This document shows positions 1-64,000 of a stretch of 64,000 bases of DNA, one piece after another; position 1 is the first letter of the stretch; each line of letters opens with the position of its first letter. Origin of the DNA: an uncultured Desulfarculaceae bacterium (GTDB taxonomy: Bacteria > Desulfobacterota > Desulfocorpusculales > Desulfocorpusculum). The translations under genes and the position numbers were made by a program. The stretch spans positions 12,242 through 76,241 of the forward strand of contig CAZEPJ010000010.1 of NCBI GenBank assembly GCA_964514105.1, written 5' to 3'. The notes beneath the pieces are model-generated. The model did not search any database and was not told where the DNA came from. It saw only the letters and a list, made by a program, of their open reading frames with translations.

Positions 1-189
1 CGCCCCCAGGCCGATGAAGGCCCCGTGCCCCAAGGATACCAGCCCAAAACGCCCCATGTACGACCACGCCGTGGCGATGAAGGCCCAGATGAAGATCAAG
101 GTGGCGATGTGCAGGACATAGGGCGACGGCGCCGCCATGGGGAATAGGATGACGCCGATCAGGACCAAGGCGGGTATGATGCGGCCCAA
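1..189 (-). CDS. Branched-chain amino acid-type ABC permease (LivM-like), 5' part only; runs off window start
   Basis: Manual translation LGRIIPALVLIGVILFPMAAPSPYVLHIATLIFIWAFIATAWSYMGRFGLVSLGHGAFIGLGA contains the LivM-type G..SLGH.AF motif; TTG start at 189 with AGGGAG RBS; follows the LivH-like gene. Confidence 0.8.
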   Translation of the reverse strand, partial: MGRIIPALVLIGVILFPMAAPSPYVLHIATLIFIWAFIATAWSYMGRFGLVSLGHGAFIGLGA

Positions 190-203
190 CGCTGTCTCCC
201 TGT

Positions 204-1070
204 CTACCTGGCGCCCCTGGCCCCCAGCAAGCCCTGGGGGCGGACCAGGACGACGATGATGAAGATGACCAGGGCCACGATCTCGGCGATCTCCGTGGAG
301 GTGAGCACCGCCGAGACGGCGGTGACGATGCCGATGATGAAGGCCCCGATGAATCCGCCCAGGAGGTTTCCCATGCCCCCCAGGACCACGATGATGAAGG
401 CCATGAGCGTGAAGCTTCCCCCGAAGTGGGGGTGCACGGAGTAGATGGGGGAGAAGAAGGCCGCGATGAGACCCGTCAGGGCCCCCCCCACGATGAGGGT
501 GATGATGTAGATCCCCCGCGGGTCGATGCCCATGAGCCGGGCGCATTCGGGATCCTGCGCGATGGCCCGGATGGCCAGCCCCGTGTAGGTCCGCTGAAGG
601 AAGAGGTAAAGTCCCAGGAGCACGAGCAGGGCCCCCAGGAAGGCCAGGAGGCTCGACGCCTTAAGGTAGACGTTTCCCACGCTCAGGATGGGCAGCGGGA
701 CCTGCATCCCCCGCAGATCCGCCCCCCAGATCACGTGGGCCAGGTTCTCGAAGACGATGATGAGTCCGGCCAGGGCCAGGAGCTGATTGAGGCGGTTGGC
801 CTTGAGGAGGGGATTGATCACGGCAAGCTGGAGCAGCGCCCCCCAGAGGGCCATGGTCACAACGGCCACCCCGCACGACAGCAGGAAGGGGACTTTGGCC
901 AGGGCGGTCAAGGTGTAGATGACGTACATGCCCAGCATGACGCACTGGCCGTAGGCCATGTGGATGACCTTCACCACGCCGAAGATGAGGTTGAGGCCGA
1001 AGGCGAGGAGGGCCAGGACCCCACCGAGGAGGATGCCGTTGACCAGGGCGTTGAGGAGCAGGACGGACAT
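204..1070 (-). CDS. Branched-chain amino acid-type ABC permease (LivH-like)
   Basis: NGILLGGVLALLAFGLNLIFGVVKVIHMAYG, TGLAIRAIAQD..ARLMGI, VVLGGMGN, VRPQGLLG; start trimmed to MSVLLL. Confidence 0.9.
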   Translation of the reverse strand: MSVLLLNALVNGILLGGVLALLAFGLNLIFGVVKVIHMAYGQCVMLGMYVIYTLTALAKVPFLLSCGVAVVTMALWGALLQLAVINPLLKANRLNQLLALAGLIIVFENLAHVIWGADLRGMQVPLPILSVGNVYLKASSLLAFLGALLVLLGLYLFLQRTYTGLAIRAIAQDPECARLMGIDPRGIYIITLIVGGALTGLIAAFFSPIYSVHPHFGGSFTLMAFIIVVLGGMGNLLGGFIGAFIIGIVTAVSAVLTSTEIAEIVALVIFIIVVLVRPQGLLGARGAR

Positions 1071-1074
1071 GGAT

Positions 1075-1779
1075 TCACAACCCCAGATAGGCCTGTCGGA
1101 TATAGGCCTCCTGTCCGAAGGCCTCCCGGTCCCCGGCCAGTTTGACCCGGCCCGATTCCAGCAAGTACGCACGGTCGCACAGGCTCAAGGCCTTGCGCAC
1201 GTTCTGTTCCACCATGAGGATGGAGTAACCTTGCCTCTTGATCTGGTCCACGAAGGCGAAGAGCAGGGACACGATGAGGGGGGCCAGACCCGAGGAGGGT
1301 TCATCCAGCAGGACGAGCGTGGGTCGGGACATGAGGCTGCGGGCGATGGCCAGCATCTGCCGCTCCCCGCCGCTGAGGGTGTCGGCCATCTGCCGGTGCC
1401 GCTCCTGCAGACGCGGGAACAGTATGTAGATCTCCTCCAGGCTCTTGGCCGCCTGCTCCCTGGCCCGCCGGGGATAGGAGCCGATGCGGAGGTTCTCGGC
1501 CACGGTGAGCTGGGGGAAGATCCTCCCCCCCTCGGGGACGTGGGCAATCCCCATCTCCACGATACGATGGGCGGAGAGCCGCTCGATGGCCTTCCCCTGG
1601 AACAGGACCCGCCCCCTGCCGGCGGGCTGGAGCCCCGTGATGGCCTTGAGCAGGGTGCTCTTGCCCGCCCCGTTGGGACCCACGGTGATGACGGTCTCCC
1701 GTTCCCCCACCCGCAGCCCCAGGCCGAAGAGGGCCTGAAACTCCCCGTAGAAGACGTCGATGTCCTGGACCTCCAGCAT
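1075..1779 (-). CDS. ABC ATP-binding protein (LivF-like)
   Basis: Walker A GPNGAGKST, AHVPEG, signature LSGGERQ, Walker B LLDEP. Confidence 0.93.
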   Translation of the reverse strand: MLEVQDIDVFYGEFQALFGLGLRVGERETVITVGPNGAGKSTLLKAITGLQPAGRGRVLFQGKAIERLSAHRIVEMGIAHVPEGGRIFPQLTVAENLRIGSYPRRAREQAAKSLEEIYILFPRLQERHRQMADTLSGGERQMLAIARSLMSRPTLVLLDEPSSGLAPLIVSLLFAFVDQIKRQGYSILMVEQNVRKALSLCDRAYLLESGRVKLAGDREAFGQEAYIRQAYLGL

Positions 1780-1925
1780 TCAAATCACCCTGCGCCCTGA
1801 TCGCCGTTTATCGTCCATGATTCGTCGTTCGTCGGAGAAACGGCAGACACCCCCGCTGCTCCACCGTCGCCGGACGCCGAGTGATCGTGCCCCACTCCCC
1901 ACTGCTTTTCATTATCACCCCCGCT

Positions 1926-2672
1926 TCAGCCTTCCTCTTTCCCCAGGTACGCCTCGATGACCCTTTCGTCCCGGGCGATCTCCTCCGGGGTACCCTCGGC
2001 GATGACCTCCCCGTAGTCCAGGACCGTCACCCGCTCCACCAGGTTCATGAGGGCGCCCATGATATGCTCCACCCAGATGATGGTGATTCCCAGCTCCGTG
2101 TGGATCCTCCGGAGGACGGCCGATGTCTCCAGGATCTCCTCCTGGTTGAGGCCGCTCATGATCTCGTCGGCCAGGAACAGGCGCGGCCGCGTGGCCAGGG
2201 CCCTGGCCATCTCCAGCCGCCGGAGGTTTCCCGCGGTGAGCTTCCCCGGGAAGGCCGCGTCGTCCACTCTCAATCCCACGAATTCAAGCCACTTGCTGGC
2301 CGCGTCCCGGGCCCCCTGCTCCGAGATCCCGCGCGCCTCTTCGCCGAACAGGACGCCCACCATCACGTTTTCCAGGATCGTCATCTCCCGAAAGGGACGG
2401 GGAATCTGGAACGTCCGGGCCAGCCCCGCGTGGCAGATCCGGTCCGGGGTCCACAAAGTGATGTCCTCACCGCGGAGCATCACGCGACCGGACGTGGCCG
2501 GGTACACGCCGGACAGGACGTTGAAGAAGGTGGTCTTTCCCGACCCGTTGGGGCCGATGAGGCCGCGGAACTCCCCCTCCTTCACCGAGACATGGACCCG
2601 GGACAAGGCCTGGAAGCGGCCGAAGGACCTGCTCACGGAGATGGCTTCGATCATGGGGATCTCACGGGCCAT
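1926..2672 (-). CDS. ABC ATP-binding protein (LivG-like)
   Basis: GPNGSGKTT, LARTFQIPRPF, IEH, C-terminal VIEAYLG; start 2672 or 2654. Confidence 0.92.
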   Translation of the reverse strand: MAREIPMIEAISVSRSFGRFQALSRVHVSVKEGEFRGLIGPNGSGKTTFFNVLSGVYPATSGRVMLRGEDITLWTPDRICHAGLARTFQIPRPFREMTILENVMVGVLFGEEARGISEQGARDAASKWLEFVGLRVDDAAFPGKLTAGNLRRLEMARALATRPRLFLADEIMSGLNQEEILETSAVLRRIHTELGITIIWVEHIMGALMNLVERVTVLDYGEVIAEGTPEEIARDERVIEAYLGKEEG

Positions 2673-2900
2673 GGCAACGGGGAGTCCACTCCACGCAGTC
2701 GAGCCGAACAGCAAGCATGCCGACTATCGAATATGGAACAAGGAATGACGCTCCGGGCGGTCCTCCGCTCGTTCGGCGCAACTGCGCTCATCTCCTCCGC
2801 ACAGGAGACCCGTTGGACATTCTGCGGTTCCTTGTCCGATATTCGACCGGCTTGCACCCGGTGTCCGTCGTCCGCCACACCGAGCTTCTCCAAGATCCGG

Positions 2901-4196
2901 CTACTTGCCGGCCAGTGGGTTTGCAGCCGGCATGGGGATCTTGGGTTCCGTCGACATCATCCCCTTGGGCCAGACGATCTCCACCTTCTGGTCCACCCAC
3001 TGCATGACCACCGGGTACGACGCCAGGTTCTGCCCGGCGAACTCATGCTCCGGCGGGGCGAACTTCATGCCGTAATACGCCGGCGAGTCTCCCTCGGGGA
3101 TCTCCATCTCCAGGGCGGCCTTTCGGATGTTGTCGGGCGTGGGCGCGCCGAATTTCTGCACCGTGTGGTCCAGGGTCTTGAGGAGCATCCAGGCGTGGCC
3201 GAACCCCATGGTGGCGTGGGAGGGAGGCGAGTCCTCCTTGTACTTGTCGTTGTACCGCTTGAGAAACTCCTTGACCGTGGCCCCCAACTCCGGCTTGAGC
3301 TTGGTGACGAAGTTCTGCGCCGGCGGACCGTCGATGTTGTACAGGAAGCTCACCAGCTCCTTGCCCAGCTGCTTCTCCAGGTTGGGGAAGTTGGCGTACC
3401 CGGCCCCGTGCCCGATGATGGCCTTGGTGGTAAGCCCCAGTTCCCGGGCCTGTTTGACGAACAGGACGATGTCCGGGTAGTACCCGGTGTGGAGGATGGC
3501 GTCGGGCTTGGCCGCCTTGAGCTTCAGGATGAGGGCCGAGAGGTCGTTGGCCTTGTGGTTGTACCCCTCGTGGTGAACCACGTTCATGCCGTACTTCTTG
3601 GCCGCCTCGATGTTGGCAACCTGAACGCTGGTACCGTACGGCCCGTCCTCGTAGATGACCGCGAGCTTCATCTGCTTGGGGTCCGAGTACCCGAACTTGG
3701 AAAGGTTGTCCTTGACCATCTCCACCGAGGTCTTGCCCCACTGGGATCCCATGGGTTGGGGCCGGAACACATACTGCTGGTTGCGCCCCTTCACCACGGC
3801 GTCAGAAATGGCGATGGTGATCCACAGGATGGTCTTGTTCTTCTCGCAGATGGGGGCCAGAGGCGTGGCGATGGCGCTGGAGTAGATGCCCAGGATGATG
3901 GGAACCTTCTCCACATTGATGAGCCGCTCGGCCTCCCGGATGGCCACGTCCGGGCTGGACTGGGCGTCGGCCACCACCGGGACCAGCTTGTACTTGCCGC
4001 CGGCTCCCCCCTTCTCGTTCCACATGTCGATGGCGATGAGCGCGCCCCGATGGCCCGCCTCGGCGCCCGCCAGGGCAAAGGCGCCGGTGAGGGAGTTGAG
4101 CACTCCGATCTTCAACTGCTCCTGGGCCCGGGCCTGGGGGACCAGCCCCAAGGCCAACAGACCGACGATCACGACCAGTGTCAGGGCCTTCTTCAT
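2901..4196 (-). CDS. ABC substrate-binding protein (LivJ/LivK, Peripla_BP_6-like)
   Basis: Signal peptide MKKALTLVVIVGLLALGLVPQARA, KIGVLNSLTG, D.QSSP motif; GGAGG RBS. Confidence 0.9.
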   Translation of the reverse strand: MKKALTLVVIVGLLALGLVPQARAQEQLKIGVLNSLTGAFALAGAEAGHRGALIAIDMWNEKGGAGGKYKLVPVVADAQSSPDVAIREAERLINVEKVPIILGIYSSAIATPLAPICEKNKTILWITIAISDAVVKGRNQQYVFRPQPMGSQWGKTSVEMVKDNLSKFGYSDPKQMKLAVIYEDGPYGTSVQVANIEAAKKYGMNVVHHEGYNHKANDLSALILKLKAAKPDAILHTGYYPDIVLFVKQARELGLTTKAIIGHGAGYANFPNLEKQLGKELVSFLYNIDGPPAQNFVTKLKPELGATVKEFLKRYNDKYKEDSPPSHATMGFGHAWMLLKTLDHTVQKFGAPTPDNIRKAALEMEIPEGDSPAYYGMKFAPPEHEFAGQNLASYPVVMQWVDQKVEIVWPKGMMSTEPKIPMPAANPLAGK

Positions 4197-4269
4197 GGCA
4201 CACCTCCTCCGCATCTTGGCGTCATAAGGTGAACATGCTCCCATGCGCATCCGTCCTCGGGATTTTCGC

Positions 4270-4299
4270 TCTATAGCACCCCCGGCGGACGTTTGTCAA
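4270..4299 (-). promoter_or_regulatory. Putative sigma70 promoter for the substrate-binding protein gene
   Basis: Minus strand TTGACA-N18-TATAGA with TG extended -10; the -35 overlaps the TGA stop of the CoA ligase. Confidence 0.5.
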
Positions 4300-5903
4300 C
4301 CGCCCGCCCCGTCCCTCCGCAGGAGGTCCTTTCGCACCTTGCCCCCGGGGTTCCTGGGGAGGGCAGATTCCAGGAACTCCACGAACTTGGGCACCTTGTA
4401 CCGGGCCAGGTGCTCGGCGCAAAAGGCCCGGATCTCCTCCTCCGAGGCGCTCTCCCCCTCCTTGAGGACCACGTACGCCTTGACCTGCTCTCCGAAGATC
4501 CGGTCCGGCACCCCGACCACGGCCGCCTCCAGGGTCTTGGGAAAGGCGTAAAGGACGTTTTCCACCTCGACGCAATAGATGTTCTCCCCGCCCCGGATGA
4601 TCATGTCCTTCTTGCGGTCCATGAGCCACAGGTATCCATCCTCGTCCACCCGGGCCAGGTCGCCGGTGCGGAGCCAGCCGCCGCCAAAGGCCTGTCGGGT
4701 GGCCTCCGGGTCCTCCCAGTACCCCCGGGCCACGGCCGCCCCACGCAGGAGCAGCTCGCCGACCCGACCGGGCTCCGCGTCCTGTCCTCCCTCGCCCACG
4801 ATGCGGCATTCGGTGCAGGGTGTGGGGAGCCCCACGGACCCGGCCTTGCGCAAGGCGTCCTCGGGCGGGAGGGCATACTGGAGGGAAGTCCCCTCGGTGA
4901 GCCCCCCCGCGTTGATCAGGGCGGCGCCGGGAAAGGCTGCGGCCAACCGTTGGATCAACTCCGGGGCGGACGGGGCCCCCCCGTACACGATCTTGCGGAA
5001 GGACTCCAGGCGATGCATCCCGAAGCTGGGGTGGATGAGCATGAGCCAGTAGATGGTGGGCACCGAGATGCTCAGCGTCACCCGCTCCCGCTCCATGACG
5101 GCCAGGGCCTCCTCGGCCTTGAAGGCCCGCATGAGCACTGTGGCCCCGCCCATGTACAGGCTCCTGGCCAGTTGGGTGTGCAGGCCCGTGACGTGGAAGA
5201 GGGGGACCATGATGAGGTCCACGTCCTCCGCCGTCGATCCGAAGACCCGAGCGCACGCCTGGGCCGTGTTTACCACGTTGCGGTGGGTCAGCATGACCCC
5301 CTTGGGGAGCCCCGTGGTCCCCGAGGTGAAGATGATGCTGCAGAGGTCTCCCTCGGGGATCTCTCCTGCGGGGGGCCTGGGGGCGCTCTCGCCCGCAAGC
5401 AGCGATGAGAAAGAAAGGGTGTCCGGGACGGCCTCCCCCACGTGGAAGCCGGCGCGCATCCATGGGGCCTCCGCCCGCAGGGGCGCGGCCTCGGGCCAGG
5501 TTTCGTGGGATGCGAACAGGAGCACGGGGCGCGCCTTCTGGATCTGAAAGCGCAGCTCGGCGCTCTTGAGCCGGGCGTTGAGGGGAACGAACACGGCGCC
5601 CAGGGCCGTCACCGCCAGGTACAGGACCACGAACTCCGGGCAGTTGTGGAGGAGAACGGCCACCCGGTCTCCGGCCTTCACCCCCCAGCGCGTCCCCAGG
5701 GCCCGAGCCGTCCGGTTGACCCGATCCTCCAGATCCCGGTAGCTCCAGCGGCCCTCGTCGCTGACGAGGCATGGCCGCTCGCCGTGGGCGTCCACGCTCT
5801 GGTAGAACATGGCGGGGACGCTGGCCGGCCGCTCCCGGTAGATGAGGAGGTCCTGCCCTTCAATGCGCTCGGTGACGACTCCCTCTCTGGGCCAGTTTCG
5901 CAT
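4296..5903 (-). CDS. Acyl-CoA synthetase / long-chain fatty-acid-CoA ligase family
   Basis: AMP-binding IIFTSGTTGLPKG, GLTE, WLRTGD, DRKKDMIIRGGENIY, PRNPGGK; start 5903 or 5912. Confidence 0.92.
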   Translation of the reverse strand: MRNWPREGVVTERIEGQDLLIYRERPASVPAMFYQSVDAHGERPCLVSDEGRWSYRDLEDRVNRTARALGTRWGVKAGDRVAVLLHNCPEFVVLYLAVTALGAVFVPLNARLKSAELRFQIQKARPVLLFASHETWPEAAPLRAEAPWMRAGFHVGEAVPDTLSFSSLLAGESAPRPPAGEIPEGDLCSIIFTSGTTGLPKGVMLTHRNVVNTAQACARVFGSTAEDVDLIMVPLFHVTGLHTQLARSLYMGGATVLMRAFKAEEALAVMERERVTLSISVPTIYWLMLIHPSFGMHRLESFRKIVYGGAPSAPELIQRLAAAFPGAALINAGGLTEGTSLQYALPPEDALRKAGSVGLPTPCTECRIVGEGGQDAEPGRVGELLLRGAAVARGYWEDPEATRQAFGGGWLRTGDLARVDEDGYLWLMDRKKDMIIRGGENIYCVEVENVLYAFPKTLEAAVVGVPDRIFGEQVKAYVVLKEGESASEEEIRAFCAEHLARYKVPKFVEFLESALPRNPGGKVRKDLLRRDGAGG

Positions 5904-5943
5904 GGCGCACATGGATCCCGGTCCTGCCCTCCCCGTGGCCCCC

Positions 5944-6690
5944 TCAATTCATGAACTGCCCGCCATTGACGTCGATGGTCTGTCCGTTGATGTACCCCGC
6001 ATCGTCGGAGGACAGAAACACGGCCACCCGCGCCACGTCCTCCGCCACGCCGATGCGGCCCATGGGGATCCCTGCGAGGTAGCCCCGCCAGTCTCCCCCC
6101 GTGATCATCCGGGACATGTCCGATTCGATGGGCCCGGGTGCGATGGCGTTGACCCGGACACCGTGGGGCGCCAGGGCCTTGGCCAGGGACTTGGTGAGGC
6201 AGATGACCCCGGCCTTGGAGGCTGCGTAGTGCGCCCCCACGGCGATGCCGCCCACGCGGCCCGCCACCGAGGCCATGTTGACGATGACGCCGCTTCTTTG
6301 GCCCTTCATGACCCCCGAGACGGCCTGGGCGCACAGAAAGACCCCCTTGAGATTGACGGCCATCACCCGGTCCCATTCCCCCTCGTCGATCTCCTCCAAC
6401 GGTGTCGTGTGACAGATCCCCGCGTTGTTCACCAGGATGTCGATGCGGCCCAGGCCCTCGAGCACCGTCCCGACCGCCGAGCGTACCTCCTGGCCCCGGG
6501 ACACATCCACCCGCAGGGCCATCCCCCGGACGCCCGCTGCGCCCACCTGCGCGGCGACGGACTCGGCCCCCCGCAGGTCCGTGTCCCAGACCGCCACTTG
6601 GGCCCCCTCCCGGGCCAGGGCCAGGGCGATGGCCCGCCCGATCCCGGCCGCCCCGCCAGTCACGATACCCACCTTGCCCTCGCAACGCAT
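5944..6690 (-). CDS. Short-chain dehydrogenase/reductase (FabG-like)
   Basis: TGGAAGIG, NNAG, YAASK, NAIAPG, VNGG; acidic residue after beta2 (WD) suggests NAD(H). Confidence 0.92.
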   Translation of the reverse strand: MRCEGKVGIVTGGAAGIGRAIALALAREGAQVAVWDTDLRGAESVAAQVGAAGVRGMALRVDVSRGQEVRSAVGTVLEGLGRIDILVNNAGICHTTPLEEIDEGEWDRVMAVNLKGVFLCAQAVSGVMKGQRSGVIVNMASVAGRVGGIAVGAHYAASKAGVICLTKSLAKALAPHGVRVNAIAPGPIESDMSRMITGGDWRGYLAGIPMGRIGVAEDVARVAVFLSSDDAGYINGQTIDVNGGQFMN

Positions 6691-6790
6691 GGTCCGTCCT
6701 CCTTGGGCCCGGTCGTATCCCTCCGTCAGGCGGCGGGGCGCCTCCAACCCCCTTCGGGCCCCGGGGCGATGAACCCGCCACCGGCGGCGA

Positions 6791-7225
6791 TCAGCCCTGG
6801 GAATACTGCACGACCTCCACGGTATTTCCCTCGGGATCCCGCATGTACGTGCACCAGACTCCCTGCCGAACGTTCTGTGGCGGGGCGTTGAAGGCCACCC
6901 CCGCGGCCAGGAGCCGCTCGTATTCCTTGTGGACATCCGGGACGGCAAGGGCGAAGTGGGTGAAGCCCAGGTCGCACTGCCGCCTGCCGGGCCACGGCGC
7001 GCCCAGCGGGTTGTAGTACTGGAACAGCTCCAGGCGCAGGCCGTATCCACGCAGCATCACCATGTGACAGTGCGCCCCTTCCATGCCCACGACCCGCGAG
7101 AGGGCCTCGCCGCTTCGATGGTCCATGTCCCAGTCCACTTCGAACCCCAGCAGATCCCTGTAGAAGGCCAACGCACGGCCCATGTCGGCCACCGACAGAG
7201 CCACGTGATGGGTCGTCGCCTCCAT
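6791..7225 (-). CDS. VOC/glyoxalase-family protein
   Basis: HHVALSVADMGRALAFYRDLLG, LELFQY, THFALAV, DPEGNTVE: His/Glu metal-ligand pattern. Confidence 0.88.
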   Translation of the reverse strand: MEATTHHVALSVADMGRALAFYRDLLGFEVDWDMDHRSGEALSRVVGMEGAHCHMVMLRGYGLRLELFQYYNPLGAPWPGRRQCDLGFTHFALAVPDVHKEYERLLAAGVAFNAPPQNVRQGVWCTYMRDPEGNTVEVVQYSQG

Positions 7226-7241
7226 CCGTCTTCCTTCCCCC

Positions 7242-7952
7242 TCAGCCCAGCTGGAAATAGACCCGTTTGACCTCTTCATCGTCCATGAGGTCCCGACTCG
7301 CCCCGTGAAGCCCGATGCGTCCGTGCTCCAGGATGTAGACCCGCTGCGTCAGCCCCATGGCCAGGCTGGCGTCCTGCTCCACCAGGAGGACCGTGATCCC
7401 CGTCTTCCAGATCTCCTGAATGCTGTTGGCCAGAAGGTTCTTGACCAGGGGGGAGAGCCCCATGGCGGGTTCGTCCATCATGAGGAGCCGCGGCTTGCTC
7501 ATGAGGGAGCGGCCGATGGCCAGCATCTGCTGCTCTCCGCCGCTCAGGGTCCCGGACTCCTGGCGGGATCGCTCCCTGAGGATGGGGAAGAGTCCATAGA
7601 CGTACTGAAGATCCCTGGCCATGCCGTCGGCATCCCGCCGGAGGAAGCCGCCCATCTCCAGGTTTTCGGCCACGGTGAACTCGGTGAAAAGCTGCCTGCG
7701 CTCGGGGCAGTGCACGATCCCCATGCGGATGATCTCGTGGGGTTTCCGGCCATCGATGCGCCGGCCCTCGAAGAGGATCTCCCCCGCCACCGGCACCAGG
7801 GCCGATATGGCCCTGAGCAGGGTGCTTTTGCCCGCTCCGTTGGGGCCCACCACCCCCACCAGCTCCTGGGCGTCCAGGGACAGGGACAGGCCGTTGAGGG
7901 CGATGGCCTTGCCGTACATGACCCGGATCTCCTTGACCTCCAGAAGATGCAC
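7242..7952 (-). CDS. ABC ATP-binding protein (LivF-like)
   Basis: GPNGAGKST, HCPERR, LSGGEQQM, MDEP; GTG start. Confidence 0.92.
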   Translation of the reverse strand: MHLLEVKEIRVMYGKAIALNGLSLSLDAQELVGVVGPNGAGKSTLLRAISALVPVAGEILFEGRRIDGRKPHEIIRMGIVHCPERRQLFTEFTVAENLEMGGFLRRDADGMARDLQYVYGLFPILRERSRQESGTLSGGEQQMLAIGRSLMSKPRLLMMDEPAMGLSPLVKNLLANSIQEIWKTGITVLLVEQDASLAMGLTQRVYILEHGRIGLHGASRDLMDDEEVKRVYFQLG

Positions 7953-7953
7953 T

Positions 7954-8691
7954 TCATCCTCTCCTTTCGCCCAGGTACGCCGTCACCACCTGCTCGTTTC
8001 GCAGGATCTCGGCCGGGGTGCCCTCGGCGATCTTCTGGCCGAAGACCACGGCCACCACCCGCTCCACCAGCTTGAGCAGGTCCCGGAGCCGGTGCTCGAT
8101 GATGATCATGGTCTGGCCCCGCTCGTGCATCCTCCGGATGGCCGCCGAGAGGGTGACCGCATCCTCGGCGTCCAACCCCGAGAAGGGTTCATCCAGCAGC
8201 AGGATGTCGGGCTCCGTGGCCATGGCCCGGGCGATGTCCAGGAGCCGCAGCTCCCCGAAGGCGAGGTTCTTGGCCTTCTCGCCGAAGCGGTCGCCCAACC
8301 CCACCTCCTCCAGGAACTGCATGGCCACCTGCCATGGCTTTCGGCCCTGGTGGCGGTGGTGGCGAGCCCGGTGCGAGAAGCAGGGGATCATGACGTTTTC
8401 CAGGACCGCCATCTCCTTGAAGAGATCCACCAGCTGAAAGGTCCGGGACATGCCCCGGTTGACCACCTGAAAGGGCTTGAGGCCCGTGATCTCCTCTCCC
8501 TTGAACTTGACTCGGCCGGCATCGGGTTTGATGAAGCCCGTGATGACGTTAAACAGCGTGGTCTTGCCCGCCCCGTTGGGGCCGATGACGCCCACGAGAT
8601 CTCCCCGTCGGACCTCCATGTCGAAACCCATCAGGGCCTGCAACCCTCCGAAGGACTTGCTCAACCCCTTCAACTCCAGGATGGTCTCCAT
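7954..8691 (-). CDS. ABC ATP-binding protein (LivG-like)
   Basis: GPNGAGKTTLFN, SRTFQ, LLLDEP, IEH, TAYLG. Confidence 0.92.
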   Translation of the reverse strand: METILELKGLSKSFGGLQALMGFDMEVRRGDLVGVIGPNGAGKTTLFNVITGFIKPDAGRVKFKGEEITGLKPFQVVNRGMSRTFQLVDLFKEMAVLENVMIPCFSHRARHHRHQGRKPWQVAMQFLEEVGLGDRFGEKAKNLAFGELRLLDIARAMATEPDILLLDEPFSGLDAEDAVTLSAAIRRMHERGQTMIIIEHRLRDLLKLVERVVAVVFGQKIAEGTPAEILRNEQVVTAYLGERRG

Positions 8692-8719
8692 AGACTCCGC
8701 TCCGTCCGTGGCGGCGACG

Positions 8720-9691
8720 TCACACCGGCTGCGTCTCCCGGGCGCGAATCCGCCCCAGGCCCCGCCCGATGAGGTCCCACAGCCCCTTGGGCGCGAACAG
8801 CACGATGAGGACAACGGCGCTGCTGTAAATGAGCAGGCGCAACTCCCCCAGGAACCGCAACGACTCGTTCACCAGGGTCAGAAGGTAGGCCCCGATGATG
8901 GGCCCGGTGATGCTCCCCATTCCGCCCACCACCGCCATCATGAGGACCAGGGCGGAGAGCGAATCGTGGGCCATCTCGGGCCCCACGTGCATCTGGGCGT
9001 GGCCGTACATGGCCCCGGCCAGACCGGCGATGGCCGCGCTGATCATGAACGCCACGATCTTGTAGAAGGTCGTGTTGATCCCGGAGCCCTCGCTGGCGGT
9101 CTCGTTCTCGCCGATGGAGCGCAGGATCAGCCCGAAGGAGGACTTGGACAGAAAAAAGAGAAAGACCACGCAAGCGATCATCAGGACCCCGGAGAAGTAG
9201 TAGTTCTCCAGGGGACCGCCCATCAACCCGTCGATTCCCGAGAGGCCCTCTTCGCCGCCGAAGAGCTTGTGGTCGATCATGATCCACTTGTACAAGAGGG
9301 TGGCGAAGCAGAAGGTCACCGAGGCGAAGTACGGCCCCCGGAGCCTCAAGGTGAAGGAGCCCACCAGGAACCCGCAAAGCGCCGCCACCAGCGCGCCCAT
9401 GGGGAGGGTCGCCCACGGCCCCCAGCCCAAGTGCTTGTTCATGAGGGCCCCGGCGAACCCGGCCCCTCCGATGAAGAAGGCGTGGCCGAAGTTCACATTG
9501 CCCGTGAATCCGGTGAGGAGGTCCCAGCTGCAGGCGAGCAGCACGTAGTAATGGCACAAGAACAGGAGCTCCAGATGGTAAAACTCACCGAAGACCAGGG
9601 GCGCCAGCAGGACGCAGGCGCTGAAGGCGCCGAGCCCCAGCAGCCTGCGGCGCAAGAGCTTGGGACCGAAGAACTCCTCCCGAGTGGCCAT
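8720..9691 (-). CDS. ABC permease (LivM-like)
   Basis: GFTGNVNFGHAFF, LRLRGPYFA, LRSIGENE, GGMGSITGP. Confidence 0.9.
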   Translation of the reverse strand: MATREEFFGPKLLRRRLLGLGAFSACVLLAPLVFGEFYHLELLFLCHYYVLLACSWDLLTGFTGNVNFGHAFFIGGAGFAGALMNKHLGWGPWATLPMGALVAALCGFLVGSFTLRLRGPYFASVTFCFATLLYKWIMIDHKLFGGEEGLSGIDGLMGGPLENYYFSGVLMIACVVFLFFLSKSSFGLILRSIGENETASEGSGINTTFYKIVAFMISAAIAGLAGAMYGHAQMHVGPEMAHDSLSALVLMMAVVGGMGSITGPIIGAYLLTLVNESLRFLGELRLLIYSSAVVLIVLFAPKGLWDLIGRGLGRIRARETQPV

Positions 9692-9755
9692 ATGCGCTCC
9701 TTACTCTCGCCGTCCCATGGATTGGATCAGCCTCGCACAGAGCTTCCCAGCGCCG

Positions 9756-10616
9756 TCAATGGGCCCGCTTGCCCAACAGCCCCCTCGGGCGGATCACCAG
9801 GACCACGATGATCGCCACCAAATAGACCATGTCGGGGTAGTTGGCCGATATGAGCCGGCTCACGACGGTCTCGGAATACCCCAAGAGCATGCCCGCGATG
9901 ATGGCCCCTTCCACGCTCCCCAGCCCCCCGATGATGACCACGGCGAAGGCCTTGAACAGGGGGAAGGCCCACATGTTGGGCACCGCCTCGAGGATGGGGG
10001 CGATGAGCACCCCGGCCACGGCGGCCAGCGCCGCCGAGATGCCCATGGTGATCAGATAGACCCGCTCCGTCTGGATCCCCACCAGCACGGCCGCATCCAC
10101 GTTCTGGGCCACGGCAGAGATGGACTTCCCCGTCCGCGTCCTGTGGATGAACAACCAGAGCATGACGACCAGAATGCCCGATACCAGGAATGTCAGGAGC
10201 TTCTGGTACGACACCAGGATGTCTCCGATGAGGACCTCACCCTCGATGAAGTTCTTGACCGCCTTGCCGTGCGGGCCGAAGAAGGCGTACATGAGTTCCT
10301 GAAAGAAGAGGGCGAAGGCCAGGGTGATGATGAGCACGTACACGTGGCGTTCCCGCATGGGCCGGATGCAGAAGCGGTCGATGACCATGCCCACGCCGGC
10401 CGTGCCCGCAACGGCCAGGGCCGCGGACAGAGGGACGTTGATCCCCAGGACGGACATGAAGGTGTAGCCCAAATACGCCCCCAGCATGTAGAACGCCCCA
10501 TGGGAGAGGTTGATGATCCCGGCCACGCCGAAGATCAGGGTGAACCCCACGGATATGAGGGTGTACAGGGCCCCCCAGATGGTCCCCAGCACGAGGATGT
10601 CGACAAATGTGGTCAT
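9756..10616 (-). CDS. ABC permease (LivH-like)
   Basis: GFTLIFGVAGIINLSHG, TGKSISAVAQN, IIGGLGS, RPRGLLG. Confidence 0.9.
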   Translation of the reverse strand: MTTFVDILVLGTIWGALYTLISVGFTLIFGVAGIINLSHGAFYMLGAYLGYTFMSVLGINVPLSAALAVAGTAGVGMVIDRFCIRPMRERHVYVLIITLAFALFFQELMYAFFGPHGKAVKNFIEGEVLIGDILVSYQKLLTFLVSGILVVMLWLFIHRTRTGKSISAVAQNVDAAVLVGIQTERVYLITMGISAALAAVAGVLIAPILEAVPNMWAFPLFKAFAVVIIGGLGSVEGAIIAGMLLGYSETVVSRLISANYPDMVYLVAIIVVLVIRPRGLLGKRAH

Positions 10617-10700
10617 CGCGCCTCCCTTCGGAACGGGGGCCTGGCCGCCGGCCGTGCACCACGGGCGGCTGAATTCCGCTTCGTCACACTCGGGTTCGTG

Positions 10701-10777
10701 ACCCCATCCCCACGCCTCCCTTTGCACAAGAGGGAACAAGTACGCCCCCTTGCCTGCAAGGGGCAGGGGGATGGGGT
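10701..10777. repeat. Bipartite palindromic REP-like element
   Basis: Perfect 11-bp terminal inverted repeat ACCCCATCCCC (10701-10711) / GGGGATGGGGT (10767-10777) enclosing two internal hairpins, CTCCCTTTGCACAAGAGGGA and CCCCTTGCCTGCAAGGGG. Confidence 0.6.
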
Positions 10778-10788
10778 GTAACCCGCCG

Positions 10789-12024
10789 CTACTTCTTCAC
10801 CCAGGGCGGAGGCACGTAGGGGCCGGTCTTGAACTGATCCGGCCACACGACCACCTGCTTTCCCCCTTCCTGCCACTGGACCATGGGCATGACATACCTT
10901 CCCTCCAGGAGGTCGTGGGACTCCTTGTCGAAGCCGATCTCGGGGTGCAGGACGCCCTTGTACTTGATGTCCTCCAACCCCGCGATGATGTCATCCGACT
11001 TGAGGGACTTCTTCTGCTTGATGACCTCGGCCAGCATGTAGACCGTGTCGTAGGTGAACCCGGTGGTGTACACGGGGTTCGTGCCGAACTGCTTGACGTA
11101 CTTGTCCCACATGGGGATGGTCTTGTCGGTGAGCGGCGCCCGGGCGATGAAGTTGTACGTGATCTCCCCCAGACACTTGCCGCCCGTCATCTCCCAGTAC
11201 TTGGAGTCCATGCCCTGGACGTTGCACAACCCCATTTCCGCGGCCTGGCTGTCCTGCCACGCCTTGGAGATGGTGATGCTTGCCGCATGGCTGACGATCT
11301 GGGCGATCCACTGGGCGCCCTTCCCCTTGATGGCCGCGAAGGTGGGGGAGAAATCCTTCACGTCCACGTCGAACATCTCATAGAAGACCACCTCGAGGCC
11401 GGCAGCCTCCAGATCCTTCTTGAGGTTGGGGCCGTACTCGTGGACCCACTTGGTGTTCTCGGCCAGGATGGCGAACTTCTTGTACCCCAGCTGCTTGTGG
11501 ACGAACTCGGTGAGGAACTTGGCCGCCCACTTCTGCTGCCGGATGTCCGAGTTGATCATGTTGCGGAAGAAGTACTTGTACTTGGCGTAGTCCTTCTTGA
11601 CGGCGTTGGTGAGGTCGATGGAGGCCGTTCCCGTGGCCACGTACACGATCTTGTACTGGGGCAGGAAAGGCTGTATGGCCAGGGCCACGCCGCTGGAGTA
11701 CGCCCCCACGAGCACGTCGACCTTGTCCTCCAGCACGAGCTTCTTCATGGCCGTGATGCCCTTCTCGGGCTTGCCCTCGGTGTCGCCCACGACGATCTCG
11801 ATCTTCTTGCCGTGGATGCCCCCCGCGGCGTTGATCTCCTCGGCGGCCATCTTGGCCGCATTGTGGATCCCCTGCCCCTGGGGGAGCTGAACCGGACCCA
11901 GGGAACCGATTCGGATGGTCTCGGCCTTGGCGAAATCCCGGTCGACGGCCAAGGCATGGCCCCCAGCCATGGAGAAAACCATGAGCCCACAGACGACGAT
12001 CCAGCCCAATGCCCTTGCCTTCAT
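10789..12024 (-). CDS. ABC substrate-binding protein (Liv-type)
   Basis: Signal peptide, IRIGSLGP, GDTEGKPE, VLVGAYSSG. Confidence 0.9.
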   Translation of the reverse strand: MKARALGWIVVCGLMVFSMAGGHALAVDRDFAKAETIRIGSLGPVQLPQGQGIHNAAKMAAEEINAAGGIHGKKIEIVVGDTEGKPEKGITAMKKLVLEDKVDVLVGAYSSGVALAIQPFLPQYKIVYVATGTASIDLTNAVKKDYAKYKYFFRNMINSDIRQQKWAAKFLTEFVHKQLGYKKFAILAENTKWVHEYGPNLKKDLEAAGLEVVFYEMFDVDVKDFSPTFAAIKGKGAQWIAQIVSHAASITISKAWQDSQAAEMGLCNVQGMDSKYWEMTGGKCLGEITYNFIARAPLTDKTIPMWDKYVKQFGTNPVYTTGFTYDTVYMLAEVIKQKKSLKSDDIIAGLEDIKYKGVLHPEIGFDKESHDLLEGRYVMPMVQWQEGGKQVVVWPDQFKTGPYVPPPWVKK

Positions 12025-12164
12025 GAGCGCACCTCCTGACGGTTAGAAGCGGTTGTCCGACTCGGCACTGCCTGGGCCCCATGGCCCCCACGCTTCGCTC
12101 GACGCCTTCCCATCACCCCCTTTTCCCCTCGGATCTCTCCTCCCGGGCTGCCTCCGCCCCTTGC

Positions 12165-12923
12165 TCACCAGGCCATCCACCCTCCGTCCACGCACAGGAC
12201 CGCGCCGTGGACATAGTCCGACGCGGGAGAGGCCAGGAACAGAACGGCCCCCGCCAGGTCTTGGGGCCTGCCCCAGCGCCCGGCCGGGATCCTGGCCGTG
12301 ATGGCCTGGAAGCGAACGGGGTCTCGCTGCAGCGCCTCGGTGAAACCGGTCTCGAAGAAGCCCGGGGCCACGGCGTTGACGTTGATCCCCTTGCCCGCCC
12401 AGTCGTTGGCCAGGGCCTTGGTCAGCCCTGCGATGCCGTGCTTGGAGGCGGCGTAGGCCGCGACGTTCATCCCCCCCTGGAAGGCCAGGACCGAGGCGAT
12501 GTTGATGATCTTGCCCCGCCCGTTGCCCACCATGACGCGGGCTGCGGCCTGGCACAGGAGAAAGGCCGCGGTGAGGTCGATCTCCAAGGTGGCGTCCCAG
12601 TCGGCCTCGGGATAGTCCAAGGCCGGGGACCGGCGAATGATCCCGGAGTTGTTGACCAGGATGTCCAGGCCGCCCATGGCCTCGGCCACGGCCGGGACCA
12701 CCCGCCGCGTCTGCTCCCGCACCGTGAGATCCGCCGCACGGTGCAGGTACCGCCTCCCCAAGGCCCGGACGGACCGCTCCACTCCGGCACGGGGCGTTCG
12801 GCTGACCACGGCGACGTCCGCCCCCGCCTCGGCCAGGGCCACGGCCACGGCCCTGCCCAGGCCGCTGGTGCCGCCCGTGACCAGGGCCACCTTTCCCTCC
12901 ACGCGGAATGCATCCAGGATCAT
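12165..12923 (-). CDS. kduD: 2-dehydro-3-deoxy-D-gluconate 5-dehydrogenase-like SDR
   Basis: MILDAFRVEGKVALVTG, IIRR, INIASVLAFQGG, YAASK, LANDWA.KGINVNA.APG, IPAGRWG, VDGGW: closely follows the KduD pattern; substrate not proven. Confidence 0.75.
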   Translation of the reverse strand: MILDAFRVEGKVALVTGGTSGLGRAVAVALAEAGADVAVVSRTPRAGVERSVRALGRRYLHRAADLTVREQTRRVVPAVAEAMGGLDILVNNSGIIRRSPALDYPEADWDATLEIDLTAAFLLCQAAARVMVGNGRGKIINIASVLAFQGGMNVAAYAASKHGIAGLTKALANDWAGKGINVNAVAPGFFETGFTEALQRDPVRFQAITARIPAGRWGRPQDLAGAVLFLASPASDYVHGAVLCVDGGWMAW

Positions 12924-13103
12924 GGCCGCCTCTTCCATGGAAGACCGTGCCCCCGCTCACCCCGCACAGCACAACGGGGTATTGGGAGCGGCGATCCCGC
13001 ATCGCTTCCCATCGAATTCGCATTCCTCTATCACGGGCGGGCATGGGATTTCAAGCCTCCCCGTCCCGTCCCGCGCCCGGAGCCGGGGCCGTCGTCCTCA
13101 GAT

Positions 13104-14831
13104 TCAACGGCGGGGGGGGATGTGAATGGCCTCTTTGCTCCAGTCCAGGGCCGCCTCCATCACCGCTTCGGACAAGGTCGGATGCCCCTTGACCACCCCT
13201 CCCAGGTCTTCCACGGTCGCCTCCAGCCCCATTGCCAGGAGCCCCTCGCCCATGAGGTCCGTCGCATGCTCCCCCAGGATGTGGAGGCCCAGGATGCGCC
13301 CCAGACTCGCCTCGGCGATGATCTTGACGAACCCATCGGGCTCCCCCATGGCCATGGCCTTTCCGCTGCTGCCATACGGGAACCTGCCCACCCGCACGTC
13401 GAGCCCCCCGGCCCGGGCGTCCCGCTCCCTCAGCCCCACCGAGGCCACCTCCGGGAAGGTGTAGATGCAGCTCGGGATCCGATGGTAGTCCATCTCCCGG
13501 CACCGGCCCCGAGCGTTCTCCACGGCCACGATCCCCTCGGCCGAGGCGGCGTGGGCCAGCATCATCCCTCCCACGACGTCCCCCACGGCGTAGATCCCCT
13601 CGACGCAGGTCTCCATGCGCGCGTTGACCCGGACGAATCCCCTCTCCAGGGCAACGCCGATCCGCTCGAGGCCCAACCCTTCGGTGACGGGGACCCGGCC
13701 GGCCGCCACCAGGAGCCGATCCCCGGAGGCCCGATCCGCTTTTCCCGACGCGTCCCGGAAGGTCACCCCAACGCGCTTCCCCACGGCCTCCGCCCCAACC
13801 ACCTCCACCGCGGTGACGATCTCGATGCCCCGCCTGGCCAATAGCAGGGTCAGGGCGCGGATGACCTCGTCGTCCTCGCCTGCGGCGATGGTGGGGAGCA
13901 TCTCAAGCACGGTCACCTTGGATCCCAGCGCGTTGAAGATGCAGGCGAATTCCAGCCCGACGACGCCGCCGCCGATGACGATCAGATCGCGGGGGATCTG
14001 CTGGATCTCCAGGATCTGGTCGCTGGAAAGCACGCGCCTTCCGTCCACGGCCACCCCGGGGATGGCCGCGGGTCTGGAGCCCGTTGCCAGGATGATCGAA
14101 CCTGCCCGATACGATCCCGGCTCATCCCCCCCGGCGACCCGGATGGCGCCGGCCTCGACCACAGACGCCTCTCCCCGCACGAGCCGCACGCCGTTGGTCT
14201 GGAGCAGTTTGGCCACGCCCCGGGTCATGGCCCGGACCACGTCGTCCTTGCGGGCCACCATGCGCCTGAGATCAACCCGCAGGGCGTCTCCTCCCTCGTA
14301 CACCGATGACGAGCGGACCTTGAGGAGGGGCTTGACGTCGGACAGGAAGCACTTGGTGGGGATGCACCCCCGGTTGAGGCAGGTCCCCCCCAGGCGCTCC
14401 TTTTCCACGACGAGGACTTTGGCGCCCAGCTGGGCAGCCCGGATGGCCGCCACGTATCCCCCCACCCCGGCGCCCACGACGGCCACGTCATACGCCCCCT
14501 CTCCCCGGGGGGGCGCCGCGGCGCTTCCCGCCGGAGGAGGGGCGGTCGCCGACGAGGCGCCCTCGGCGGCGGGAAGCGCGGCCAGGGATTCCCCCTCGTG
14601 CAGGATGACCCCCACCACCGTCAGCACCGGGATCTCCACGCCCTCGGGCACCAGGATCCTCCCCAGTGTGCCCGAGGCCGGCGACTCCACCTCGGTGGTG
14701 ACCTTGTCCGCCTCCACCTCGAAGAGGGGCTCCCCCTTGACAACGGGGTCCCCCTCCTTCTTGAACCACTTGAGGATGGCCCCCTTCTCCACGGTGATGC
14801 CCAGCATGGGAAACACGACTTCCGTCGCCAT
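13104..14831 (-). CDS. lpdA: Dihydrolipoyl dehydrogenase (E3) with N-terminal lipoyl domain
   Basis: Lipoyl domain EVEADKVTTEVESPASG; FAD GAGVGG; redox disulfide GGTCLNRGCIP; NAD GGGVVG; HPTLSE. Confidence 0.93.
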   Translation of the reverse strand: MATEVVFPMLGITVEKGAILKWFKKEGDPVVKGEPLFEVEADKVTTEVESPASGTLGRILVPEGVEIPVLTVVGVILHEGESLAALPAAEGASSATAPPPAGSAAAPPRGEGAYDVAVVGAGVGGYVAAIRAAQLGAKVLVVEKERLGGTCLNRGCIPTKCFLSDVKPLLKVRSSSVYEGGDALRVDLRRMVARKDDVVRAMTRGVAKLLQTNGVRLVRGEASVVEAGAIRVAGGDEPGSYRAGSIILATGSRPAAIPGVAVDGRRVLSSDQILEIQQIPRDLIVIGGGVVGLEFACIFNALGSKVTVLEMLPTIAAGEDDEVIRALTLLLARRGIEIVTAVEVVGAEAVGKRVGVTFRDASGKADRASGDRLLVAAGRVPVTEGLGLERIGVALERGFVRVNARMETCVEGIYAVGDVVGGMMLAHAASAEGIVAVENARGRCREMDYHRIPSCIYTFPEVASVGLRERDARAGGLDVRVGRFPYGSSGKAMAMGEPDGFVKIIAEASLGRILGLHILGEHATDLMGEGLLAMGLEATVEDLGGVVKGHPTLSEAVMEAALDWSKEAIHIPPRR

Positions 14832-14856
14832 GGCAAGCCTCGGGTTCGGTCGATCT

Positions 14857-15891
14857 TCAGACCTGCAGAAAGGCGTACGCCGGGTTCTCCAGCCTCCCCT
14901 TGAAGGCCTGAAGGAAGGCGGCGGCCAGGGTCCCGTCGATGATCCGATGGTCCACCGAGAGGCCGAAGCAGGTCACGGGTTTGGTCCGGACCTGCCCGTC
15001 CACCAGGGCCAACCGCTCCTCCATCTTCCCCACCGACAAGATGCCGCTCTGGGGCGGGTTGAGGATGGCGGTGAAGCAGGTGATGTCGAACTGGGCGAGG
15101 CTCGACACCGTGAATGTGCCCCGCTCCATCTCCTCCAGGGTGAGCCGCCCGGCCCGGGCCCGCTCCACCAGGTCGGCCCGCGCGCGGGCGCTCTGGGCCA
15201 GGCCCAGCTCGTCGGTGCGGCGGATGGCGGGGACCAGGAGCCCCTCCTCGGATGCCACGGCAAGACCCACGTTGATCTCGGGGTGGACCACCGCCGACTC
15301 TCCGTCCACCCGGGCGTTGAGCAGGGGGAACTCCCGGATGGTGAGTGCCGCGGCCTTGAGGATGAAGTCGTTGAGGGAGACCCGCACCCCGTGGTCCCGC
15401 TCCAGCGCCGCCATCACGTCCGACCGAAGAGCCAGCAGCCGTCCCATTTCCACGTCGGTGAAGAAGTAGATGTGGGGGGCGGTGAAGGCGCTCTCGCTCA
15501 TGCGCCTGGCGATGGCCCGGCGCATGCGGCTCATGGGGATGGTCTGGCCCAACCCCACACCGCCCCAAGCGCTGCGGGGCGGGCGGGGGGAGGCCGCCTC
15601 GGTCCTTGCCCCGGATGGGACGTCCCGCAGAAAGACGCGCCCCCCCGGGCCGCTTCCCGGCACGCCCTCCAGGGAGATGCCCTCCCCATGAGCGAACCGC
15701 ATGGCCAGGCTGGTGGGCCGAAGGGGAGACGGGCCCGCGTCCCCTCTCCGGGGAAGCAGCGGTGCGTGCACACGGGCCTGCACGTCCCGCAGCAGTATGC
15801 TTCCGCCGGGACCCGAGCCTCGGAGCTCCGCCAGATCGACGCCGTGGGTTTTCGCCAGTTTCCTGGCCGCAGGCATGGCTCGAATGATCAT
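14857..15891 (-). CDS. Dihydrolipoamide acyltransferase (E2) lacking a lipoyl domain, with two E3/E1-binding domains
   Basis: Two PSBD repeats (AARKLA..HGVDL..L.GSGPGGSI...DV and LAMRFA...GISL..VPGSGPGGRV...DV); catalytic DHRIIDG; GGAGGAGG RBS before ATG. Confidence 0.9.
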   Translation of the reverse strand: MIIRAMPAARKLAKTHGVDLAELRGSGPGGSILLRDVQARVHAPLLPRRGDAGPSPLRPTSLAMRFAHGEGISLEGVPGSGPGGRVFLRDVPSGARTEAASPRPPRSAWGGVGLGQTIPMSRMRRAIARRMSESAFTAPHIYFFTDVEMGRLLALRSDVMAALERDHGVRVSLNDFILKAAALTIREFPLLNARVDGESAVVHPEINVGLAVASEEGLLVPAIRRTDELGLAQSARARADLVERARAGRLTLEEMERGTFTVSSLAQFDITCFTAILNPPQSGILSVGKMEERLALVDGQVRTKPVTCFGLSVDHRIIDGTLAAAFLQAFKGRLENPAYAFLQV

Positions 15892-15919
15892 GGCTCCTCC
15901 TCCGATCCCCTCCGGGCCT

Positions 15920-16900
15920 TCACGCGTAGGCCATGACGCGCCGCACCGCCTCCAGGACGTCCTCCTCGTCGGGGATGTAGGCCTTTTCCAGGGGCGGGCT
16001 GAAGGGCACGGGGGTGTCCGGCGAGCAGACCCTCGCCACCGGCGCGACCAGGCTGTCCAGGGCCTCTTCCGCGACCAAGGCCGAGATCTCGGCCGCCACG
16101 CCCGCCGTCAGGTGCCCCTCGTCAGCCACGATCAGCCGACCCGTCTTCCGCACGGAGCTCAGGATCGCCTCCTTGTCCAGGGGCGTCAGCGTCCTGGGAT
16201 CGACCACCTCCATCTCCACCCCTTCCTTCTCCATGTCCGCGGCCACCTTGAGGGTCCTGAGGACCATGGCGTGGGTGGCCACCACGGTGACGTCGCGCCC
16301 GGCCCGTTTGACCTCCGCCTGTCCGAAGGGAATGGTGTAGTAGTCCTCCGGCACCGGGCCCTTCTCCACGTAGAGCTTCTTGTGCTCGACGAAGACCACG
16401 GGGTTGTCGTTCCGAATGGCCTCGATCATGAGCCCCTTGGCGTCGTACGGCGTGGAGGGCGTGGCCACCAGGAGACCGGGGATGTGCATGAACAGGGCAT
16501 GGAAGCTCTGGGAGTGCTGAGCTGCCGCCCCACGGCCGGCCCCGATATTGACGCGCAGGACCATGGGGACCTTCCCCCGGCCTCCGAACATGTAGTGGAT
16601 CTTGGCCATCTGGTTCACGATCATGTCCATGCACACCGTTGTGAAGTCGATGAACATGATCTCCACCACGGGCCGCAGGCCGGTCAGCGCCGCTCCCACC
16701 CCGGCACCCACGAACGCGGCCTCGGAGATCGGCGTGTCCATGACGCGCTGGGGACCGAATTCCTGCAGCAGCCCGGCCGTGACCTGGAAGATCCCCCCGT
16801 ACCGGCCGATGTCCTCCCCCATGAGGAGGATGCGCTCGTCCCTGGACATGCTCTGCCGCAGGGCTTCGTTGATGGCCTGCGCATAGGTCAGCTCTCTCAT
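15920..16900 (-). CDS. TPP-dependent dehydrogenase E1 beta subunit (AcoB/PdhB-like)
   Basis: MRELTYAQAI, GEDIG, DTPISEAAF, EIMFIDF, AAQHSQS, DPRTL. Confidence 0.92.
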   Translation of the reverse strand: MRELTYAQAINEALRQSMSRDERILLMGEDIGRYGGIFQVTAGLLQEFGPQRVMDTPISEAAFVGAGVGAALTGLRPVVEIMFIDFTTVCMDMIVNQMAKIHYMFGGRGKVPMVLRVNIGAGRGAAAQHSQSFHALFMHIPGLLVATPSTPYDAKGLMIEAIRNDNPVVFVEHKKLYVEKGPVPEDYYTIPFGQAEVKRAGRDVTVVATHAMVLRTLKVAADMEKEGVEMEVVDPRTLTPLDKEAILSSVRKTGRLIVADEGHLTAGVAAEISALVAEEALDSLVAPVARVCSPDTPVPFSPPLEKAYIPDEEDVLEAVRRVMAYA

Positions 16901-16911
16901 GGTATCTCCCT

Positions 16912-17886
16912 TCATGCCGGGACGTGCACGTCCTCGAACATCTCCTGCAGCCCGGGAAACGGGCTTTCCTGGGCGAAACGAACGGCCTCGTCCAGCTCCT
17001 CGACCAGGGCCCTGTCCACCTGGGCCAGCCTCTTTCGGGTCACGAGCTTTTCCCCCAGCAGGCGCGCCTCGAGCCGCTTGATGGGGCATCGGGCCTTCCA
17101 TTCGTCGATCTCCTCGCGGGTCCGATAGCGTGCCCCCTGGTTGGGGTCACCCTCGTGGTGACCCCGCCAGCGGTAGGTCTTGCACTCCATGAGCGTAGGC
17201 CCCTCTCCGGCCCGGGCCCTCCGCACGGCCTTGACCGCGGCCTCACGGACGTCCAGCACATCGTTGCCGTCGACAACCACTCCCGGAATGTCGTAGCTCG
17301 TGGCCCGGATGGCGATGTCCTGGATCGGCTGGTGCATCTGCTGGTGCACGGAGATGCCGTACCGGTTGTTCTCACACACGAAGATCACCGGCAGTCTGTG
17401 CAGGGCGGCGAAATTGAGGCTCTCGTGAAAGGTCCCGTTGTTGGACGAACCATCGCCGAAGAAACTCGCCACCACCTGGTCGCTCTTTCGATACTTGGCC
17501 GACAGCCCGGCGCCCACGGCCAGGGGAAGGCCCCCTCCGGCGATTCCGTTGGCGCCCAGGATCCCGATGTCCATATCGGCGATATGCATGGAGCCTCCCT
17601 TCCCCTTGCAGTATCCTGTGCGCTTGCCAAAGAGCTCGGCCATCATGTACCTGAGCTCCGCCCCCTTGGCGATCACGTGCCCGTGGCCCCGGTGGGTGCT
17701 GGTGATGTAGTCGTCATGGCGGAGGGCGGCGCAGACGCCCGCGGCCACCGCTTCCTCGCCCACGTACAGGTGGGCCAGTCCCGGGACCTCTCCCCGGGCG
17801 TACAGATCCTGGATCCTCTCCTCGAACAGCCGGATCTTGAGCATCGTGGTATAGAGACCGAGAAGCTGCGCCTTGCTGGGGGCCAT
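16912..17886 (-). CDS. TPP-dependent dehydrogenase E1 alpha subunit (AcoA/PdhA-like)
   Basis: STHRGHGH, KGKGGSMH, TPP motif GDGSSNNGTFHESLN, TYRWRGH. Confidence 0.92.
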   Translation of the reverse strand: MAPSKAQLLGLYTTMLKIRLFEERIQDLYARGEVPGLAHLYVGEEAVAAGVCAALRHDDYITSTHRGHGHVIAKGAELRYMMAELFGKRTGYCKGKGGSMHIADMDIGILGANGIAGGGLPLAVGAGLSAKYRKSDQVVASFFGDGSSNNGTFHESLNFAALHRLPVIFVCENNRYGISVHQQMHQPIQDIAIRATSYDIPGVVVDGNDVLDVREAAVKAVRRARAGEGPTLMECKTYRWRGHHEGDPNQGARYRTREEIDEWKARCPIKRLEARLLGEKLVTRKRLAQVDRALVEELDEAVRFAQESPFPGLQEMFEDVHVPA

Positions 17887-17961
17887 GGCTCTCCTCCGGG
17901 GACCGAGCAGGGAAGTGGGCGGCCTGCGTCCGGCGAGTCGGACCGACCTGTCCGTGTCGTC

Positions 17962-17977
17962 AGCAATCTTCATGCCA
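17962..17977 (-). promoter_or_regulatory. Sigma54 (-24/-12) promoter of the dehydrogenase operon
   Basis: Minus strand TGGCATGAAGATTGCT matches TGGCAC-N5-TTGCW with exact spacing, about 75 nt upstream of E1 alpha. Confidence 0.85.
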
Positions 17978-18075
17978 GAGGGAGATCCCTGGTACGAGGC
18001 AGGCAAACCGTGCGCAGATGGCCGAGTCGCGTCCATTGCCGGGGAAAAGGGGGGCTCGGGCCACAGGGCCCGATC

Positions 18076-18111
18076 TGTCCCAATATGAAACGAATGTAGC
18101 GAAACGAAACG
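18076..18111. promoter_or_regulatory. Tandem putative enhancer (UAS) sites for the AcoR-like activator
   Basis: TGTCCCAATATGAAACG (18076-18092) and TGTAGCGAAACGAAACG (18095-18111), about 100-130 bp upstream of the sigma54 promoter. Confidence 0.6.
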
Positions 18112-18140
18112 GTTTCCTGGAGGGAGACCCGGGGCAAGGA

Positions 18141-20111
18141 CTACCCGAGCCCGTGGCGCGCCATCCTGCGGTAGAGGGTGCTGCGCGAGATGTCGAGGGT
18201 CCTGGCGGCCAGGGAGCGGTTGCCCCGGCTCTGCCTCAAGGCCTTTTCGATCATCTGGCGCGTCCCGTCCCGGAGGGAGACACCCTGGAAGGATTCGGCG
18301 CCGGGCCTTTCCCAGAGGCGGTTGGTCAGATGCTCCATGCGGATGTCCTTGCCGTTGGACAGGATGAGGGCCCTCTCGAGGCAGTTCTCGAGCTCGCGGA
18401 CGTTGCCCGGCCAGTGATAGCCCTTGAAGGCCTCCAGGGCCTCAGCCGGGACCTGTGGCCTCTGGCGTCCCAACTCGGCGCATTGCCGATCCAGGATGCT
18501 GTCCATGAGCAGCTCCAGATCCTCCCGCCTCTCCCGAAGGGGGGGGACGCGGATTTCGACCACGTTGAGGCGGTAGTAGAGATCCTCCCTGAAATTCCTC
18601 TGTTCCACCTCCAAAAACAGGTCCTTGTTGCTCGCCGCGATGACGCGGACGTCCACCGCCATGGGCCCCTTGTCCCCCAGCCGTGTGACCTCGCTTTGCT
18701 GCAGTACCCTCAGGAGCTTGGCCTGGAGATCCAGGGGCAGACCGTCGATCTCGTCCAGGAACAGGGTGCCGCCGTCGGCCAACTCGAATCTGCCCACCTG
18801 CCCCTCCCGGCGGGCCCCCGTGAATGCGCCCCCGACGTACCCGAAGAGCTCGGCCTCGATGAGGTCCCGCGGGATGGCTGCGCAGGAGATGGCCACGAAC
18901 GGCCCTTCCCGGCGGGCGCTGTAGTTGTGGATGGCCTGAGCGAAGAGCTCCTTGCCCGTGCCGCTTTCGCCGACGATGAGGACCCTGGAGTTGGTCCTGG
19001 CGGCGATTCTGGCCAGCTCCACCTGCTTGCGGAAATGAGGGTCACGACCCTTGATATCCTCGAACCGATACCTGGCGTAGTTGCCTCCCAGGGCCTGCAC
19101 CATCCGGAAGACCTTTCCACGCTCGTGGATGGTGAGGACGCTGCCCCGCACCTCGCTGCCGCGTCCCAGGATGGGGAAAAGGCTGCAGATATGCCGTCGG
19201 GGCGGCTGGGAGGCGAAAAAGGATATCTCCCGGTTGGAGAAGTAGTCCTTCCCGGCAATGGCGTCGCTCATGGGCGGATCCGGTCGGCAGATTTCGTCCA
19301 GCCGCTTGCCCACCGCAGCCGCCCTTCCGAGGATGAGCGATCGCCTTGCCGCCTGATTGATGTGGGTGACCATGCCGTCTCTGTCCATGGCCACCACGCC
19401 ATCGGTGATGGCATCAAAGATGGCATTGAGGAGGTTGTTGAGGGACTCCTTTTCCCCGACCAGCTCCCTTTCCTTGATCCGCCCCTCGATGGCCCTGGCC
19501 GCCGAGATGACCAGCGCCAGGGTGTGTTGGTGTCTCCCCTTGGACATGCCCGACAGGGTGATGGCCCCGAGGAGGCGCCCGTGGCCATCGAGAATGGGGG
19601 CCGACGAACAGGTCCAGGGCTGGTGATGGACATTGTAGTGCTCAGCCCCCGTGAGCTGTATCGGCCTCCTTTCCACGAGGCAGAGGCCGATGGCGTTGGT
19701 GCCCGAATACGCCTCCGAGCGACACGAGCCCGGCAGATAGAAGTTCTCCTGCGCCATGCGCAGGATGGCCTCGTCGCCGAGGACCAGCAGGACGTATCCG
19801 TCCCGATCGGCCAGGGTGGTGATGAACCCCGTCCCCCGCACCGAAATCTCGAGCATCTCCACCACGGGTTCGGCCGCCGCGATGAACGCCTTGTTCTCCT
19901 CCAGGAGTTCTCGCAACCGTTGCCGAGACAGGGCCACGGCCTCTCTCTTGTGAGCGGGGTCCAACCCCAGGGCCCTGCACCGCTTCCATGACTCAAGGAC
20001 GTGTTCGCGCACTCCCCTCGTGGGCACCTGGCCCCTCAGGACAAAGGCCTCCCATGCCCCCTTGGTGGCCGCTGTCTCCCTGGGGCGCGAGGCGTTGCCG
20101 GTCCTTTCCAT
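18141..20111 (-). CDS. acoR: Sigma54-dependent Fis-family activator, GAF-PAS-AAA+-HTH (AcoR-like)
   Basis: SWKRC N-terminus, GTNAIG GAF motif, HQPWTCSSAPI, GESGTGKE, ELFGY..GAFTGA, LFLDEI, WPGNVREL, ISRSTLYR. Confidence 0.85.
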   Translation of the reverse strand: MERTGNASRPRETAATKGAWEAFVLRGQVPTRGVREHVLESWKRCRALGLDPAHKREAVALSRQRLRELLEENKAFIAAAEPVVEMLEISVRGTGFITTLADRDGYVLLVLGDEAILRMAQENFYLPGSCRSEAYSGTNAIGLCLVERRPIQLTGAEHYNVHHQPWTCSSAPILDGHGRLLGAITLSGMSKGRHQHTLALVISAARAIEGRIKERELVGEKESLNNLLNAIFDAITDGVVAMDRDGMVTHINQAARRSLILGRAAAVGKRLDEICRPDPPMSDAIAGKDYFSNREISFFASQPPRRHICSLFPILGRGSEVRGSVLTIHERGKVFRMVQALGGNYARYRFEDIKGRDPHFRKQVELARIAARTNSRVLIVGESGTGKELFAQAIHNYSARREGPFVAISCAAIPRDLIEAELFGYVGGAFTGARREGQVGRFELADGGTLFLDEIDGLPLDLQAKLLRVLQQSEVTRLGDKGPMAVDVRVIAASNKDLFLEVEQRNFREDLYYRLNVVEIRVPPLRERREDLELLMDSILDRQCAELGRQRPQVPAEALEAFKGYHWPGNVRELENCLERALILSNGKDIRMEHLTNRLWERPGAESFQGVSLRDGTRQMIEKALRQSRGNRSLAARTLDISRSTLYRRMARHGLG

Positions 20112-20212
20112 GGCACCCTCCTTGGTCTCGCCGACCTCTCCCGATGGAGGAGGGTCAGATTCCCGGTCGGTCGAGCAGGGATGGGGTTCACTATAGCACA
20201 GCCCGCGGGTTG

Positions 20213-20229
20213 TGTGCCGTCTTGGGACA
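20213..20229. promoter_or_regulatory. Third TGT-N11-ACA site, overlapping the probable acoR -35 region
   Basis: TGTGCCGTCTTGGGACA (minus strand TGTCCCAAGACGGCACA); extended -10 TGCTATAGT at 20190-20198 on minus strand. Confidence 0.45.
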
Positions 20230-20268
20230 CCTTTCCCGACCCGCTCCCCGAAGCCGGCCCGTTTTCCC

Positions 20269-20297
20269 TTGGCCCCCGGTCTCGGCTGCCCTACAAT
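20269..20297 (+). promoter_or_regulatory. Putative sigma70 promoter for the DUF362 gene
   Basis: TTGGCC-N17-TACAAT. Confidence 0.45.
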
Positions 20298-20341
20298 GGT
20301 CCCTAAGAACGCCCCGACGGGCCGGACAGGAGGACGGGATC

Positions 20342-21331
20342 ATGGATTTCAAACCCGAGGATCTGGTCTTTCACCGCGAGGCCTACCATGCCCACCTGGC
20401 CCAGATGCGGCCCAAGGACTACCCGCCTTTCCTGAGCCGGGAGGTGGCGGGACAGTCCGACTGGCGCCACTGCCGGCCCAACCCGTACGTCCGGGAGGGG
20501 AGGGCCCTGGTCTCCTTCGCGGTCGCTTCGGGGGACATCCTGGCCGACGTGCGGCGGGCCGTGGAGCTGCTGGGCGGCGTGGAGGCGGCCATCCGGCCCC
20601 AGGACCGGGTGCTCATCAAACCCAACTTCAACAGCGACGATCCGCCCCCGGGCTCCACGGCTCTGGACTTCCTGTGCGCGGTCATCGAGCTGTTGCGGGA
20701 GCACGGCTGCAGCCGCATCCATGTGGGGGAGAGCGCCGGGCGGCCCTGGGTTCCCACGGAAAAGGTCTTTTGCAACACGGGCCTCTCGGCCCGGATGGCC
20801 CGGATGCAGGTCCCCCTGCTGGACTTCGACCGGGCGCGATTCCTGGATGTGCGAGTGGGGGGCGAGTTCTGGGACCGGGTGGCCTACCCTGCGGAGATGG
20901 AGGTCTTCGACAAGATCGTGTACCTCCCCACCATGAAGACCCACTTCGCCGCGGGATTCTCCATGAGCCTCAAGCTCACCGTGGGGTTGACCCATCTCGC
21001 CGACCGCATGACCCTCCACGCGGACAACAACATGTTCGTCTGCCAGCGGGCCGTGGAGATGGGAGCTCCGGTCAAACCGGACCTCATCATCATGGACGGG
21101 CGGGTGTCCTTCATCAGCGGCGGACCGGCCATCGGGTTGGCCGTCCATCCCGGCGTCATCCTGGCCTCGGGGGACCCTGTGGCCCTGGACGTCCAGGGGG
21201 TCCGGCTCCTGCAGAACTACGCGGCGGTGAACCACCTGACGGGGGACGCCTGGCAGCTGCCCCAGATCCGCACGGCGGTCCAACTGGGCCTGGGGGCGCG
21301 AGGCGATGAGGAGATGCGCCTGGTGCGCTGA
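20342..21331 (+). CDS. DUF362 domain-containing protein
   Basis: DRVLIKPNFN, VGES, PTMKTH..AGFSMSLKL.VG, PDLIIMDG, D.VALD. Confidence 0.8.
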   Translation: MDFKPEDLVFHREAYHAHLAQMRPKDYPPFLSREVAGQSDWRHCRPNPYVREGRALVSFAVASGDILADVRRAVELLGGVEAAIRPQDRVLIKPNFNSDDPPPGSTALDFLCAVIELLREHGCSRIHVGESAGRPWVPTEKVFCNTGLSARMARMQVPLLDFDRARFLDVRVGGEFWDRVAYPAEMEVFDKIVYLPTMKTHFAAGFSMSLKLTVGLTHLADRMTLHADNNMFVCQRAVEMGAPVKPDLIIMDGRVSFISGGPAIGLAVHPGVILASGDPVALDVQGVRLLQNYAAVNHLTGDAWQLPQIRTAVQLGLGARGDEEMRLVR

Positions 21332-21332
21332 C

Positions 21333-22049
21333 TCATTCCCGCTCGTAGGGAAAGGTGAGCTGGCCCCCGTACCATCCCAGCGCGACGGCGCAGGCCGCCA
21401 GGAAGACCATGAGGACGAAGTAGATGGTCTCCGGTACGTCCCCGCGCACGGGACCTCGGATCCTCAGGGCCAGGCAGACGACCTCGGCCGTTGCCATGAG
21501 CACGGCGAACTGGAGCTTGCGGGTCACCTGGCGGATGGGCTTGGCCGCGTAGTTCACCCACCAGGTCACCAGCCCCGTGATGATGGCCAGGGGCGTGAAG
21601 AGCGCCGCCAGCACGAGCATGGCGAAGGCCAGGGCCTCGAAGGGCGCCAGGGCGGGGACCAGGGCGTCCAGCACGACGAACAGGGCCCCGGCCATGGCAT
21701 AGGCCATGGGGAAGTGGACCATCATGGGGTGCGGGTGGCGCCGCAGCATGGGGAAGGCCTGGAAGAGGGCCGCCAGGAAGGCCGGGATCCCCTGCTCGGT
21801 GCCGGCCTCGGGCTCCAGGCTCCCCAGCCGCCTGATCTGGGGCCGCTCCAGGACCTCGTTGCCGTGGGGAGCGGCACCGATCTCCGCGGTGAGGTCACGC
21901 CCGGCGAGATGGCGCTTCATGTGGCCGCCCCCGGCCCAGAGCTTGCTCCCCGAGACGTCATAGATACTGCCGTCAACGGCCACGCACGCGGGCCGTCCCT
22001 CCTTGCCGTCGCAGCGAGACAACTGCTCGGGCGTGAATGTCTTTTCCAC
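21333..22049 (-). CDS. Cytochrome b5-like heme-binding domain fused to DUF2231-like membrane domain
   Basis: FTPEQLSRCDGKEGRPACVAVDGSIYDVSGSKLW.GG.H...H.AGRDLT....APHG; then HPHPMMVHFP and four hydrophobic helices; GTG start with GGAGG. Confidence 0.8.
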   Translation of the reverse strand: MEKTFTPEQLSRCDGKEGRPACVAVDGSIYDVSGSKLWAGGGHMKRHLAGRDLTAEIGAAPHGNEVLERPQIRRLGSLEPEAGTEQGIPAFLAALFQAFPMLRRHPHPMMVHFPMAYAMAGALFVVLDALVPALAPFEALAFAMLVLAALFTPLAIITGLVTWWVNYAAKPIRQVTRKLQFAVLMATAEVVCLALRIRGPVRGDVPETIYFVLMVFLAACAVALGWYGGQLTFPYERE

Positions 22050-22199
22050 CGTGGACCTCCCAGGCATCTGTGACAACTCGGACCGCACCAGGGTATCACA
22101 GAACAAGGCCCCCGGGGTCCTCTTTCCGCCTTGACCGTTTACTCCGCCCCCGCCGCAGGTTACCATCTTCTCGAGGCATCATTCCCCCGGAGGTGCGCC

Positions 22200-23852
22200 A
22201 TGGCCCTGTCCCCCCTGGCCGGGAAACCGGCCCCGCGTGACATCCTGGTCAACGTCCCCAGGCTGGTGAGCGCGTACTATACCCAGAGCCCCGATCCCTC
22301 CGATCCGGCCCAGAGGGTCTGTTTCGGCACCTCGGGGCACCGGGGCTCGTCCCTGAACAACGGCTTCAACGAGGCCCACATCCTGGCCGTTTCCCAGGCC
22401 ATCTGCGATTACCGCAGATCGCGGGGGATCACCGGTCCGCTGTTTCTGGGCATGGACACCCATGCCCTGTCCGAGCCCGCCCACACGAGCGCGGTGGAGG
22501 TGCTGGCGGCCAACGAGGTGGACGTGATGATCCACCAGGGATTGGGCTTTACCCCCACGCCGGTCATCTCCCACGCCATTCTGGCCCACAACCGGGGGCG
22601 GACCCACGGCCTGGCCGACGGCGTCGTCATCACCCCTTCCCACAACCCGCCCCAGGACGGGGGGTTCAAGTACAACCCGCCCCACGGGGGTCCTGCGGAC
22701 ACCGAGGCCACCCGGGTCATCGAGGCCCGGGCCAACGAACTGCTGGCCCAGGGGGTGGGGAGCGTGCGCCGGATCCCTTGGGTGAGGGCTGTGGCCTCGG
22801 GTCGGGTCCACGAGCGGGACTATGTGGACCCGTACGTGAGGGACTTGGCCGAGGTCCTGGACATGGAGGCCGTGGCCGGCAGCGGGCTCAGGATCGGGGT
22901 GGACCCATTGGGGGGATCCTCCCTGCCCTTCTGGGATCCCATCTCGGCCCGTTACGGGGTGGGGATCGAGCTGGTCAACCGCGTGGTGGACCCGACCTTC
23001 GGCTTCATGACCGTGGATCACGACGGAAAGATCCGCATGGACTGCTCATCGCCCCACGCCATGGCAGGCCTCATCGGCCTGCGGGGGCGATTCGACATCG
23101 CCTTCGGCAACGACCCGGATGCCGACCGCCACGGCATCGTCACCCGGCGGGCCGGGCTCCTCAATCCCAACCACTACCTCACGGTGGCCATCCACTACCT
23201 GTTCGGGAGCCGCTCGGGCTGGCGGGGGGATGCGGCAGTGGGAAAGACCCTGGTATCGAGCTCCATGATCGACCGGGCGGCCGCCGGCCTGGGGCGGCGC
23301 CTGAGAGAGGTCCCGGTGGGCTTCAAGTGGTTCGTCGAAGGCCTGCTCGACGGTTCCTTCGGATTCGGCGGAGAGGAGAGCGCGGGGGCCTCGTTTCTTC
23401 GAAAAGACGGCACCGTCTGGACCACGGACAAGGACGGGATCTTGATGAATCTGCTGGCCGCCGAGATCACGGCCCGCACGGGCCGCACCCCGGACGAGAT
23501 CTACGCGGAGCTGGAGGGACGCCTGGGCAGCCCCGTGTACGAGCGCGTGGATGCGCCGGCCACCGCGGCCCAGAAGGCGGCGCTGGCCAAGCTGTCCGTT
23601 GACCTGGTGACGGCTCGTGAGCTGGCCGGAGAGCCCATCCTGGCCAAGCTGACCCATGCCCCGGGCAACGGAGCGCCCATGGGGGGCCTCAAGGTCGTGA
23701 CCGAAAACGGATGGTTCGCGGCTCGCCCCTCGGGCACCGAGGAGATCTACAAGCTCTATGCCGAGAGCTTCAAGGGGCCGGAGCATCTGAAGCGGATCCA
23801 GGAGGAGGCCCGGGCCATCGTCCAGTCGGCCCTGCGGGCGGCGGGGCTATGA
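22200..23852 (+). CDS. pgm: Phosphoglucomutase (alpha-D-glucose phosphate-specific)
   Basis: [10 protein letters not shown], phosphoserine TPSHNP, metal-binding [20 protein letters not shown]. Confidence 0.95.
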
Positions 23853-24476
23853 CCCCGCGGCCCGGCGCGGGACCCCCCATGCGGCCACGAACCGCTCCAG
23901 CACCTCGTAGGGCTGCGCCCCCACCAAGGCCCGCGTCCCCAGCACAAAGGTGGGGACGGCCGTCACGCCCATGGCGCGGGATCGCGCCCAGTCTGCGTCC
24001 ACGGCTGCCTTGAAGGAACGGGCCTCAAGCACGCGGCGGGCCTCCTCGCCCGAGAGCCCCACCGATCCGGCGATGCCCGCCAGGACCGGGACGCGGGCGA
24101 TGTTGGCGCCGTCCGCGAAATAGGCGCGGAAGGCCGCCGCGTGAAACGGGCCCCCCCTTCCCCGGGACTCGGCCCACTTGGCCAGCTCCTGGGCCAGGCG
24201 GCTGTTGTAGGTCCGGGTGCGCTGGCCCAGGGGAAGACCTTCCGCCTCGGCCGCCTCCCGGAGCCGGGCCATCATGGCCGGGATGTCCACGGGCCGCCCG
24301 GCGAAGAGATCCTCCAGGGTGCGTCCCTCATCCGGCGTCTCGGGGTGAAGGGGGAAGGCCTTCCATTGGACATCGATCTCGTACTTCCTGCGCAGTCGCT
24401 CGACACGCCCGGTGACGAAGTAGCACCAGGGTCAGATGTAGTCGGAGAAGATCTCCAGGGTCCAGTTCTGCGGCAT
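23847..24476 (-). CDS. DsbA/FrnE-like thioredoxin-fold oxidoreductase, probable selenoprotein (UPWC), 209 aa
   Basis: [37 protein letters not shown] reads in frame with ORF 23847-24290; cis-Pro loop GVTAVPTF; GAGGAGG RBS; TGA at 24432-24434. Confidence 0.85.
24387..24431 (-). promoter_or_regulatory. Candidate bacterial SECIS hairpin
   Basis: After the UGA: lower stem CCUG(G)UGC/GCGCAGG, upper stem UUCG-U-CAC[CGGGC]GUG-U-CGAG; apical loop starts 21 nt after UGA with G at position 2 (folded by hand). Confidence 0.55.
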
Positions 24477-24698
24477 CTGCTCCTCCTCGAGCCCCGGACC
24501 GACCCCAGGGCTCATCCCGGCTCGATGTATGCCAAGACGCGCCGGAGCGAGGGCCGGATCCCGGACTCCGGCAAAGTCGATCCGGGCCGTGGGCGCATGG
24601 CGCGTCTCGAAATGAAGGGACAGATCCACAGTACCCGGAGGCGCGCCGCCGAGTCAACGCGTGGCAGGGGTGGACGGCTGTCCCGGCCCGGGGCAGCC

Positions 24699-24726
24699 TT
24701 GACAAAGGTCGTCGGGGGAGTAGAGT
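24699..24726 (+). promoter_or_regulatory. Putative sigma70 promoter for Fe-ADH
   Basis: TTGACA-N16-TAGAGT. Confidence 0.4.
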
Positions 24727-24850
24727 TGAGTGCAAAGTCGGACTCCCGAGGGATTCTCCGGGGCGCCTCCGGCCTGCCGCGCCCCTTGGAGAAACGGGCC
24801 GTGGGCCCGGCAGATGAGAGAGGGCGGAGCTTACCAAGAGGAGAGAATGC

Positions 24851-26017
24851 ATGGACGGCAAGATCATCAGCTTCAAGTCGGCGAATCTCATCCTGGCCGG
24901 CAACGGGGCCCTGGCCCGGATCGGGGAAGAGGCGCGGGGCCTGGAGGTGAAGCGGGCCCTCGTCATCACGGACAAGGGGGTGGTGGCGGCCGGGATCTGC
25001 CAACGGGTCGAGGCCCTTTTGGGCGACCACGGCATCGGGGTTGAGGTCTTCGACGGCGTCCTGTCGGACCCGGACATTGCGTGCGCCCAGGCGGCCATTG
25101 AGATGGCCAAGGCGTCTTCGTTCGACCTCATGGTGGGGCTGGGAGGCGGAAGCGCCATGGACATCGCCTCGATCACCTCGGTGATGTGCCGGAACCAAGG
25201 GACGGTGCGCGACTACTTCGGCATCAACCTGGTGAAGAACCCGGGCATCCCGACCTTCCTCATCCCGACCACCGCGGGCACCGGAGCAGAGGTCACGCCC
25301 AATGCCATACTCACGGACGTGGACGAGAAGCTGAAGAAGGCCATTGTGAGCCCGTACATCCTTCCACGGGTCGCCATCGTGGACCCCACGCTCACCCTGT
25401 CCATGCCGCCCCGGGTCACGGCCTTCAGCGGCATGGACGCCCTGACCCATGCCATCGAGGCCTTCACATCGGTGAACGCCACAGCCCTGACGGACATCTT
25501 CGCCAGGGAGGCCGTGGTGCTGATCGGCCGGAGCCTTCGAACGGCCGTGGCCAAGGGCGAGAACCTGGCAGCCCGCCATGACATGCTCATGGGTAGCCTC
25601 TACGCGGGCATCGCCCTGGCCAACGCGGGCGTCACGGCGGTCCATGCCCTGGCCTATCCCCTCGGGGGGGAATTCGACGTGCCCCACGGAATCGCCAATG
25701 GCCTGCTTCTTCCCTACGTCATGGAGGTGAATGCCCGGGGAGACATCCCCAAGTTCGCGCAGGTGGCCAGGCTGCTGGGGGAAAGGGTGGATCACCTCCC
25801 CCTGCTCGACCAGGCACTTCGATCGGCCGAGGCCGTCAAGGCCCTGTACCGCGACCTGCCCGTGCCCCAGTCCCTGGCGGAGCTGAAGATCCCCCAGAAG
25901 GCGATCCCCGAAATGGCGGCGGCGGCCATGAAGATCACCCGGCTCATGGGGAACAACCCCGTGAACATGACCGCGGAGGACGCCGAGAGGGTCTATCAGA
26001 ACGCGTACGGGCGGTGA
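24851..26017 (+). CDS. Iron-containing alcohol dehydrogenase
   Basis: GLGGGSAMD, IPTTAGTGAEVT, GMDALTHAIE, HALAYPLGG, PHGIANG. Confidence 0.93.
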   Translation: MDGKIISFKSANLILAGNGALARIGEEARGLEVKRALVITDKGVVAAGICQRVEALLGDHGIGVEVFDGVLSDPDIACAQAAIEMAKASSFDLMVGLGGGSAMDIASITSVMCRNQGTVRDYFGINLVKNPGIPTFLIPTTAGTGAEVTPNAILTDVDEKLKKAIVSPYILPRVAIVDPTLTLSMPPRVTAFSGMDALTHAIEAFTSVNATALTDIFAREAVVLIGRSLRTAVAKGENLAARHDMLMGSLYAGIALANAGVTAVHALAYPLGGEFDVPHGIANGLLLPYVMEVNARGDIPKFAQVARLLGERVDHLPLLDQALRSAEAVKALYRDLPVPQSLAELKIPQKAIPEMAAAAMKITRLMGNNPVNMTAEDAERVYQNAYGR

Positions 26018-26053
26018 CGGTTACCGCAGGGTGCTGACAGAAGCCTCCGGTGG

Positions 26054-26122
26054 GGCACCCCGGCCAAGCCGGAGTCGAGAAATGGCTGCATTCACAGGGT
26101 CCCGGCCTCCCTCGGGATGACG
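26054..26122. repeat. Degenerate bipartite palindromic (REP/dRS3-like) repeat
   Basis: GGCACCCCGGCCAAGCCGGAGTC ... GGTCCCGGCCTCCCTCGGGATGAC resembles the GTCA(T/C)(T/C)CCGGCGAAAGCCGG...GG(A/T)TCCCGGCCT..GCCGGGATGAC repeat family. Confidence 0.4.
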
Positions 26123-26241
26123 TTTGAGGGCTTCTTGCGCGGTTTTTGGGCCTCCTGCCGGGGGGTGAGAGTCGGGTGATCAAGGCCGGCAGGCGGTCGC
26201 CTCTTTCACGGTCAGTGAGCGTTGAGCGCTGGAGGGGTGTC

Positions 26242-27009
26242 GTGGGCGAGGAGCTTTTCGACGTGACGGGCAAGCGGGCCGTGGTCACGGGAGGCGGCCG
26301 GGGCATCGGCCGGGCCGTGGCCCTGGCCCTGGGCGAGGCGGGAGCCCATGTGGGGCTGCTGGCCAGGACGGCCGGCCAGCTCGATGCCGTGGCCGCAGAG
26401 CTGCGGGGCATGGGCCGCCGCGCCGTGAGCGTGGCTGCGGACCTGGCCGACGTAAGCGGCATCCCGGCCCTGGTGGAGACGTTGGCCCGGGAGCTGGGCG
26501 GCATCGACATCCTGGTCAACAACGCGGGCATCAACGTCCCTCAACCCGCGGCGGACGTGACCGTGGAGGCCTGGGACCGGGTGATGGACATCAACCTCAA
26601 GGCGGGCTTCTTCATGGCCCAGGCCGTGGGGAGGGTCATGATCCGCCAGGGCCGCGGCGGGAGGATCGTCAACATCAGCTCCCAGACCGGGAGCGTGGCT
26701 TTGATCCAGCGCGCCGCGTACTGCGCGAGCAAGGCGGGGCTCAACCTGGTGACCAAGGTCCTGGCCCTGGAGTGGGCGCCCCATGGAATCCTGGTCAATG
26801 CCGTGGCGCCGACCTTCATCGAGACGGAGTTCACCCGGGAGATGTTCGCGGACGCCCGGTTTCGGCAGTACGCCCTGGGCAAGAACCTCCTCGGGCGTTT
26901 CGGCCAGCCCGAGGACGTGGCGGGGGCAGTGCTCTATCTGTGCTCTCCCGCCGCCTCCCTGGTGACGGGCCACGTGCTCATGGTGGACGCGGGATGGACG
27001 GCCCACTGA
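26242..27009 (+). CDS. Short-chain dehydrogenase/reductase (gluconate 5-dehydrogenase/glucose 1-dehydrogenase-like)
   Basis: TGGGRGIG, NNAG, YCASK, NAVAPTF, VDAGW; GTG start after GGAGG. Confidence 0.9.
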   Translation: MGEELFDVTGKRAVVTGGGRGIGRAVALALGEAGAHVGLLARTAGQLDAVAAELRGMGRRAVSVAADLADVSGIPALVETLARELGGIDILVNNAGINVPQPAADVTVEAWDRVMDINLKAGFFMAQAVGRVMIRQGRGGRIVNISSQTGSVALIQRAAYCASKAGLNLVTKVLALEWAPHGILVNAVAPTFIETEFTREMFADARFRQYALGKNLLGRFGQPEDVAGAVLYLCSPAASLVTGHVLMVDAGWTAH

Positions 27010-27125
27010 GGCCCCGCCAGGAGGCTTCCCGCCACGGCCAGGCACGGGAGACGGCGCGGCGGAAAAAAAGGAAAGACGGGGACGCCCCGGGGAACGGGCG
27101 GTCCTGGGGGAGGGAAGGATCCACG

Positions 27126-28067
27126 ATGAACGAGGTGCACAGGGTCGCGGTCATCGGCGCGGGCATTATGGGACACGGTATGGCGCAGCTTTTTGCCCTG
27201 CGAGGCCTGGAGGTGAGCCTGGTGGACCGCTCCCGGGCGCTCCTGGAGCGTGCCCAGGGGTGGATCCGGGAGAATCTGGACCACATGGTGGAGCTCGGAG
27301 AGCTGCGGGTCGGGTCGGTCGAGGCGGCCCTGGAGAGAATCCATCTTCATACCGAGCTCTCCGCGGTCTCCGGGGCCCAGTTCGTCGTCGAGGCGGTGAA
27401 CGAGGAGCTGGATCTGAAGAGACGGATATTCGGGGAGTTGGGGTCCGTGACGACCTCCGACACCACCCTGGCCACGAACACATCTTCCTTCGACATCAAC
27501 GAGCTCGCCCGGGCGGCCGCCCATCCCCAACGGGTCATCGGGACCCACTGGTTTCACCCCTCGCCCATCACCCCGTGCGTGGAGGTGATCCCGGCCGATA
27601 CCACCCACCCCGATACGGTCCGGCGGACCGTGGCCCTGATGGAACGGATCGGCAAGTATCCCACCCTGTGCAAGAGCGCGCCGGGATTCGTGGCCAACCG
27701 CATCCAGTTCGCCATGGTGGCCGAGGCCCTGGCCATCGTGGAGGAGGGCCTGGCCAAGCCCGAGGAGGTGGACCGCATCGTGAGATCCTCCTTCGGTTTC
27801 AGGCTGGGGGCGTACGGCCCCTTTGAGATCTGCGACCAGGCGGGCCTGGACACGTACGGGGCTGTGTTCCGGTATCTGCACGAGAAGCTGGGGCGGCCCC
27901 AGTTCAACCCGCCCCCCCTCCTGGACAGGTTGGCGTCTCAAGGGAGGCTCGGGCTCAAGGCCAAGAAGGGGTTCTACGACTACGGCGGGGACGCGGAGCA
28001 ATCGGTGAAACGGCAGCGGGATCGGCGGCTGTACGCCCGGCTCCGGCTGTTCCAAGGCGAGAAATAG
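27126..28067 (+). CDS. 3-hydroxyacyl-CoA dehydrogenase family protein
   Basis: VIGAGIMGHG, EAVNE..LK, TNTSS, GTHWFHP, GFVANR, GPFE..D. Confidence 0.9.
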   Translation: MNEVHRVAVIGAGIMGHGMAQLFALRGLEVSLVDRSRALLERAQGWIRENLDHMVELGELRVGSVEAALERIHLHTELSAVSGAQFVVEAVNEELDLKRRIFGELGSVTTSDTTLATNTSSFDINELARAAAHPQRVIGTHWFHPSPITPCVEVIPADTTHPDTVRRTVALMERIGKYPTLCKSAPGFVANRIQFAMVAEALAIVEEGLAKPEEVDRIVRSSFGFRLGAYGPFEICDQAGLDTYGAVFRYLHEKLGRPQFNPPPLLDRLASQGRLGLKAKKGFYDYGGDAEQSVKRQRDRRLYARLRLFQGEK

Positions 28068-28169
28068 GCAGGGCCTCCGGCGGGGGGACGGGGTGCCCCC
28101 GGCAGCGGGATGGGACGGCGGGAAACCGGCCCCTGAACCCCCATGACGGCCCGGGAGGGCGAGTCCCAT

Positions 28170-29855
<1,686 letters not shown>

Positions 29856-30099
29856 AGCCCGGCGCTTGGGAAGGATCCCCGCCCGAACGCCGCCACAGGG
29901 GTGATCGGGCAGGGACACGGGGCCTCCCCCCCCCCGGAGCGCGCCATTGCCGACCCCTTCACAAATCTATTGACATCGGATCCCCCTTGGTTTATTCAAG
30001 GCGTCTGCCGAATCAAGTGCGGCCGCATGGTTGGCATGGGGGCGTCCCGGTCGAGGTGTTGCGCCGGGCGCGGGGGGTGACGGTGGTGTGAGGTCGACC

Positions 30100-30855
30100 A
30101 TGGCTGAGGACTTCATCATCGAGACCCGCGATCTGTCCAAGGACTTCAAGGGGTTCTCCGCGGTGGTCAAGGTGAACCTCCGGCTCCGGCCGGGCACCAT
30201 CCACGCACTCATCGGCCCCAACGGGGCCGGCAAGACCACATGTTTCAACCTCATTACCAAGTTCCTCACCCCGACCCAGGGGCACATCTTCTTCAAGGGG
30301 CGCGAGATCACCCGGCTGAAGCCCGCGGAGATCGCCCGGCTGGGCGTCATCCGCTCCTTCCAGATCTCGGCCGTGTTCCTCCACATGACCGTGCTGGAGA
30401 ACGTGCGGGTGGCCCTGCAGAGAAAACTGGGCAACGCGTACCACTTCTGGCTCCCGGAGAAGGCCCTCCACGGGCTGCACGATCGTGCCATGGAGCTGCT
30501 GGCGGCCGTGGGGTTGGCGCAATATGCGCAGGTGCCGGCCGTGGAACTTCCGTACGGGCGAAAGCGGGCCCTGGAGCTGGCCACCACCCTGGCCCTGGAA
30601 CCCGAGGTACTGCTCCTGGACGAGCCCATGTCCGGCATGGCCCGGGAGGACATCGGACGCATTGCGGCGCTGATCAAGACGGTGGCTGCCAACCGCACCG
30701 TGCTCATGGTGGAGCACAACCTGTCCGTGGTGGCCGACCTGTCCGATCGCATCACGGTGCTGCACAACGGCATGATCCTGGCCGAGGGGACGTACGGGGA
30801 GGTGTCCGACAACCCCGAGGTGATCCAGGCGTACATGGGGGCGGGCCATGCCTGA
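30100..30855 (+). CDS. ABC ATP-binding protein (LivG-like)
   Basis: GPNGAGKTTCFN, RSFQIS, LPYGRKR, LLLDEP, QAYMG. Confidence 0.92.
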   Translation: MAEDFIIETRDLSKDFKGFSAVVKVNLRLRPGTIHALIGPNGAGKTTCFNLITKFLTPTQGHIFFKGREITRLKPAEIARLGVIRSFQISAVFLHMTVLENVRVALQRKLGNAYHFWLPEKALHGLHDRAMELLAAVGLAQYAQVPAVELPYGRKRALELATTLALEPEVLLLDEPMSGMAREDIGRIAALIKTVAANRTVLMVEHNLSVVADLSDRITVLHNGMILAEGTYGEVSDNPEVIQAYMGAGHA

Positions 30856-31564
30856 CTCCAGCGCCCCGGTCCAGCTCCTGGTGAGCGAACTGCACGCCTT
30901 CTACGGGGAGTCCCATATCCTGCACGGCGTTGGTTTCACGGTGCCCCGGGGGGAGGTGGTGACGCTCCTGGGTCGCAACGGGGCCGGCAAGACCACCACC
31001 ATGAAGGCCGTCATGGGCATGGTGCCAAGGCGCACGGGCAGGATCGTGTTCGAGGGGCACGACATCATCCACCTGTCCAGCAACCGCATCGCCCGGCTGG
31101 GCCTGGCCTTCTGCCCGGAGGAGCGCGGCATCTTCAGCAGCCTGTCGGTCACCGAGAATCTCGTGCTGCCGCCCGTGGTCCGGCCGGGGGGCATGGCCCT
31201 GGAGGAGATCTACCAGCTGTTTCCCCGCCTCAGAGAGCGGGGGGCCAGCCAGGGGACCAAGCTGTCGGGGGGGGAATCCCAGATGCTGGCCATCGCCCGC
31301 ATCCTGCGCACGGGCGCCTCCCTGCTCCTGCTGGACGAGCCCACCGAGGGCCTCGCGCCGCTGATCGTGCAGCAGATCGGCGAGATCATCCGGGGTCTCA
31401 AGGGACGGGGGTACACCATCCTGTTGGTGGAGCAGAACTTCCGCTTCGCCGCCACCGTGGCGGACCGGCACTTCGTGGTGGAAAACGGGGTGGTGGTGGA
31501 CATGGTGCCCAACGCGGATGTGAGCGCCCGAACCGAGGATCTCAGACGTTACCTGGGCGTGTGA
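30848..31564 (+). CDS. ABC ATP-binding protein (LivF-like)
   Basis: GRNGAGKTT, CPEERGIF, LSGGESQM, LLDEPTEGLAP, VEQN. Confidence 0.92.
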   Translation: MPDSSAPVQLLVSELHAFYGESHILHGVGFTVPRGEVVTLLGRNGAGKTTTMKAVMGMVPRRTGRIVFEGHDIIHLSSNRIARLGLAFCPEERGIFSSLSVTENLVLPPVVRPGGMALEEIYQLFPRLRERGASQGTKLSGGESQMLAIARILRTGASLLLLDEPTEGLAPLIVQQIGEIIRGLKGRGYTILLVEQNFRFAATVADRHFVVENGVVVDMVPNADVSARTEDLRRYLGV

Positions 31565-31595
31565 ACGCCCGAAACCCGAGGAAAGGAGCAACCCC

Positions 31596-32810
31596 ATGAA
31601 AAGCTTCGGCAGATTGGCGTTGGCGGCCGCGCTGGTGGCGGCCCTGGCATGGGCGGCGCACGCCCAGATCTCGGACGACGTGGTCAAGATCGGCGTGCTC
31701 AACGATCAGTCCGGCCTGTACGCCGACCTGTGCGGCCCCGGATCCGTCGAGGCCGTCAAGATGGCGGTGGAGGACTTCGGCGGAAAGGTGCTGGGCAAAC
31801 CCATCGAGGTGGTCTTCGCGGACCACCAGAACAAGGCGGACATCGGGGCCAACATCGCCAACAAGTGGATCGACGTGGACAAGGTCGACATGATCATCGA
31901 TCTGCCCAACACCGCGGTCTGTCTGGCCGTGCAGAAGATCTGCCAGGACAAGAACCGCATCGACATCATCTCCACGGGGGCCTCGGTCATCCTGACCAAC
32001 GAGAACTGCTCCCCCACGGGCTTCCACTGGACCTATGACAACTACGCCCTGGCCAAGGGCACCGGCCTCGCCCTCGTCAAGGACGGCGGGGACTCCTGGT
32101 TCTTCCTCACCGCGGACTACGCCTTCGGCCACGACCTGGAGAAGAGCACCGCCGCGGCCGTGACCAAGGCGGGCGGCAAGGTCCTGGGGCAGGTCCGCCA
32201 TCCGTTCCCCAACAACGACTTCTCCTCCTTCCTCCTCCAGGCCCAGGCTTCCAAGGCCAAGGTCATCGGCCTGGCCAACGCGGGGGGCGACACGGTCAAC
32301 GCCATCAAGCAGGCGGCGGAGTTCGGCATCACCCAGGCGGGCCAGCGGCTGGCCGGCCTCCTGGTCTTCATCTCCGACGTGCACAGCCTGGGGCTCAAGA
32401 CGGCCCAGGGCCTGGTGGTGACCACCGGCTTCTACTGGGACTTCAACGACGAGACCCGCGCCTGGTCCAAGCGCTGGAGCGCCCGGATGAAGGGGCGCAT
32501 GCCCACCATGAGCCAGGCGGGCTGCTACTCGGGGGCCATGCACTACCTCAAGGCCATCCAGGCCGCCGGCACGGACGAGGCCAAGGCCGTCTCCGCCAAG
32601 ATGCGGGAGATGCCGGTGAACGACTTCTTCGCCAAGAACGGCAAGGTGCGCCAGGACGGCCGAATGGTGCACGACATGTACCTGGCGCAGGTGAAGAAGC
32701 CCGACGAGTCCAAGTACCCCTGGGACTACTACAAGATCCTGCGGGTGATCCCCGGCGACGAGGCGTACAAGCCCCTGGAGGAGACCCTGTGTCCGTACCT
32801 GAAGAAGTAG
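31596..32810 (+). CDS. ABC substrate-binding protein (Liv-type)
   Basis: Signal peptide, QISDDVVKIGVLNDQSG, ADHQNKAD, DYAFGH, DGRMVHDMYL. Confidence 0.92.
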   Translation: MKSFGRLALAAALVAALAWAAHAQISDDVVKIGVLNDQSGLYADLCGPGSVEAVKMAVEDFGGKVLGKPIEVVFADHQNKADIGANIANKWIDVDKVDMIIDLPNTAVCLAVQKICQDKNRIDIISTGASVILTNENCSPTGFHWTYDNYALAKGTGLALVKDGGDSWFFLTADYAFGHDLEKSTAAAVTKAGGKVLGQVRHPFPNNDFSSFLLQAQASKAKVIGLANAGGDTVNAIKQAAEFGITQAGQRLAGLLVFISDVHSLGLKTAQGLVVTTGFYWDFNDETRAWSKRWSARMKGRMPTMSQAGCYSGAMHYLKAIQAAGTDEAKAVSAKMREMPVNDFFAKNGKVRQDGRMVHDMYLAQVKKPDESKYPWDYYKILRVIPGDEAYKPLEETLCPYLKK

Positions 32811-32824
32811 CCGCCGAGCCGGGC

Positions 32825-32851
32825 GGGGGCGGGCTCCATGGCCCCGCCCCC
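32825..32851 (+). terminator. GC hairpin after the substrate-binding protein gene (mRNA stabiliser/attenuator candidate)
   Basis: GGGGGCGGG-N9-CCCGCCCCC; no U-tract. Confidence 0.4.
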
Positions 32852-32883
32852 GCGCCGGCCCGCGCGGGGCAGAAGGCGTCCGG

Positions 32884-33771
32884 ATGTTCGAGCTGATCGG
32901 CATACCGCCGCAGGCCCTCTTCGGGCAACTGCTCCTGGGGCTCATCAACGGCGCGTTTTACGCCGTTCTGAGCCTGGGGCTGGCCCTCATCTTCGGCCTG
33001 CTCAACGTCATCAACTTCACCCACGGGGCCCAGTACATGCTGGGGGCGTACGTGGCCTGGCTGGGGATGACGTATGCGGGGGTGAGCTACTGGTGGTCCC
33101 TGCTGGCCGCCCCATTGGCGGTGGGGGCCTTCGGCATCCTCATGGAGCGGATGTTCCTTCGCTGGCTGTACCATCTGGACCATCTCTACGGCCTGCTGCT
33201 CACCTTCGGCCTGGCCCTGATCATGGAGGGGATCTTCCGCCAGATATACGGGATCTCGGGACAGGCGTACCCCATCCCCGCCCAGCTCACCGGGGCCCGG
33301 AATCTGGGGTTCATGTTCCTGCCCAACTACCGCGGCTGGGTGGTGGTCGCCTCGCTCATCGTCTGCCTGGCCACCTGGCTGATCATCGAGAAGACCAAGC
33401 TGGGGGCGTATCTGCGGGCCGGCACCGAGAACCCCGCCCTGGTGCAGGCCTTCGGCATCAATGTGCCGCGCATGATCACCCTGACCTACGGCTTCGGTGT
33501 GGCCCTGGCCGCCCTAGCGGGGGTCCTGGCGGCGCCCATTTATCAGGTCAAGCCCACCATGGGCGCGGACATGATCATCGTGGTGTTCGCGGTGGTGGTG
33601 GTGGGGGGCATGGGATCCATCCTGGGCTCCGTGGTGACCGGGTTCGTTCTCGGGCTGCTGGAGGGGCTCACCAAGGTCTTCTACCCGGAGGCCAGCAACA
33701 CCGTCGTATTCGTGGTGATGGCCATCGTGCTCCTGGTCAAGCCGGCCGGCCTTTTCGGAAAGGCGAACTGA
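32884..33771 (+). CDS. ABC permease (LivH-like)
   Basis: GLINGAFYAVLSLGLALIFGLLNVINFTHGA, GAYLRA, VGGMGSI. Confidence 0.92.
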   Translation: MFELIGIPPQALFGQLLLGLINGAFYAVLSLGLALIFGLLNVINFTHGAQYMLGAYVAWLGMTYAGVSYWWSLLAAPLAVGAFGILMERMFLRWLYHLDHLYGLLLTFGLALIMEGIFRQIYGISGQAYPIPAQLTGARNLGFMFLPNYRGWVVVASLIVCLATWLIIEKTKLGAYLRAGTENPALVQAFGINVPRMITLTYGFGVALAALAGVLAAPIYQVKPTMGADMIIVVFAVVVVGGMGSILGSVVTGFVLGLLEGLTKVFYPEASNTVVFVVMAIVLLVKPAGLFGKAN

Positions 33772-33777
33772 GTACCC

Positions 33778-34737
33778 GTGCGCATCCAACGGATTTCCAT
33801 CCTTCTGCTCCTGGCCCTGGCCCTGGCGGCCCCTTTCGTGGTCTATCCGGTTTTCCTCATGAAGGCCCTGTGCTTCGCCCTGTTCGCCTCGGCCTTCAAC
33901 CTGCTGCTGGGCTACGTGGGTCTGCTGTCGTTCGGCCACGCGGCGTACTTCGGGTTCGCCGCGTATATCTGCGGCCACGCGGTCAAGATATGGGGCTTCC
34001 CGCCCGAGGCCGGACTCCTGGCGGGCACGGCCGTGGCCGGTCTGCTGGGCCTGGTCTTCGGATGGCTGGCCATCCGGCGGCAGGGGATCTACTTTGCCAT
34101 GATCACCCTGGCCCTGGCCCAGATGATCTACTTCCTGTGCGTGCAGGCCCCCTTTACCCACGGAGAGGATGGGATCCAGGCAATCCCCCGGGGACGGCTC
34201 CTGGGGGTCGTGGACCTCACCGACAACCTATCCATGTATTATCTCGTCCTCGCGGTGTTCATCCTGGGGCTGCTGATCGTCCGCCGCGCCGTGAGCTCCC
34301 CCTTCGGGCAGGTGCTCAAGGCCATCCGGGAGAACGACGCCCGCGCCACCAGCCTGGGATACGATGTGGACCGCTTCAAGCTCATGGCCTTCGTGCTGTC
34401 GGCATCGCTCTCCGGCCTGGCCGGGGCCCTCAAGTCCCTGGTGTTCCAGCTCGCCTCGCTCACGGACGTGCACTGGCACGCATCCGGGGAAGTGGTCCTC
34501 ATGACGCTCCTGGGCGGGGTGGGCACGGTGCTGGGGCCGTCGGTGGGGGCCTTCCTGGTGGTCACCATCCAGAACTACCTGGCCGAGGTGGGGGCGTGGG
34601 TGACCATCATCCAGGGTGGCATCTTCGTGGTGTGCGTCCTCACCTTTCGACGGGGCATCGTGGGGGAAGTCAAGCTCTGGTGGCAGCGCCGCAGCGGGGC
34701 GATGCCCCCACCCGCCTCGGGAGGCCCGGCCCACTGA
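33778..34737 (+). CDS. ABC permease (LivM-like)
   Basis: GYVGLLSFGHAAYFG, RRQGIYFAMITLA, AIREND, LLGG.GT..GP; GTG start. Confidence 0.92.
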   Translation: MRIQRISILLLLALALAAPFVVYPVFLMKALCFALFASAFNLLLGYVGLLSFGHAAYFGFAAYICGHAVKIWGFPPEAGLLAGTAVAGLLGLVFGWLAIRRQGIYFAMITLALAQMIYFLCVQAPFTHGEDGIQAIPRGRLLGVVDLTDNLSMYYLVLAVFILGLLIVRRAVSSPFGQVLKAIRENDARATSLGYDVDRFKLMAFVLSASLSGLAGALKSLVFQLASLTDVHWHASGEVVLMTLLGGVGTVLGPSVGAFLVVTIQNYLAEVGAWVTIIQGGIFVVCVLTFRRGIVGEVKLWWQRRSGAMPPPASGGPAH

Positions 34738-34868
34738 CCCCCCCCAACCCATCCGGGATCAGCGCCACCGCCCTTGCCGCTGACCTGTCTCCCGCCTCAG
34801 CGGTTGAAATCCGCCCGGGCCGTGCCCCATAATGGAAGGCCGTTTCGTCGTCTTGCAGGTGCGAGAGT

Positions 34869-35429
34869 ATGAGAGGCCACACCCACGCCATCCTGGGGCT
34901 CGCCGGGGCTTTGGCCCTCGACGGGGTCATGCCGTTTCTGCCCTCTGCCTTCGTGCCCCTGGCAGGGGCCCTCTCCAGCGCGGTGGTGGGCGGATTGGCC
35001 CCGGACATCGACTCGGACGAGAGCAAGGCACGGCGCATGACCGGGACCAATCGCCGAAGTGGCCTCCTGGGCCGACTGGCCTCCCTGGTTCTCCCCAGAC
35101 ACCGGGGCATCACCCACGAGCCCGTGGCGTTGATTCTCCTGGCGGCCCTGGCGGCCTGGCTGCGGCACCCCGCCGTGTCGGCCTTTGCCGTGGGGTACGC
35201 CACCCATCTGGCGGCCGATGCCCTCACCGTGGGGGGGATTCCATGTTTCGGCCGCCGGCTTCACCTGCTGCCCAGGTGGTCCCGCATCACCACCGGGTCG
35301 GCCGCGGAACACCTGCTGGCGGCATCGGTCTGCGTGTGGCTGGGGGCGGAGGGCATGAAGGGGTGGGGGATGGATGGACGCACCCTGTCCATTGTGTGGC
35401 GCGACATCCTTGGGCTGGCGGGGTTTTGA
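34869..35429 (+). CDS. Membrane-bound metal-dependent hydrolase (YdjM-like)
   Basis: MRGHTH, APDID, HRGITH, HLAADALT plus hydrophobic helices. Confidence 0.85.
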   Translation: MRGHTHAILGLAGALALDGVMPFLPSAFVPLAGALSSAVVGGLAPDIDSDESKARRMTGTNRRSGLLGRLASLVLPRHRGITHEPVALILLAALAAWLRHPAVSAFAVGYATHLAADALTVGGIPCFGRRLHLLPRWSRITTGSAAEHLLAASVCVWLGAEGMKGWGMDGRTLSIVWRDILGLAGF

Positions 35430-36337
35430 TGGTTGACGGGGGGCCGACAGGGATGCGGGAGCCCGGCAAGGGCGGGCCGTCCTATGAGCGGACGTTCCGC
35501 ATCCGGTGCTACGAGTGCGACGCATACGGCCACGTCAACAATGCCAACTACCTCCGCTACATGCATGAAGCGGCCATCGAGGCGTCGGGGGCCTCGGGCC
35601 ATCCGTGCGTGTCCGAAGCCGCCCAGGCCTGCGGGTGGGGGGTGCAGGAGGCCGATATCGAGTTCCTGCGGCCGCTGCATTACGGAGACGCCGCATGGGT
35701 GGGGGTGTGGACCGAGGCCGCGGGCGAGGGACGGACCCGATGGGACTACGAGTTTCGCCGGACGGGGCCGGGGGAACTGGTGGCCCGGGCGCGGGCAGTG
35801 TCGGGGGCGGCGTCGGGGACGGCGTGCGACCTCCTGGCGGGGCCGGGAGATCCGGACAGGCAGCCCCAGGCACGAGGCGGAGGGCTTCTCCTGCCCGCCC
35901 CCCCCCCGCCCGAGGGCGTCTTCCGCATGGGGCGCAAGGTCCTCTGGCAGGATCTGGACGCCACCCAACGGTTGAACCCGGCCATGTACCTGGTCTTCGC
36001 CACGGACAGCGGCATGGCGGTGTGCGAGGCCCACGGGTGGCCGCTTTCCCGCATGGAGGCCCAACGCTTCGGGGTCATGGCGCGGCGCCACACCATGGTG
36101 TTTCTCAGGGACGCACGACTGGGCGACGAACTGGAGGTGTCCACCTGGGCGTACGGGGTGAGGCGCTCCATGGCCATGCGGGCGTATGCGGTGCGCCGGG
36201 CCATGGACGGCGCCCTGCTGGCGCGGGTCCACTCCCTCTATGTCTGGGTCAGCAAGGAGACGGGCCACCCCATTCGCATTCCGGAGGCCTTCCTGGTAGA
36301 CTTCGCACCCAATTTCGTGGCGGACGGGACGCCGTGA
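35429..36337 (+). CDS. Acyl-CoA thioesterase with two hot-dog domains
   Basis: ECDAYGHVNNANYLRY in domain 1; second domain QDLDATQRLNPAMYL; TGATG coupling to the upstream gene (alternative start 35453). Confidence 0.8.
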   Translation: MVDGGPTGMREPGKGGPSYERTFRIRCYECDAYGHVNNANYLRYMHEAAIEASGASGHPCVSEAAQACGWGVQEADIEFLRPLHYGDAAWVGVWTEAAGEGRTRWDYEFRRTGPGELVARARAVSGAASGTACDLLAGPGDPDRQPQARGGGLLLPAPPPPEGVFRMGRKVLWQDLDATQRLNPAMYLVFATDSGMAVCEAHGWPLSRMEAQRFGVMARRHTMVFLRDARLGDELEVSTWAYGVRRSMAMRAYAVRRAMDGALLARVHSLYVWVSKETGHPIRIPEAFLVDFAPNFVADGTP

Positions 36338-36429
36338 GGGTCCGGCCGATGACCGGACCTTCCGTGATCCTTCCGCCCATGGGCCGAAGGCACACGGACA
36401 TTCTCTTGGACAGTGGGAGAGGTTGAGCC

Positions 36430-37875
36430 ATGAGCCAGCAGGACATCTGTTTCATGACGGCCACGGAGATGGCCAGGCGCATTCGGGAAAAGGATCTCTC
36501 GGCCCGGGAGGTCATGGAGGCCCACCTGGCCCAGATCGAGCGGGTCAATCCCACGGTCAACGCCATCGTCACCCTCGTGCCCGAGCGGGCCATGGACGGG
36601 GCCCGGGCGGCGGACGAGGCCCAGGCGCGGGGCCGGGAGCTCGGGCCGCTTCACGGCCTGCCCGTGGCCCACAAGGACTTGGTTCCCACAAAGGGGATCC
36701 GGACGACGTGGGGATCGCCCATCTTCCAGGAGTTCGTCCCCGACGAGGACGCCCTCATCGTGGAGCGCCTGCGACAGGCGGGCGCCATCGCCGTCGGCAA
36801 GACCAATGTGCCGGAGTTCGGCGCCGGCTCCCAGACCTTCAACCCGGTCTTCGGTGCCACCGTGAACCCGTACGACCTGGGCAAGACCTGCGGCGGGAGC
36901 AGCGGCGGGGCCGCGGTGGCCCTGGCCTGCGGGATGGTCCCCATTGCCGACGGGAGCGACATGGGGGGATCGCTCCGCAATCCGGCCAACTTCTGCAACG
37001 TGGTGGGATTCAGGGTGTCCCCCGGCCGGGTGCCTTCGTGGCCCAAGCACGGCGCCTGGTCCACCCTCTCGGTGGAGGGGCCCATGGGGCGCACCGTGCA
37101 AGATGTGGCCCTGATGCTGAGCGCCATGGCCGGTCCGGACCCGCGCTCCCCCATCGCCATCGTGGAGTCGGGCAGCATGTTCGCCCGTCCGCTGGCCCGG
37201 GACTTCAGGGGAGTCCGGGTGGCCTGGAGCCGGGATCTGGGCGAGTTTCCCGTGGACCCGCGCGTCACGGCGGTCCTGGAGGGACAGCGGGGCGTCTTCG
37301 AGTCCCTGGGCTGCGTCTTGGCCGAGAGGCAGCCCGACTTCCGGGATGCGGACGAGTGCTTCAAGGTCTTGCGCGCCTCGTACTTCGAGCTGAGGTTTCG
37401 GGAGATCTTCCCGGCTCACCGGGCCCGGATGAAGGACACGGTCATCTGGAACATCGAGGCCGGCGAGCGACTCACCGGGCCCCAGATCGGAGAGGTGGAG
37501 CTCAAGCGCACGGAGCTGTACCACCGGATGCGGGTCTTCATGGAGCGCCACGAGTTCCTCCTGCTTCCCGTCAGTCAGGTTCCCCCATTCGACGTGCGCC
37601 AGCCGTACATCGAGGAGATCAACGGGGTTCCGATGGGGACCTACATCGACTGGATGAAGTCCTGCTACTACATCACGGCCACCGGCCACCCGGCCATCTC
37701 GGTCCCCTGCGGCTTTACCGACGACGGCCTGCCTGTGGGGATCCAGATCGTGGGGCGACACCAGGACGACTGGGGGGTCCTGCAGTTGGCCTACGCGTTT
37801 CAGGAGGCCACGGGGGTCTGGAAGCGCCGGCCGGCGGTGGCCGGCTGCCGGGCGAAGGGCACAGGAACGTCGTGA
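36430..37875 (+). CDS. Amidase (amidase-signature family)
   Basis: LHGLPVAHKD, GKTNVPEFG, GGSSGGA, GSDMGGSLRNPA (Ser-cisSer-Lys). Confidence 0.93.
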   Translation: MSQQDICFMTATEMARRIREKDLSAREVMEAHLAQIERVNPTVNAIVTLVPERAMDGARAADEAQARGRELGPLHGLPVAHKDLVPTKGIRTTWGSPIFQEFVPDEDALIVERLRQAGAIAVGKTNVPEFGAGSQTFNPVFGATVNPYDLGKTCGGSSGGAAVALACGMVPIADGSDMGGSLRNPANFCNVVGFRVSPGRVPSWPKHGAWSTLSVEGPMGRTVQDVALMLSAMAGPDPRSPIAIVESGSMFARPLARDFRGVRVAWSRDLGEFPVDPRVTAVLEGQRGVFESLGCVLAERQPDFRDADECFKVLRASYFELRFREIFPAHRARMKDTVIWNIEAGERLTGPQIGEVELKRTELYHRMRVFMERHEFLLLPVSQVPPFDVRQPYIEEINGVPMGTYIDWMKSCYYITATGHPAISVPCGFTDDGLPVGIQIVGRHQDDWGVLQLAYAFQEATGVWKRRPAVAGCRAKGTGTS

Positions 37876-37914
37876 GCCAAGGGAACGAGAGTCGGGGGCG
37901 AGGGGAGGCATGCC

Positions 37915-39120
37915 ATGACGTGGGGATTCGCGGACAGGCCGTCGAGGTTCGCCGCGGGCAAGATGGGGCGCATCCGGCAGTCGGGCATCCGGCGGGTGGC
38001 GGAGAAGGCCTGGAAGCTCGAGGCAGAGGGGCATGAGGTCATCCATCTGGAGGTCGGGCGCGTGGATTTCGACACACCCCAACCGGTGAAGGAGGCCGCC
38101 ATGCGCGCCATGCGGGAGGGGCAGGTCCACTACACGCCCAGCCCCGGGCTGCCGGCCCTCCGGGAGGCGGTGGCGGCAGACCTCAAGCGGCGCCTGGGCA
38201 TGGAGGTGGATCCGGCCAGGGAGGTCCTCATCACCGTGGGGAGCAGCACGGCCATCATGATCAGCCTCATGACGGTCCTGGGCCCCGGAGACGAGATCCT
38301 GGTCCCCGAGCCCATGTACCTCTTCTATGTGGACTGGGGGGAGTTCTTCGGCGCCCGCACCGTGTCCGTCCCCCTGCGTCCGGAGGATGGATATCAGATC
38401 TCCCGGGAGGCCCTGGAGCGATGCGCCACGTCGCGGACCAAGGTCGTGGTTATCAATACGCCTCACAACCCCACGGGGGCGGTCCTGGACCGCGCCAGCC
38501 TGGAGGCCGTGGCCGCCTTTGCCCGGGAGCGGGACCTGCTCGTGCTCTCCGACGAGGCGTACGACCGGCTGGTGTACCCCCCCTGGGGGCACACGAGCAT
38601 CACCACCTTCCCCGGCATGAAGGAGCGCACGGTCCTGACCAATTCCTTCTCCAAGAGCTTCGCCATGGACGGTTGGCGACTGGGCTATGTGGTGGGGCCG
38701 GCCGATCTCATCTGGGAGATCGACAAGGCCCAGCAGCATACGGTCATCACCGCCACCAACTTCGTCCAATGGGGCGGAGTGGCCGCCCTCCAGGGAGGGG
38801 ATGCGCTGGTGCAGCCCATGGTGGAGGAATACGCGGGGCGGCGGCAGCTCGTGTTGGACCTTCTGGCCTCTGCCCCGTTTCTTCAGGCCTTCGAGCCCCA
38901 GGGCGCCTTCTACTTCTGGATCAGGACCCCGCCCATGGGCGGCGGGGACGGTTGGGAACTGGCCGACGTCCTTCTGGAGCGCGCCCGGGTGGCCGTGACC
39001 CCCGGGGAGGTCTTCGGTCCCTCGGGCCGGGGCCACATCCGGGTCTCGTACTCCAACAGCCGAGAGAAGATCCGTATCGGCATGGAGAGGCTCATCGAGG
39101 TGATCGGGGAGTTGCGATGA
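37915..39120 (+). CDS. PLP-dependent aminotransferase class I/II
   Basis: HYTPSPGLPALR, NTPHNPTG, SDEAY, NSFSKSFAMDGWRLG. Confidence 0.92.
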   Translation: MTWGFADRPSRFAAGKMGRIRQSGIRRVAEKAWKLEAEGHEVIHLEVGRVDFDTPQPVKEAAMRAMREGQVHYTPSPGLPALREAVAADLKRRLGMEVDPAREVLITVGSSTAIMISLMTVLGPGDEILVPEPMYLFYVDWGEFFGARTVSVPLRPEDGYQISREALERCATSRTKVVVINTPHNPTGAVLDRASLEAVAAFARERDLLVLSDEAYDRLVYPPWGHTSITTFPGMKERTVLTNSFSKSFAMDGWRLGYVVGPADLIWEIDKAQQHTVITATNFVQWGGVAALQGGDALVQPMVEEYAGRRQLVLDLLASAPFLQAFEPQGAFYFWIRTPPMGGGDGWELADVLLERARVAVTPGEVFGPSGRGHIRVSYSNSREKIRIGMERLIEVIGELR

Positions 39121-40703
39121 CGCAGACCACCATCCTGGACGACGTGCTGTTGTTCATGCCCGATGGAATCACCACGCGAGGGGCCATTGCATGGGCAGGG
39201 GAGGGCCTCCTGGCCGTGGGCGATGGCGCCATGGTCAGGGACAGGGCGGGCTCCGGGGCCCGGAGGATCAATCTGCCCGGGGCCCTGGTCCTTCCAGGGC
39301 TGACGGACTGCCACACCCACATGCTGCCCAGCGCCATCGAATTGAGCCAGGTGAGGTTGCGCAGCGCCCGCAGCCGCCGGGAGTTCGTGGACCGGGTGGC
39401 CGCGTGGATCTCCCGGAATCCTTCGGCCCCCTGGATCCTGGGCGGCCAGTGGGACGATGCCCTGTGGGGCAACGAGCCCCCCACCCGGGATTGGGTGGAC
39501 CCCGTGGCACCGGAGCGCCCCCTCCTCCTGTACCGCTACGACATGCACAGCGCCCTGGTCAACAGCGCGGCCCTGCGCGTGGCGGGCATCTCCCGGGAGA
39601 CCCCGGACCCGCCCGGGGGCCGCATCGTGCGCCATGAGCGGACGGGAGAGCCCACGGGGTGGCTGGTGGAAAAGGCCATGGACCTGGTCAGCTCCCGCAT
39701 CCCGCCCATGTCGGACCCCGAGAAGATCCGCCTGCTGCGCCACGCGTTTCACGAGGCCCAACGGCTGGGGCTCACCGCCGTCCACGACCTGGTGTGGCGA
39801 TTCGACCACAGGGGCCTGCACCGGGCGGCACTGGAAGCCGATCCGTGCGGGCTGACGGTCTTTCTTCGATCTCCCATCGAGGAGTTGTCCCGGTTTCTGG
39901 AAGGGCGCCGGGAGGGGGGGGGCGGCCGCCTGGTCCTGCACGGGGTCAAGGGGTTCACGGACGGGAGCCTGGGCTCCCGCTCGGCGTGGCTGCGGGAGCC
40001 CTACCGCGGGTCCCTCACCGATACGGGGGTGAGCTGGGTGGAAGATCAGGACGCCTTTGCCGCCATGGTGCGGGATGCTGCGGCCCACGAGGTCCCCGTG
40101 TCCATCCATGCCATCGGCGATGCGGCCATCGGGTACACCCTGGGCGTTTTCCACGACTGCATCCGCCGGGGGGTCGGATCGGCCTACCTGCGCATCGAGC
40201 ACTTTCAGCACCCGAGCGCCGAGGACATCCTGGCCGTGGATCACCCCCGGCTCGTCGTGTCGGGCCAGCCGCTGCACTTGAGTTTCGACGCGCCGGCCGC
40301 CGAGGAGCGCCTGGGCCCCGAACGGGCGGCCCTGTCCTTCCCCTTCCGGACCCTCCTGGGCCTCAACTGCAACCTGGTCTTCGGGTCCGACTGGCTCGTG
40401 TCCGATCTCAATCCGCTGCTGGGGATCCACGCGGCCGTCACGCGGAAGGACAGCCAGGGCCGCTGGCCCCAGGGCTGGGTCCCCGAAGAGCGCATCTCGG
40501 TGGCGGAGGCCGTTCGTTGCTACACGGCCAACGCGGCGAAGGCCGTGGGTTGGGGGGGGCGGGCCGGGGAGCTAAGAGCGGGCCTCCGGGCCGATCTCAC
40601 GGTCCTGGACCGGGACATCACCGCCGTTTCGCCCGACCGGATTCCCGACGCCCGGGTCCTCATGACCGTGGCCGGGGGGGCGGTGGTCCACGACGGGCGG
40701 TAG
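39117..40703 (+). CDS. Amidohydrolase family 3 (YtcJ-like)
   Basis: [36 protein letters not shown]; ATGA coupling. Confidence 0.88.
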
Positions 40704-40729
40704 GAAAACAGGGCCATGGCGGCGGCCCA

Positions 40730-42055
40730 TCAGTCCCAGAACTGCTCGGCCGCCACGGCGAAGTTGAGGTTCTGGGCCTCCTGGAGCAGAAAGGTCGTGA
40801 TGCCGATGAGGTTCCCCCGGCTGTCGAACAGCCCGCCACCCGAGGACCCGCGGGAGATGGGGGCGGTGAACTGGACCAGCCTGGATCCCTTGTTCTCCCG
40901 GAGACCCGAGATGATCCCTTCCCCCAGGGTCCGCTCCAGACCGCTGGGAGCCCCCACCGTGTAAACCTTCTCGCCCACGGTGAGATCCGAGAAGCGGCGA
41001 ACCCCTTTGACTGGCTCCAGGTAGGCGGCGGTCGACTCCAGGATGCATCGATCGCTGCGATCGTCCACCCGGACGGCCCGGGCCGGAAACCGGCGTTCCC
41101 CCTGGGCCAAGACAAGGTGCCGCCTTCCCTCCAGGGTGTGGCAGCTGGTCAACAGATGGCGGGAAGAGACGGCCACGGCCGATCCCTGGACCACGCGCTG
41201 CTTTCTCCGCAGGGCCTCGGGAGACGAGGCGGCGAACAGGACGAAGACCGAGGACTGCACCTTGCGATAGACATCCGAGGCCTCCAGGGCCTTGCCCGGG
41301 GCGGAAGCGGGCATGGCCGGAAGGCCTCGGCCCGGGGCCTGTGACGCCGCCGGGGTCGAGGCCCTGGCCGCCGCCGGGGGCGCTGGGAGACGCCTCTCTC
41401 CCTGACCCTGGGCCGCGGCCCTCTCGAGCTGGATCAACAGGGCCTCGCTCACTTCCCCGGAGACCGGGCCGCCCGTGTCGCGCTGGAACGCCTTGATGGC
41501 CTCCCGGGTCCGGGGGCCCAGGATACCGTCCAGGGGACCGGGGTCGTACGCCAGTCGGGACAGAAGGGTCTGGGCCTGCAGGATCCGGCCGGGCGGATCC
41601 TCTTTCTTGGTTCCGGACCGGCCCCCTGCTCCGGGCGGGGAAGGAGCTTCGCCGGCGGGGCCTGGAGCGCGGGAGCCCCGGGACAGGACGATCTGGTGCT
41701 CCAGACACTGCTCGTAAGCGCTCCGGCCCTTGGACCGGGCCGAACGACAGGCCAGAAGGGCCCGGCGCCTCTGTTCGGGGGACAGGCCCGACAGATCCGG
41801 CTCGGTCGACGCATCCCTCTGGGCCCACAGGGCCCCCTGCGCCCCCCCATCGGGCATCGGGGTCCCGAGGTCGCCCCAAGCCGTACGGTTGTGCAACACC
41901 ATCGCTCCGGCGGGGTTCGGCCAAGCCCCCTCGGCGCCCCATGCCAGCGCCACAGCGCACACCACAAGGCCCAACGCCCGCAGGGGCACCCGGGCCCCCC
42001 TCTCGGACCCGCGTCTTTTGTCCCGATCCGCCGTCGCACGCCATCGTTTGCCCAC
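40730..42055 (-). CDS. Secreted trypsin-like serine protease with peptidoglycan-binding domain
   Basis: Hydrophobic signal segment; PG-binding motif AQTLLSRLAYDPGPLDGILGPRTREAIKAFQRD; triad LTSCH, DRC, ISRGSSGGGLF; start uncertain (GTG 42055). Confidence 0.75.
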   Translation of the reverse strand: MGKRWRATADRDKRRGSERGARVPLRALGLVVCAVALAWGAEGAWPNPAGAMVLHNRTAWGDLGTPMPDGGAQGALWAQRDASTEPDLSGLSPEQRRRALLACRSARSKGRSAYEQCLEHQIVLSRGSRAPGPAGEAPSPPGAGGRSGTKKEDPPGRILQAQTLLSRLAYDPGPLDGILGPRTREAIKAFQRDTGGPVSGEVSEALLIQLERAAAQGQGERRLPAPPAAARASTPAASQAPGRGLPAMPASAPGKALEASDVYRKVQSSVFVLFAASSPEALRRKQRVVQGSAVAVSSRHLLTSCHTLEGRRHLVLAQGERRFPARAVRVDDRSDRCILESTAAYLEPVKGVRRFSDLTVGEKVYTVGAPSGLERTLGEGIISGLRENKGSRLVQFTAPISRGSSGGGLFDSRGNLIGITTFLLQEAQNLNFAVAAEQFWD

Positions 42056-42172
42056 GGCCGTCTCCCCCCTTCTTGGCCCTGCATGATAGACGCTCGCCCG
42101 CGTCACGGGGTTGCAGTGGGGAGAGCATACCACAAGCGACGCCGGCGGCAACCCACCGGCCGAGGCTTGCTG

Positions 42173-42201
42173 TTGACAGCCAGGCCAAGGTCGAATAGTC
42201 T
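42173..42201 (+). promoter_or_regulatory. Putative sigma70 promoter for the amidohydrolase-ABC operon
   Basis: TTGACA-N17-TAGTCT. Confidence 0.55.
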
Positions 42202-42322
42202 CTCTAGCCGGTTCATCCCCATCCGGTGCTCTCTCCCAGGTCGCGGTCGGACGAGCGGCGGGACGTGCGCGGCCAGCGGGTTTGTCCGCAGTGGTTCCGG
42301 ATGTCGGCAAGGGGAGGTGTTC

Positions 42323-43951
42323 ATGGGCCTGGAGGGCAAGGCGGATCTGCTGCTTCGCAACGGACGGATCTGGGCGGGCCGCGGCCTGGGCGTGCACGAG
42401 GCACTGGCGGTGGCCCGGGGACGGGTGACGGCGGCGGGCCGGATGGGTGATCTGGAGGCCCTGGTCGGTCCGGGGACGCGGGTGGTTGATCTGAGGGGGC
42501 GGCTGGCCACGCCGGGAATCTGCGATGCCCACATGCACCTTCTGCCCTACGGCCTGGCGCTGGGGGAGGTCAACGTCAAGACGGCCGAGGTTGCGACCCT
42601 GGGGGCGCTGCAGGAGCGGGTGGGGGCCCGCGCCCGCGCCGTGGAACCGGGCGCCTGGGTCATCGGCCGGGGATATGACCAGGGCCGCCTGGACGTGAGA
42701 CGCCATCCCACCCGGGACGACCTGGACGCGGTGGCGCCGCACAATCCCGTGTTCGTCAAGCGGACCTGCGGGCACATGGCGGTGGTCAATTCCAGGGCCC
42801 TGGAGGCGGCGGGCATCGGACCCGGGACCCCCGACCCGCCCGGGGGGGTGATCTTCCGGGAGGGCGGCCGGCCCACGGGGCTCTTGGCCGAGACCGCTTT
42901 GGATCTGGTGTCCAAGGCGATCCCCCCCCACCCCCGGGAGAAGCTTGCCGAGGCCATCGAGACCGGCGGGCGCCTCTGCCTCTCCCAGGGCATCACCTCG
43001 GTGATGGATGCGGCCGTGGGCATGACCCAGGGATGGGACGACCTGGAGACGTACCGGCAGATGCGCGCCGCGGGGCGCCTGCCGCTCCGGGTCTATCTGT
43101 GCCTCACGGGGGGGACCCAAGGGATTGCGGAGCGGGCCTTCGGGGAGGGGGCCGTGACGGGGACGGGCGACGCGTGGCTCAAGGTGGGCCCGGTGAAGCT
43201 GTTCCTGGACGGGGGCACCGGGGGAAAGACCGCGGCCATGCTGGAGCCGTACATGGGCGGCGGCCAGGGCGTCCTGCGCATGACCCAGTCCGACCTGGAC
43301 GCGGCCGTGGCCGAGTACCACCGCATGGGCTTCCAACTGGCCCCCCACGCCATCGGCGACCTGGCCATCGGCATGGCCGTGGAGGCCATGGCCAAGGCCC
43401 TGGCCGCGGCCCCGGGGAAGGATCGAAGGCACCGCATCGAGCACTGCGGATGCCTGACCCCCTATCAGATGGATCGCATGGCCGATCTGGGCCTGTGTCC
43501 CGTGGGACAGGCCGTCTTCCTGTACGAGTTCGGCGATGTCTTCCTGGAGAACCTGGGCCCGTCCCGCATGACGGCCGCGTATCCGTTCCGGACATGGATG
43601 CAGCGGGGGCTCAGGCCGCCGGCCAGCTCGGACGCCCCGGTGTGCGACCCCCGGACCATGGTCAACCTGTACGCCATGGTGACCCGCCGCAGCGAGCGAG
43701 GCACGCCCCTGGGCGACGCCCAGACCCTCTCGGTGGAGGAGGCCCTGGAGGCCATGACGGCCAACGGGGCCTACGCCAGCTTCTCCGAGGGGTTCCGGGG
43801 GACACTGGCGACGGGCATGGCCGCGGACGTGGCCGTGTGGAGCCTGGATCTCCTGGAGGCCGCGCCGGAGGAGATCCTCCACGAGGGCCGGGCCGACCTG
43901 ACGTTCGTGGACGGACGCCTGGCCTTCGATCGCCACGGCGAAGAGGGCTGA
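42323..43951 (+). CDS. Amidohydrolase family 3 (YtcJ-like)
   Basis: DAHMH, RTCGHMAVVNS, VKLFLDGG, HAIGD, RIEHC, SSDAP. Confidence 0.88.
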   Translation: MGLEGKADLLLRNGRIWAGRGLGVHEALAVARGRVTAAGRMGDLEALVGPGTRVVDLRGRLATPGICDAHMHLLPYGLALGEVNVKTAEVATLGALQERVGARARAVEPGAWVIGRGYDQGRLDVRRHPTRDDLDAVAPHNPVFVKRTCGHMAVVNSRALEAAGIGPGTPDPPGGVIFREGGRPTGLLAETALDLVSKAIPPHPREKLAEAIETGGRLCLSQGITSVMDAAVGMTQGWDDLETYRQMRAAGRLPLRVYLCLTGGTQGIAERAFGEGAVTGTGDAWLKVGPVKLFLDGGTGGKTAAMLEPYMGGGQGVLRMTQSDLDAAVAEYHRMGFQLAPHAIGDLAIGMAVEAMAKALAAAPGKDRRHRIEHCGCLTPYQMDRMADLGLCPVGQAVFLYEFGDVFLENLGPSRMTAAYPFRTWMQRGLRPPASSDAPVCDPRTMVNLYAMVTRRSERGTPLGDAQTLSVEEALEAMTANGAYASFSEGFRGTLATGMAADVAVWSLDLLEAAPEEILHEGRADLTFVDGRLAFDRHGEEG

Positions 43952-43973
43952 TGCAGGGGGAGGGCGGCGCCCC

Positions 43974-44915
43974 ATGGGCAGACACCTGACCGAACGCCTT
44001 CTGGTCTCCATCCCCGTGCTGTTCGGAGTGCTCCTGCTGGGCTTCCTCCTTCTGCAGGTCGTGCCCAACGACCCCGCCTTGGTCCTGGCTGGCCCCATGG
44101 CCCCCCCGGAGGTGGTGGCCGCCATACGCAAGGATCTGGGCCTGGAAGAGCCCATCTGGTATCAGTTCATGCTCTACCTGGGGAGGGTCCTCCGGGGGGA
44201 TCTGGGACGCTCCATCATCAACAACACCAAGGTCATCGAGGAGCTGGCCGGCGCCATCGGCCCCACCGTGGAGCTCATGCTGGCGAGCCTCTTCTGGGCG
44301 GTCCCCCTGGGGATCACCCTCGGCACCCTGGCCGCGGTGAGACGGGGGCGCCTCTCGGACCGAGTCATCATGGCGTTCTCCGTGGGCGGGGTGTCCATTC
44401 CCATCTTCTGGCTGGCCCTGGTCCTCATCGAGTACGTGGGCATGAAGTGGCAGCTGCTCCCCTTCACGGGACGGGGGGGCCCCATCTGGACCGCCGACGG
44501 CCTGCGCAGCCTGGCCCTTCCTGCCCTGGCCCTGGGGGGGATTTTCGTGGGGCCGGTGGCTCGCATGACCCGGACCAATGTGCTGGAGGTACTGGGGGCG
44601 GACTTCGTGCGCACGGCCCGGGCCAAGGGACTGCGGGAGACCCGCGTGATAATCCGCCATGCCCTGCGCAACGCCCTCATCCCCGTGGTGACCCTGGTGG
44701 GGCTCCAGTGCGGGTACCTGTTGGGCGGGGCCGTGGTCACCGAGACCATCTTCGGCTGGCCGGGCGTGGGACGGCTGGCTGTGGGGGCCATCCTCTCCAC
44801 GGACTACCCCCTGGCCCAGGGGGCCATCATCGTCATGTCCGTGGCGTTCATCGTCATCAACCTCATCGTGGACCTGCTGTACGGCTGGCTGGATCCCAGG
44901 GTCTCCAAGGCATGA
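43974..44915 (+). CDS. Peptide/nickel-type ABC permease (DppB/OppB-like)
   Basis: GDLGRS, ARMTR, DFVRTARAKGL, HALRNA, DLLYGWLDPR. Confidence 0.92.
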   Translation: MGRHLTERLLVSIPVLFGVLLLGFLLLQVVPNDPALVLAGPMAPPEVVAAIRKDLGLEEPIWYQFMLYLGRVLRGDLGRSIINNTKVIEELAGAIGPTVELMLASLFWAVPLGITLGTLAAVRRGRLSDRVIMAFSVGGVSIPIFWLALVLIEYVGMKWQLLPFTGRGGPIWTADGLRSLALPALALGGIFVGPVARMTRTNVLEVLGADFVRTARAKGLRETRVIIRHALRNALIPVVTLVGLQCGYLLGGAVVTETIFGWPGVGRLAVGAILSTDYPLAQGAIIVMSVAFIVINLIVDLLYGWLDPRVSKA

Positions 44916-45781
44916 CGGACGCGGCCATCAGGGAACCGGATGAGGGGCTGGCCGCGGAATCGGCCTGGGGGAGGCTCCTTCGAGACCGGGCCGCGGTCAT
45001 GGCCGGCGCGTTCCTGACCATGGTGATCGTCCTGGCCGCACTGGCCTCCTGGATCGCCCCCCACGACCCGTACCTGACCAAACCCACCCTCATGCTCCGC
45101 CCCATGGGGGGCGAGTACTGGCTGGGGACCGACGCCCTGGGAAGGGACATCCTGTCCCGGCTGCTCCACGGCACCCGGTTGACCCTCCTGCTGGGTCTGG
45201 TGGGCGTGCTCCTGGGGGGCACCATCGGCGGGGCCATGGGGATCCTTTCGGCCTTCTATCCGCGCTTGGACCGGGTGATGGGCCGCGTGGTGGACGTGCT
45301 CCTCTCCTTCCCGGCCATCCTCTTCGGCCTGGCCCTGGTGGCCGTGCTGGGGGCGGGGATCCTGCCGGTCATCCTGGCCCTGGCCTTCGCCACCATTCCC
45401 GGGGTGGCCCGGGTGGCGCGCTCCAGCGCCGTCGTCATCATGCGGCAGGAGTACATGGAGGCGGGGCGCGCCGTGGGGCTGAGCGACGGGGCCCTCATCT
45501 GGCGGTACCTCACGCGCAACTGCCTGTCGTCCATCTTCGTGTTTCTGACCATCCGCTTCGGGGAGATCATCCTGCTGGGCGCGGCCCTCTCCTTCCTGGG
45601 CCTGGGGGCGCGCCCCCCCGCGGCGGAACTGGGGATGATGGCGGCCCAGGGAAGGGATTACCTGTTCATCGCGCCCCACGTGGCCACCATCCCCAGCGTC
45701 ACCATCTTCCTGATCGTCCTGGCCTTCAACGTCTTGAGCGACGCGGTGCGGGACATCCTGGATCCGAGGCTGCGTCAATGA
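44912..45781 (+). CDS. Peptide/nickel-type ABC permease (DppC/OppC-like)
   Basis: LGTDALGRDILSR, EYMEAGRAVG, SFLGLG, DAVRDILDPR. Confidence 0.92.
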   Translation: MTDAAIREPDEGLAAESAWGRLLRDRAAVMAGAFLTMVIVLAALASWIAPHDPYLTKPTLMLRPMGGEYWLGTDALGRDILSRLLHGTRLTLLLGLVGVLLGGTIGGAMGILSAFYPRLDRVMGRVVDVLLSFPAILFGLALVAVLGAGILPVILALAFATIPGVARVARSSAVVIMRQEYMEAGRAVGLSDGALIWRYLTRNCLSSIFVFLTIRFGEIILLGAALSFLGLGARPPAAELGMMAAQGRDYLFIAPHVATIPSVTIFLIVLAFNVLSDAVRDILDPRLRQ

Positions 45782-45822
45782 ACCCTTCGGGACCCTCTTC
45801 AGCGGAGAAAGGAGGAACAGTG

Positions 45823-47424
45823 ATGAGCAACCGGATAAGATGGGGCGTTGTCTTCCTCGCATGGGCCGTGCTGGCTTCGGCCGGATCTCCCATGATGGCG
45901 CGGGGCCAGCTCAAGCCCGACACCCTCATCATCCTTCGGGACATCGACAGCAACAACTACGACCCGCACCGCACGGCGGCCCGAGCCGGGGCCGAGGTCC
46001 TGTACATGATGGCCGACACCCTGGTCACCCTGGACTATGACTGGAAGACCATCAAGCCGGGCCTGGCCAAGTCGTGGAAGGTGTCGGAGGACGGAAAGAC
46101 CTACACCTTCCATCTGAGGGACGACGTCAAGTTCTGCGACGGCCGCCCCTTGACCGCCGACGACGTGGCCTACACCATCAAGCGGTGGATCAACCCCGAG
46201 ACCAAGAGCCCCATCGCATGGCGGGCCGGCCCCGTGCAGGACGTCCGCGCCGTGGACAAGCACACGGTGGAGTACGAGCTCAAGCACCCGTACAGCGAGC
46301 TCCTGTACCAGCTCACCTACTTCTGTTCGAGCATCATCGACAAGGGAGCGGTGGAGCAGCTCGGGGCGGACTTCGGCGTCAAGGGGTTCAACGGCACGGG
46401 CCCGTACTGCTGGGTGAGCTGGGAGCCCCGCAAGGACATGGTCCTCAAGCGAAACCCCCACTACAAGTGGGGTCCGCCCATGTACGAGAACCCGGGGCCG
46501 GCCAAGGTGGAGAACGTCATCTGGCGGACGGTCCCGGAGGAAACCACGCGGGTGGCCGCCATGCAGGCCGCCCAGGCGGACGTGACCCAATACATCCCGG
46601 CCTGGGCCCTGGCCCAGCTCCAGAAGCTCCCCACCCTCCAGGTGGAAAAGGCCAAGACGTACTTCTGGCTCTGGTTCATGGGGTTCAAGATCGACAAGCC
46701 CTCCGTCTCAGACCCCAAGGTGCGCCGGGCCATGGTCAGCGCCGTGGATCAGGATGAGATCGCCAAGGGACTCTACTTCGGGACGGTCCAGCCCGCCACC
46801 ACCTACTTTCATCCCTCCACCCTGGACTTCGACCCCGAGGTGCTCAAGCTCGCCCCCAAGTACGACCCGGAGCTCTCCAAGAAACTCCTGGACGAGGCGG
46901 GCTGGAAGATGGGACCCGACGGCTTCCGGTACAAGGACGGCCAGAAGCTCTCCGTGCTCTTTTACGGAAACACGGCCTACCAGAAGCAGTACGAGACGGT
47001 GCAGGGCTTTCTGCGCAAGGTGGGCGTGGACTTCGTGCTCCAGCTCTTCGACGCCACGGTCATGTGGGGGAAGCTGGCCACCCAGGAGTTCGACGCCTTC
47101 GGCATGAGCTTTCCGTACTTCAGCGCCGGGGACGCCCTGAACCTTTACTTTGATTCCAGAAACGTGCCCACGCCCAACCGCATGAACTGGAAGGACCCCG
47201 AGACCGACCAACTCCTGGAGGCCGGCAAGAAGGCGTTGACGCCCCAGGAGCGCTTCGCGGCCTTCTCCAAGGTGCAGCGCAAGGTCCACGAGGCGGCCGT
47301 CTGGATCCCTCTGTTTCACGAGGACCTGTACGTGGCCTCCCAGAAGCGGGTCAAGGGGGCCAAGCCCCACGGCAATTACGGGTGCAGCCTGTACAAGGGG
47401 CTGGACTTGGAGATCGTGAAATGA
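45823..47424 (+). CDS. ABC substrate-binding protein family 5 (DppA/OppA-like)
   Basis: Signal peptide, PGLAKSW.VS.DG.TYTFHLR..VKF.DG, NGTGPY, VRRA. Confidence 0.92.
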   Translation: MSNRIRWGVVFLAWAVLASAGSPMMARGQLKPDTLIILRDIDSNNYDPHRTAARAGAEVLYMMADTLVTLDYDWKTIKPGLAKSWKVSEDGKTYTFHLRDDVKFCDGRPLTADDVAYTIKRWINPETKSPIAWRAGPVQDVRAVDKHTVEYELKHPYSELLYQLTYFCSSIIDKGAVEQLGADFGVKGFNGTGPYCWVSWEPRKDMVLKRNPHYKWGPPMYENPGPAKVENVIWRTVPEETTRVAAMQAAQADVTQYIPAWALAQLQKLPTLQVEKAKTYFWLWFMGFKIDKPSVSDPKVRRAMVSAVDQDEIAKGLYFGTVQPATTYFHPSTLDFDPEVLKLAPKYDPELSKKLLDEAGWKMGPDGFRYKDGQKLSVLFYGNTAYQKQYETVQGFLRKVGVDFVLQLFDATVMWGKLATQEFDAFGMSFPYFSAGDALNLYFDSRNVPTPNRMNWKDPETDQLLEAGKKALTPQERFAAFSKVQRKVHEAAVWIPLFHEDLYVASQKRVKGAKPHGNYGCSLYKGLDLEIVK

Positions 47425-47429
47425 GGGGC

Positions 47430-47473
47430 GCGGGAGGCGGCCTGCCGGGCATCCCCACGCGGCCGCCTCCCGC
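47430..47473 (+). terminator. Hairpin after the substrate-binding protein gene
   Basis: Perfect 13-bp inverted repeat GCGGGAGGCGGCC / GGCCGCCTCCCGC; no U-tract. Confidence 0.5.
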
Positions 47474-47519
47474 CACCGGCACGCCGCCGCGGGACACCAC
47501 CCCATGTTTGGAGGCGTTC

Positions 47520-48956
47520 ATGGCTGAGACCACTGTGATCCGAAAGGCATCCTGGGCCATCACCTGGGATGGGGACCGCCGGCTGCACCGATACGCCAAC
47601 GACGTGGACGTGGCCTTCTCGGGGGGAGACATCATCCACGTGGGGGGCCGGTACCAGGGGGTGGCCTCCCGGGAGATCGATGGGCAGGGCCTCCTGGTCA
47701 TGCCCGGTCTGGTGAACATCCATTCCCACCCATGTTCCGAGCCCATGAGCAAGGGGATCATGGACGAGCTGGGTTCCCCCCGGCTGCACAACAGCGCCCT
47801 GTACGAGTTCATGCCGTTGTTCCGGGCGGACCTGGAAGGCGTTCGTGCGGCTGCCCAGACCGCGTACTGCGAGCTCCTTCTGAGCGGCGTCACATCGGTC
47901 ATCGACATCTCGGGGGCCCACGACGGCTGGCTGGATGGCCTGGCCCAAAGCGGGCTTCGGGCCTGGGCCGCCCCCATGTTCCGCTCCGGCCGCTGGTTCA
48001 CGCGCAATGGATTCACGGTGGAGTACGAGTGGGACGAGGCGGGAGGGCGGGCCGCCATGGAGGGCGCGCTGCAGGTGGTGGATCAGGCCGCGGCCCACCC
48101 GTGCGGCCGTCTCTCGGGGGTGATCTCGCCGGGCCAGGTGGACACGTGCACGGCGCAGCTGCTTCGAGCCGCCCACGGGGCGGCCCGGGACAGGGGCCTG
48201 CCGTTTCAGGTGCACGCCGCCCAGAGCGTGGTGGAGTTCCAGGAAATCACGAGGCGTCATGGGGTCACCCCCATCCAGTGGCTGGGGGGCCTCGGAGTCC
48301 TGGGCCCCCGGACCATTATCGGCCACGCCATATTCCTGGACCATCACCCGTGGCTCCACTGGAGTTCCCGGAGGGACCTCGGGCTTCTGGCCGAGACCGG
48401 GACCACCGTGGCCCACTGCCCGACGGTCTTCTCCCGGCGGGGCATGATGATGGTGCACCTGGGGGCCTATCTGGATGGGGGCGTGAACGTGGGCATGGGC
48501 ACGGACACGTACCCCCACAACATGCTGGAGGAGATGCGTCACGCCATGATCTTCGCCCGCCTGGCCGCGGGGCAGGTGGTGGCGGGGACTTCGCAGGTCT
48601 TTGATGCGGCCACCCTGGGGGGGGCCCGGGCGCTGGGCCGGGAGGACATCGGCCGGCTGGCGGCAGGGGCCAAGGCAGACCTGGTCCTCGTGGACGTCCG
48701 CCACCCCATGATGCGGCCCGCCCGAGACCCGCTGAGGAGCCTCGTGTACTGCGCGGCGGAGCGGGCCGTCCGGCACGTCTTCGTGGACGGCCTCCAGGTG
48801 GTGAGGGACGGCACGGTCCTCACCATGGATTATGCCTCGGCCGCCCAGGCCCTGGAGGAGGCCCAGGCCCGCGCCATGAAGGACGCCCCGGACCTGGACT
48901 ATGCCCGGCGGCCCATGGAGACCTTGTCCCCCCTCACGTTCCCCCGGGAGCCCTGA
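47520..48956 (+). CDS. Amidohydrolase, MTA/SAH deaminase-triazine hydrolase-like family
   Basis: [36 protein letters not shown]. Confidence 0.85.
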
Positions 48957-48958
48957 CC

Positions 48959-50023
48959 GTGGCCCCTGCCTCCTCATCCGCCCCCGCTGCCGGCACCGCG
49001 CCCCTTCTCGAGGTGCGGGATCTCAAGGTCCACTTCCGGACGGGCGGGGTGACGGTACGGGCGGTGGACGGGATCAGCTTCTCGCTGGGCAAGGGCCGCG
49101 CCCTGGGGCTGGTGGGCGAGAGCGGCTGCGGCAAGAGCGTCACCTCCCTGGCAGTCATGGGGCTCATCCCCCAACCGCCGGGCTTCATCCCCCAGGGGGA
49201 GATCTTCCTGGGCGGCCGGGACCTCCTGCGCATGCCCCGGGGGGACCTGCGCAGGGTGCGGGGCGATCGGGTGGCCATGATCTTTCAGGAGCCCATGACC
49301 TCGCTCAACCCGGTGCACACCGTTGGGACCCAGATCGTGGAGGCCATCCAGGCCCATCGCCCCGTGTCCAGAAGGCAGGCCCTGGAGCAGGCCCGCGAGT
49401 TGCTCCAGCGCGTGAAGATCCCCAGCCCGGAGGAGCGGCTGGGCCAGTTCCCCCACAACCTCAGCGGCGGCATGCGCCAGAGGGTGATGATCGCCATGGC
49501 CCTGGCCTGCTCCCCCTCGCTGCTCATCGCCGATGAGCCCACCACCGCCCTGGACGTGACCATCCAGGCGCAGATCCTGGACCTGCTGCGGGAGCTTCGG
49601 GCCGAGACCGACATGGCCATCATGCTCATCACCCACGACCTGGGGGTGGTGGCCGAGATGGCCGACGAGGTGATGGTCATGTATGCGGGAAAGGTGGTGG
49701 AATGGGCCCCGGTGGCCCACCTGTTCGAGACCCCGCAGCATCCGTACACCATCGGGCTTCTGGGCTCCATCCCGCGGGTGGACGACGAGCTGCCCAGACT
49801 GGCCACCATCGAGGGCCGAGTCCCGGCCCCCTTCGCCATGCCGGATGGGTGCTGCTTTCACCCCCGTTGTCCCTTCGCCGAGACCCGCTGCCGCCGGGAG
49901 GAGCCCAAGCTGGAGAGGGTCGGGGAGGACCACGCCGTGAGCTGCTGGCGCTACCCCCTGGACCAGGAATCCCCCCTGGGGGACGGCCGGCCTGGCCCCA
50001 GCGGGAGACGCCATGAACGGTGA
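48959..50023 (+). CDS. ABC ATP-binding protein (DppD/OppD-like)
   Basis: [47 protein letters not shown]. Confidence 0.93.
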
Positions 50024-51098
50024 GGCCGCCGCATCCCCGGGCACGCCTTCCCACCCTCTCCTCCAGGTGACCAACCTGGTGAAGTATTTCCCCTTGACCC
50101 GGGGGGTGTTGTGGAAGAGGCTCACGGGTGTGGTCCGGGCCGTGGACGACATCAGTCTGGAGGTCTCGGCCGGAGAGACCCTGGCCCTGGTGGGGGAAAG
50201 CGGCTGCGGCAAGTCCACCACCGGTCGACTGGTGCTGAACCTCATGCGGCCCACGTCCGGCCGGGTCCGGTTTGACGGCCAGGACCTGGCGGCCCTGGAT
50301 CGGGCGGGGATGCGCCGGCTTCGGGGGCAGATGCAGATCATCTTCCAGGACCCCTTCGCATCCCTGAACCCCCGGCTCACCGTGGGAGATCTGCTGGGCG
50401 AGCCCCTGGACGTACAGGGCACGTACACGGGCCAGGCGAGGATCGACCGCATCCGGGAGCTGCTGGACCTGGTGGGGCTGGCCCCGTACCATGCCGCGCG
50501 CTATCCCCACGAGTTCTCCGGGGGGCAGAGACAGCGTATCGGAATCGCCCGGGCCTTGGCGCCCAACCCCAGGCTGGTGGTATGCGACGATCCGGTGTCG
50601 GCCCTGGATGTGTCCATCCAGGGCCAGGTCCTCAACCTGCTCCAGGACCTCAAGGCCCGCCTGAGCCTGAGCTATCTGTTCATTGCCCACGACCTGGCCG
50701 TGGTCAAGTACATCGCCGATCGGGTGGCGGTCATGTACCTGGGCAAGATCGTGGAGACCGCCCCCAAGAAGGACCTGTACGACGATCCGAGGCACCCCTA
50801 CACCCAGGCCCTGCTCTCGGCCATCCCCATCCCGGACCCGGGCGCCAAGCGCGGGCGCATCATCCTTCCGGGGGATGTGCCCAGCCCCCTGAGGCCCCCC
50901 GCCGGCTGCCGCTTCCACACCCGATGCCTCTATGCCCGGGAGCGATGCCGGGCCCAAGAGCCCGTCCTGCGGCCCCACAGGGCGGGGCACCAAACGGCCT
51001 GCCACTTCTTCGAGGAGATCGAGCCGCCCTGCCTTGTCGGCTTGGCCGGCCGGCGGAATGCCCGCTTTGAGCGCCTCGTGGCCGCGTTTGGGAGATAG
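50013..51098 (+). CDS. ABC ATP-binding protein (DppF/OppF-like), Walker B Glu replaced by Asp
   Basis: [41 protein letters not shown]. Confidence 0.9.
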
Positions 51099-51155
51099 GA
51101 ACGTCGCAAGGGGGGGCGTCTTGCTCCTGTCCGAGGTCGCGGCTAGTATGGAGGC

Positions 51156-51578
51156 ATGATTTGCATTACACGACAGATCGCCATCCCGGAAGATGCGCTG
51201 CACGAATCGTTCATCCGCGCCTCGGGTCCGGGGGGGCAGAACGTCAACAAGGTGGCCACGGCCGTGGAGCTTCGCCTTCGGGTGGAGGGCTCCCCTTTCC
51301 TGCCCGAGGAGGTCCAGGATCGCCTCAAGGCGCTGGCCGGCCGGCGCATGACCGCGGGCGGCGTGCTCGTCATTGAGGCCAGGCGGTTTCGCACCCAGGA
51401 GAGAAACCGCCAGGACGCCAGGGAGCGCCTGGCGGCCCTCATCCGCAAGGCCGCCCAGAGACCCAAGGTGCGCAGGGAGACAAGGCCCACCCACGCCGCC
51501 AGGAGAATGCGCCTCGAAGAGAAGCGCCGCACGGCAGACCTCAAGAGGATGCGACGGCCGGTGGGGGCGGAGGAATGA
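51156..51578 (+). CDS. arfB: Alternative ribosome-rescue peptidyl-tRNA hydrolase ArfB
   Basis: FIRASGPGGQNVNKVATAV, RTQERNR..A..RL, basic C-terminal tail. Confidence 0.92.
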   Translation: MICITRQIAIPEDALHESFIRASGPGGQNVNKVATAVELRLRVEGSPFLPEEVQDRLKALAGRRMTAGGVLVIEARRFRTQERNRQDARERLAALIRKAAQRPKVRRETRPTHAARRMRLEEKRRTADLKRMRRPVGAEE

Positions 51579-51581
51579 GAC

Positions 51582-53294
51582 CTAGGGTGCGGCCCCCGCC
51601 TGGACCGACTGGATTAGGAATTGGCCCATGAACTGAGCGAAAACGGCCTTGGCTTGTTCGGACATCCCTGACGAGGTGTCCTCCATGGCCACGGCCCCTG
51701 CCAGTGGCTCCGCGGGGTCTGTGATGAGGGACACGTCCCGGGCGATGCCCGACTTCTCCTCGCCGCCGAAGGTCTGCCACTCGGCCGGGTCGGTGACCTC
51801 GGAGCCGGGCTTCTTGCCGCTGAATTTCCAGGCCGCCTCGGCCTTGGCCGCCCCGGCCGCGGCCAGCTCCCCGCGCCCGGCCGGGCCCGCCGCTCTTGCG
51901 CCCCGGATGGGCACGGGGTCCACGACGCCCGGGACCACGTCGGGCTTGCCCTGCTGCCGGTCCGCGGCCTGGGTCAGCTGCAGGAGGAGCTGGGGGTCGC
52001 GAAGGGGGGAGGAGTCGCCCTCGCTTCCATGGTCGGGTCGGGGCATGCTCCCGCTGTCTCCATTGAATTGGATACAGACACCCGTTTCTTCGTTATAGAG
52101 GAAGCTTTGGCCCAGGATTATGAAGGACTGCCAACCGCCTCCCAAGTCCTCTTGGTAAATCCCCGAATCCGCGTCTGGCCCCGCGAGAGCCCAGAGATCG
52201 CTGGCATACTGGAGAGATCGGTACAACTTGCTCTCCGTGCCAAAAGTCTGATCGGCCTTCTTCTTATACGACATCGCCATCCTCCCCACTATCTCCATAT
52301 GCTCCTTCCAGCGCCAACCGGCGGGTTTGCCGCCCTTTGCCGCCTGCCCGGGGAGCTTCCCGATGTGGATGCCGCCGTAAGACCCGCCGTCCGGGCCCAT
52401 GGTCTTGGGGCCCTTGAAATCGGGCTTGAGCCCGACGTCCACGTTGGGGACCCAGTGAAACCCGGGAGGACCCTTCTCCCCGTCGGACCATCCCATGATC
52501 CCGTCCCCCATGCCGCCCTTGCCCTTGCCCCACTTCTTGGGGTCCGTGACCGGCCCCATGTCTCCCATGGGGCTCCCGGAGCCCCATTGCCCGCCGAACC
52601 AGCCGCCCATACCGTCCCCTGAACCGCCTGCCCCTTGCCCTCCCCCCTTGGGCGGAGGCACGCCCTTCATGGCGTCGAAGGGCCGCTGAAAGATGGGATC
52701 GCCCTTTCCCCTGGGCTCCGCCCCTGATCCGTCCCCCTGGTTCATCCGGGCCAGCACGTACGCCAGGTCGTCCCAGTCTCCGTCGTCCAGCACCTTGGCC
52801 TCCCGGAAGATCCACACGGCCTGCCACAGGCGCTCCCGGGCATGGGGATCGCCGCTTCGGGCCGCCTCCCCCGCCCGGTCAGCCAGTCCCCAGAACTCCA
52901 CGGGGTATCGCTGCATCAGGTCCAGGATCCGGGCCACGCCCAAGGGGCTGGGGTTGGCGCCGAACCGACTGAGGGCCGCGAACAGGGGCCCGTTTTCGTC
53001 CAGATCCCGGCGGGCCCGCCCCAGGCTCCCTGCTGGGGATCTGCTTCCCGCGCCCGCGGGCGGAGGGGCCTGGTCCACGGGCCAATTCCCCTTGCGTTCA
53101 CCGAAGGACTCCCCGCCGAAGCCCCGCATCGACCGGTCGAAGAGCCGCTCGTCCGGGATGGGGCCCATCTGCTGCCGTCCCGTCTCCCCCGGGATGCGGT
53201 CCACGGGAAACGGGCTGTCGCTCGACCGCCAAGCGGCCGCAGGGGCCGCAAACCACAGGCACAGGGCAGTCAAGAGAAGGGCGGCGAGCTTCAT
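51582..53294 (-). CDS. Hypothetical secreted protein, 570 aa, Gly/Pro/Met-rich
   Basis: Signal peptide MKLAALLLTALCLWFAAPAAA; GGAGG RBS; fills the arfB-ubiD gap; no family recognised. Confidence 0.7.
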   Translation of the reverse strand: MKLAALLLTALCLWFAAPAAAWRSSDSPFPVDRIPGETGRQQMGPIPDERLFDRSMRGFGGESFGERKGNWPVDQAPPPAGAGSRSPAGSLGRARRDLDENGPLFAALSRFGANPSPLGVARILDLMQRYPVEFWGLADRAGEAARSGDPHARERLWQAVWIFREAKVLDDGDWDDLAYVLARMNQGDGSGAEPRGKGDPIFQRPFDAMKGVPPPKGGGQGAGGSGDGMGGWFGGQWGSGSPMGDMGPVTDPKKWGKGKGGMGDGIMGWSDGEKGPPGFHWVPNVDVGLKPDFKGPKTMGPDGGSYGGIHIGKLPGQAAKGGKPAGWRWKEHMEIVGRMAMSYKKKADQTFGTESKLYRSLQYASDLWALAGPDADSGIYQEDLGGGWQSFIILGQSFLYNEETGVCIQFNGDSGSMPRPDHGSEGDSSPLRDPQLLLQLTQAADRQQGKPDVVPGVVDPVPIRGARAAGPAGRGELAAAGAAKAEAAWKFSGKKPGSEVTDPAEWQTFGGEEKSGIARDVSLITDPAEPLAGAVAMEDTSSGMSEQAKAVFAQFMGQFLIQSVQAGAAP

Positions 53295-53378
53295 GGGTCC
53301 ACCTCCCTGATTCCAACGGCAATCAATGCATTCTCGAATCCAATTCTTTGAAATGTCAAGTGAATTCTTGCATCGCTC

Positions 53379-53407
53379 TTGAAGATCAGGGGCGGTTCCG
53401 CTATCAT
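53379..53407 (+). promoter_or_regulatory. Putative sigma70 promoter for the ubiD operon
   Basis: TTGAAG-N17-TATCAT in an AT-rich divergent intergenic region. Confidence 0.5.
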
Positions 53408-53434
53408 CCCACCATGCCGACCGAGGATGGCTCC

Positions 53435-54892
53435 ATGTCCTTTACCAACCTTCGCCAGTTCGTACAGGCCCTGGAATCCCGCGGGGAACTGCGGCGCATC
53501 GCGCTGGAGGTGGACCCGCGGCTCCAGATCACGGAGATCGCCGATCGGGTCATGCGCCGGGAGGGGCCCGCCCTCCTGTTCGAACGGGTCAGGGGCTCCA
53601 CAATCCCGCTGGCCATCAACCTGTTCGGATCTTCCCGGCGCATGGCCCTGGCCCTTGGTTGCCAGGACTTGGAGGAGATCGGCAACCGCATCCGAGCCCT
53701 CGTGGACCTGAGGCTCCCCCAGGGGCTCCTGAGCAAGGTCATGGCCCTCCTGCCCAGGCTCAAGGAGCTTTCCTCGTTCCCGCCGCGGACCGTGGGGGCA
53801 GCCCCGTGCCAGGAACAGATCCTGGAGGGGCCGGAAGCGGATCTGGGCCGGCTGCCCGTCCTTACCTGCTGGCCCCAGGACGGGGGGCCCTTCATCACCC
53901 TCCCCCTGGTCATCACCCGGGACCCGGAAACGGGCATCCGCAACGTGGGCATGTACAGGATGCAGGTCTATGATGGACAGAGCGCCGGGATGCACTGGCA
54001 CCGCCACAAGGTGGGGGCCATGCATTTCAGGAAAGGGGCGACGCGGGGGGGGCGCGTCCCCGTGGCCGTGGCCCTGGGCGGGAGCCCGGCCCTCATGTAC
54101 TCGGCCACAGCCCCCCTTCCCGAGACCATCGAGGAGTTCGCCTTCGCCGGCTTCCTCCAACGAAAGCCTGTGGAACTGGTCCGGGCCAGGAGCATCGACC
54201 TGGAGGTCCCGGCCGAGGCCGAGATCGTGCTGGAGGGGTACGTGGACCCGGCCGAGCCGCTCCGCCGGGAAGGGCCTTTCGGTGACCACACGGGCTTCTA
54301 CTCCCTGGCCGACGACTACCCGGTCTTCCACCTGACGGCCATGACCATGCGCAACAACCCCATCTATCCCGCCACCATCGTGGGGGTTCCGCCCAAGGAG
54401 GACTACTGGCTGGGCCACGCCACGGAGCGGATCTTCCTGCCCCTCCTTCAGATGGTCTTCCCCGAGATCGCGGACATGCACATGCCCGCCGAGGGCGTTT
54501 TTCACAACCTGGTCTTTGTGGCCATCAGGAAACAGTACCCCGGCCACGCCTTCAAGATCATGAACGGCCTGTGGGGCCAGGGGCAGATGATGTTCGCCAA
54601 GGTCATCGTCGTTCTGGACCAGGACGTCAACGTCCGGGACGCCAAGGAGGCCTGGTGGGCGACCCTCAACCACATGGATCCCCAGCGGGACGTGCTCTTT
54701 TCCAGGGGCCCGGTGGATGTGCTGGACCACGCCAGTCCCATGCCCACCTTTGGCTCCAAGATGGGGATCGACGCCACCCGCAAGTGGCCCGAGGAGGGGT
54801 TCGAGCGGGCGTGGCCCGCGCGCATCGCCATGGCCCCGGACGTCCGAGAGGAAGTGGACCGCCTTTGGCCGCAGCTGGGTCTGGGTTCGTGA
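53435..54892 (+). CDS. ubiD: UbiD-family decarboxylase (menaquinone-pathway MqnL-like)
   Basis: GPALLF, WP.DGGPFITLP, RNVGMYRMQ, EGPFGDHTG, GSKMGIDATRK. Confidence 0.88.
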   Translation: MSFTNLRQFVQALESRGELRRIALEVDPRLQITEIADRVMRREGPALLFERVRGSTIPLAINLFGSSRRMALALGCQDLEEIGNRIRALVDLRLPQGLLSKVMALLPRLKELSSFPPRTVGAAPCQEQILEGPEADLGRLPVLTCWPQDGGPFITLPLVITRDPETGIRNVGMYRMQVYDGQSAGMHWHRHKVGAMHFRKGATRGGRVPVAVALGGSPALMYSATAPLPETIEEFAFAGFLQRKPVELVRARSIDLEVPAEAEIVLEGYVDPAEPLRREGPFGDHTGFYSLADDYPVFHLTAMTMRNNPIYPATIVGVPPKEDYWLGHATERIFLPLLQMVFPEIADMHMPAEGVFHNLVFVAIRKQYPGHAFKIMNGLWGQGQMMFAKVIVVLDQDVNVRDAKEAWWATLNHMDPQRDVLFSRGPVDVLDHASPMPTFGSKMGIDATRKWPEEGFERAWPARIAMAPDVREEVDRLWPQLGLGS

Positions 54893-54905
54893 CGGAGCGG
54901 TGGGC

Positions 54906-55769
54906 ATGTGGCTCTGGATGACGCGGTTTCGGGAATACGGCAGGATGATCAAGTTCTCCCACTCCGTCTTCCTCCTCCCCTTTGCCTTCTCCGCCCTGCT
55001 CTTGGCCCCCTCCCATGTGCTCACGGTCCCCAGGTTCCTCTGGATCCTCCTGGCCCTGGTCTCGGCCCGAAGCGCCGCCATGGGTTTCAACCGCATCGCG
55101 GACCGGGATCTGGATGCGGCCAACCCCAGGACAGCGGCCCGAGCCCTCCCCCAGGGTCGCATCGGCCTCAAGGCGGCGTGGGTCTTCGTGGCCGCCTCGT
55201 GCGTCGTTTTCCTGCTGTGCGCCTGGGCCCTCTCGCCCCTGGCCCTGGCCCTCTCGCCCCTGGCCCTGGCGTTCGTCCTGGCCTACTCGTTCTCCAAGCG
55301 CTTCACGTGGGCCTCCCACCTGTGGCTGGGACTGGGCGCGGCCATGGCGCCGGCCGGAGCCTGGATCGCGGTGACCGGGGCGATGGACGGCCGTGCAGGG
55401 GTGCTCGTGGCGGCCGTGGCCTTGTGGGTGGCCGGGTTCGACATCCTGTACGCCTGCCAGGACGCGGCGTTCGATCGGGAAAGGGGCCTCCTGTCCATCC
55501 CGGCCCGGCTGGGCGTGGGTCCCGCGCTGTGGGCCGCCCGAGGCCTCCACCTCCTCTCGGTCCTGGGGCTTCTGTGGGTGGGGCGGCTGTTCGGCATGGG
55601 ACTTCCGTATTGGGCGGGGGTGGGCGTTGTGGGGCTCCTCCTGTCGGTGGAGCACGCCCTGGTGTCGGAGAAGGACCTCTCGCGAATCAACGAGGCGTTC
55701 TTCACGGTGAACGGCCTGGTGAGCGTGCTATATCTCGCGGCGGTCTTCCTGGACCGGCGAGTCCTGTGA
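54906..55769 (+). CDS. ubiA: UbiA-family polyprenyltransferase (MqnP-like)
   Basis: MIKFSHSVF.LPFA, ARSAAMGFNRIADRDLDAANPRT, YS.SKRFT, FDILYACQD..FD. Confidence 0.88.
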   Translation: MWLWMTRFREYGRMIKFSHSVFLLPFAFSALLLAPSHVLTVPRFLWILLALVSARSAAMGFNRIADRDLDAANPRTAARALPQGRIGLKAAWVFVAASCVVFLLCAWALSPLALALSPLALAFVLAYSFSKRFTWASHLWLGLGAAMAPAGAWIAVTGAMDGRAGVLVAAVALWVAGFDILYACQDAAFDRERGLLSIPARLGVGPALWAARGLHLLSVLGLLWVGRLFGMGLPYWAGVGVVGLLLSVEHALVSEKDLSRINEAFFTVNGLVSVLYLAAVFLDRRVL

Positions 55770-55809
55770 GGCGGGAAATGGCTGGGATGGGTGAAGGCCC
55801 CGGTCGCCC

Positions 55810-56559
55810 ATGAGGCCGGGGCCGGTCATGCGCTTCTCGCCCTGGCTGACCGACGGGGAGCGTGCGGAGATCCGAGAAGCCCTGCGGCTCGGCCTCCAAG
55901 GGGCGCGGCCCATCCTCGGCGGACAGTCCCGGATCAAGGCGTTCTACCGGGTGGAGACGCCGTCTCGACCCCTGTTCATCAAGGCCCGGCGGTTTCCCTC
56001 ATGGACCCGGCGGCTGGGGCGAACCATCCGGGAAACCAAGGAGGAAATAGAGTTCCGCAACTTCCTCCGGCTCCGGGAGCTGGGCGTCCCCTGTCCCGAG
56101 CCCCTGGCGGCCGCCAGGACGCGGCGCTTCGGCCTGACCGTGGAAAGCCTGCTGGTCATGGAGCATCTGGCCCGGGCCAAAACCCTGAGGGTGTGGCTGG
56201 CCCAACCGTGCGGCCCCGAGCGAGACGCCCTCCTGGACGCCCTGACGGGTTTCCTCGGGACGCTGGCGGGCAAAGGGGTCGTTCACGATGACCTCCAGTG
56301 GAACAACGTGATGGCCTCTTGCGCGGGGTCCGGGGGGTGGAGCCTGTATCTGGTGGACGCCCTGCACGTGCGATTGAGCCCGCCCCGGGTCCCCCAGGCC
56401 TTCTCCCGGAGCCTTTCCTGGTTCCTCGGCTTCATGAGGGGCGAGGGCGCGGGGGAGGACCTCATCCAGGGCCTGTGGGGGCGCCTGGCGGAGGCCGGAC
56501 TGACGGGCCCGCCGGGCCCTGGGAGGGCCCCGGACCGGTCCGCGGGCGCAGGGGCATGA
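55810..56559 (+). CDS. Lipopolysaccharide kinase family (Kdo/WaaP/InaA-like)
   Basis: LFIK, E.RN..RL..LGVPCPEPLA, LLVME, catalytic loop HDDLQWNNV, LVD; start 55810 or 55828. Confidence 0.72.
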   Translation: MRPGPVMRFSPWLTDGERAEIREALRLGLQGARPILGGQSRIKAFYRVETPSRPLFIKARRFPSWTRRLGRTIRETKEEIEFRNFLRLRELGVPCPEPLAAARTRRFGLTVESLLVMEHLARAKTLRVWLAQPCGPERDALLDALTGFLGTLAGKGVVHDDLQWNNVMASCAGSGGWSLYLVDALHVRLSPPRVPQAFSRSLSWFLGFMRGEGAGEDLIQGLWGRLAEAGLTGPPGPGRAPDRSAGAGA

Positions 56560-57260
56560 GCGAGGAGAGCTACCGGCGGTTCAAGGGCGTTTGGGCCGAG
56601 CCCGAGGTGGCCGCGGCCTACCGGGACGATCGGTTCTCCCGGTCGCGCCGCTGGCGCTGGACCGACAGGCGGGAGCAGTCCATCCTGGGAGGGTTCCTGG
56701 CCGGGTTCGAAGCCGGCTCCAGGGGGCTGGACGTGCCATGCGGGACGGGCCGCCTGGCCCCCCTGTTTCGTCGCGCGGGCCTGCTGTACGCGGGGGGCGA
56801 CGTCTCTATGTCCATGCTTCAGCTGGCCCGGCAGCGAGAGGGCCACGGGATTGTCCTGGGGGCCGACGCCCTGGAGCTCCCGTTTCGGCCGGACGCCTTC
56901 GACTTCCTCACCGCCGTGAGGCTCCTCCATCGCATCCGTGCGCACGGCATCCGGGTGGCCATGCTCCGGGAGATGGCCCGGGTGACCCGAGGGCCCCTCA
57001 TCGTGACCTACTATGCCCGGTGGAACCTTCGGGGCGTCCAGCGCTGGCTCAAGGGGAAGGACCCCGGCCTGAGCCTCGGAAGGATCATGGCGGATTTTCG
57101 AGGGGCCGACCTTCGGCTCCGCTGCAGGATCCCCCTGCGGCGTTGGACCCAACAGCAGTGGTTCTTCGTGCTGGAGAAGACGCCCGGCGATGTCTCGGTC
57201 GTGACACGGGGCGGCAGCGGGGGGGCCGGGTCGGATCAAGGCGTCGGCGAGGCGGTGTGA
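56556..57260 (+). CDS. Class I SAM-dependent methyltransferase
   Basis: LDVPCGTGR motif I, DVS..ML, ADALELPF..DAFD, RLLH, LREMARV; ATGA coupling with the kinase. Confidence 0.88.
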   Translation: MSEESYRRFKGVWAEPEVAAAYRDDRFSRSRRWRWTDRREQSILGGFLAGFEAGSRGLDVPCGTGRLAPLFRRAGLLYAGGDVSMSMLQLARQREGHGIVLGADALELPFRPDAFDFLTAVRLLHRIRAHGIRVAMLREMARVTRGPLIVTYYARWNLRGVQRWLKGKDPGLSLGRIMADFRGADLRLRCRIPLRRWTQQQWFFVLEKTPGDVSVVTRGGSGGAGSDQGVGEAV

Positions 57261-58495
57261 AGCTTCTGACCGTACATAAGCCTGTCCGCCCGGTCGAGCA
57301 GGGACTCGATGGAGTCTGTTCCCTCGGGCTCCAATCGGGCCAGTCCCATGCTCATGGTCAGTTGATACGGGCGATCCGGACCGGCCTCGCAGGAGGCCAG
57401 GTTGGCCTTCAACCGACTCGTGAGGAGCTCGACCTCGACTCCTTTGGTCTCGATGCCGAATACCACGAATTCGTCCCCTCCCAGCCGGGCGATGATGTCG
57501 GAGCGGCGGAACGTGTCTCGCAGGGTCTTCGCTGTCTCCTGCAGGGCCCTGTCCCCCACGGCATGCCCGAAGCGATCGTTGATGCCTTTGAGGTCGTCCA
57601 GATCCAGGAAGAGGAGGAACAGCCCGTCCCGCATCCGATCGGCCACCTTGAGATGCTGCGCTGCCAACGCGATGAATCCCCTGCGGTTGTACAGGCCGGT
57701 GAGTTCGTCCGTCCAAGACTGAGCCCGCAGCTCTTCCTCCAGCCGCCTTCTCTCCAGTTCGCTCCTTCCCAGTCGCCTGGCCCCGAAGCCGACCCCGGCC
57801 AGACCCAGAATCCACAGGGCCGCATGGGCGGCGCCGATCTCCATGATGTGCTTCCTTTCCAGGGCCCTGAGGGGCATCATGGGGACGGAGACGCTGATCC
57901 CCCCTCGGATGTCCCCCTGCTGGTAGCCCTGCTCGGCATGGCAGGCCAGGCACGCCGCCTCGGTGGCCAGGGGGCGCATGAGGCGGAAGTATTCGCGGCC
58001 CCGGACGTATGTCCGGGTGGTGGCCTCTGAAGCGCCAGCCTGGAAGGCCTCGAGGGCTTCCGCCTCCCAGGGGTCCGGGGCGTTCTCCGGGCGGATCGGC
58101 TTGAGGCTCGTGATGTGGCCCCGCACACTGGAGACGGTCTCCTCCAATTCGTGGACCTGACGGGTCATGTACGCGGGGTTGAGCAGGGTGAGCTGCCGGC
58201 CGGAGGGGGTGGTGATGTCGCGCTCGGGGACGTCCTGCAGGTAGGGGTTGGGCTGGGTTTGACCGGTGACGGGGGCGTACACCCCCCCGTGGAGGGATCC
58301 CCACAGGCGGTAGAGCACGTCCTTGTCGAATCCGATGGAGGCCTGAATGCGAGCCAGGGCCAGGGTCTCCTGGCGCTTCTCCAGGACGTTCCAAATCCCG
58401 GATGCCGCGACCACCACGGTCCAGACCGCGGCGACGGCCCAGGCATAGCGCCGAAAGGCGGGATCGGCGCCACGGATGGAGGCTGCCGGGTCCAT
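57236..58495 (-). CDS. Membrane diguanylate cyclase with periplasmic DUF3365-like heme-c sensor
   Basis: Two transmembrane helices flanking TLLNPAYMTR..HITSLKP...N.PD.WE..AL and CLACH; DELTGLYNRR, RRSD I-site, RLGGDEF. Confidence 0.88.
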   Translation of the reverse strand: MDPAASIRGADPAFRRYAWAVAAVWTVVVAASGIWNVLEKRQETLALARIQASIGFDKDVLYRLWGSLHGGVYAPVTGQTQPNPYLQDVPERDITTPSGRQLTLLNPAYMTRQVHELEETVSSVRGHITSLKPIRPENAPDPWEAEALEAFQAGASEATTRTYVRGREYFRLMRPLATEAACLACHAEQGYQQGDIRGGISVSVPMMPLRALERKHIMEIGAAHAALWILGLAGVGFGARRLGRSELERRRLEEELRAQSWTDELTGLYNRRGFIALAAQHLKVADRMRDGLFLLFLDLDDLKGINDRFGHAVGDRALQETAKTLRDTFRRSDIIARLGGDEFVVFGIETKGVEVELLTSRLKANLASCEAGPDRPYQLTMSMGLARLEPEGTDSIESLLDRADRLMYGQKLHTASPTP

Positions 58496-58707
58496 GACCT
58501 CACTCGGGCTCGATGTCCGAAACACGCTGGACTCTCGCGCCTTGGGGGCCCTCTCGGGCGGGCCTTGATCCGGCCCCGGGAAAGGCCGCTTCCGTCCCCT
58601 CTTTGGGATACTCCATCTATTCATACCGGATTCGGGGTGCGCTCGTCAAAGGGAAACCGCCAGCAACGATTCCCTCCCCGGCCTCCCCTGCCCCCAATCG
58701 ATTCCTT

Positions 58708-58735
58708 TTGACAGGGGCCGACCTTCTGCTAGAAT
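58708..58735 (+). promoter_or_regulatory. Putative sigma70 promoter upstream of fabF
   Basis: TTGACA-N16-TAGAAT with TG extended -10. Confidence 0.6.
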
Positions 58736-58756
58736 ACTACCCCGACAGGTCTCAAC

Positions 58757-58914
58757 GATCCCCTCCCGCAACCCGTGAGTCGTCCTCGTGGTTCGCGGCC
58801 GTGCGCAATGGCCTGCACGGACCCCCCCCAGTGCGGGAGCGCAAGGCCGGGGCGTCGGCCGCCGGAGTCGAGGGCGACTTCGGGGGGTTGCCGCGTGAGA
58901 TCGATGGGGAATCG
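58757..58914 (+). ncRNA. Candidate structured 5' leader/ncRNA of unknown family
   Basis: Nested pairings GCAACCC/GGGTTGC, GAGTCGTCCTCG/CGAGGGCGACTT, GCGGCCG/CGGCCGC, CCTGCAC/GTGCGGG around a C-rich loop. Confidence 0.4.
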
Positions 58915-58939
58915 GGCATTCAGTGACGGAGGTCTTCTC

Positions 58940-60175
58940 ATGGGCAGGCGTGTTGTGGTCACCGGCATGGGGGCGTTAAGCCCGCTGGGAATCGGAGCCG
59001 AGGCATCCTGGAAGGCGTGCGTCGAGGGACGCTCCGGGATCCGGAGGATCTCCAAGTTCGACGTATCGGCCCACAAGACCCAGATAGCCGGGGAGCTGAA
59101 GGGATTCGATCCCGGCGAGTATCTGGAGCCCAAGGAGACCAAACGCTACGACGAGTTCAGCCAGTTCGTCCTGGTGGCCAGCCAGATGGCCGTGGACGAC
59201 TCGGGGCTGCGGATCGACCACGATCTGCAGAGCCGCATGGGGGTCATCGTGGGAACGGGGTTCGGGGGCCTGAAGACCTTCGAGAGCAACTTCCGGACCT
59301 TCATGGAGAGCGGCCCCAAGAGGATCTCCCCGTTCTTCATCCCCATGATGATCGCCAACATGGCCCCGGGCCTCGTGGCCATCCGTTTCGGGATCCTGGG
59401 ACCCAACACCTGTACGGTCACCGCCTGCGCGGCCAGCTCCCATGCCATCGGCGACGCATTCAAGGTGATTCAGAGGGGCCAGGCGGACGTCATGCTAGCC
59501 GGGGGCACCGAGGCCTCCATCACCAGCCTGATGCTGGGCGGTTTCGACGTCATGAAGGCCACCAGCACCCGCAACGAAGAGCCTGAGCGGGCCAGCCGGC
59601 CCTTCGACAAGGACCGCGACGGGTTCGTGCCCGCCGAGGGCTCCGCCATGCTGCTCCTGGAGGAGCTCGATCACGCGCGGCGGCGGGGGGCCAATATCTA
59701 CGCCGAGATCACGGGATACGGCCTCAGCAACGACGCACACCATTTCACGGCCCCGGACCCCGACGGCCGGGGGGCGTCCCTGTGCATGCGCATGGCCCTG
59801 GCGGATGCGGGAATCGACCCGGCAGACGTGCAGTACATCAACGCCCACGGCACGTCAACCCCGCTCAACGACTTGACCGAGACGACGGCCATCAAGACCG
59901 TATTCGGCCCCCACGCCGGCAGGCTCGCCGTGAGTTCCACCAAGTCCATGACCGGGCATCTGCTCGGGGCCGCAGGCGCCATCGAGGCGGTATTCACTTG
60001 CCTGGCCATCCGGGACGGCGTAATCCCACCCACCATCAATTACGAGACCCCCGACCCCCAGTGCGACCTGGATTACGTCCCCAATCACGCCCGGGAGGCG
60101 AGGGTCAAGGTCGCCCTGTCCAACTCCTTCGGGTTCGGCGGCACCAACGCCTCCCTGGTCTTCAAGGCACTTTGA
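58940..60175 (+). CDS. fabF: Beta-ketoacyl-ACP synthase II
   Basis: [22 protein letters not shown] (catalytic Cys), [36 protein letters not shown]. Confidence 0.95.
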
Positions 60176-60199
60176 GACCGCCGTGATCCGCCGGCGGGC

Positions 60200-60730
60200 T
60201 CACCTGCCACCGCCGCCCGGCGTGAGGAAGATGCCGGGGATCCTCCCCGAGAACTTCTCCTCGAAGACCCCCTGTGGGGGGCTCTCCTGCCTGGCGCCGA
60301 GATAGAAGTTGAGCTTGAGCGTGGCCACCTCCGAACGATTCCCCGCCTGGTCCTCCAGGCTCACCCAGAGGCGGAGCCCGGTGAGGTGGAGGTCCCGCAA
60401 CCCCTCGCCGAACTCGAACGTGCCCAGGTCGAGATATCCCGACATCGCGTTGCATTGGTCCCGGTACACGGGCAGGCGCACGGGCGTGGCCGTGTGCCCG
60501 GGGATGTTCAACCATGCGTGGATGAATGCCAGATCGCCATCGGGATCGGTCCCCTTGATGTACACCTTCCAGGTGTCCCCGGGGGCGATCTCCCGGGAGG
60601 CGAACGCGGCCTCCAGGCGGGGGGCCCCGGCAGGCTTGGCTGCAAGGGCGTCCCACGACGACAGGGTCAGGGACAGAGCCACGACCGCCCCCGCTCCCAC
60701 GTACCGCTGCATGCCATGAAGCGGCTTCAT
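60200..60730 (-). CDS. Hypothetical exported protein (possible Ig-like beta-sandwich)
   Basis: Signal-like N-terminus; motifs GTDPDGD and LEDQAGNRS; GGAGG RBS. Confidence 0.6.
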   Translation of the reverse strand: MKPLHGMQRYVGAGAVVALSLTLSSWDALAAKPAGAPRLEAAFASREIAPGDTWKVYIKGTDPDGDLAFIHAWLNIPGHTATPVRLPVYRDQCNAMSGYLDLGTFEFGEGLRDLHLTGLRLWVSLEDQAGNRSEVATLKLNFYLGARQESPPQGVFEEKFSGRIPGIFLTPGGGGR

Positions 60731-60905
60731 GTCCGGCCTCCTGACTTCCGGCGGGCTCCAGGCCCGCGATAAAGGGTCTGCATCCTGAATTCTGAATGTT
60801 AGACGAGGCGTTGGATCGGGGGATTCCACGCCTCCATGGGAGGAGGCCATCTCGGTTTTCTGGTGAGGTCTTCGGTCGTCCAACTGGCTCGGTCGAGCCC
60901 CCGGA

Positions 60906-62051
60906 TCAGATGGCGTCGATGAGGGATTCGAAGCGGTTGCACCCCGTGGCCGTGATGCGGCCTGCGGCCACAGGCTCGACGTCGCCGGCGACCTGGAGCA
61001 GCTCGCAGTGGCTCAGGACCTCGTTGACGGCCATACGCATCCCCATCCCCTTGAGCAGGCGCGGCTCGAAGTGCTCCTCAGCGATTTCCTCGGCCGTCCT
61101 CGGCTTCACTTGGACGATCTGCAGGATTTCCGCGCAGCGCCGGACGTGATGGTCGAGCATCTCGCGGGCGCGAGCCTCCAGATCCATGTGATTCCACTGA
61201 CCGTGGTAATAGAGCCGGTGGGCGGGCAGGACCGGGATCCCCGGGAACTGCCTGCCCAGATCCCCCAACCGCTTGACGGAGCGGATGTACGCCCGAAGGC
61301 CGTAGATCTGCGGGGCCTCTCCAAACTCTGCTGGGAGGACCTCCCTGGTGAGGTCGTGGAACGCCTCGCGGGTGGGATGGGGGGTGATCTGTGGCAGCAG
61401 GGTGTCGCCCACGAGGATGGCCTCGTTCCCGATCAGAAGTGCCACGGCGTCGGGGCTGTGTCCGGGCAAATGGAGCACGGAGATGCCGCCGTCCAGGGAC
61501 CCGTCCCAATCCGAGAGGGGATGGATCGTCAACCCCGAGCGCTCGACATGGTACGCCCTGCAGTGCTTCTGGGAGAACGACTCGGGCATGATGCAGTGCC
61601 AGCAGGAGGCGGGAAACGCCTCTCGGTCCGCACAGGGGGCCATCGCAGGGTAGGTCCGGATGAGCTGTGCGTACACGGGGTGGGCCAGGACCCGGGCGCC
61701 CGTCTCCCGCACGATCTCCGTGAGGCCCCCGTCGTGGTCCTCGTGGCCGTGGCTCAGGACCACGCTCTGGAGGTCGCCGGCCGCCACGCCGGCATGTCCC
61801 ATGAGTGCCAGGAGCAGACGACCCATGCCATGGCGCCCCGTGTCCACGAGAAAGGCCGGATCCGACTGGACCAGGTAGTTCCAGGTGGGCCCCAGGTCCC
61901 ACTCGCCGCCGTACACGTTGTCGGTGCCCATCCCCACGATCTCCCGCCCCGAGGGAAGCCTGAGCCGGAAGACCATCTGGTTGCCGTTTCCGTCGCCGTC
62001 GGCCAACACCTCAATCCCATCCTGCAGCATGCCCAAGGACCTCCTGATCAT
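60906..62051 (-). CDS. MBL-fold metallo-hydrolase
   Basis: LVDTG, SHGHEDHDGG (HxHxDH), PGHSPD, GDTLL, PAH; start uncertain. Confidence 0.85.
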   Translation of the reverse strand: MIRRSLGMLQDGIEVLADGDGNGNQMVFRLRLPSGREIVGMGTDNVYGGEWDLGPTWNYLVQSDPAFLVDTGRHGMGRLLLALMGHAGVAAGDLQSVVLSHGHEDHDGGLTEIVRETGARVLAHPVYAQLIRTYPAMAPCADREAFPASCWHCIMPESFSQKHCRAYHVERSGLTIHPLSDWDGSLDGGISVLHLPGHSPDAVALLIGNEAILVGDTLLPQITPHPTREAFHDLTREVLPAEFGEAPQIYGLRAYIRSVKRLGDLGRQFPGIPVLPAHRLYYHGQWNHMDLEARAREMLDHHVRRCAEILQIVQVKPRTAEEIAEEHFEPRLLKGMGMRMAVNEVLSHCELLQVAGDVEPVAAGRITATGCNRFESLIDAI

Positions 62052-62118
62052 GAGCCTTCAAACCCTCCGGACCGATGTCAAAGAGGAAGGATAGCACAAG
62101 GTCGGAAGGCCTCCGTCC

Positions 62119-63132
62119 TCATGTCGGCGCTCTGTGACAGGCCACCTTGTGGCCGGGGGTCACCTCCATGAGTTCGGGTTTGGACTCCCGGCACGCCGGG
62201 GCGAGGTGAGGGCAGCGGGGATGGAAGGGGCATCCCGAGGGCACGCGAATGGGGCTGGGCACGTCTCCTGCGAGGGGACGGTGTTCCCTTTGCCGCTCCA
62301 CCCTCGGGTCCGGGATGGGCACCGCCGCGATGAGCGCCTGGGTGTACGGGTGCAGGGGCTGGGCGTACAGCGCGGCCTTGGTGCAGATCTCGACGATGCT
62401 GCCCAGGTACATCACTGCGATGGCGCTGCACAGGTGCTCCACCACCGCCAGATCGTGGGAGATGAAGATCAAAGACAGGCCCAACTGCTCCCGCAGCCTC
62501 TTCAACAGATTGAGCACCTGAGCCTGGATGGACACATCCAGTGCCGAGACCGGCTCGTCGCAGATGATCAGGATGGGATCGCAGATCAACGCGCGGGCCA
62601 GGGCGATTCGCTGCCTTTGGCCGCCCGAGAACTCGTGGGGAAACCGGGTCATGTGCTCGGCGAAGAGCCCGACCTTGGAAAGGGCCTGGGCAACCCGCTC
62701 GCGTTTCTCCCCCCGGCCCAGGCCTGGCGAGAAGTTGTCCAGAGGCTCCTTGAGGATCCGATAGATCGACATGCGGGGGTCCAGAGACGAATAGGGGTCC
62801 TGAAACACGAACTGGATCCGCCGTCGAAGGGGTTTCAGGTCCCGCATCTGCATCACGTCCTGCCCATCGAACGCGATGCGGCCGGCGGTGGGCTCGATCA
62901 GCCGCAGGATGAGCCTCCCGGTGGTGGTCTTGCCGCAGCCGGATTCTCCCACCAGCCCCAGGATCTGACCCCGCTCCAAGGCGAAGGATACGCCGTCCAC
63001 GGCCCGGAGCACGGGCCCCCGGTCCGAGAGCCTCCGGCCCAGGGGGAAGTGCTTCACCAGGTCCTGGACCTCCAGGAGCGGTCGGCTCGATTGCGCCGGG
63101 TCGATGGGTGCGACGGTGCCCATCCTCACCAT
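62119..63132 (-). CDS. ABC ATP-binding protein (OppF/DppF-like)
   Basis: [39 protein letters not shown]; start 63132 or 63123. Confidence 0.92.
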   Translation of the reverse strand: MVRMGTVAPIDPAQSSRPLLEVQDLVKHFPLGRRLSDRGPVLRAVDGVSFALERGQILGLVGESGCGKTTTGRLILRLIEPTAGRIAFDGQDVMQMRDLKPLRRRIQFVFQDPYSSLDPRMSIYRILKEPLDNFSPGLGRGEKRERVAQALSKVGLFAEHMTRFPHEFSGGQRQRIALARALICDPILIICDEPVSALDVSIQAQVLNLLKRLREQLGLSLIFISHDLAVVEHLCSAIAVMYLGSIVEICTKAALYAQPLHPYTQALIAAVPIPDPRVERQREHRPLAGDVPSPIRVPSGCPFHPRCPHLAPACRESKPELMEVTPGHKVACHRAPT

Positions 63133-64000
63133 GGTGGATCCCCCAGCCAGCAGCGGCACCGGTGGCCGGGCCCCACATCCGCCAGTGACGGCTCCTCATC
63201 CCCGCAGACATCCATGGCGAAGTCGCAGCGTGACAGGAATGCGCATCCCCTCCCGAGGTCGCGCAGGTTGGGCACCACGCCGCGGATCTCTTTGAGTTCC
63301 TTCTGGGGCTGATCCAGCCGCGGCACGGAATCCAGGAGGCCGTGCGTGTACGGGTGTCGATGCCCGCGGAAGACCACGTCCGCGTCTCCCTCCTCCATTA
63401 CTCGCCCGGCGTACATGATCATGACCCGATTGGCCATGGAGGCCACCACGCCCAGGTTGTGGGTGATCAGGATGACCGACATGCCCATATCGGCCTGGAG
63501 CTGGGCGATGAGCCGGAGGATCTGGGCCTGAATGGTCACATCCAGGGCCGTGGTCGGCTCGTCGGCGATGAGGACCTTGGGGCGGCAGGCCAACGCGATG
63601 GCGATCATGGCCCGCTGCCGCATGCCGCCCGAGAGCTGGTGGGGGTAATCCCTGGCCCGGCGGGCCGGCTCGGGGATCTCCACCATCCGAAGCATGTCCA
63701 CGGCCCGAGCCCACGCCTCTTTCCTGGAGATGCGCCGGTGAAATCGGAAGGCCTCGCCGATCTGATCCCCCACGGTGAAGGCCGGGTTCAAACTGGTCAT
63801 GGGCTCCTGGAAGATCATGGAGATCTCCGCGCCGCGCACGGAGCGCATCTGCTTTTCCGTCAGGGAGAGGAGGTCGCGCCCCAGGAGCCAGACCTCCCCG
63901 GAAACGATCCTCCCGGGGGGCGTGGGGATGATCCGGGTGATGGCCCTGGCCGTGACGGATTTGCCGCACGCGGATTCGCCCACCACCCCCAGGACTTCCC
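63126..64000 (-). CDS. ABC ATP-binding protein (OppD/DppD-like), 5' end outside window
   Basis: [38 protein letters not shown]. Confidence 0.92.

Follow-up and report, generated by a model that had tools for sequence, protein, structure and literature searches.

A pyruvate/acetoin-type dehydrogenase operon with a lipoyl-less E2 and a probable swinging arm on E3

The window, a 64-kb stretch of DNA, contains genes for E1 alpha, E1 beta, E2 and E3 of a dehydrogenase complex on its minus strand, preceded by a gene for a sigma54-dependent activator and followed by genes for a short-chain dehydrogenase and an ABC transporter. Here ‘split’ refers to the pairing of an E2 that lacks a lipoyl domain with an E3 that carries one, and PSBD refers to a peripheral-subunit-binding domain of E2. 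The features are as follows.

18141..20111, minus strand, sigma54-dependent activator of the AcoR/DhaR/PrdR type (GAF + PAS + AAA+ + Fis-type HTH; Pfam)
17962..17977, minus strand, sigma54 -24/-12 promoter-like site TGGCATgaagaTTGCT, 76 nt 5' of the E1 alpha ATG
16912..17886, minus strand, E1 alpha, TPP-dependent, 324 aa (Pfam E1_dh, E 1e-84)
15920..16894, minus strand, E1 beta, 324 aa (Pfam Transket_pyr + Transketolase_C)
14857..15891, minus strand, E2 acyltransferase without lipoyl domain, 344 aa (Pfam E3_binding twice + 2-oxoacid_dh)
15778..15885, minus strand, PSBD1, E2 residues 3-38, with GGS where GGR is usual (best Pfam stretch)
15604..15717, minus strand, PSBD2, E2 residues about 59-96, with the canonical GGRV retained (second Pfam E3_binding stretch)
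14869..15546, minus strand, E2 catalytic domain, residues 116-341 (Pfam 2-oxoacid_dh)
13104..14831, minus strand, E3 dihydrolipoyl dehydrogenase with N-terminal lipoyl domain, 575 aa (Pfam Biotin_lipoyl, Pyr_redox_2, Pyr_redox_dim)
14598..14831, minus strand, lipoyl domain, E3 residues 1-78 (lipoyl HMM, 136.9 bits)
14496..14597, minus strand, Ala/Pro-rich flexible linker, E3 residues 79-112 (read from sequence)
12165..12938, minus strand, short-chain dehydrogenase (KduD-like), directly 3' of E3 (Pfam adh_short_C2)
7242..12024, minus strand, downstream Liv-type ABC transporter with a binding protein, two permeases and two ATPases (ORFs and translations)

The activator matches Sigma54_activat (E 6.9e-67), GAF, PAS_4 and HTH_8 in Pfam, and its top NCBIfam models are DhaR and PrdR, with scores under the cutoff for both. 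The promoter-like site has one mismatch to TGGCAC-N5-TTGCW and is the sole such match in the region between the activator and E1 alpha. Because the number of matches across the whole window is not above chance, it is the position of the site that supports a promoter. E1 alpha starts at the ATG at 17886 after GGAGGAG, its homologues being 322-328 aa long, and a longer ORF reaching 18036 was rejected in favour of this start. E1 alpha scores 372.8 bits against TIGR03182, the PDH equivalog, just under the cutoff of 393.85, and E1 beta passes NF006667 (382.9 bits vs. a cutoff of 321). The short-chain dehydrogenase beside E3 appears KduD-like and not clearly a butanediol dehydrogenase, scoring 324.9 bits with TIGR01832 (cutoff 338.85, just below) and 190.9 bits with the BudC model (cutoff 270). 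In the transporter an ABC_tran domain was found, and its binding protein weakly matches the NCBIfam branched-chain amino acid family.

The original prediction placed the operon among the aco-type operons, which holds for its organisation, as the E1alpha-E1beta-E2-E3 order, the adjacent GAF/PAS activator and the -24/-12 promoter are all shared with the sigma54-dependent acetoin dehydrogenase system (acoABCL, AcoR). The names given at the source to E1 alpha homologues at 70-78% identity are mixed, being mostly ‘pyruvate dehydrogenase’ and rarely ‘acetoin’. Described AcoC proteins carry a lipoyl domain, whereas the E2 of the window does not.

E2 was predicted to start 28 nt after the E1 beta stop behind a strong ribosome-binding site, and this was confirmed; between the stop (TGA, 15920-15922) and the E2 ATG at 15891 lie 28 nt that include GGAGGAGGAG. 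Pfam finds E3_binding (PF02817) in two stretches of E2, the best at residues 3-38 and 82.2 bits in total, and 2-oxoacid_dh (PF00198) at residues 116-341 (E 7.8e-73). DHRIIDG lies at residues 314-320 and is invariant across 32 aligned homologues. The AlphaFold2 model has helical modules at residues 1-43 and 57-99 (pLDDT 82-92) and low-confidence linkers at 44-55 and 98-107, followed by a confident catalytic domain. The protein thus opens directly at a binding domain, has a second one and keeps its active-site motif intact, all as had been read from the translation. Of the features that define the E2 family, PF00198 with DHRxxDG and PF02817 are present, and only the one to three N-terminal lipoyl domains are absent. 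E2 scores under the cutoff for all NCBIfam E2 equivalogs.

The claimed absence of a lipoyl domain from E2 stood up as well. Biotin_lipoyl (PF00364) has no Pfam match in E2, the lipoyl HMM matches no frame upstream either, and there is no in-frame ATG, GTG or TTG from the nearest upstream stop, 216 nt away, to 15891. The 28-nt gap, the lack of a start codon and an HMM that matches E3 only exclude a lipoyl segment that lies concealed or frameshifted upstream of E2. Could the domain nevertheless be missing through deletion, misassembly or a wrong start in a decaying operon? Frameshift errors do occur in these genes in related long-read assemblies (L082, L083, L099, L119). However, E1 beta is full length here, the short gap to E2 contains a strong ribosome-binding site, and upstream of E2 there is neither an alternative start nor a lipoyl-coding frame. 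The lipoyl domain is absent from 42 of the 120 nearest E2 homologues, about 38 of which are complete (342-358 aa) and start likewise; the architecture recurs in independent assemblies, and the purifying selection on all domains described below argues against decay. We therefore regard this explanation as scarcely credible.

E3 and E2 together occupy exactly 13104-15891. The gap from the E2 stop to the E3 start is 25 nt and the frames differ, which rules out a read-through fusion of the two. E3 passes TIGR01350, the dihydrolipoyl dehydrogenase model, with 514.5 bits vs. a cutoff of 408.8. Its FAD/NAD and dimerisation domains are matched by Pyr_redox_2 and Pyr_redox_dim, and its translation shows GGTCLNRGC, with the redox-active CxxxxC, and HPTLSE. 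Biotin_lipoyl is matched at residues 4-69 (E 1.4e-17), with the predicted lipoylation site at Lys43 in EVEADKV (codon 14703-14705). When the lipoyl HMM was run over all stop-to-stop frames of the window, the N-terminus of E3 was the sole match. Hence Pfam and the HMM agree with the original prediction that E3 opens with a full lipoyl domain, and the HMM shows it to be the only one in the window. Judged from these sequences, the operon, expressed from the sigma54 promoter under the AcoR-like activator, probably encodes a working E1alpha/beta-E2-E3 dehydrogenase complex of the pyruvate/acetoin type whose swinging arm is on the N-terminus of E3, having formerly been on the N-terminus of the E2 core.

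A survey of homologous operons had been proposed to look for the same split, and the split recurs. The relatives of the operon are all from Thermodesulfobacteriota (‘Deltaproteobacteria’) MAGs, and the clade is one of sulfate-reducer-type bacteria. A complete lipoyl-less E2 is followed by a lipoyl-bearing E3 in 13 of 13 related operons (that of the window and 12 others), and a lipoyl-bearing E3 occurs in only 2 of the 32 operons whose E2 is lipoylated (Fisher p = 1.4e-9 for the pairing, a statistic that ignores shared ancestry). L136 shows the same pairing but falls just under the identity cut and is outside the 13. L081, from a separate NCBI assembly and with an E2 77% identical to that of the window, shows the same split. 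Every E3-borne lipoyl domain keeps the lysine of VE[AT][DE]KV and a linker of 30-55 residues. Lipoyl-less E2 occurs in about a fifth of the species-level genomes in the clade. The architecture had been called unusual, and with this share of genomes and of the nearest E2 homologues lacking the domain, it is so in a relative sense only. The split operons all come from MAGs or metagenomes, none of those found being from a cultured organism. A literature search returned no report of a lipoyl-less E2 in Desulfobacterota and no survey of the split.

Selection was estimated by comparison with L081. dN/dS is 0.28 for the lipoyl domain, 0.30 for PSBD1, 0.46 for PSBD2 and 0.17 for the catalytic domain, while the E3 linker is 29% identical with a dN/dS of 0.75, typical for linkers. 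The E3-borne lipoyl domain is under purifying selection.

The lipoyl-less E2 could instead be served by some other lipoylated protein, for example a paralogous E2, in the way that actinobacterial OdhA uses the lipoyl domains of the PDH E2; the E3 domain might then be, for instance, a self-substrate or redox buffer. This alternative is improbable. A second lipoylated E2, or a lipoyl protein that stands free, may be encoded elsewhere in this genome. The MAG with the split operon L003 also has L114, an E2 with its own lipoyl domain, and the genomes of L130 and L136 also hold L110 and L009, which are standard clusters with lipoylated E2. Moreover, in L006 and L008 a lipoyl-bearing E3 lies beside a lipoylated E2, which shows that an arm on E3 need not be the only one. 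On the other hand, loss of the E2 arm was seen only together with a lipoyl-bearing E3 and never with a plain one, and no second lipoyl domain lies inside the window. The E3-borne domain also stays similar to E2 arms, which would follow from continued recognition of the arm on E3 by the cognate E1.

A further alternative is that no protein-bound arm is used, E2 working with free dihydrolipoamide or acting only as a scaffold, with the E3 lipoyl domain irrelevant to catalysis. Free lipoamide can serve E2 catalytic domains and E3 as a poor substrate in vitro, but the substrate that E1 components generally require is a folded lipoyl domain. This alternative would also leave unexplained why the co-occurrence is strict, why the lysine is conserved and why the E3 lipoyl domain is under selection, and we consider it very unlikely. 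The preferred reading is that E3 would provide the sole arm to the lipoyl-less E2, as had been proposed; the pairing, the conserved lysine and linker, the selection and the precedent of Mycoplasma hyopneumoniae described below all support it.

The two binding domains are not tied to the split. In PSBD1 the helical module has a pLDDT of 83-92, and P7, A8, A9, G27, P28 and G30 are invariant; in PSBD2 the module (pLDDT 82-84) has clade-conserved G79, G81, G84, R85 and D90. The original prediction counted the doubled domain as part of the rearrangement. This did not hold, and an adaptation specific to the split is ruled out, because two binding domains are present in 59 of 61 E2s of the clade, including E2s that retain their own lipoyl domain. 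Some relatives from Chloroflexota and Firmicutes, at 39-44% identity, have the double domain too. It is plausible, as was suggested, that the two domains tether E1 and E3 separately, although the role proposed for the double domain is speculation.

The arm on E3 resembles arms on E2. The E3 lipoyl domain of the window shares 79% identity with its counterpart on E2 in L010, the nearest normal operon, and is therefore taken to be the same arm on a different carrier; it is 86% identical to the E3-borne domain of L081. Between the window and L010, the E3 cores are 59% identical, the E2 catalytic domains 70%, E1 alpha 69% and E1 beta 70%. The E2 of the window equals an L010-type E2 minus its first 125-130 residues. 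In general, E3-borne lipoyl domains are as similar to E2-borne arms as E2-borne arms are to one another. L006 and L008 each have two copies of the domain, one on E2 and one on E3, which are 75% and 87% identical within the respective operon, and these operons look intermediate in evolutionary terms. The arm on E3 would thus have begun as a duplicate of the E2 arm within this operon family, and the E2 copy would have been lost later.

The lipoyl-domain tree does not support one origin for all E3-borne copies, which interleave there with E2-borne ones. L006 and L008 nest inside the standard clade with 92-100% bootstrap, and the order in which the split lineages branch at greater depth has poor support (48-63% bootstrap). 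The lipoyl domain appears to have been gained on E3 at least twice.

Several known systems can be compared with the window. First, in M. hyopneumoniae the lipoyl domain is on PdhD (E3) and not on PdhC, the two being encoded in one pdhCD operon, and PdhD is the lipoylated PDH subunit in vivo, at K42 (PMC7873978, where the earlier prediction, based on the pdhCD sequence, is credited to Matic et al. 2003). The Mycoplasma precedent cited for a lipoyl domain on E3 is thus borne out, and K42 there is matched by K43 here. The window differs in phylum, in having two binding domains in E2, in its sigma54 regulation and in its anaerobe-type lineage. Its E2 is under the cutoffs of the NCBIfam short-E2 equivalogs NF008815 (308 aa; 140.3 vs. 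378) and NF011416 (347 aa; 181.8 vs. 429), and the nearest relatives of this E2 are lipoylated E2s of its own clade. Because the closest counterparts of the window's E3 arm are E2 arms from sister operons of its own clade, the split most likely arose here independently of Mycoplasma, the likeness being one of working and not of lineage.

Second, Neisseria P64k (PDB 1BHY, 1OJT, 5U25) and Alcaligenes eutrophus PdhL have an N-terminal lipoyl domain, a linker and an E3 core, like the E3 of the window, residues 26-562 of which align with the 602-aa Neisseria protein in PDB 5u25. The E2s of these two organisms keep their own lipoyl domains and the E3 domain is an extra. They correspond to L006 and L008, unlike the window. 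Both lipoyl-bearing E3s are listed in PMC7873978. Third, the clade's own operons with lipoylated E2 (L010, L085, L086) have the same gene order and the same two binding domains as the window but differ in that it is their E2 that has a lipoyl domain, with a linker of about 40 residues, and their E3 is plain.

From the sequences we infer lipoylation of E3, its function in trans, the partner of each binding domain and the substrate, and the complex could work as follows. The core would be formed by the E2 catalytic domains, with each E2 chain presenting two binding domains on flexible linkers. E3 dimers would dock on a binding domain, and about 34 linker residues would join the lipoyl domain (Lys43) to the rest of each E3 chain. 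The arm would then be reductively acylated at E1, pass its acyl group to CoA at the E2 active site and be re-oxidised at the active site of the E3 that carries it. As each E2 chain has two such domains, E1 and the E3 with its arm could dock together, in which case supplying the arm via E3 would not compete with E1 docking. The number of arms per complex would follow E3 occupancy, which may limit flux.

More tentatively, and with less confidence than in the reading of the operon itself, the attachment of the arm could be interchangeable in this clade, having moved between the E2 core and E3 more than once via two-copy intermediates. The ancestral pair of binding domains would have made the move tolerable, because E1 and the arm-bearing E3 can, as proposed, dock on one E2 chain together.

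In the textbook model of 2-oxoacid dehydrogenases the lipoyl arm is anchored to the E2 core, which explains active-site coupling; M. hyopneumoniae is one bacterial exception with experimental confirmation. If the arm does move as suggested, the clade would offer a natural test of whether it needs core anchoring, with the arm on E2, on both, on E3, and on E3 beside a fused E1alpha-E1beta-E2. Such a matched natural series would address the effects of tether position, arm number and two binding domains on substrate channelling. The window would show the M. hyopneumoniae solution in an unrelated, free-living lineage. The comparison with related operons adds that the split is stable and under selection, derives from the E2 arm of its own operon family and coexists with relatives having the arm on E2 or on both. 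When these genomes are annotated, a short lipoyl-less E2 should not be labelled as a pseudogene or as a truncated gene.

In actinobacterial OdhA/KGD, a lipoyl-less acyltransferase domain is served in trans by the lipoyl domains of the PDH E2. This differs from the window in that the donor is the PDH E2 and not E3, and that the catalytic domain is fused to E1o. Incidentally, L130 and L136 contain fused E1alpha-E1beta-PSBD-E2 proteins, a further likeness to OdhA.

The operon lies on the minus strand and is like the aco operon in organisation, with the layout listed here.

18141-20111, minus: sigma54-dependent activator with GAF, PAS, AAA+ and HTH domains
17962-17977, minus: -24/-12 promoter-like sigma54 site TGGCATgaagaTTGCT, 76 nt upstream of the E1alpha ATG at 17886
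16912-17886, minus: E1alpha
15920-16894, minus: E1beta
14857-15891, minus: E2
13104-14831, minus: E3
12165-12938, minus: KduD-like short-chain dehydrogenase (SDR)
7242-12024, minus: Liv-type ABC transporter

Longer ORFs for E1alpha (to 18036) and E1beta (to 17101) in a mechanical ORF list were rejected as over-extensions; for E1alpha, the ATG at 17886, preceded by GGAGGAG, was taken instead.

The E2 ATG follows the E1beta stop after 28 nt containing GGAGGAGGAG. Its frame stays open for 216 nt 5′ of the ATG, a stretch that falls within E1beta and has no start codon. By Pfam, E2 contains two stretches of peripheral-subunit-binding domain (PSBD; E3_binding, best at residues 3-38), a catalytic domain at 116-341 (E 7.8e-73) and no lipoyl domain. 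The active-site motif DHRIIDG is intact at residues 314-320. An AlphaFold2 model with 32 homologues as input has two small helical modules (residues 1-43 and 57-99, pLDDT 82-92) flanked by low-confidence linkers, and then a confident catalytic domain. E3, on the other hand, starts with a Biotin_lipoyl domain (residues 4-69, E 1.4e-17) with Lys43 within EVEADKV, followed by an Ala/Pro-rich linker of 34 residues and a dihydrolipoyl dehydrogenase core that passes TIGR01350. When all stop-to-stop frames of the 64-kb window were searched with a lipoyl-domain HMM, this domain was the single match. Because E2 and E3 are 25 nt apart and in different frames, their read-through fusion is ruled out. The short gap, both PSBDs, the lipoyl-less E2 and the two motifs are all as the original prediction had read them.

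The lipoyl domain is absent in 42 of the top 120 E2 homologues from a protein collection. About 38 of the 42 are complete, at 342-358 aa, with Met and a short leader ahead of the first PSBD. Operons were surveyed in species-representative genomes and in contigs encoding three of the lipoyl-less homologues, and E2 and E3 were each scored for a lipoyl domain. After duplicates were removed and four frameshift-broken loci corrected, lipoyl-less E2 was always accompanied by lipoyl-bearing E3 (13 split operons) and never by plain E3 (0), and lipoylated E2 by plain E3 in 30 standard operons and by lipoyl-bearing E3 in two. The association between E2 and E3 states has a Fisher p of 1.4e-9, ignoring shared ancestry. 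A fourteenth lipoyl-less E2, just under the identity cut (locus L136), also has a lipoyl-bearing E3. The closest relative, L081, from an independent NCBI assembly, shares both the split and the neighbouring genes, its E2 being 77% identical to that of the window.

Among the related loci, an E3 or E2 gene is divided into several short ORFs in L082 (9082-10833), L083 (9188-10947), L099 (6038-7777) and L119 (4605-5973). Their ‘contig_’ names look like those of long-read assemblies, and the breaks are likely indel errors rather than real pseudogenes. A separate lipoyl ORF lies just 5′ of a lipoyl-less E2 ORF in an Anaerolineales MAG (L019, 88-1421) and a Chthoniobacterales MAG (L065, 2174-3465); the cause is a frameshift error, or else the lipoyl protein is free-standing.

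Every E3-borne lipoyl domain has retained the VE[AT][DE]KV lysine and is joined to a low-complexity linker, 30-55 residues long. For E3, comparison of the window with L081 gives a dN/dS of 0.28 in the lipoyl domain (amino-acid identity 86%), 0.75 in the linker and 0.42 in the core; for E2, it gives 0.30 and 0.46 in the two PSBDs and 0.17 in the catalytic domain. That the E2 lipoyl domain is missing through an artefact or gene decay is hardly credible, contradicted as it is by this purifying selection and by the same split in independent assemblies. Compared with the nearest standard operon, L010, the lipoyl domain of the window E3 is 79% identical to that borne by E2, whereas the identity is 70% for the E2 catalytic domain and 59% for the E3 core; thus, the arm tracks the phylogeny of the operon rather than that of its carrier. 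It is conserved equally strongly on E3 and on E2, as would be expected of an arm that the active sites of the same E1 and E2 must still recognise.

In two operons, L006 (7611-10818) and L008 (7575-10920), E2 and E3 each bear a lipoyl domain. Because the two copies within one operon are 75% and 87% identical, respectively, their sequences suggest that the arm of E2 was duplicated onto E3, and these operons are likely intermediates in the relocation. A bootstrapped neighbour-joining tree was built from concatenated E1alpha, E1beta, E2 catalytic domain and E3 core. L006 and L008 are nested within the standard clade (92-100% bootstrap), and the window is sister to L081 (100%), both in a weakly supported group (63%) that also includes the standard L010 group and further split operons. 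L117, L127 and L130 fall outside that group. These positions imply that E3 acquired the arm independently at least twice.

The doubled PSBD had been linked to the rearrangement, which is not borne out. Both PSBDs can be aligned in lipoylated and lipoyl-less E2s of the related Thermodesulfobacteriota clade. Of 61 clade E2s searched with a PSBD HMM, 59 have two matches, the exceptions being one frameshifted and one truncated gene; two matches are also seen in some relatives from Chloroflexota and Firmicutes. The window E2 amounts to a clade E2 minus its first 125-130 residues, so the duplication is older than the split and not its consequence. In PSBD2 the canonical GGR motif is retained; in PSBD1 a non-basic residue occupies the GGR position clade-wide, but the PAAR arginine is kept. 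Since these positions contact E1 and E3 in the Geobacillus PSBD, it is plausible that PSBD1 and PSBD2 differ in partner preference.

The other part of the original prediction, that E3 would be the source of the lipoyl arm, is well supported by the comparative evidence. We infer that the E2 core would display two docking modules per chain, and docking E3 dimers would bring in lipoylated arms acting in trans, each shuttling from E1 to the E2 acyltransferase site and then to E3. E1 and an arm-bearing E3 could be held together on one E2 chain, possibly via the two modules. Borrowing of the arm from another lipoylated protein, for which a second, standard cluster in some related MAGs speaks, seems improbable, as it leaves unexplained why only operons with an arm on E3 have lost that of E2.

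An arm supplied by E3 has a precedent in Mycoplasma hyopneumoniae PDH, where PdhD (E3) is the subunit lipoylated in vivo, at K42; E3s bearing a lipoyl domain also occur in A. eutrophus and N. meningitidis (PMC7873978). The arrangement proposed for the window is functionally the same. A Neisseria E3 structure with its lipoyl domain (5u25) can be aligned to residues 26-562 of the window E3. The likeness to Mycoplasma is convergent, because the window E2 scores far under the cutoffs of the NCBIfam short-E2 models NF008815 (308 aa) and NF011416 (347 aa) and its nearest relatives are lipoylated E2s from its own clade. A literature search found no published account of the split in Desulfobacterota. 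The window split is thus an independently evolved case of a kind already known, but rare, and its main value lies in the natural series of arm positions among relatives.

As to substrate, E1alpha scores just under the PDH equivalog cutoff. Among its homologues at 70-78% identity, most bear the name ‘pyruvate dehydrogenase E1 alpha’; a few are called ‘pyruvate/acetoin’ and a single one ‘acetoin:DCPIP oxidoreductase’.

Uninterrupted frames in a Desulfobacterales MAG (L130, 2781-5915, 1045 aa) and a Desulfosarcina MAG (L136, 2775-5864, 1030 aa) join E1alpha, E1beta, one PSBD and a lipoyl-less E2 catalytic domain, and are followed by lipoyl-bearing E3; each genome also has a standard cluster (L110 and L009, respectively). 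To our knowledge, E1-E2 proteins of this all-in-one kind have not been described for heterodimeric E1.

In both the window and L081, a DUF362 gene adjoins the operon (19988-21331, plus strand, and 4522-5517, respectively) and an AMP-binding CoA ligase is close to it (4296-5912 and 2563-4215), a conserved neighbourhood that may hint at the pathway. Downstream of the transporter, a second periplasmic binding protein (2901-4250), this acyl-CoA synthetase (4296-5912) and a second SDR (5944-7050), all on the minus strand (2901-7050), may belong to the same catabolic island. Two plus-strand genes, for an iron-containing alcohol dehydrogenase (24851-26017) and a 3-hydroxyacyl-CoA dehydrogenase (26772-28067), are found upstream of the regulator, at a distance of a few kb.

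Follow-up and report, generated by a model that had tools for sequence, protein, structure and literature searches.

DsbA-like selenoproteins, which carry a UxxC redox motif, were described between 2005 and 2007 (Zhang, Fomenko & Gladyshev 2005, PMC1088965; Zhang et al. 2006, PMC1794560; Zhang & Gladyshev 2007, PMC1976440), and a 2026 review catalogues the family as 'DsbA-like protein form 1' (COG2761, PF01323, UxxC; PMC13188914). Members are known in Deltaproteobacteria (PMC1794560, PMC1976440), as an earlier, sequence-only reading of the DNA studied here had correctly stated. In the bSECIS model (Fig. 2A of PMC13188914), the element downstream of the UGA has an apical loop of 3–9 nt, an upper stem of 4–16 bp and an energy of −7.5 kcal/mol or lower, with a G within the first two loop positions that is typically followed by G or U.

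The closest protein of known structure, Deinococcus radiodurans FrnE (DR_0659; PDB 5cnw, 5co3, 5coh), is a DsbA-family disulfide oxidoreductase/isomerase of the cytoplasm, and a role in regenerating the active site has been proposed for its C-terminal tail, 239-CxxxxC-244 (PMC8945050). Many FrnE members, though not all, possess a CxxxxC tail, which is missing in the FrnE proteins of S. roseofulvus and D. maricopensis (PMC8945050).

Here we describe a gene within a 64 kb window (the whole stretch of DNA that was analysed). It shares with the described DsbA-like selenoproteins the Pfam domain, a UxxC motif in which predicted Sec takes the place of the leading Cys of CxxC, a putative bSECIS directly 3′ of the UGA, and widespread Cys homologues. 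That family occurs in anaerobic Deltaproteobacteria, including symbionts of Olavius, and one of the loci analysed here (L043) is from Olavius Delta 3. No qualitative difference from the family was found; the window protein shares no more than 69% identity with its relatives in genome collections and comes from an organism of 68% GC. A putative assignment to the same sub-clade as the published proteins rests on domain, motif and COG. With the selenoprotein family on record since 2005, the gene is a sound annotation fix and not a discovery.

A single reading frame interrupted by one conserved TGA

On the minus strand, one reading frame runs from ATG 24476-24474 to TAG 23849-23847 (CDS 23847..24476; 209 sense codons, one of them read as Sec, plus the TAG stop), and a Shine-Dalgarno-like GAGGAGG (24482..24488) lies 5 nt before the ATG. 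The single internal stop is the TGA at 24434-24432, codon 15, which would supply position 1 of the U-P-W-C redox motif. In a mechanical list of open reading frames the gene appears as two entries, 24432..24629 (65 aa) and 23847..24290 (147 aa), and the database record for it is a 142-aa fragment (P0003); the sequence-only reading had seen the split and predicted truncation by automatic pipelines, and both were borne out. The 194 codons past the TGA are intact, with a third-position GC of 0.88, and homologues likewise begin 8–14 residues ahead of the Sec codon.

A TGA of this kind might have arisen by nonsense mutation, or might be a mistake of base calling or assembly that occurs in one assembly only, in which case the gene would be dead or the codon would really be TGC or TGT. 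The fragmentary product of the gene caller would fit such an origin, as would the single-base switches that exist at this codon in relatives (TGT in L162, TGG in L168). Against this, TGA occupies the identical codon in all 80 related GTDB species-level genome loci, mostly Thermodesulfobacteriota, and in 75 of the 76 metagenome loci with a readable motif. The same base is present in an independent Logan assembly (L081), which is 100% identical to the window over 1,968 nt, TGA included. The intact downstream frame, with its third-position GC, and a hairpin retained against the codon bias of the genome (see below) are also at odds with a dead or misread gene. A mutation or error is thus effectively refuted, with a vanishingly small chance left to it, and a TGA private to the assembly, which the sequence-only reading had named as a finding that would overturn it, is excluded by the same loci.

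The residues immediately ahead of the TGA, L-E-I-F-S-D-Y, are conserved at the protein level (69–100% per position, with five of the seven positions at 90% or above), and relative codon entropy there nevertheless stays at 0.76–0.99, as expected where synonymous change is free. Conservation as protein together with high codon entropy indicates that both flanks of the TGA are translated in one frame. A metagenome scan with a Cys-form alignment, which had been meant as a control, returned 75 Sec forms and one Cys form.

This Sec-dominated FrnE clade (at least 98% TGA among the sampled loci) could conceivably be a distinct subfamily in anaerobic Thermodesulfobacteriota with a substrate of its own. 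Across the 80 genome loci no neighbouring gene was common to more than six, so that genomic context offers no functional clue.

The predicted protein resembles FrnE

With Cys placed at codon 15, the Pfam family DSBA (PF01323) spans residues 6–196 (E = 1.1e-35; 123.6 bits against a cut-off of 25.6). The top match in the PDB is D. radiodurans FrnE (E = 5e-23, residues 7–194), SCO1869 also matches (E = 4e-15), and no classical DsbA was found at E ≤ 1e-3. In FrnE and in 42 Cys-form database homologues, the residue opposite codon 15 is the leading Cys of CPWC, which is where the TGA had been placed by inspection of the sequence. The PWC that follows does not vary among 154 aligned Sec-form sequences; its Cys18 (24423..24425, minus strand) is the predicted resolving Cys and the only Cys of the protein. 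Also invariant (alignment A1) are V174, P175 and T176 (23949..23957, minus strand), which stand at the site of the cis-proline loop in thioredoxin-fold proteins and which we take to be that loop.

Structural comparisons were made with a model of the homologue P0006, which is 60% identical to the window protein (pLDDT 94.5). This model superposes on FrnE 5co3 with a TM score of 0.90 and an rmsd of 1.9 Å at ~32% identity, versus TM scores of 0.55–0.66 against classical DsbAs, and it places a strand (E177-180) directly after the equivalent Pro176. In sequence, and in fold as judged from the P0006 model, the protein is therefore nearer to the FrnE subfamily (cd03024) than to periplasmic DsbA. As U-P-W-C occupies residues 15–18, only 14 residues precede the motif and there is no space for a signal peptide. 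The product is very probably a thiol-disulfide oxidoreductase of ~23 kDa from the FrnE branch of the DsbA family, with a predicted cytoplasmic location.

In both FrnE and the window protein xPWC opens helix 1, a signal peptide is absent and the active site lies near the N-terminus (residue 22 in FrnE, residue 15 here). The two differ in the predicted replacement of Cys22 of FrnE by Sec, and in the C-terminus: the window protein stops at residue 209, with C18 as its sole Cys, and has no counterpart of the FrnE tail 239-CxxxxC-244. Because that tail is missing, recycling of the active site must differ from that of FrnE.

A hairpin downstream of the TGA bears the marks of RNA-level selection

A stem-loop begins 12 nt past the UGA (24399..24419, minus strand; loop CGGGC at 24407-24411) and reads UUCGUCAC-CGGGC-GUGUCGAG. 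Its upper stem has eight positions (columns 16-23 with 29-36), which in the window form seven pairs and one U.U mismatch. The apical loop is 5 nt long (columns 24-28), its first base being the 21st nucleotide after the UGA and its second a G, exactly as had been folded by hand in the sequence-only reading. The 20-nt gap between UGA and loop (columns 4-23) is invariant across an ungapped alignment of 81 sequences; the loop G (G25) is more than 90% conserved, and the next position (26), a G in the window, is occupied by G or U among relatives.

Pairing in the upper stem was found in 88% of cells, as against 20–59% in slid controls, and the observed covariation was matched by none of 500 shuffles; RNAalifold predicted the same upper stem. 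Compensatory changes (alignment A2) were seen at pair 19-33 (AU in 70, GC in 8), at pair 23-29 (CG in 80, UA in 1) and at pair 21-31, where UA (67), CG (13) and AU (1) occur and no pair is broken. Pair 21-31 is also unbroken in 159 sequences, with ~16 coincident double changes when mapped on a gene tree from which the hairpin codons had been left out, this being a rough, neighbour-joining-based count. Two compensatory double changes in the window, G19-C33 and C21-G31, are specific to its lineage, and both preserve the stem.

Codon choice gives a similar picture. Synonymous change is suppressed in the stem-loop codons alone, +5 and +7 to +10 (TTC 151/151, ACC 138/153, GGG 109/116, CGT 132/134 and ATT 110/121). 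CGT is retained in the hairpin even though it makes up 4.7% of Arg codons in this 68% GC genome, and when the region was recoded synonymously with genome codon usage (200,000 trials), at least seven of the eight stem pairs arose in 0.86% of trials (P = 0.0086). Of six Cys-form relatives, four no longer have the hairpin (5–6 pairs; +2.2 to +5.5 kcal/mol), and an intact one was kept in the Cys form L162 and in the Trp form L168, the Cys control set being small (n = 6).

The covariation and synonymous-site constraint indicate that the hairpin is under selection at the RNA level, and, with its loss in Cys forms, suggest that it may bind SelB and direct Sec insertion. The nearly invariant, covarying family element can be written UUCRNYAC-CGKGC-GURNYGAR, 12 nt past the UGA. 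The proposed SECIS, placed directly 3′ of the UGA by the sequence-only reading, is supported by a hairpin that covaries and tracks the TGA.

Folding energies and a competing hairpin

In a plain minimum-free-energy (MFE) fold, the 60 nt after the UGA gave z = 0.00 against shuffles and favoured another hairpin, so that single-sequence energy neither validates nor rejects this SECIS. The competing hairpin (columns 5-11 with 21-27) reaches −18.0 kcal/mol in the window, versus −14.6 for the SECIS fold. The upper hairpin alone has −5.2 kcal/mol in the window and a mean of −4.1 over Sec forms. When the upper stem was enforced, the best fold of the window sequence included a lower stem, at −13.4 (48 nt) to −14.6 kcal/mol (60 nt), and an energy of −7.5 kcal/mol was reached by 72% of family members (60-nt context).

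The sequence-only reading had folded 24387-24431 as one element and had proposed folding as a check on it. The full element (24387..24430, minus strand) adds to the upper stem-loop a lower stem of 24430-24423 with 24393-24387. Part of this proposal stood: the upper stem-loop is conserved, and with the upper stem enforced the proposed element is the best fold of the window sequence, although the hairpin is not the MFE structure. The lower stem (columns 5-12 with 42-48) forms in the window but was rejected as a conserved feature, with 52% of cells paired across 81 sequences. The competing hairpin, although pairable in 92% of cases, was likewise rejected as a selected element, as its covariation equals that of shuffles (199–285 of 500). 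Searches of Rfam gave no match at gathering thresholds for the whole window, and none at E ≤ 10 for 24330-24500.

The window hairpin agrees with the published bSECIS model on all four points (loop and stem, loop G, spacing, energy), having a 5-nt loop, an eight-position stem, a G at loop position 2 and a spacing of 20 nt, all inside the coding region. It differs from that model in the middle of the stem, where this family has U.U or G.U (column 20 with 32) in place of a bulge, in its unconserved lower stem, and in the presence of a mutually exclusive hairpin that is energetically favoured in isolation. Its family-specific primary sequence is unrelated to that of the prototype, the E. coli fdhF SECIS.

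The competitor is built from the invariant Pro-Trp-Cys codons together with the Thr-Gly codons, and is the MFE fold in the window. That the two mutually exclusive hairpins form a functional switch seems unlikely. If they did, the competitor would hide half of the SECIS stem on free mRNA, and an approaching ribosome would melt it and free the SECIS only as the UGA neared the A site, so that recruitment of SelB would be tuned or Sec insertion tied to the pace of translation.

Selenocysteine as the probable reading of the UGA

The codon could in principle be decoded as something other than Sec, through genome-wide reassignment of TGA (genetic code 4 or 25) or through near-cognate read-through by Trp, Cys or Arg with the hairpin as stimulator. 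Database gene callers give several homologues Trp at the Sec site, and the relative L168 truly encodes Trp there. In the window, however, TGA is the stop of 38 of the 44 Pfam-supported genes, and as an ordinary stop in so many it has not been reassigned. The codon also aligns with the catalytic Cys, for which Sec is a known functional replacement (PMC1088965), a Trp instead of the nucleophile would leave the protein without redox activity, and the hairpin conforms to the SelB-type bSECIS model, including the loop G-G/U and the spacing (PMC13188914). Decoding as another amino acid is accordingly a very improbable account of the locus.

The gene could also be a relic from a lineage that has lost its Sec machinery, with an inherited TGA and hairpin, so that translation would end at codon 15 or a truncated protein would be made from an internal start. 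Neither selA, selB, selC (tRNA-Sec) nor selD was found within the 64 kb window, and the source organism is without a close sequenced relative, the best matches of the neighbouring phosphoglucomutase being 73–75% identical ('Deltaproteobacteria bacterium', 'Candidatus Binatia'). As 64 kb is a small part of a genome, the absence of sel genes from it carries little weight. The stem-preserving double changes specific to this lineage, the retained rare CGT codon and a downstream frame free of decay all argue against a relic, and a product begun past the TGA would, on the P0006 model, miss strand 1 and the entire active site. Such a relic is improbable, and we infer that the source organism is Sec-competent.

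Conservation of the TGA and covariation of the hairpin instead support the main proposal of the sequence-only reading, that the gene encodes a true selenoprotein, DsbA/FrnE-like and with a UxxC motif. The TGA can almost certainly be taken as a true Sec codon within a FrnE/DsbA-like thiol oxidoreductase of the cytoplasm. We put at roughly 0.88 the probability that the product of the gene (24476-23847, minus strand) is a FrnE-type selenoprotein with Sec in place of the nucleophilic Cys of CPWC (U15-P-W-C18).

Under this selenoprotein reading, translation would begin at ATG 24476 and, with the UGA (24434-24432) in the ribosomal A site, the hairpin at 24419-24399 would sit at the mRNA entrance. 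There it would present SelB-GTP-Sec-tRNA(Sec), so that Sec is inserted and termination avoided. The protein would then alternate between a selenol/thiol state and a U15-C18 selenenylsulfide, and this cycle might reduce or isomerise disulfides of substrate proteins, as does the Cys pair of FrnE.

No further TGA-interrupted gene was found across all 64 kb. Candidates at 33769 and 37873 proved to be junctions of adjacent genes, and those at 14909 and 27556 were antisense artefacts, of a 2-oxoacid dehydrogenase complex region and of a 3-hydroxyacyl-CoA dehydrogenase gene, respectively.

Misannotation of homologues

Among the top 120 database matches, 43 are N-terminally truncated and lack the active site, and a further 35 have Trp in place of Sec. 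Of four Trp-bearing records checked at the DNA level, one, the database protein P0007, has a genuine TGG, so that a W at the Sec site is not always a misread TGA. NCBIfam holds no model that would rescue the misannotated homologues.

The main value of the locus lies in annotation, as this gene and hundreds like it are recorded as fragments, Trp proteins or pseudogenes. The family element given above provides a simple and specific signature with which such records could be corrected and Sec-using Thermodesulfobacteriota spotted in metagenomes. The general picture of selenoproteins is unchanged by the gene, which offers a well-supported candidate example of Sec in place of the nucleophilic Cys in a predicted cytoplasmic FrnE-type oxidoreductase that lacks a regenerating C-terminal Cys pair. 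Among its relatives, a Sec-to-Cys and a Sec-to-Trp switch have been caught with what appears to be a fossil SECIS still present.

Reading frame and genomic setting

Direct reading and translation of the minus strand placed an ATG start codon at 24476–24474, preceded by a Shine-Dalgarno-like GAGGAGG (24488–24482), and opened a frame whose sole internal stop is an in-frame TGA at codon 15 (24434–24432), after which it runs uninterrupted to a TAG at 23849–23847. The sequence-only reading had described the start, ribosome-binding site, frame and TGA correctly throughout, while a mechanical ORF list cut the gene into 24432..24629 and 23847..24290. With Cys placed at codon 15, the Pfam DSBA family (PF01323) matched residues 6–196 (E = 1e-35); the best solved relative was Deinococcus radiodurans FrnE (E = 5e-23), and in the alignment to this protein codon 15 lies opposite the first Cys of the FrnE CPWC motif. 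The gene is monocistronic in the window, divergent from an Fe-alcohol dehydrogenase gene and convergent with a phosphoglucomutase gene (22131–23852, plus strand), the two 3' ends overlapping by 6 nt (23847–23852). No intrinsic terminator-like site was found between the convergent genes, and no conserved gene neighbour was found across 80 genome loci encoding homologues. The adjacent phosphoglucomutase has at most 73–75% identity to any named protein.

The TGA is conserved and probably read through

Scanning GTDB at one genome for each species gave 80 loci, of at least 564 relatives, and TGA stands at the identical codon in 80/80. These loci came mainly from Thermodesulfobacteriota MAGs (Desulfobacterales, Desulfatiglandales, Syntrophales, Desulfarculaceae and Desulfobaccales), together with single genomes from Abyssobacteria, Thermodesulfovibrionia and Acidobacteriota. 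Metagenome loci with a readable motif carried TGA in 75 of 76 cases, even though that scan had been seeded with Cys forms, and the Logan assembly of run SRR12686701 was 100% identical to window positions 22479–24446, TGA included. A private nonsense mutation or read error, with relatives carrying TGC or TGT, is excluded by these loci and by the Logan assembly. A reassigned genetic code, under which TGA would simply be sense, is likewise excluded, since TGA terminates 38 of the 44 Pfam-supported window genes and is thus a normal stop here.

Upstream of the TGA, the 154 ungapped Sec forms (those with TGA at the first motif position) encode L-E-I-F-S-D-Y, conserved at 69–100% per position and at 90% or more in five of the seven, while relative codon entropy over the same codons is 0.76–0.99. 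Conserved residues combined with high codon entropy indicate purifying selection on a protein in frame on both sides of the TGA.

A covarying hairpin follows the UGA

To assess the RNA downstream, the 60 nt starting at the UGA (columns 1–3) were aligned, gap-free, in 81 sequences. Columns 16–23 pair with columns 29–36 (window 24419–24399, minus strand) around a 5-nt loop, mostly CGGGC or CGUGC (24411–24407 in the window), and RNAalifold independently predicted the identical stem. Of the stem cells, 88% are paired, versus 20–59% when partners are slid, and none of 500 shuffles matched the observed covariation. Pair 19–33 is AU in 70 sequences and GC in 8; pair 21–31 is UA in 67, CG in 13, AU in 1 and broken in none; pair 23–29 is CG in 80 and UA in 1; and position 20–32 is mostly U.U or G.U. 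In the covarying pairs one column is a synonymous third position and the other, 10–14 nt away, is the first base of a codon, so protein constraint cannot explain them. On a crude neighbour-joining tree built from the protein minus the hairpin codons, column 21, column 31 and the state of their pair each changed 16 times, so that the changes coincide, and pair 19–33 changed about 10 times; independently of any tree, pair 21–31 was broken in 0 of 159 sequences.

Codon choice shows the same footprint. The collapse in codon entropy is confined to the hairpin, with relative values of 0.00–0.30 at codons +5 and +7 to +10 from the TGA: Phe +5 is TTC in 151/151, Thr +7 ACC in 138/153, Gly +8 GGG in 109/116, Arg +9 CGT in 132/134 and Ile +10 ATT in 110/121. 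Codon +6 (0.60) is the exception inside the stem, as column 21, its third position, varies together with column 31. Codons flanking the TGA (−1, +1 and +3) are intermediate (0.60–0.74), and values of 0.72–1.0 hold for codons −8 to −2 and for those at +12 and beyond, invariant residues (F-P-L-H-P among them) included. The window stem, UUCGUCAC/GUGUCGAG, has both compensatory variants (G19–C33 and C21–G31) and keeps CGT even though it makes up just 4.7% of this genome's Arg codons; random synonymous recodings drawn from window codon usage formed at least seven of the eight stem pairs in 0.86% of trials.

Among six Cys-form controls, four (L148, L163, L164 and L165) formed 5–6 pairs with positive hairpin energies and L166 formed 6 pairs at −3.5 kcal/mol. 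The sixth, L162 (gene 259–879; TGT; protein P0006), retains the exact Sec-clade hairpin and the codons TTC ATT ACC GGG CGT ATT GAA, and looks like a fossil SECIS left by a very recent Sec-to-Cys switch.

The bacterial SECIS model specifies a loop of 3–9 nt with G within its first two positions followed by G or U, a stem of 4–16 bp, a UGA-to-loop gap of 16–37 nt and an energy of −7.5 kcal/mol or below (PMC13188914, Fig. 2A). By comparison, the window hairpin has a 5-nt C-G-G-G-C loop, an 8-position stem and 20 nt spacing, and its best fold with the upper stem enforced has −13.4 to −14.6 kcal/mol. That fold equals the one drawn by hand in the sequence-only reading, of which the lower stem proved not to be conserved (52% paired).

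The unconstrained minimum (−18.0 kcal/mol) is a different, mutually exclusive hairpin, pairing columns 5–11 with 21–27 (24430–24408, minus strand). This competitor arises from the invariant Pro-Trp-Cys and Thr-Gly codons and is pairable in 92% of cells across relatives, whose alignment showed no covariation in it. With the UGA in the A site its 5' bases should sit inside the ribosome, so it would be unable to form at that moment.

These data support the interpretation first offered from sequence, with corrections: we put at 0.88 the probability that codon 15 functions in Sec insertion and has a SelB-type SECIS. Within the 64-kb window no tRNA was found, nor were SelA, SelB or SelD domains in plausible genes; the maintained TGA and SECIS suggest that the organism would be Sec-competent.

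Protein fold and family

A structural model (pLDDT 94.5, pTM 0.90) was built for the full-length Cys homologue P0006, which shares 60% identity and matches the Sec forms in the region of the active site. The model superimposed on FrnE 5co3 with a TM of 0.90 and an rmsd of 1.9 Å, ahead of SCO1869, YjbH, HCCA isomerases, kappa-class GSTs and classical DsbAs. The active site lies at the start of helix 1, and V174-P175-T176, invariant in the homologue alignment, occupies what we take to be the cis-Pro loop position of thioredoxin folds. With just 14 residues before the motif, the window protein would lack a signal peptide and be cytoplasmic like FrnE, a disulfide reductase/isomerase for which a C-terminal CxxxxC tail has been proposed as the element that regenerates the active site (PMC8945050). 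As it ends at residue 209 with C18 its sole Cys, it lacks this tail, as do the FrnE proteins of S. roseofulvus and D. maricopensis (PMC8945050).

In 2005 a DsbA-like protein (COG2761, UxxC) with a predicted bSECIS was described from the Sargasso Sea as a new family of selenoproteins (PMC1088965), then from Anaeromyxobacter dehalogenans, Desulfovibrio desulfuricans and Desulfotomaculum reducens, among others, in 2006 (PMC1794560) and from the Olavius delta-1 symbiont in 2007 (PMC1976440); a 2026 review lists 'DsbA-like protein form 1, PF01323, UxxC' (PMC13188914). The window gene shows every testable defining feature of this known family and thus belongs to it. The result rescues an annotation, correctly and with good documentation, and supplies a useful SECIS signature; the biology itself is not new.

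Mis-annotation of Sec forms

The best 120 matches from a search over 5.8 billion proteins were classed by motif. A true CPWC was present in 42, W-P-W-C was read in 35, and 43 were N-truncated calls beginning just past the motif, including the 142-aa call for the window gene itself (P0003), bearing out the prediction that pipelines would truncate it. Searching NCBIfam (release 20) with the window protein found no dedicated model for the selenoprotein family, an absence that probably contributes to mis-annotation; the sole match, to NF041057 ('Rcas_1661 family thioredoxin-like (seleno)lipoprotein'), was partial and, at 32 bits, fell short of the cut-off of 190.

Three of four homologues with Trp at the Sec site, checked in DNA, were TGA mis-reads. 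On the short metagenome contigs L169 (gene 187–813), L170 (136–777) and L171 (276–905), the Sec TGA was translated as Trp in 'FSDY[IV]WPWC' (P0002, P0001 and P0010); the caller evidently picked a TGA=Trp code because a longer ORF results, an artefact that disguises selenoproteins as seemingly complete Trp proteins. The fourth, P0007 (NCBI 'DsbA family oxidoreductase'; L168, GCA_018819005.1, JAHJQU010000359.1, gene 2431–3051; also L167), has a genuine TGG. At L168 the consensus SECIS hairpin is intact and neighbouring genes still stop at TGA; the TGG reflects either an inactivating change from Sec to Trp that happened very recently or an error in the consensus.

Other genes in the window

Two minus-strand ORFs, 60200–60883 and 62078–63211, have coding-like third-position GC and matched no Pfam family at E ≤ 1e-3. 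An operon at 13104–18036 (minus strand) encodes a complete 2-oxoacid dehydrogenase complex: E1 alpha, E1 beta, E2 and an E3 whose N-terminus carries a lipoyl domain. It adjoins the gene of a sigma-54 activator containing GAF and PAS domains (18141–20111), and several Liv-type branched-chain amino-acid ABC transporter sets lie nearby (204–4250, 7242–12024 and 30031–34737). A 143-aa RF-1-domain protein (51147–51578, plus strand) looks, from domain and size, like a putative ArfB/YaeJ-type peptidyl-tRNA hydrolase, and its gene adjoins a 570-aa ORF without a Pfam match (51582–53294, minus strand). An adjacent pair at 53348–55769 (plus strand) encodes a UbiD-family decarboxylase and a UbiA-family prenyltransferase.
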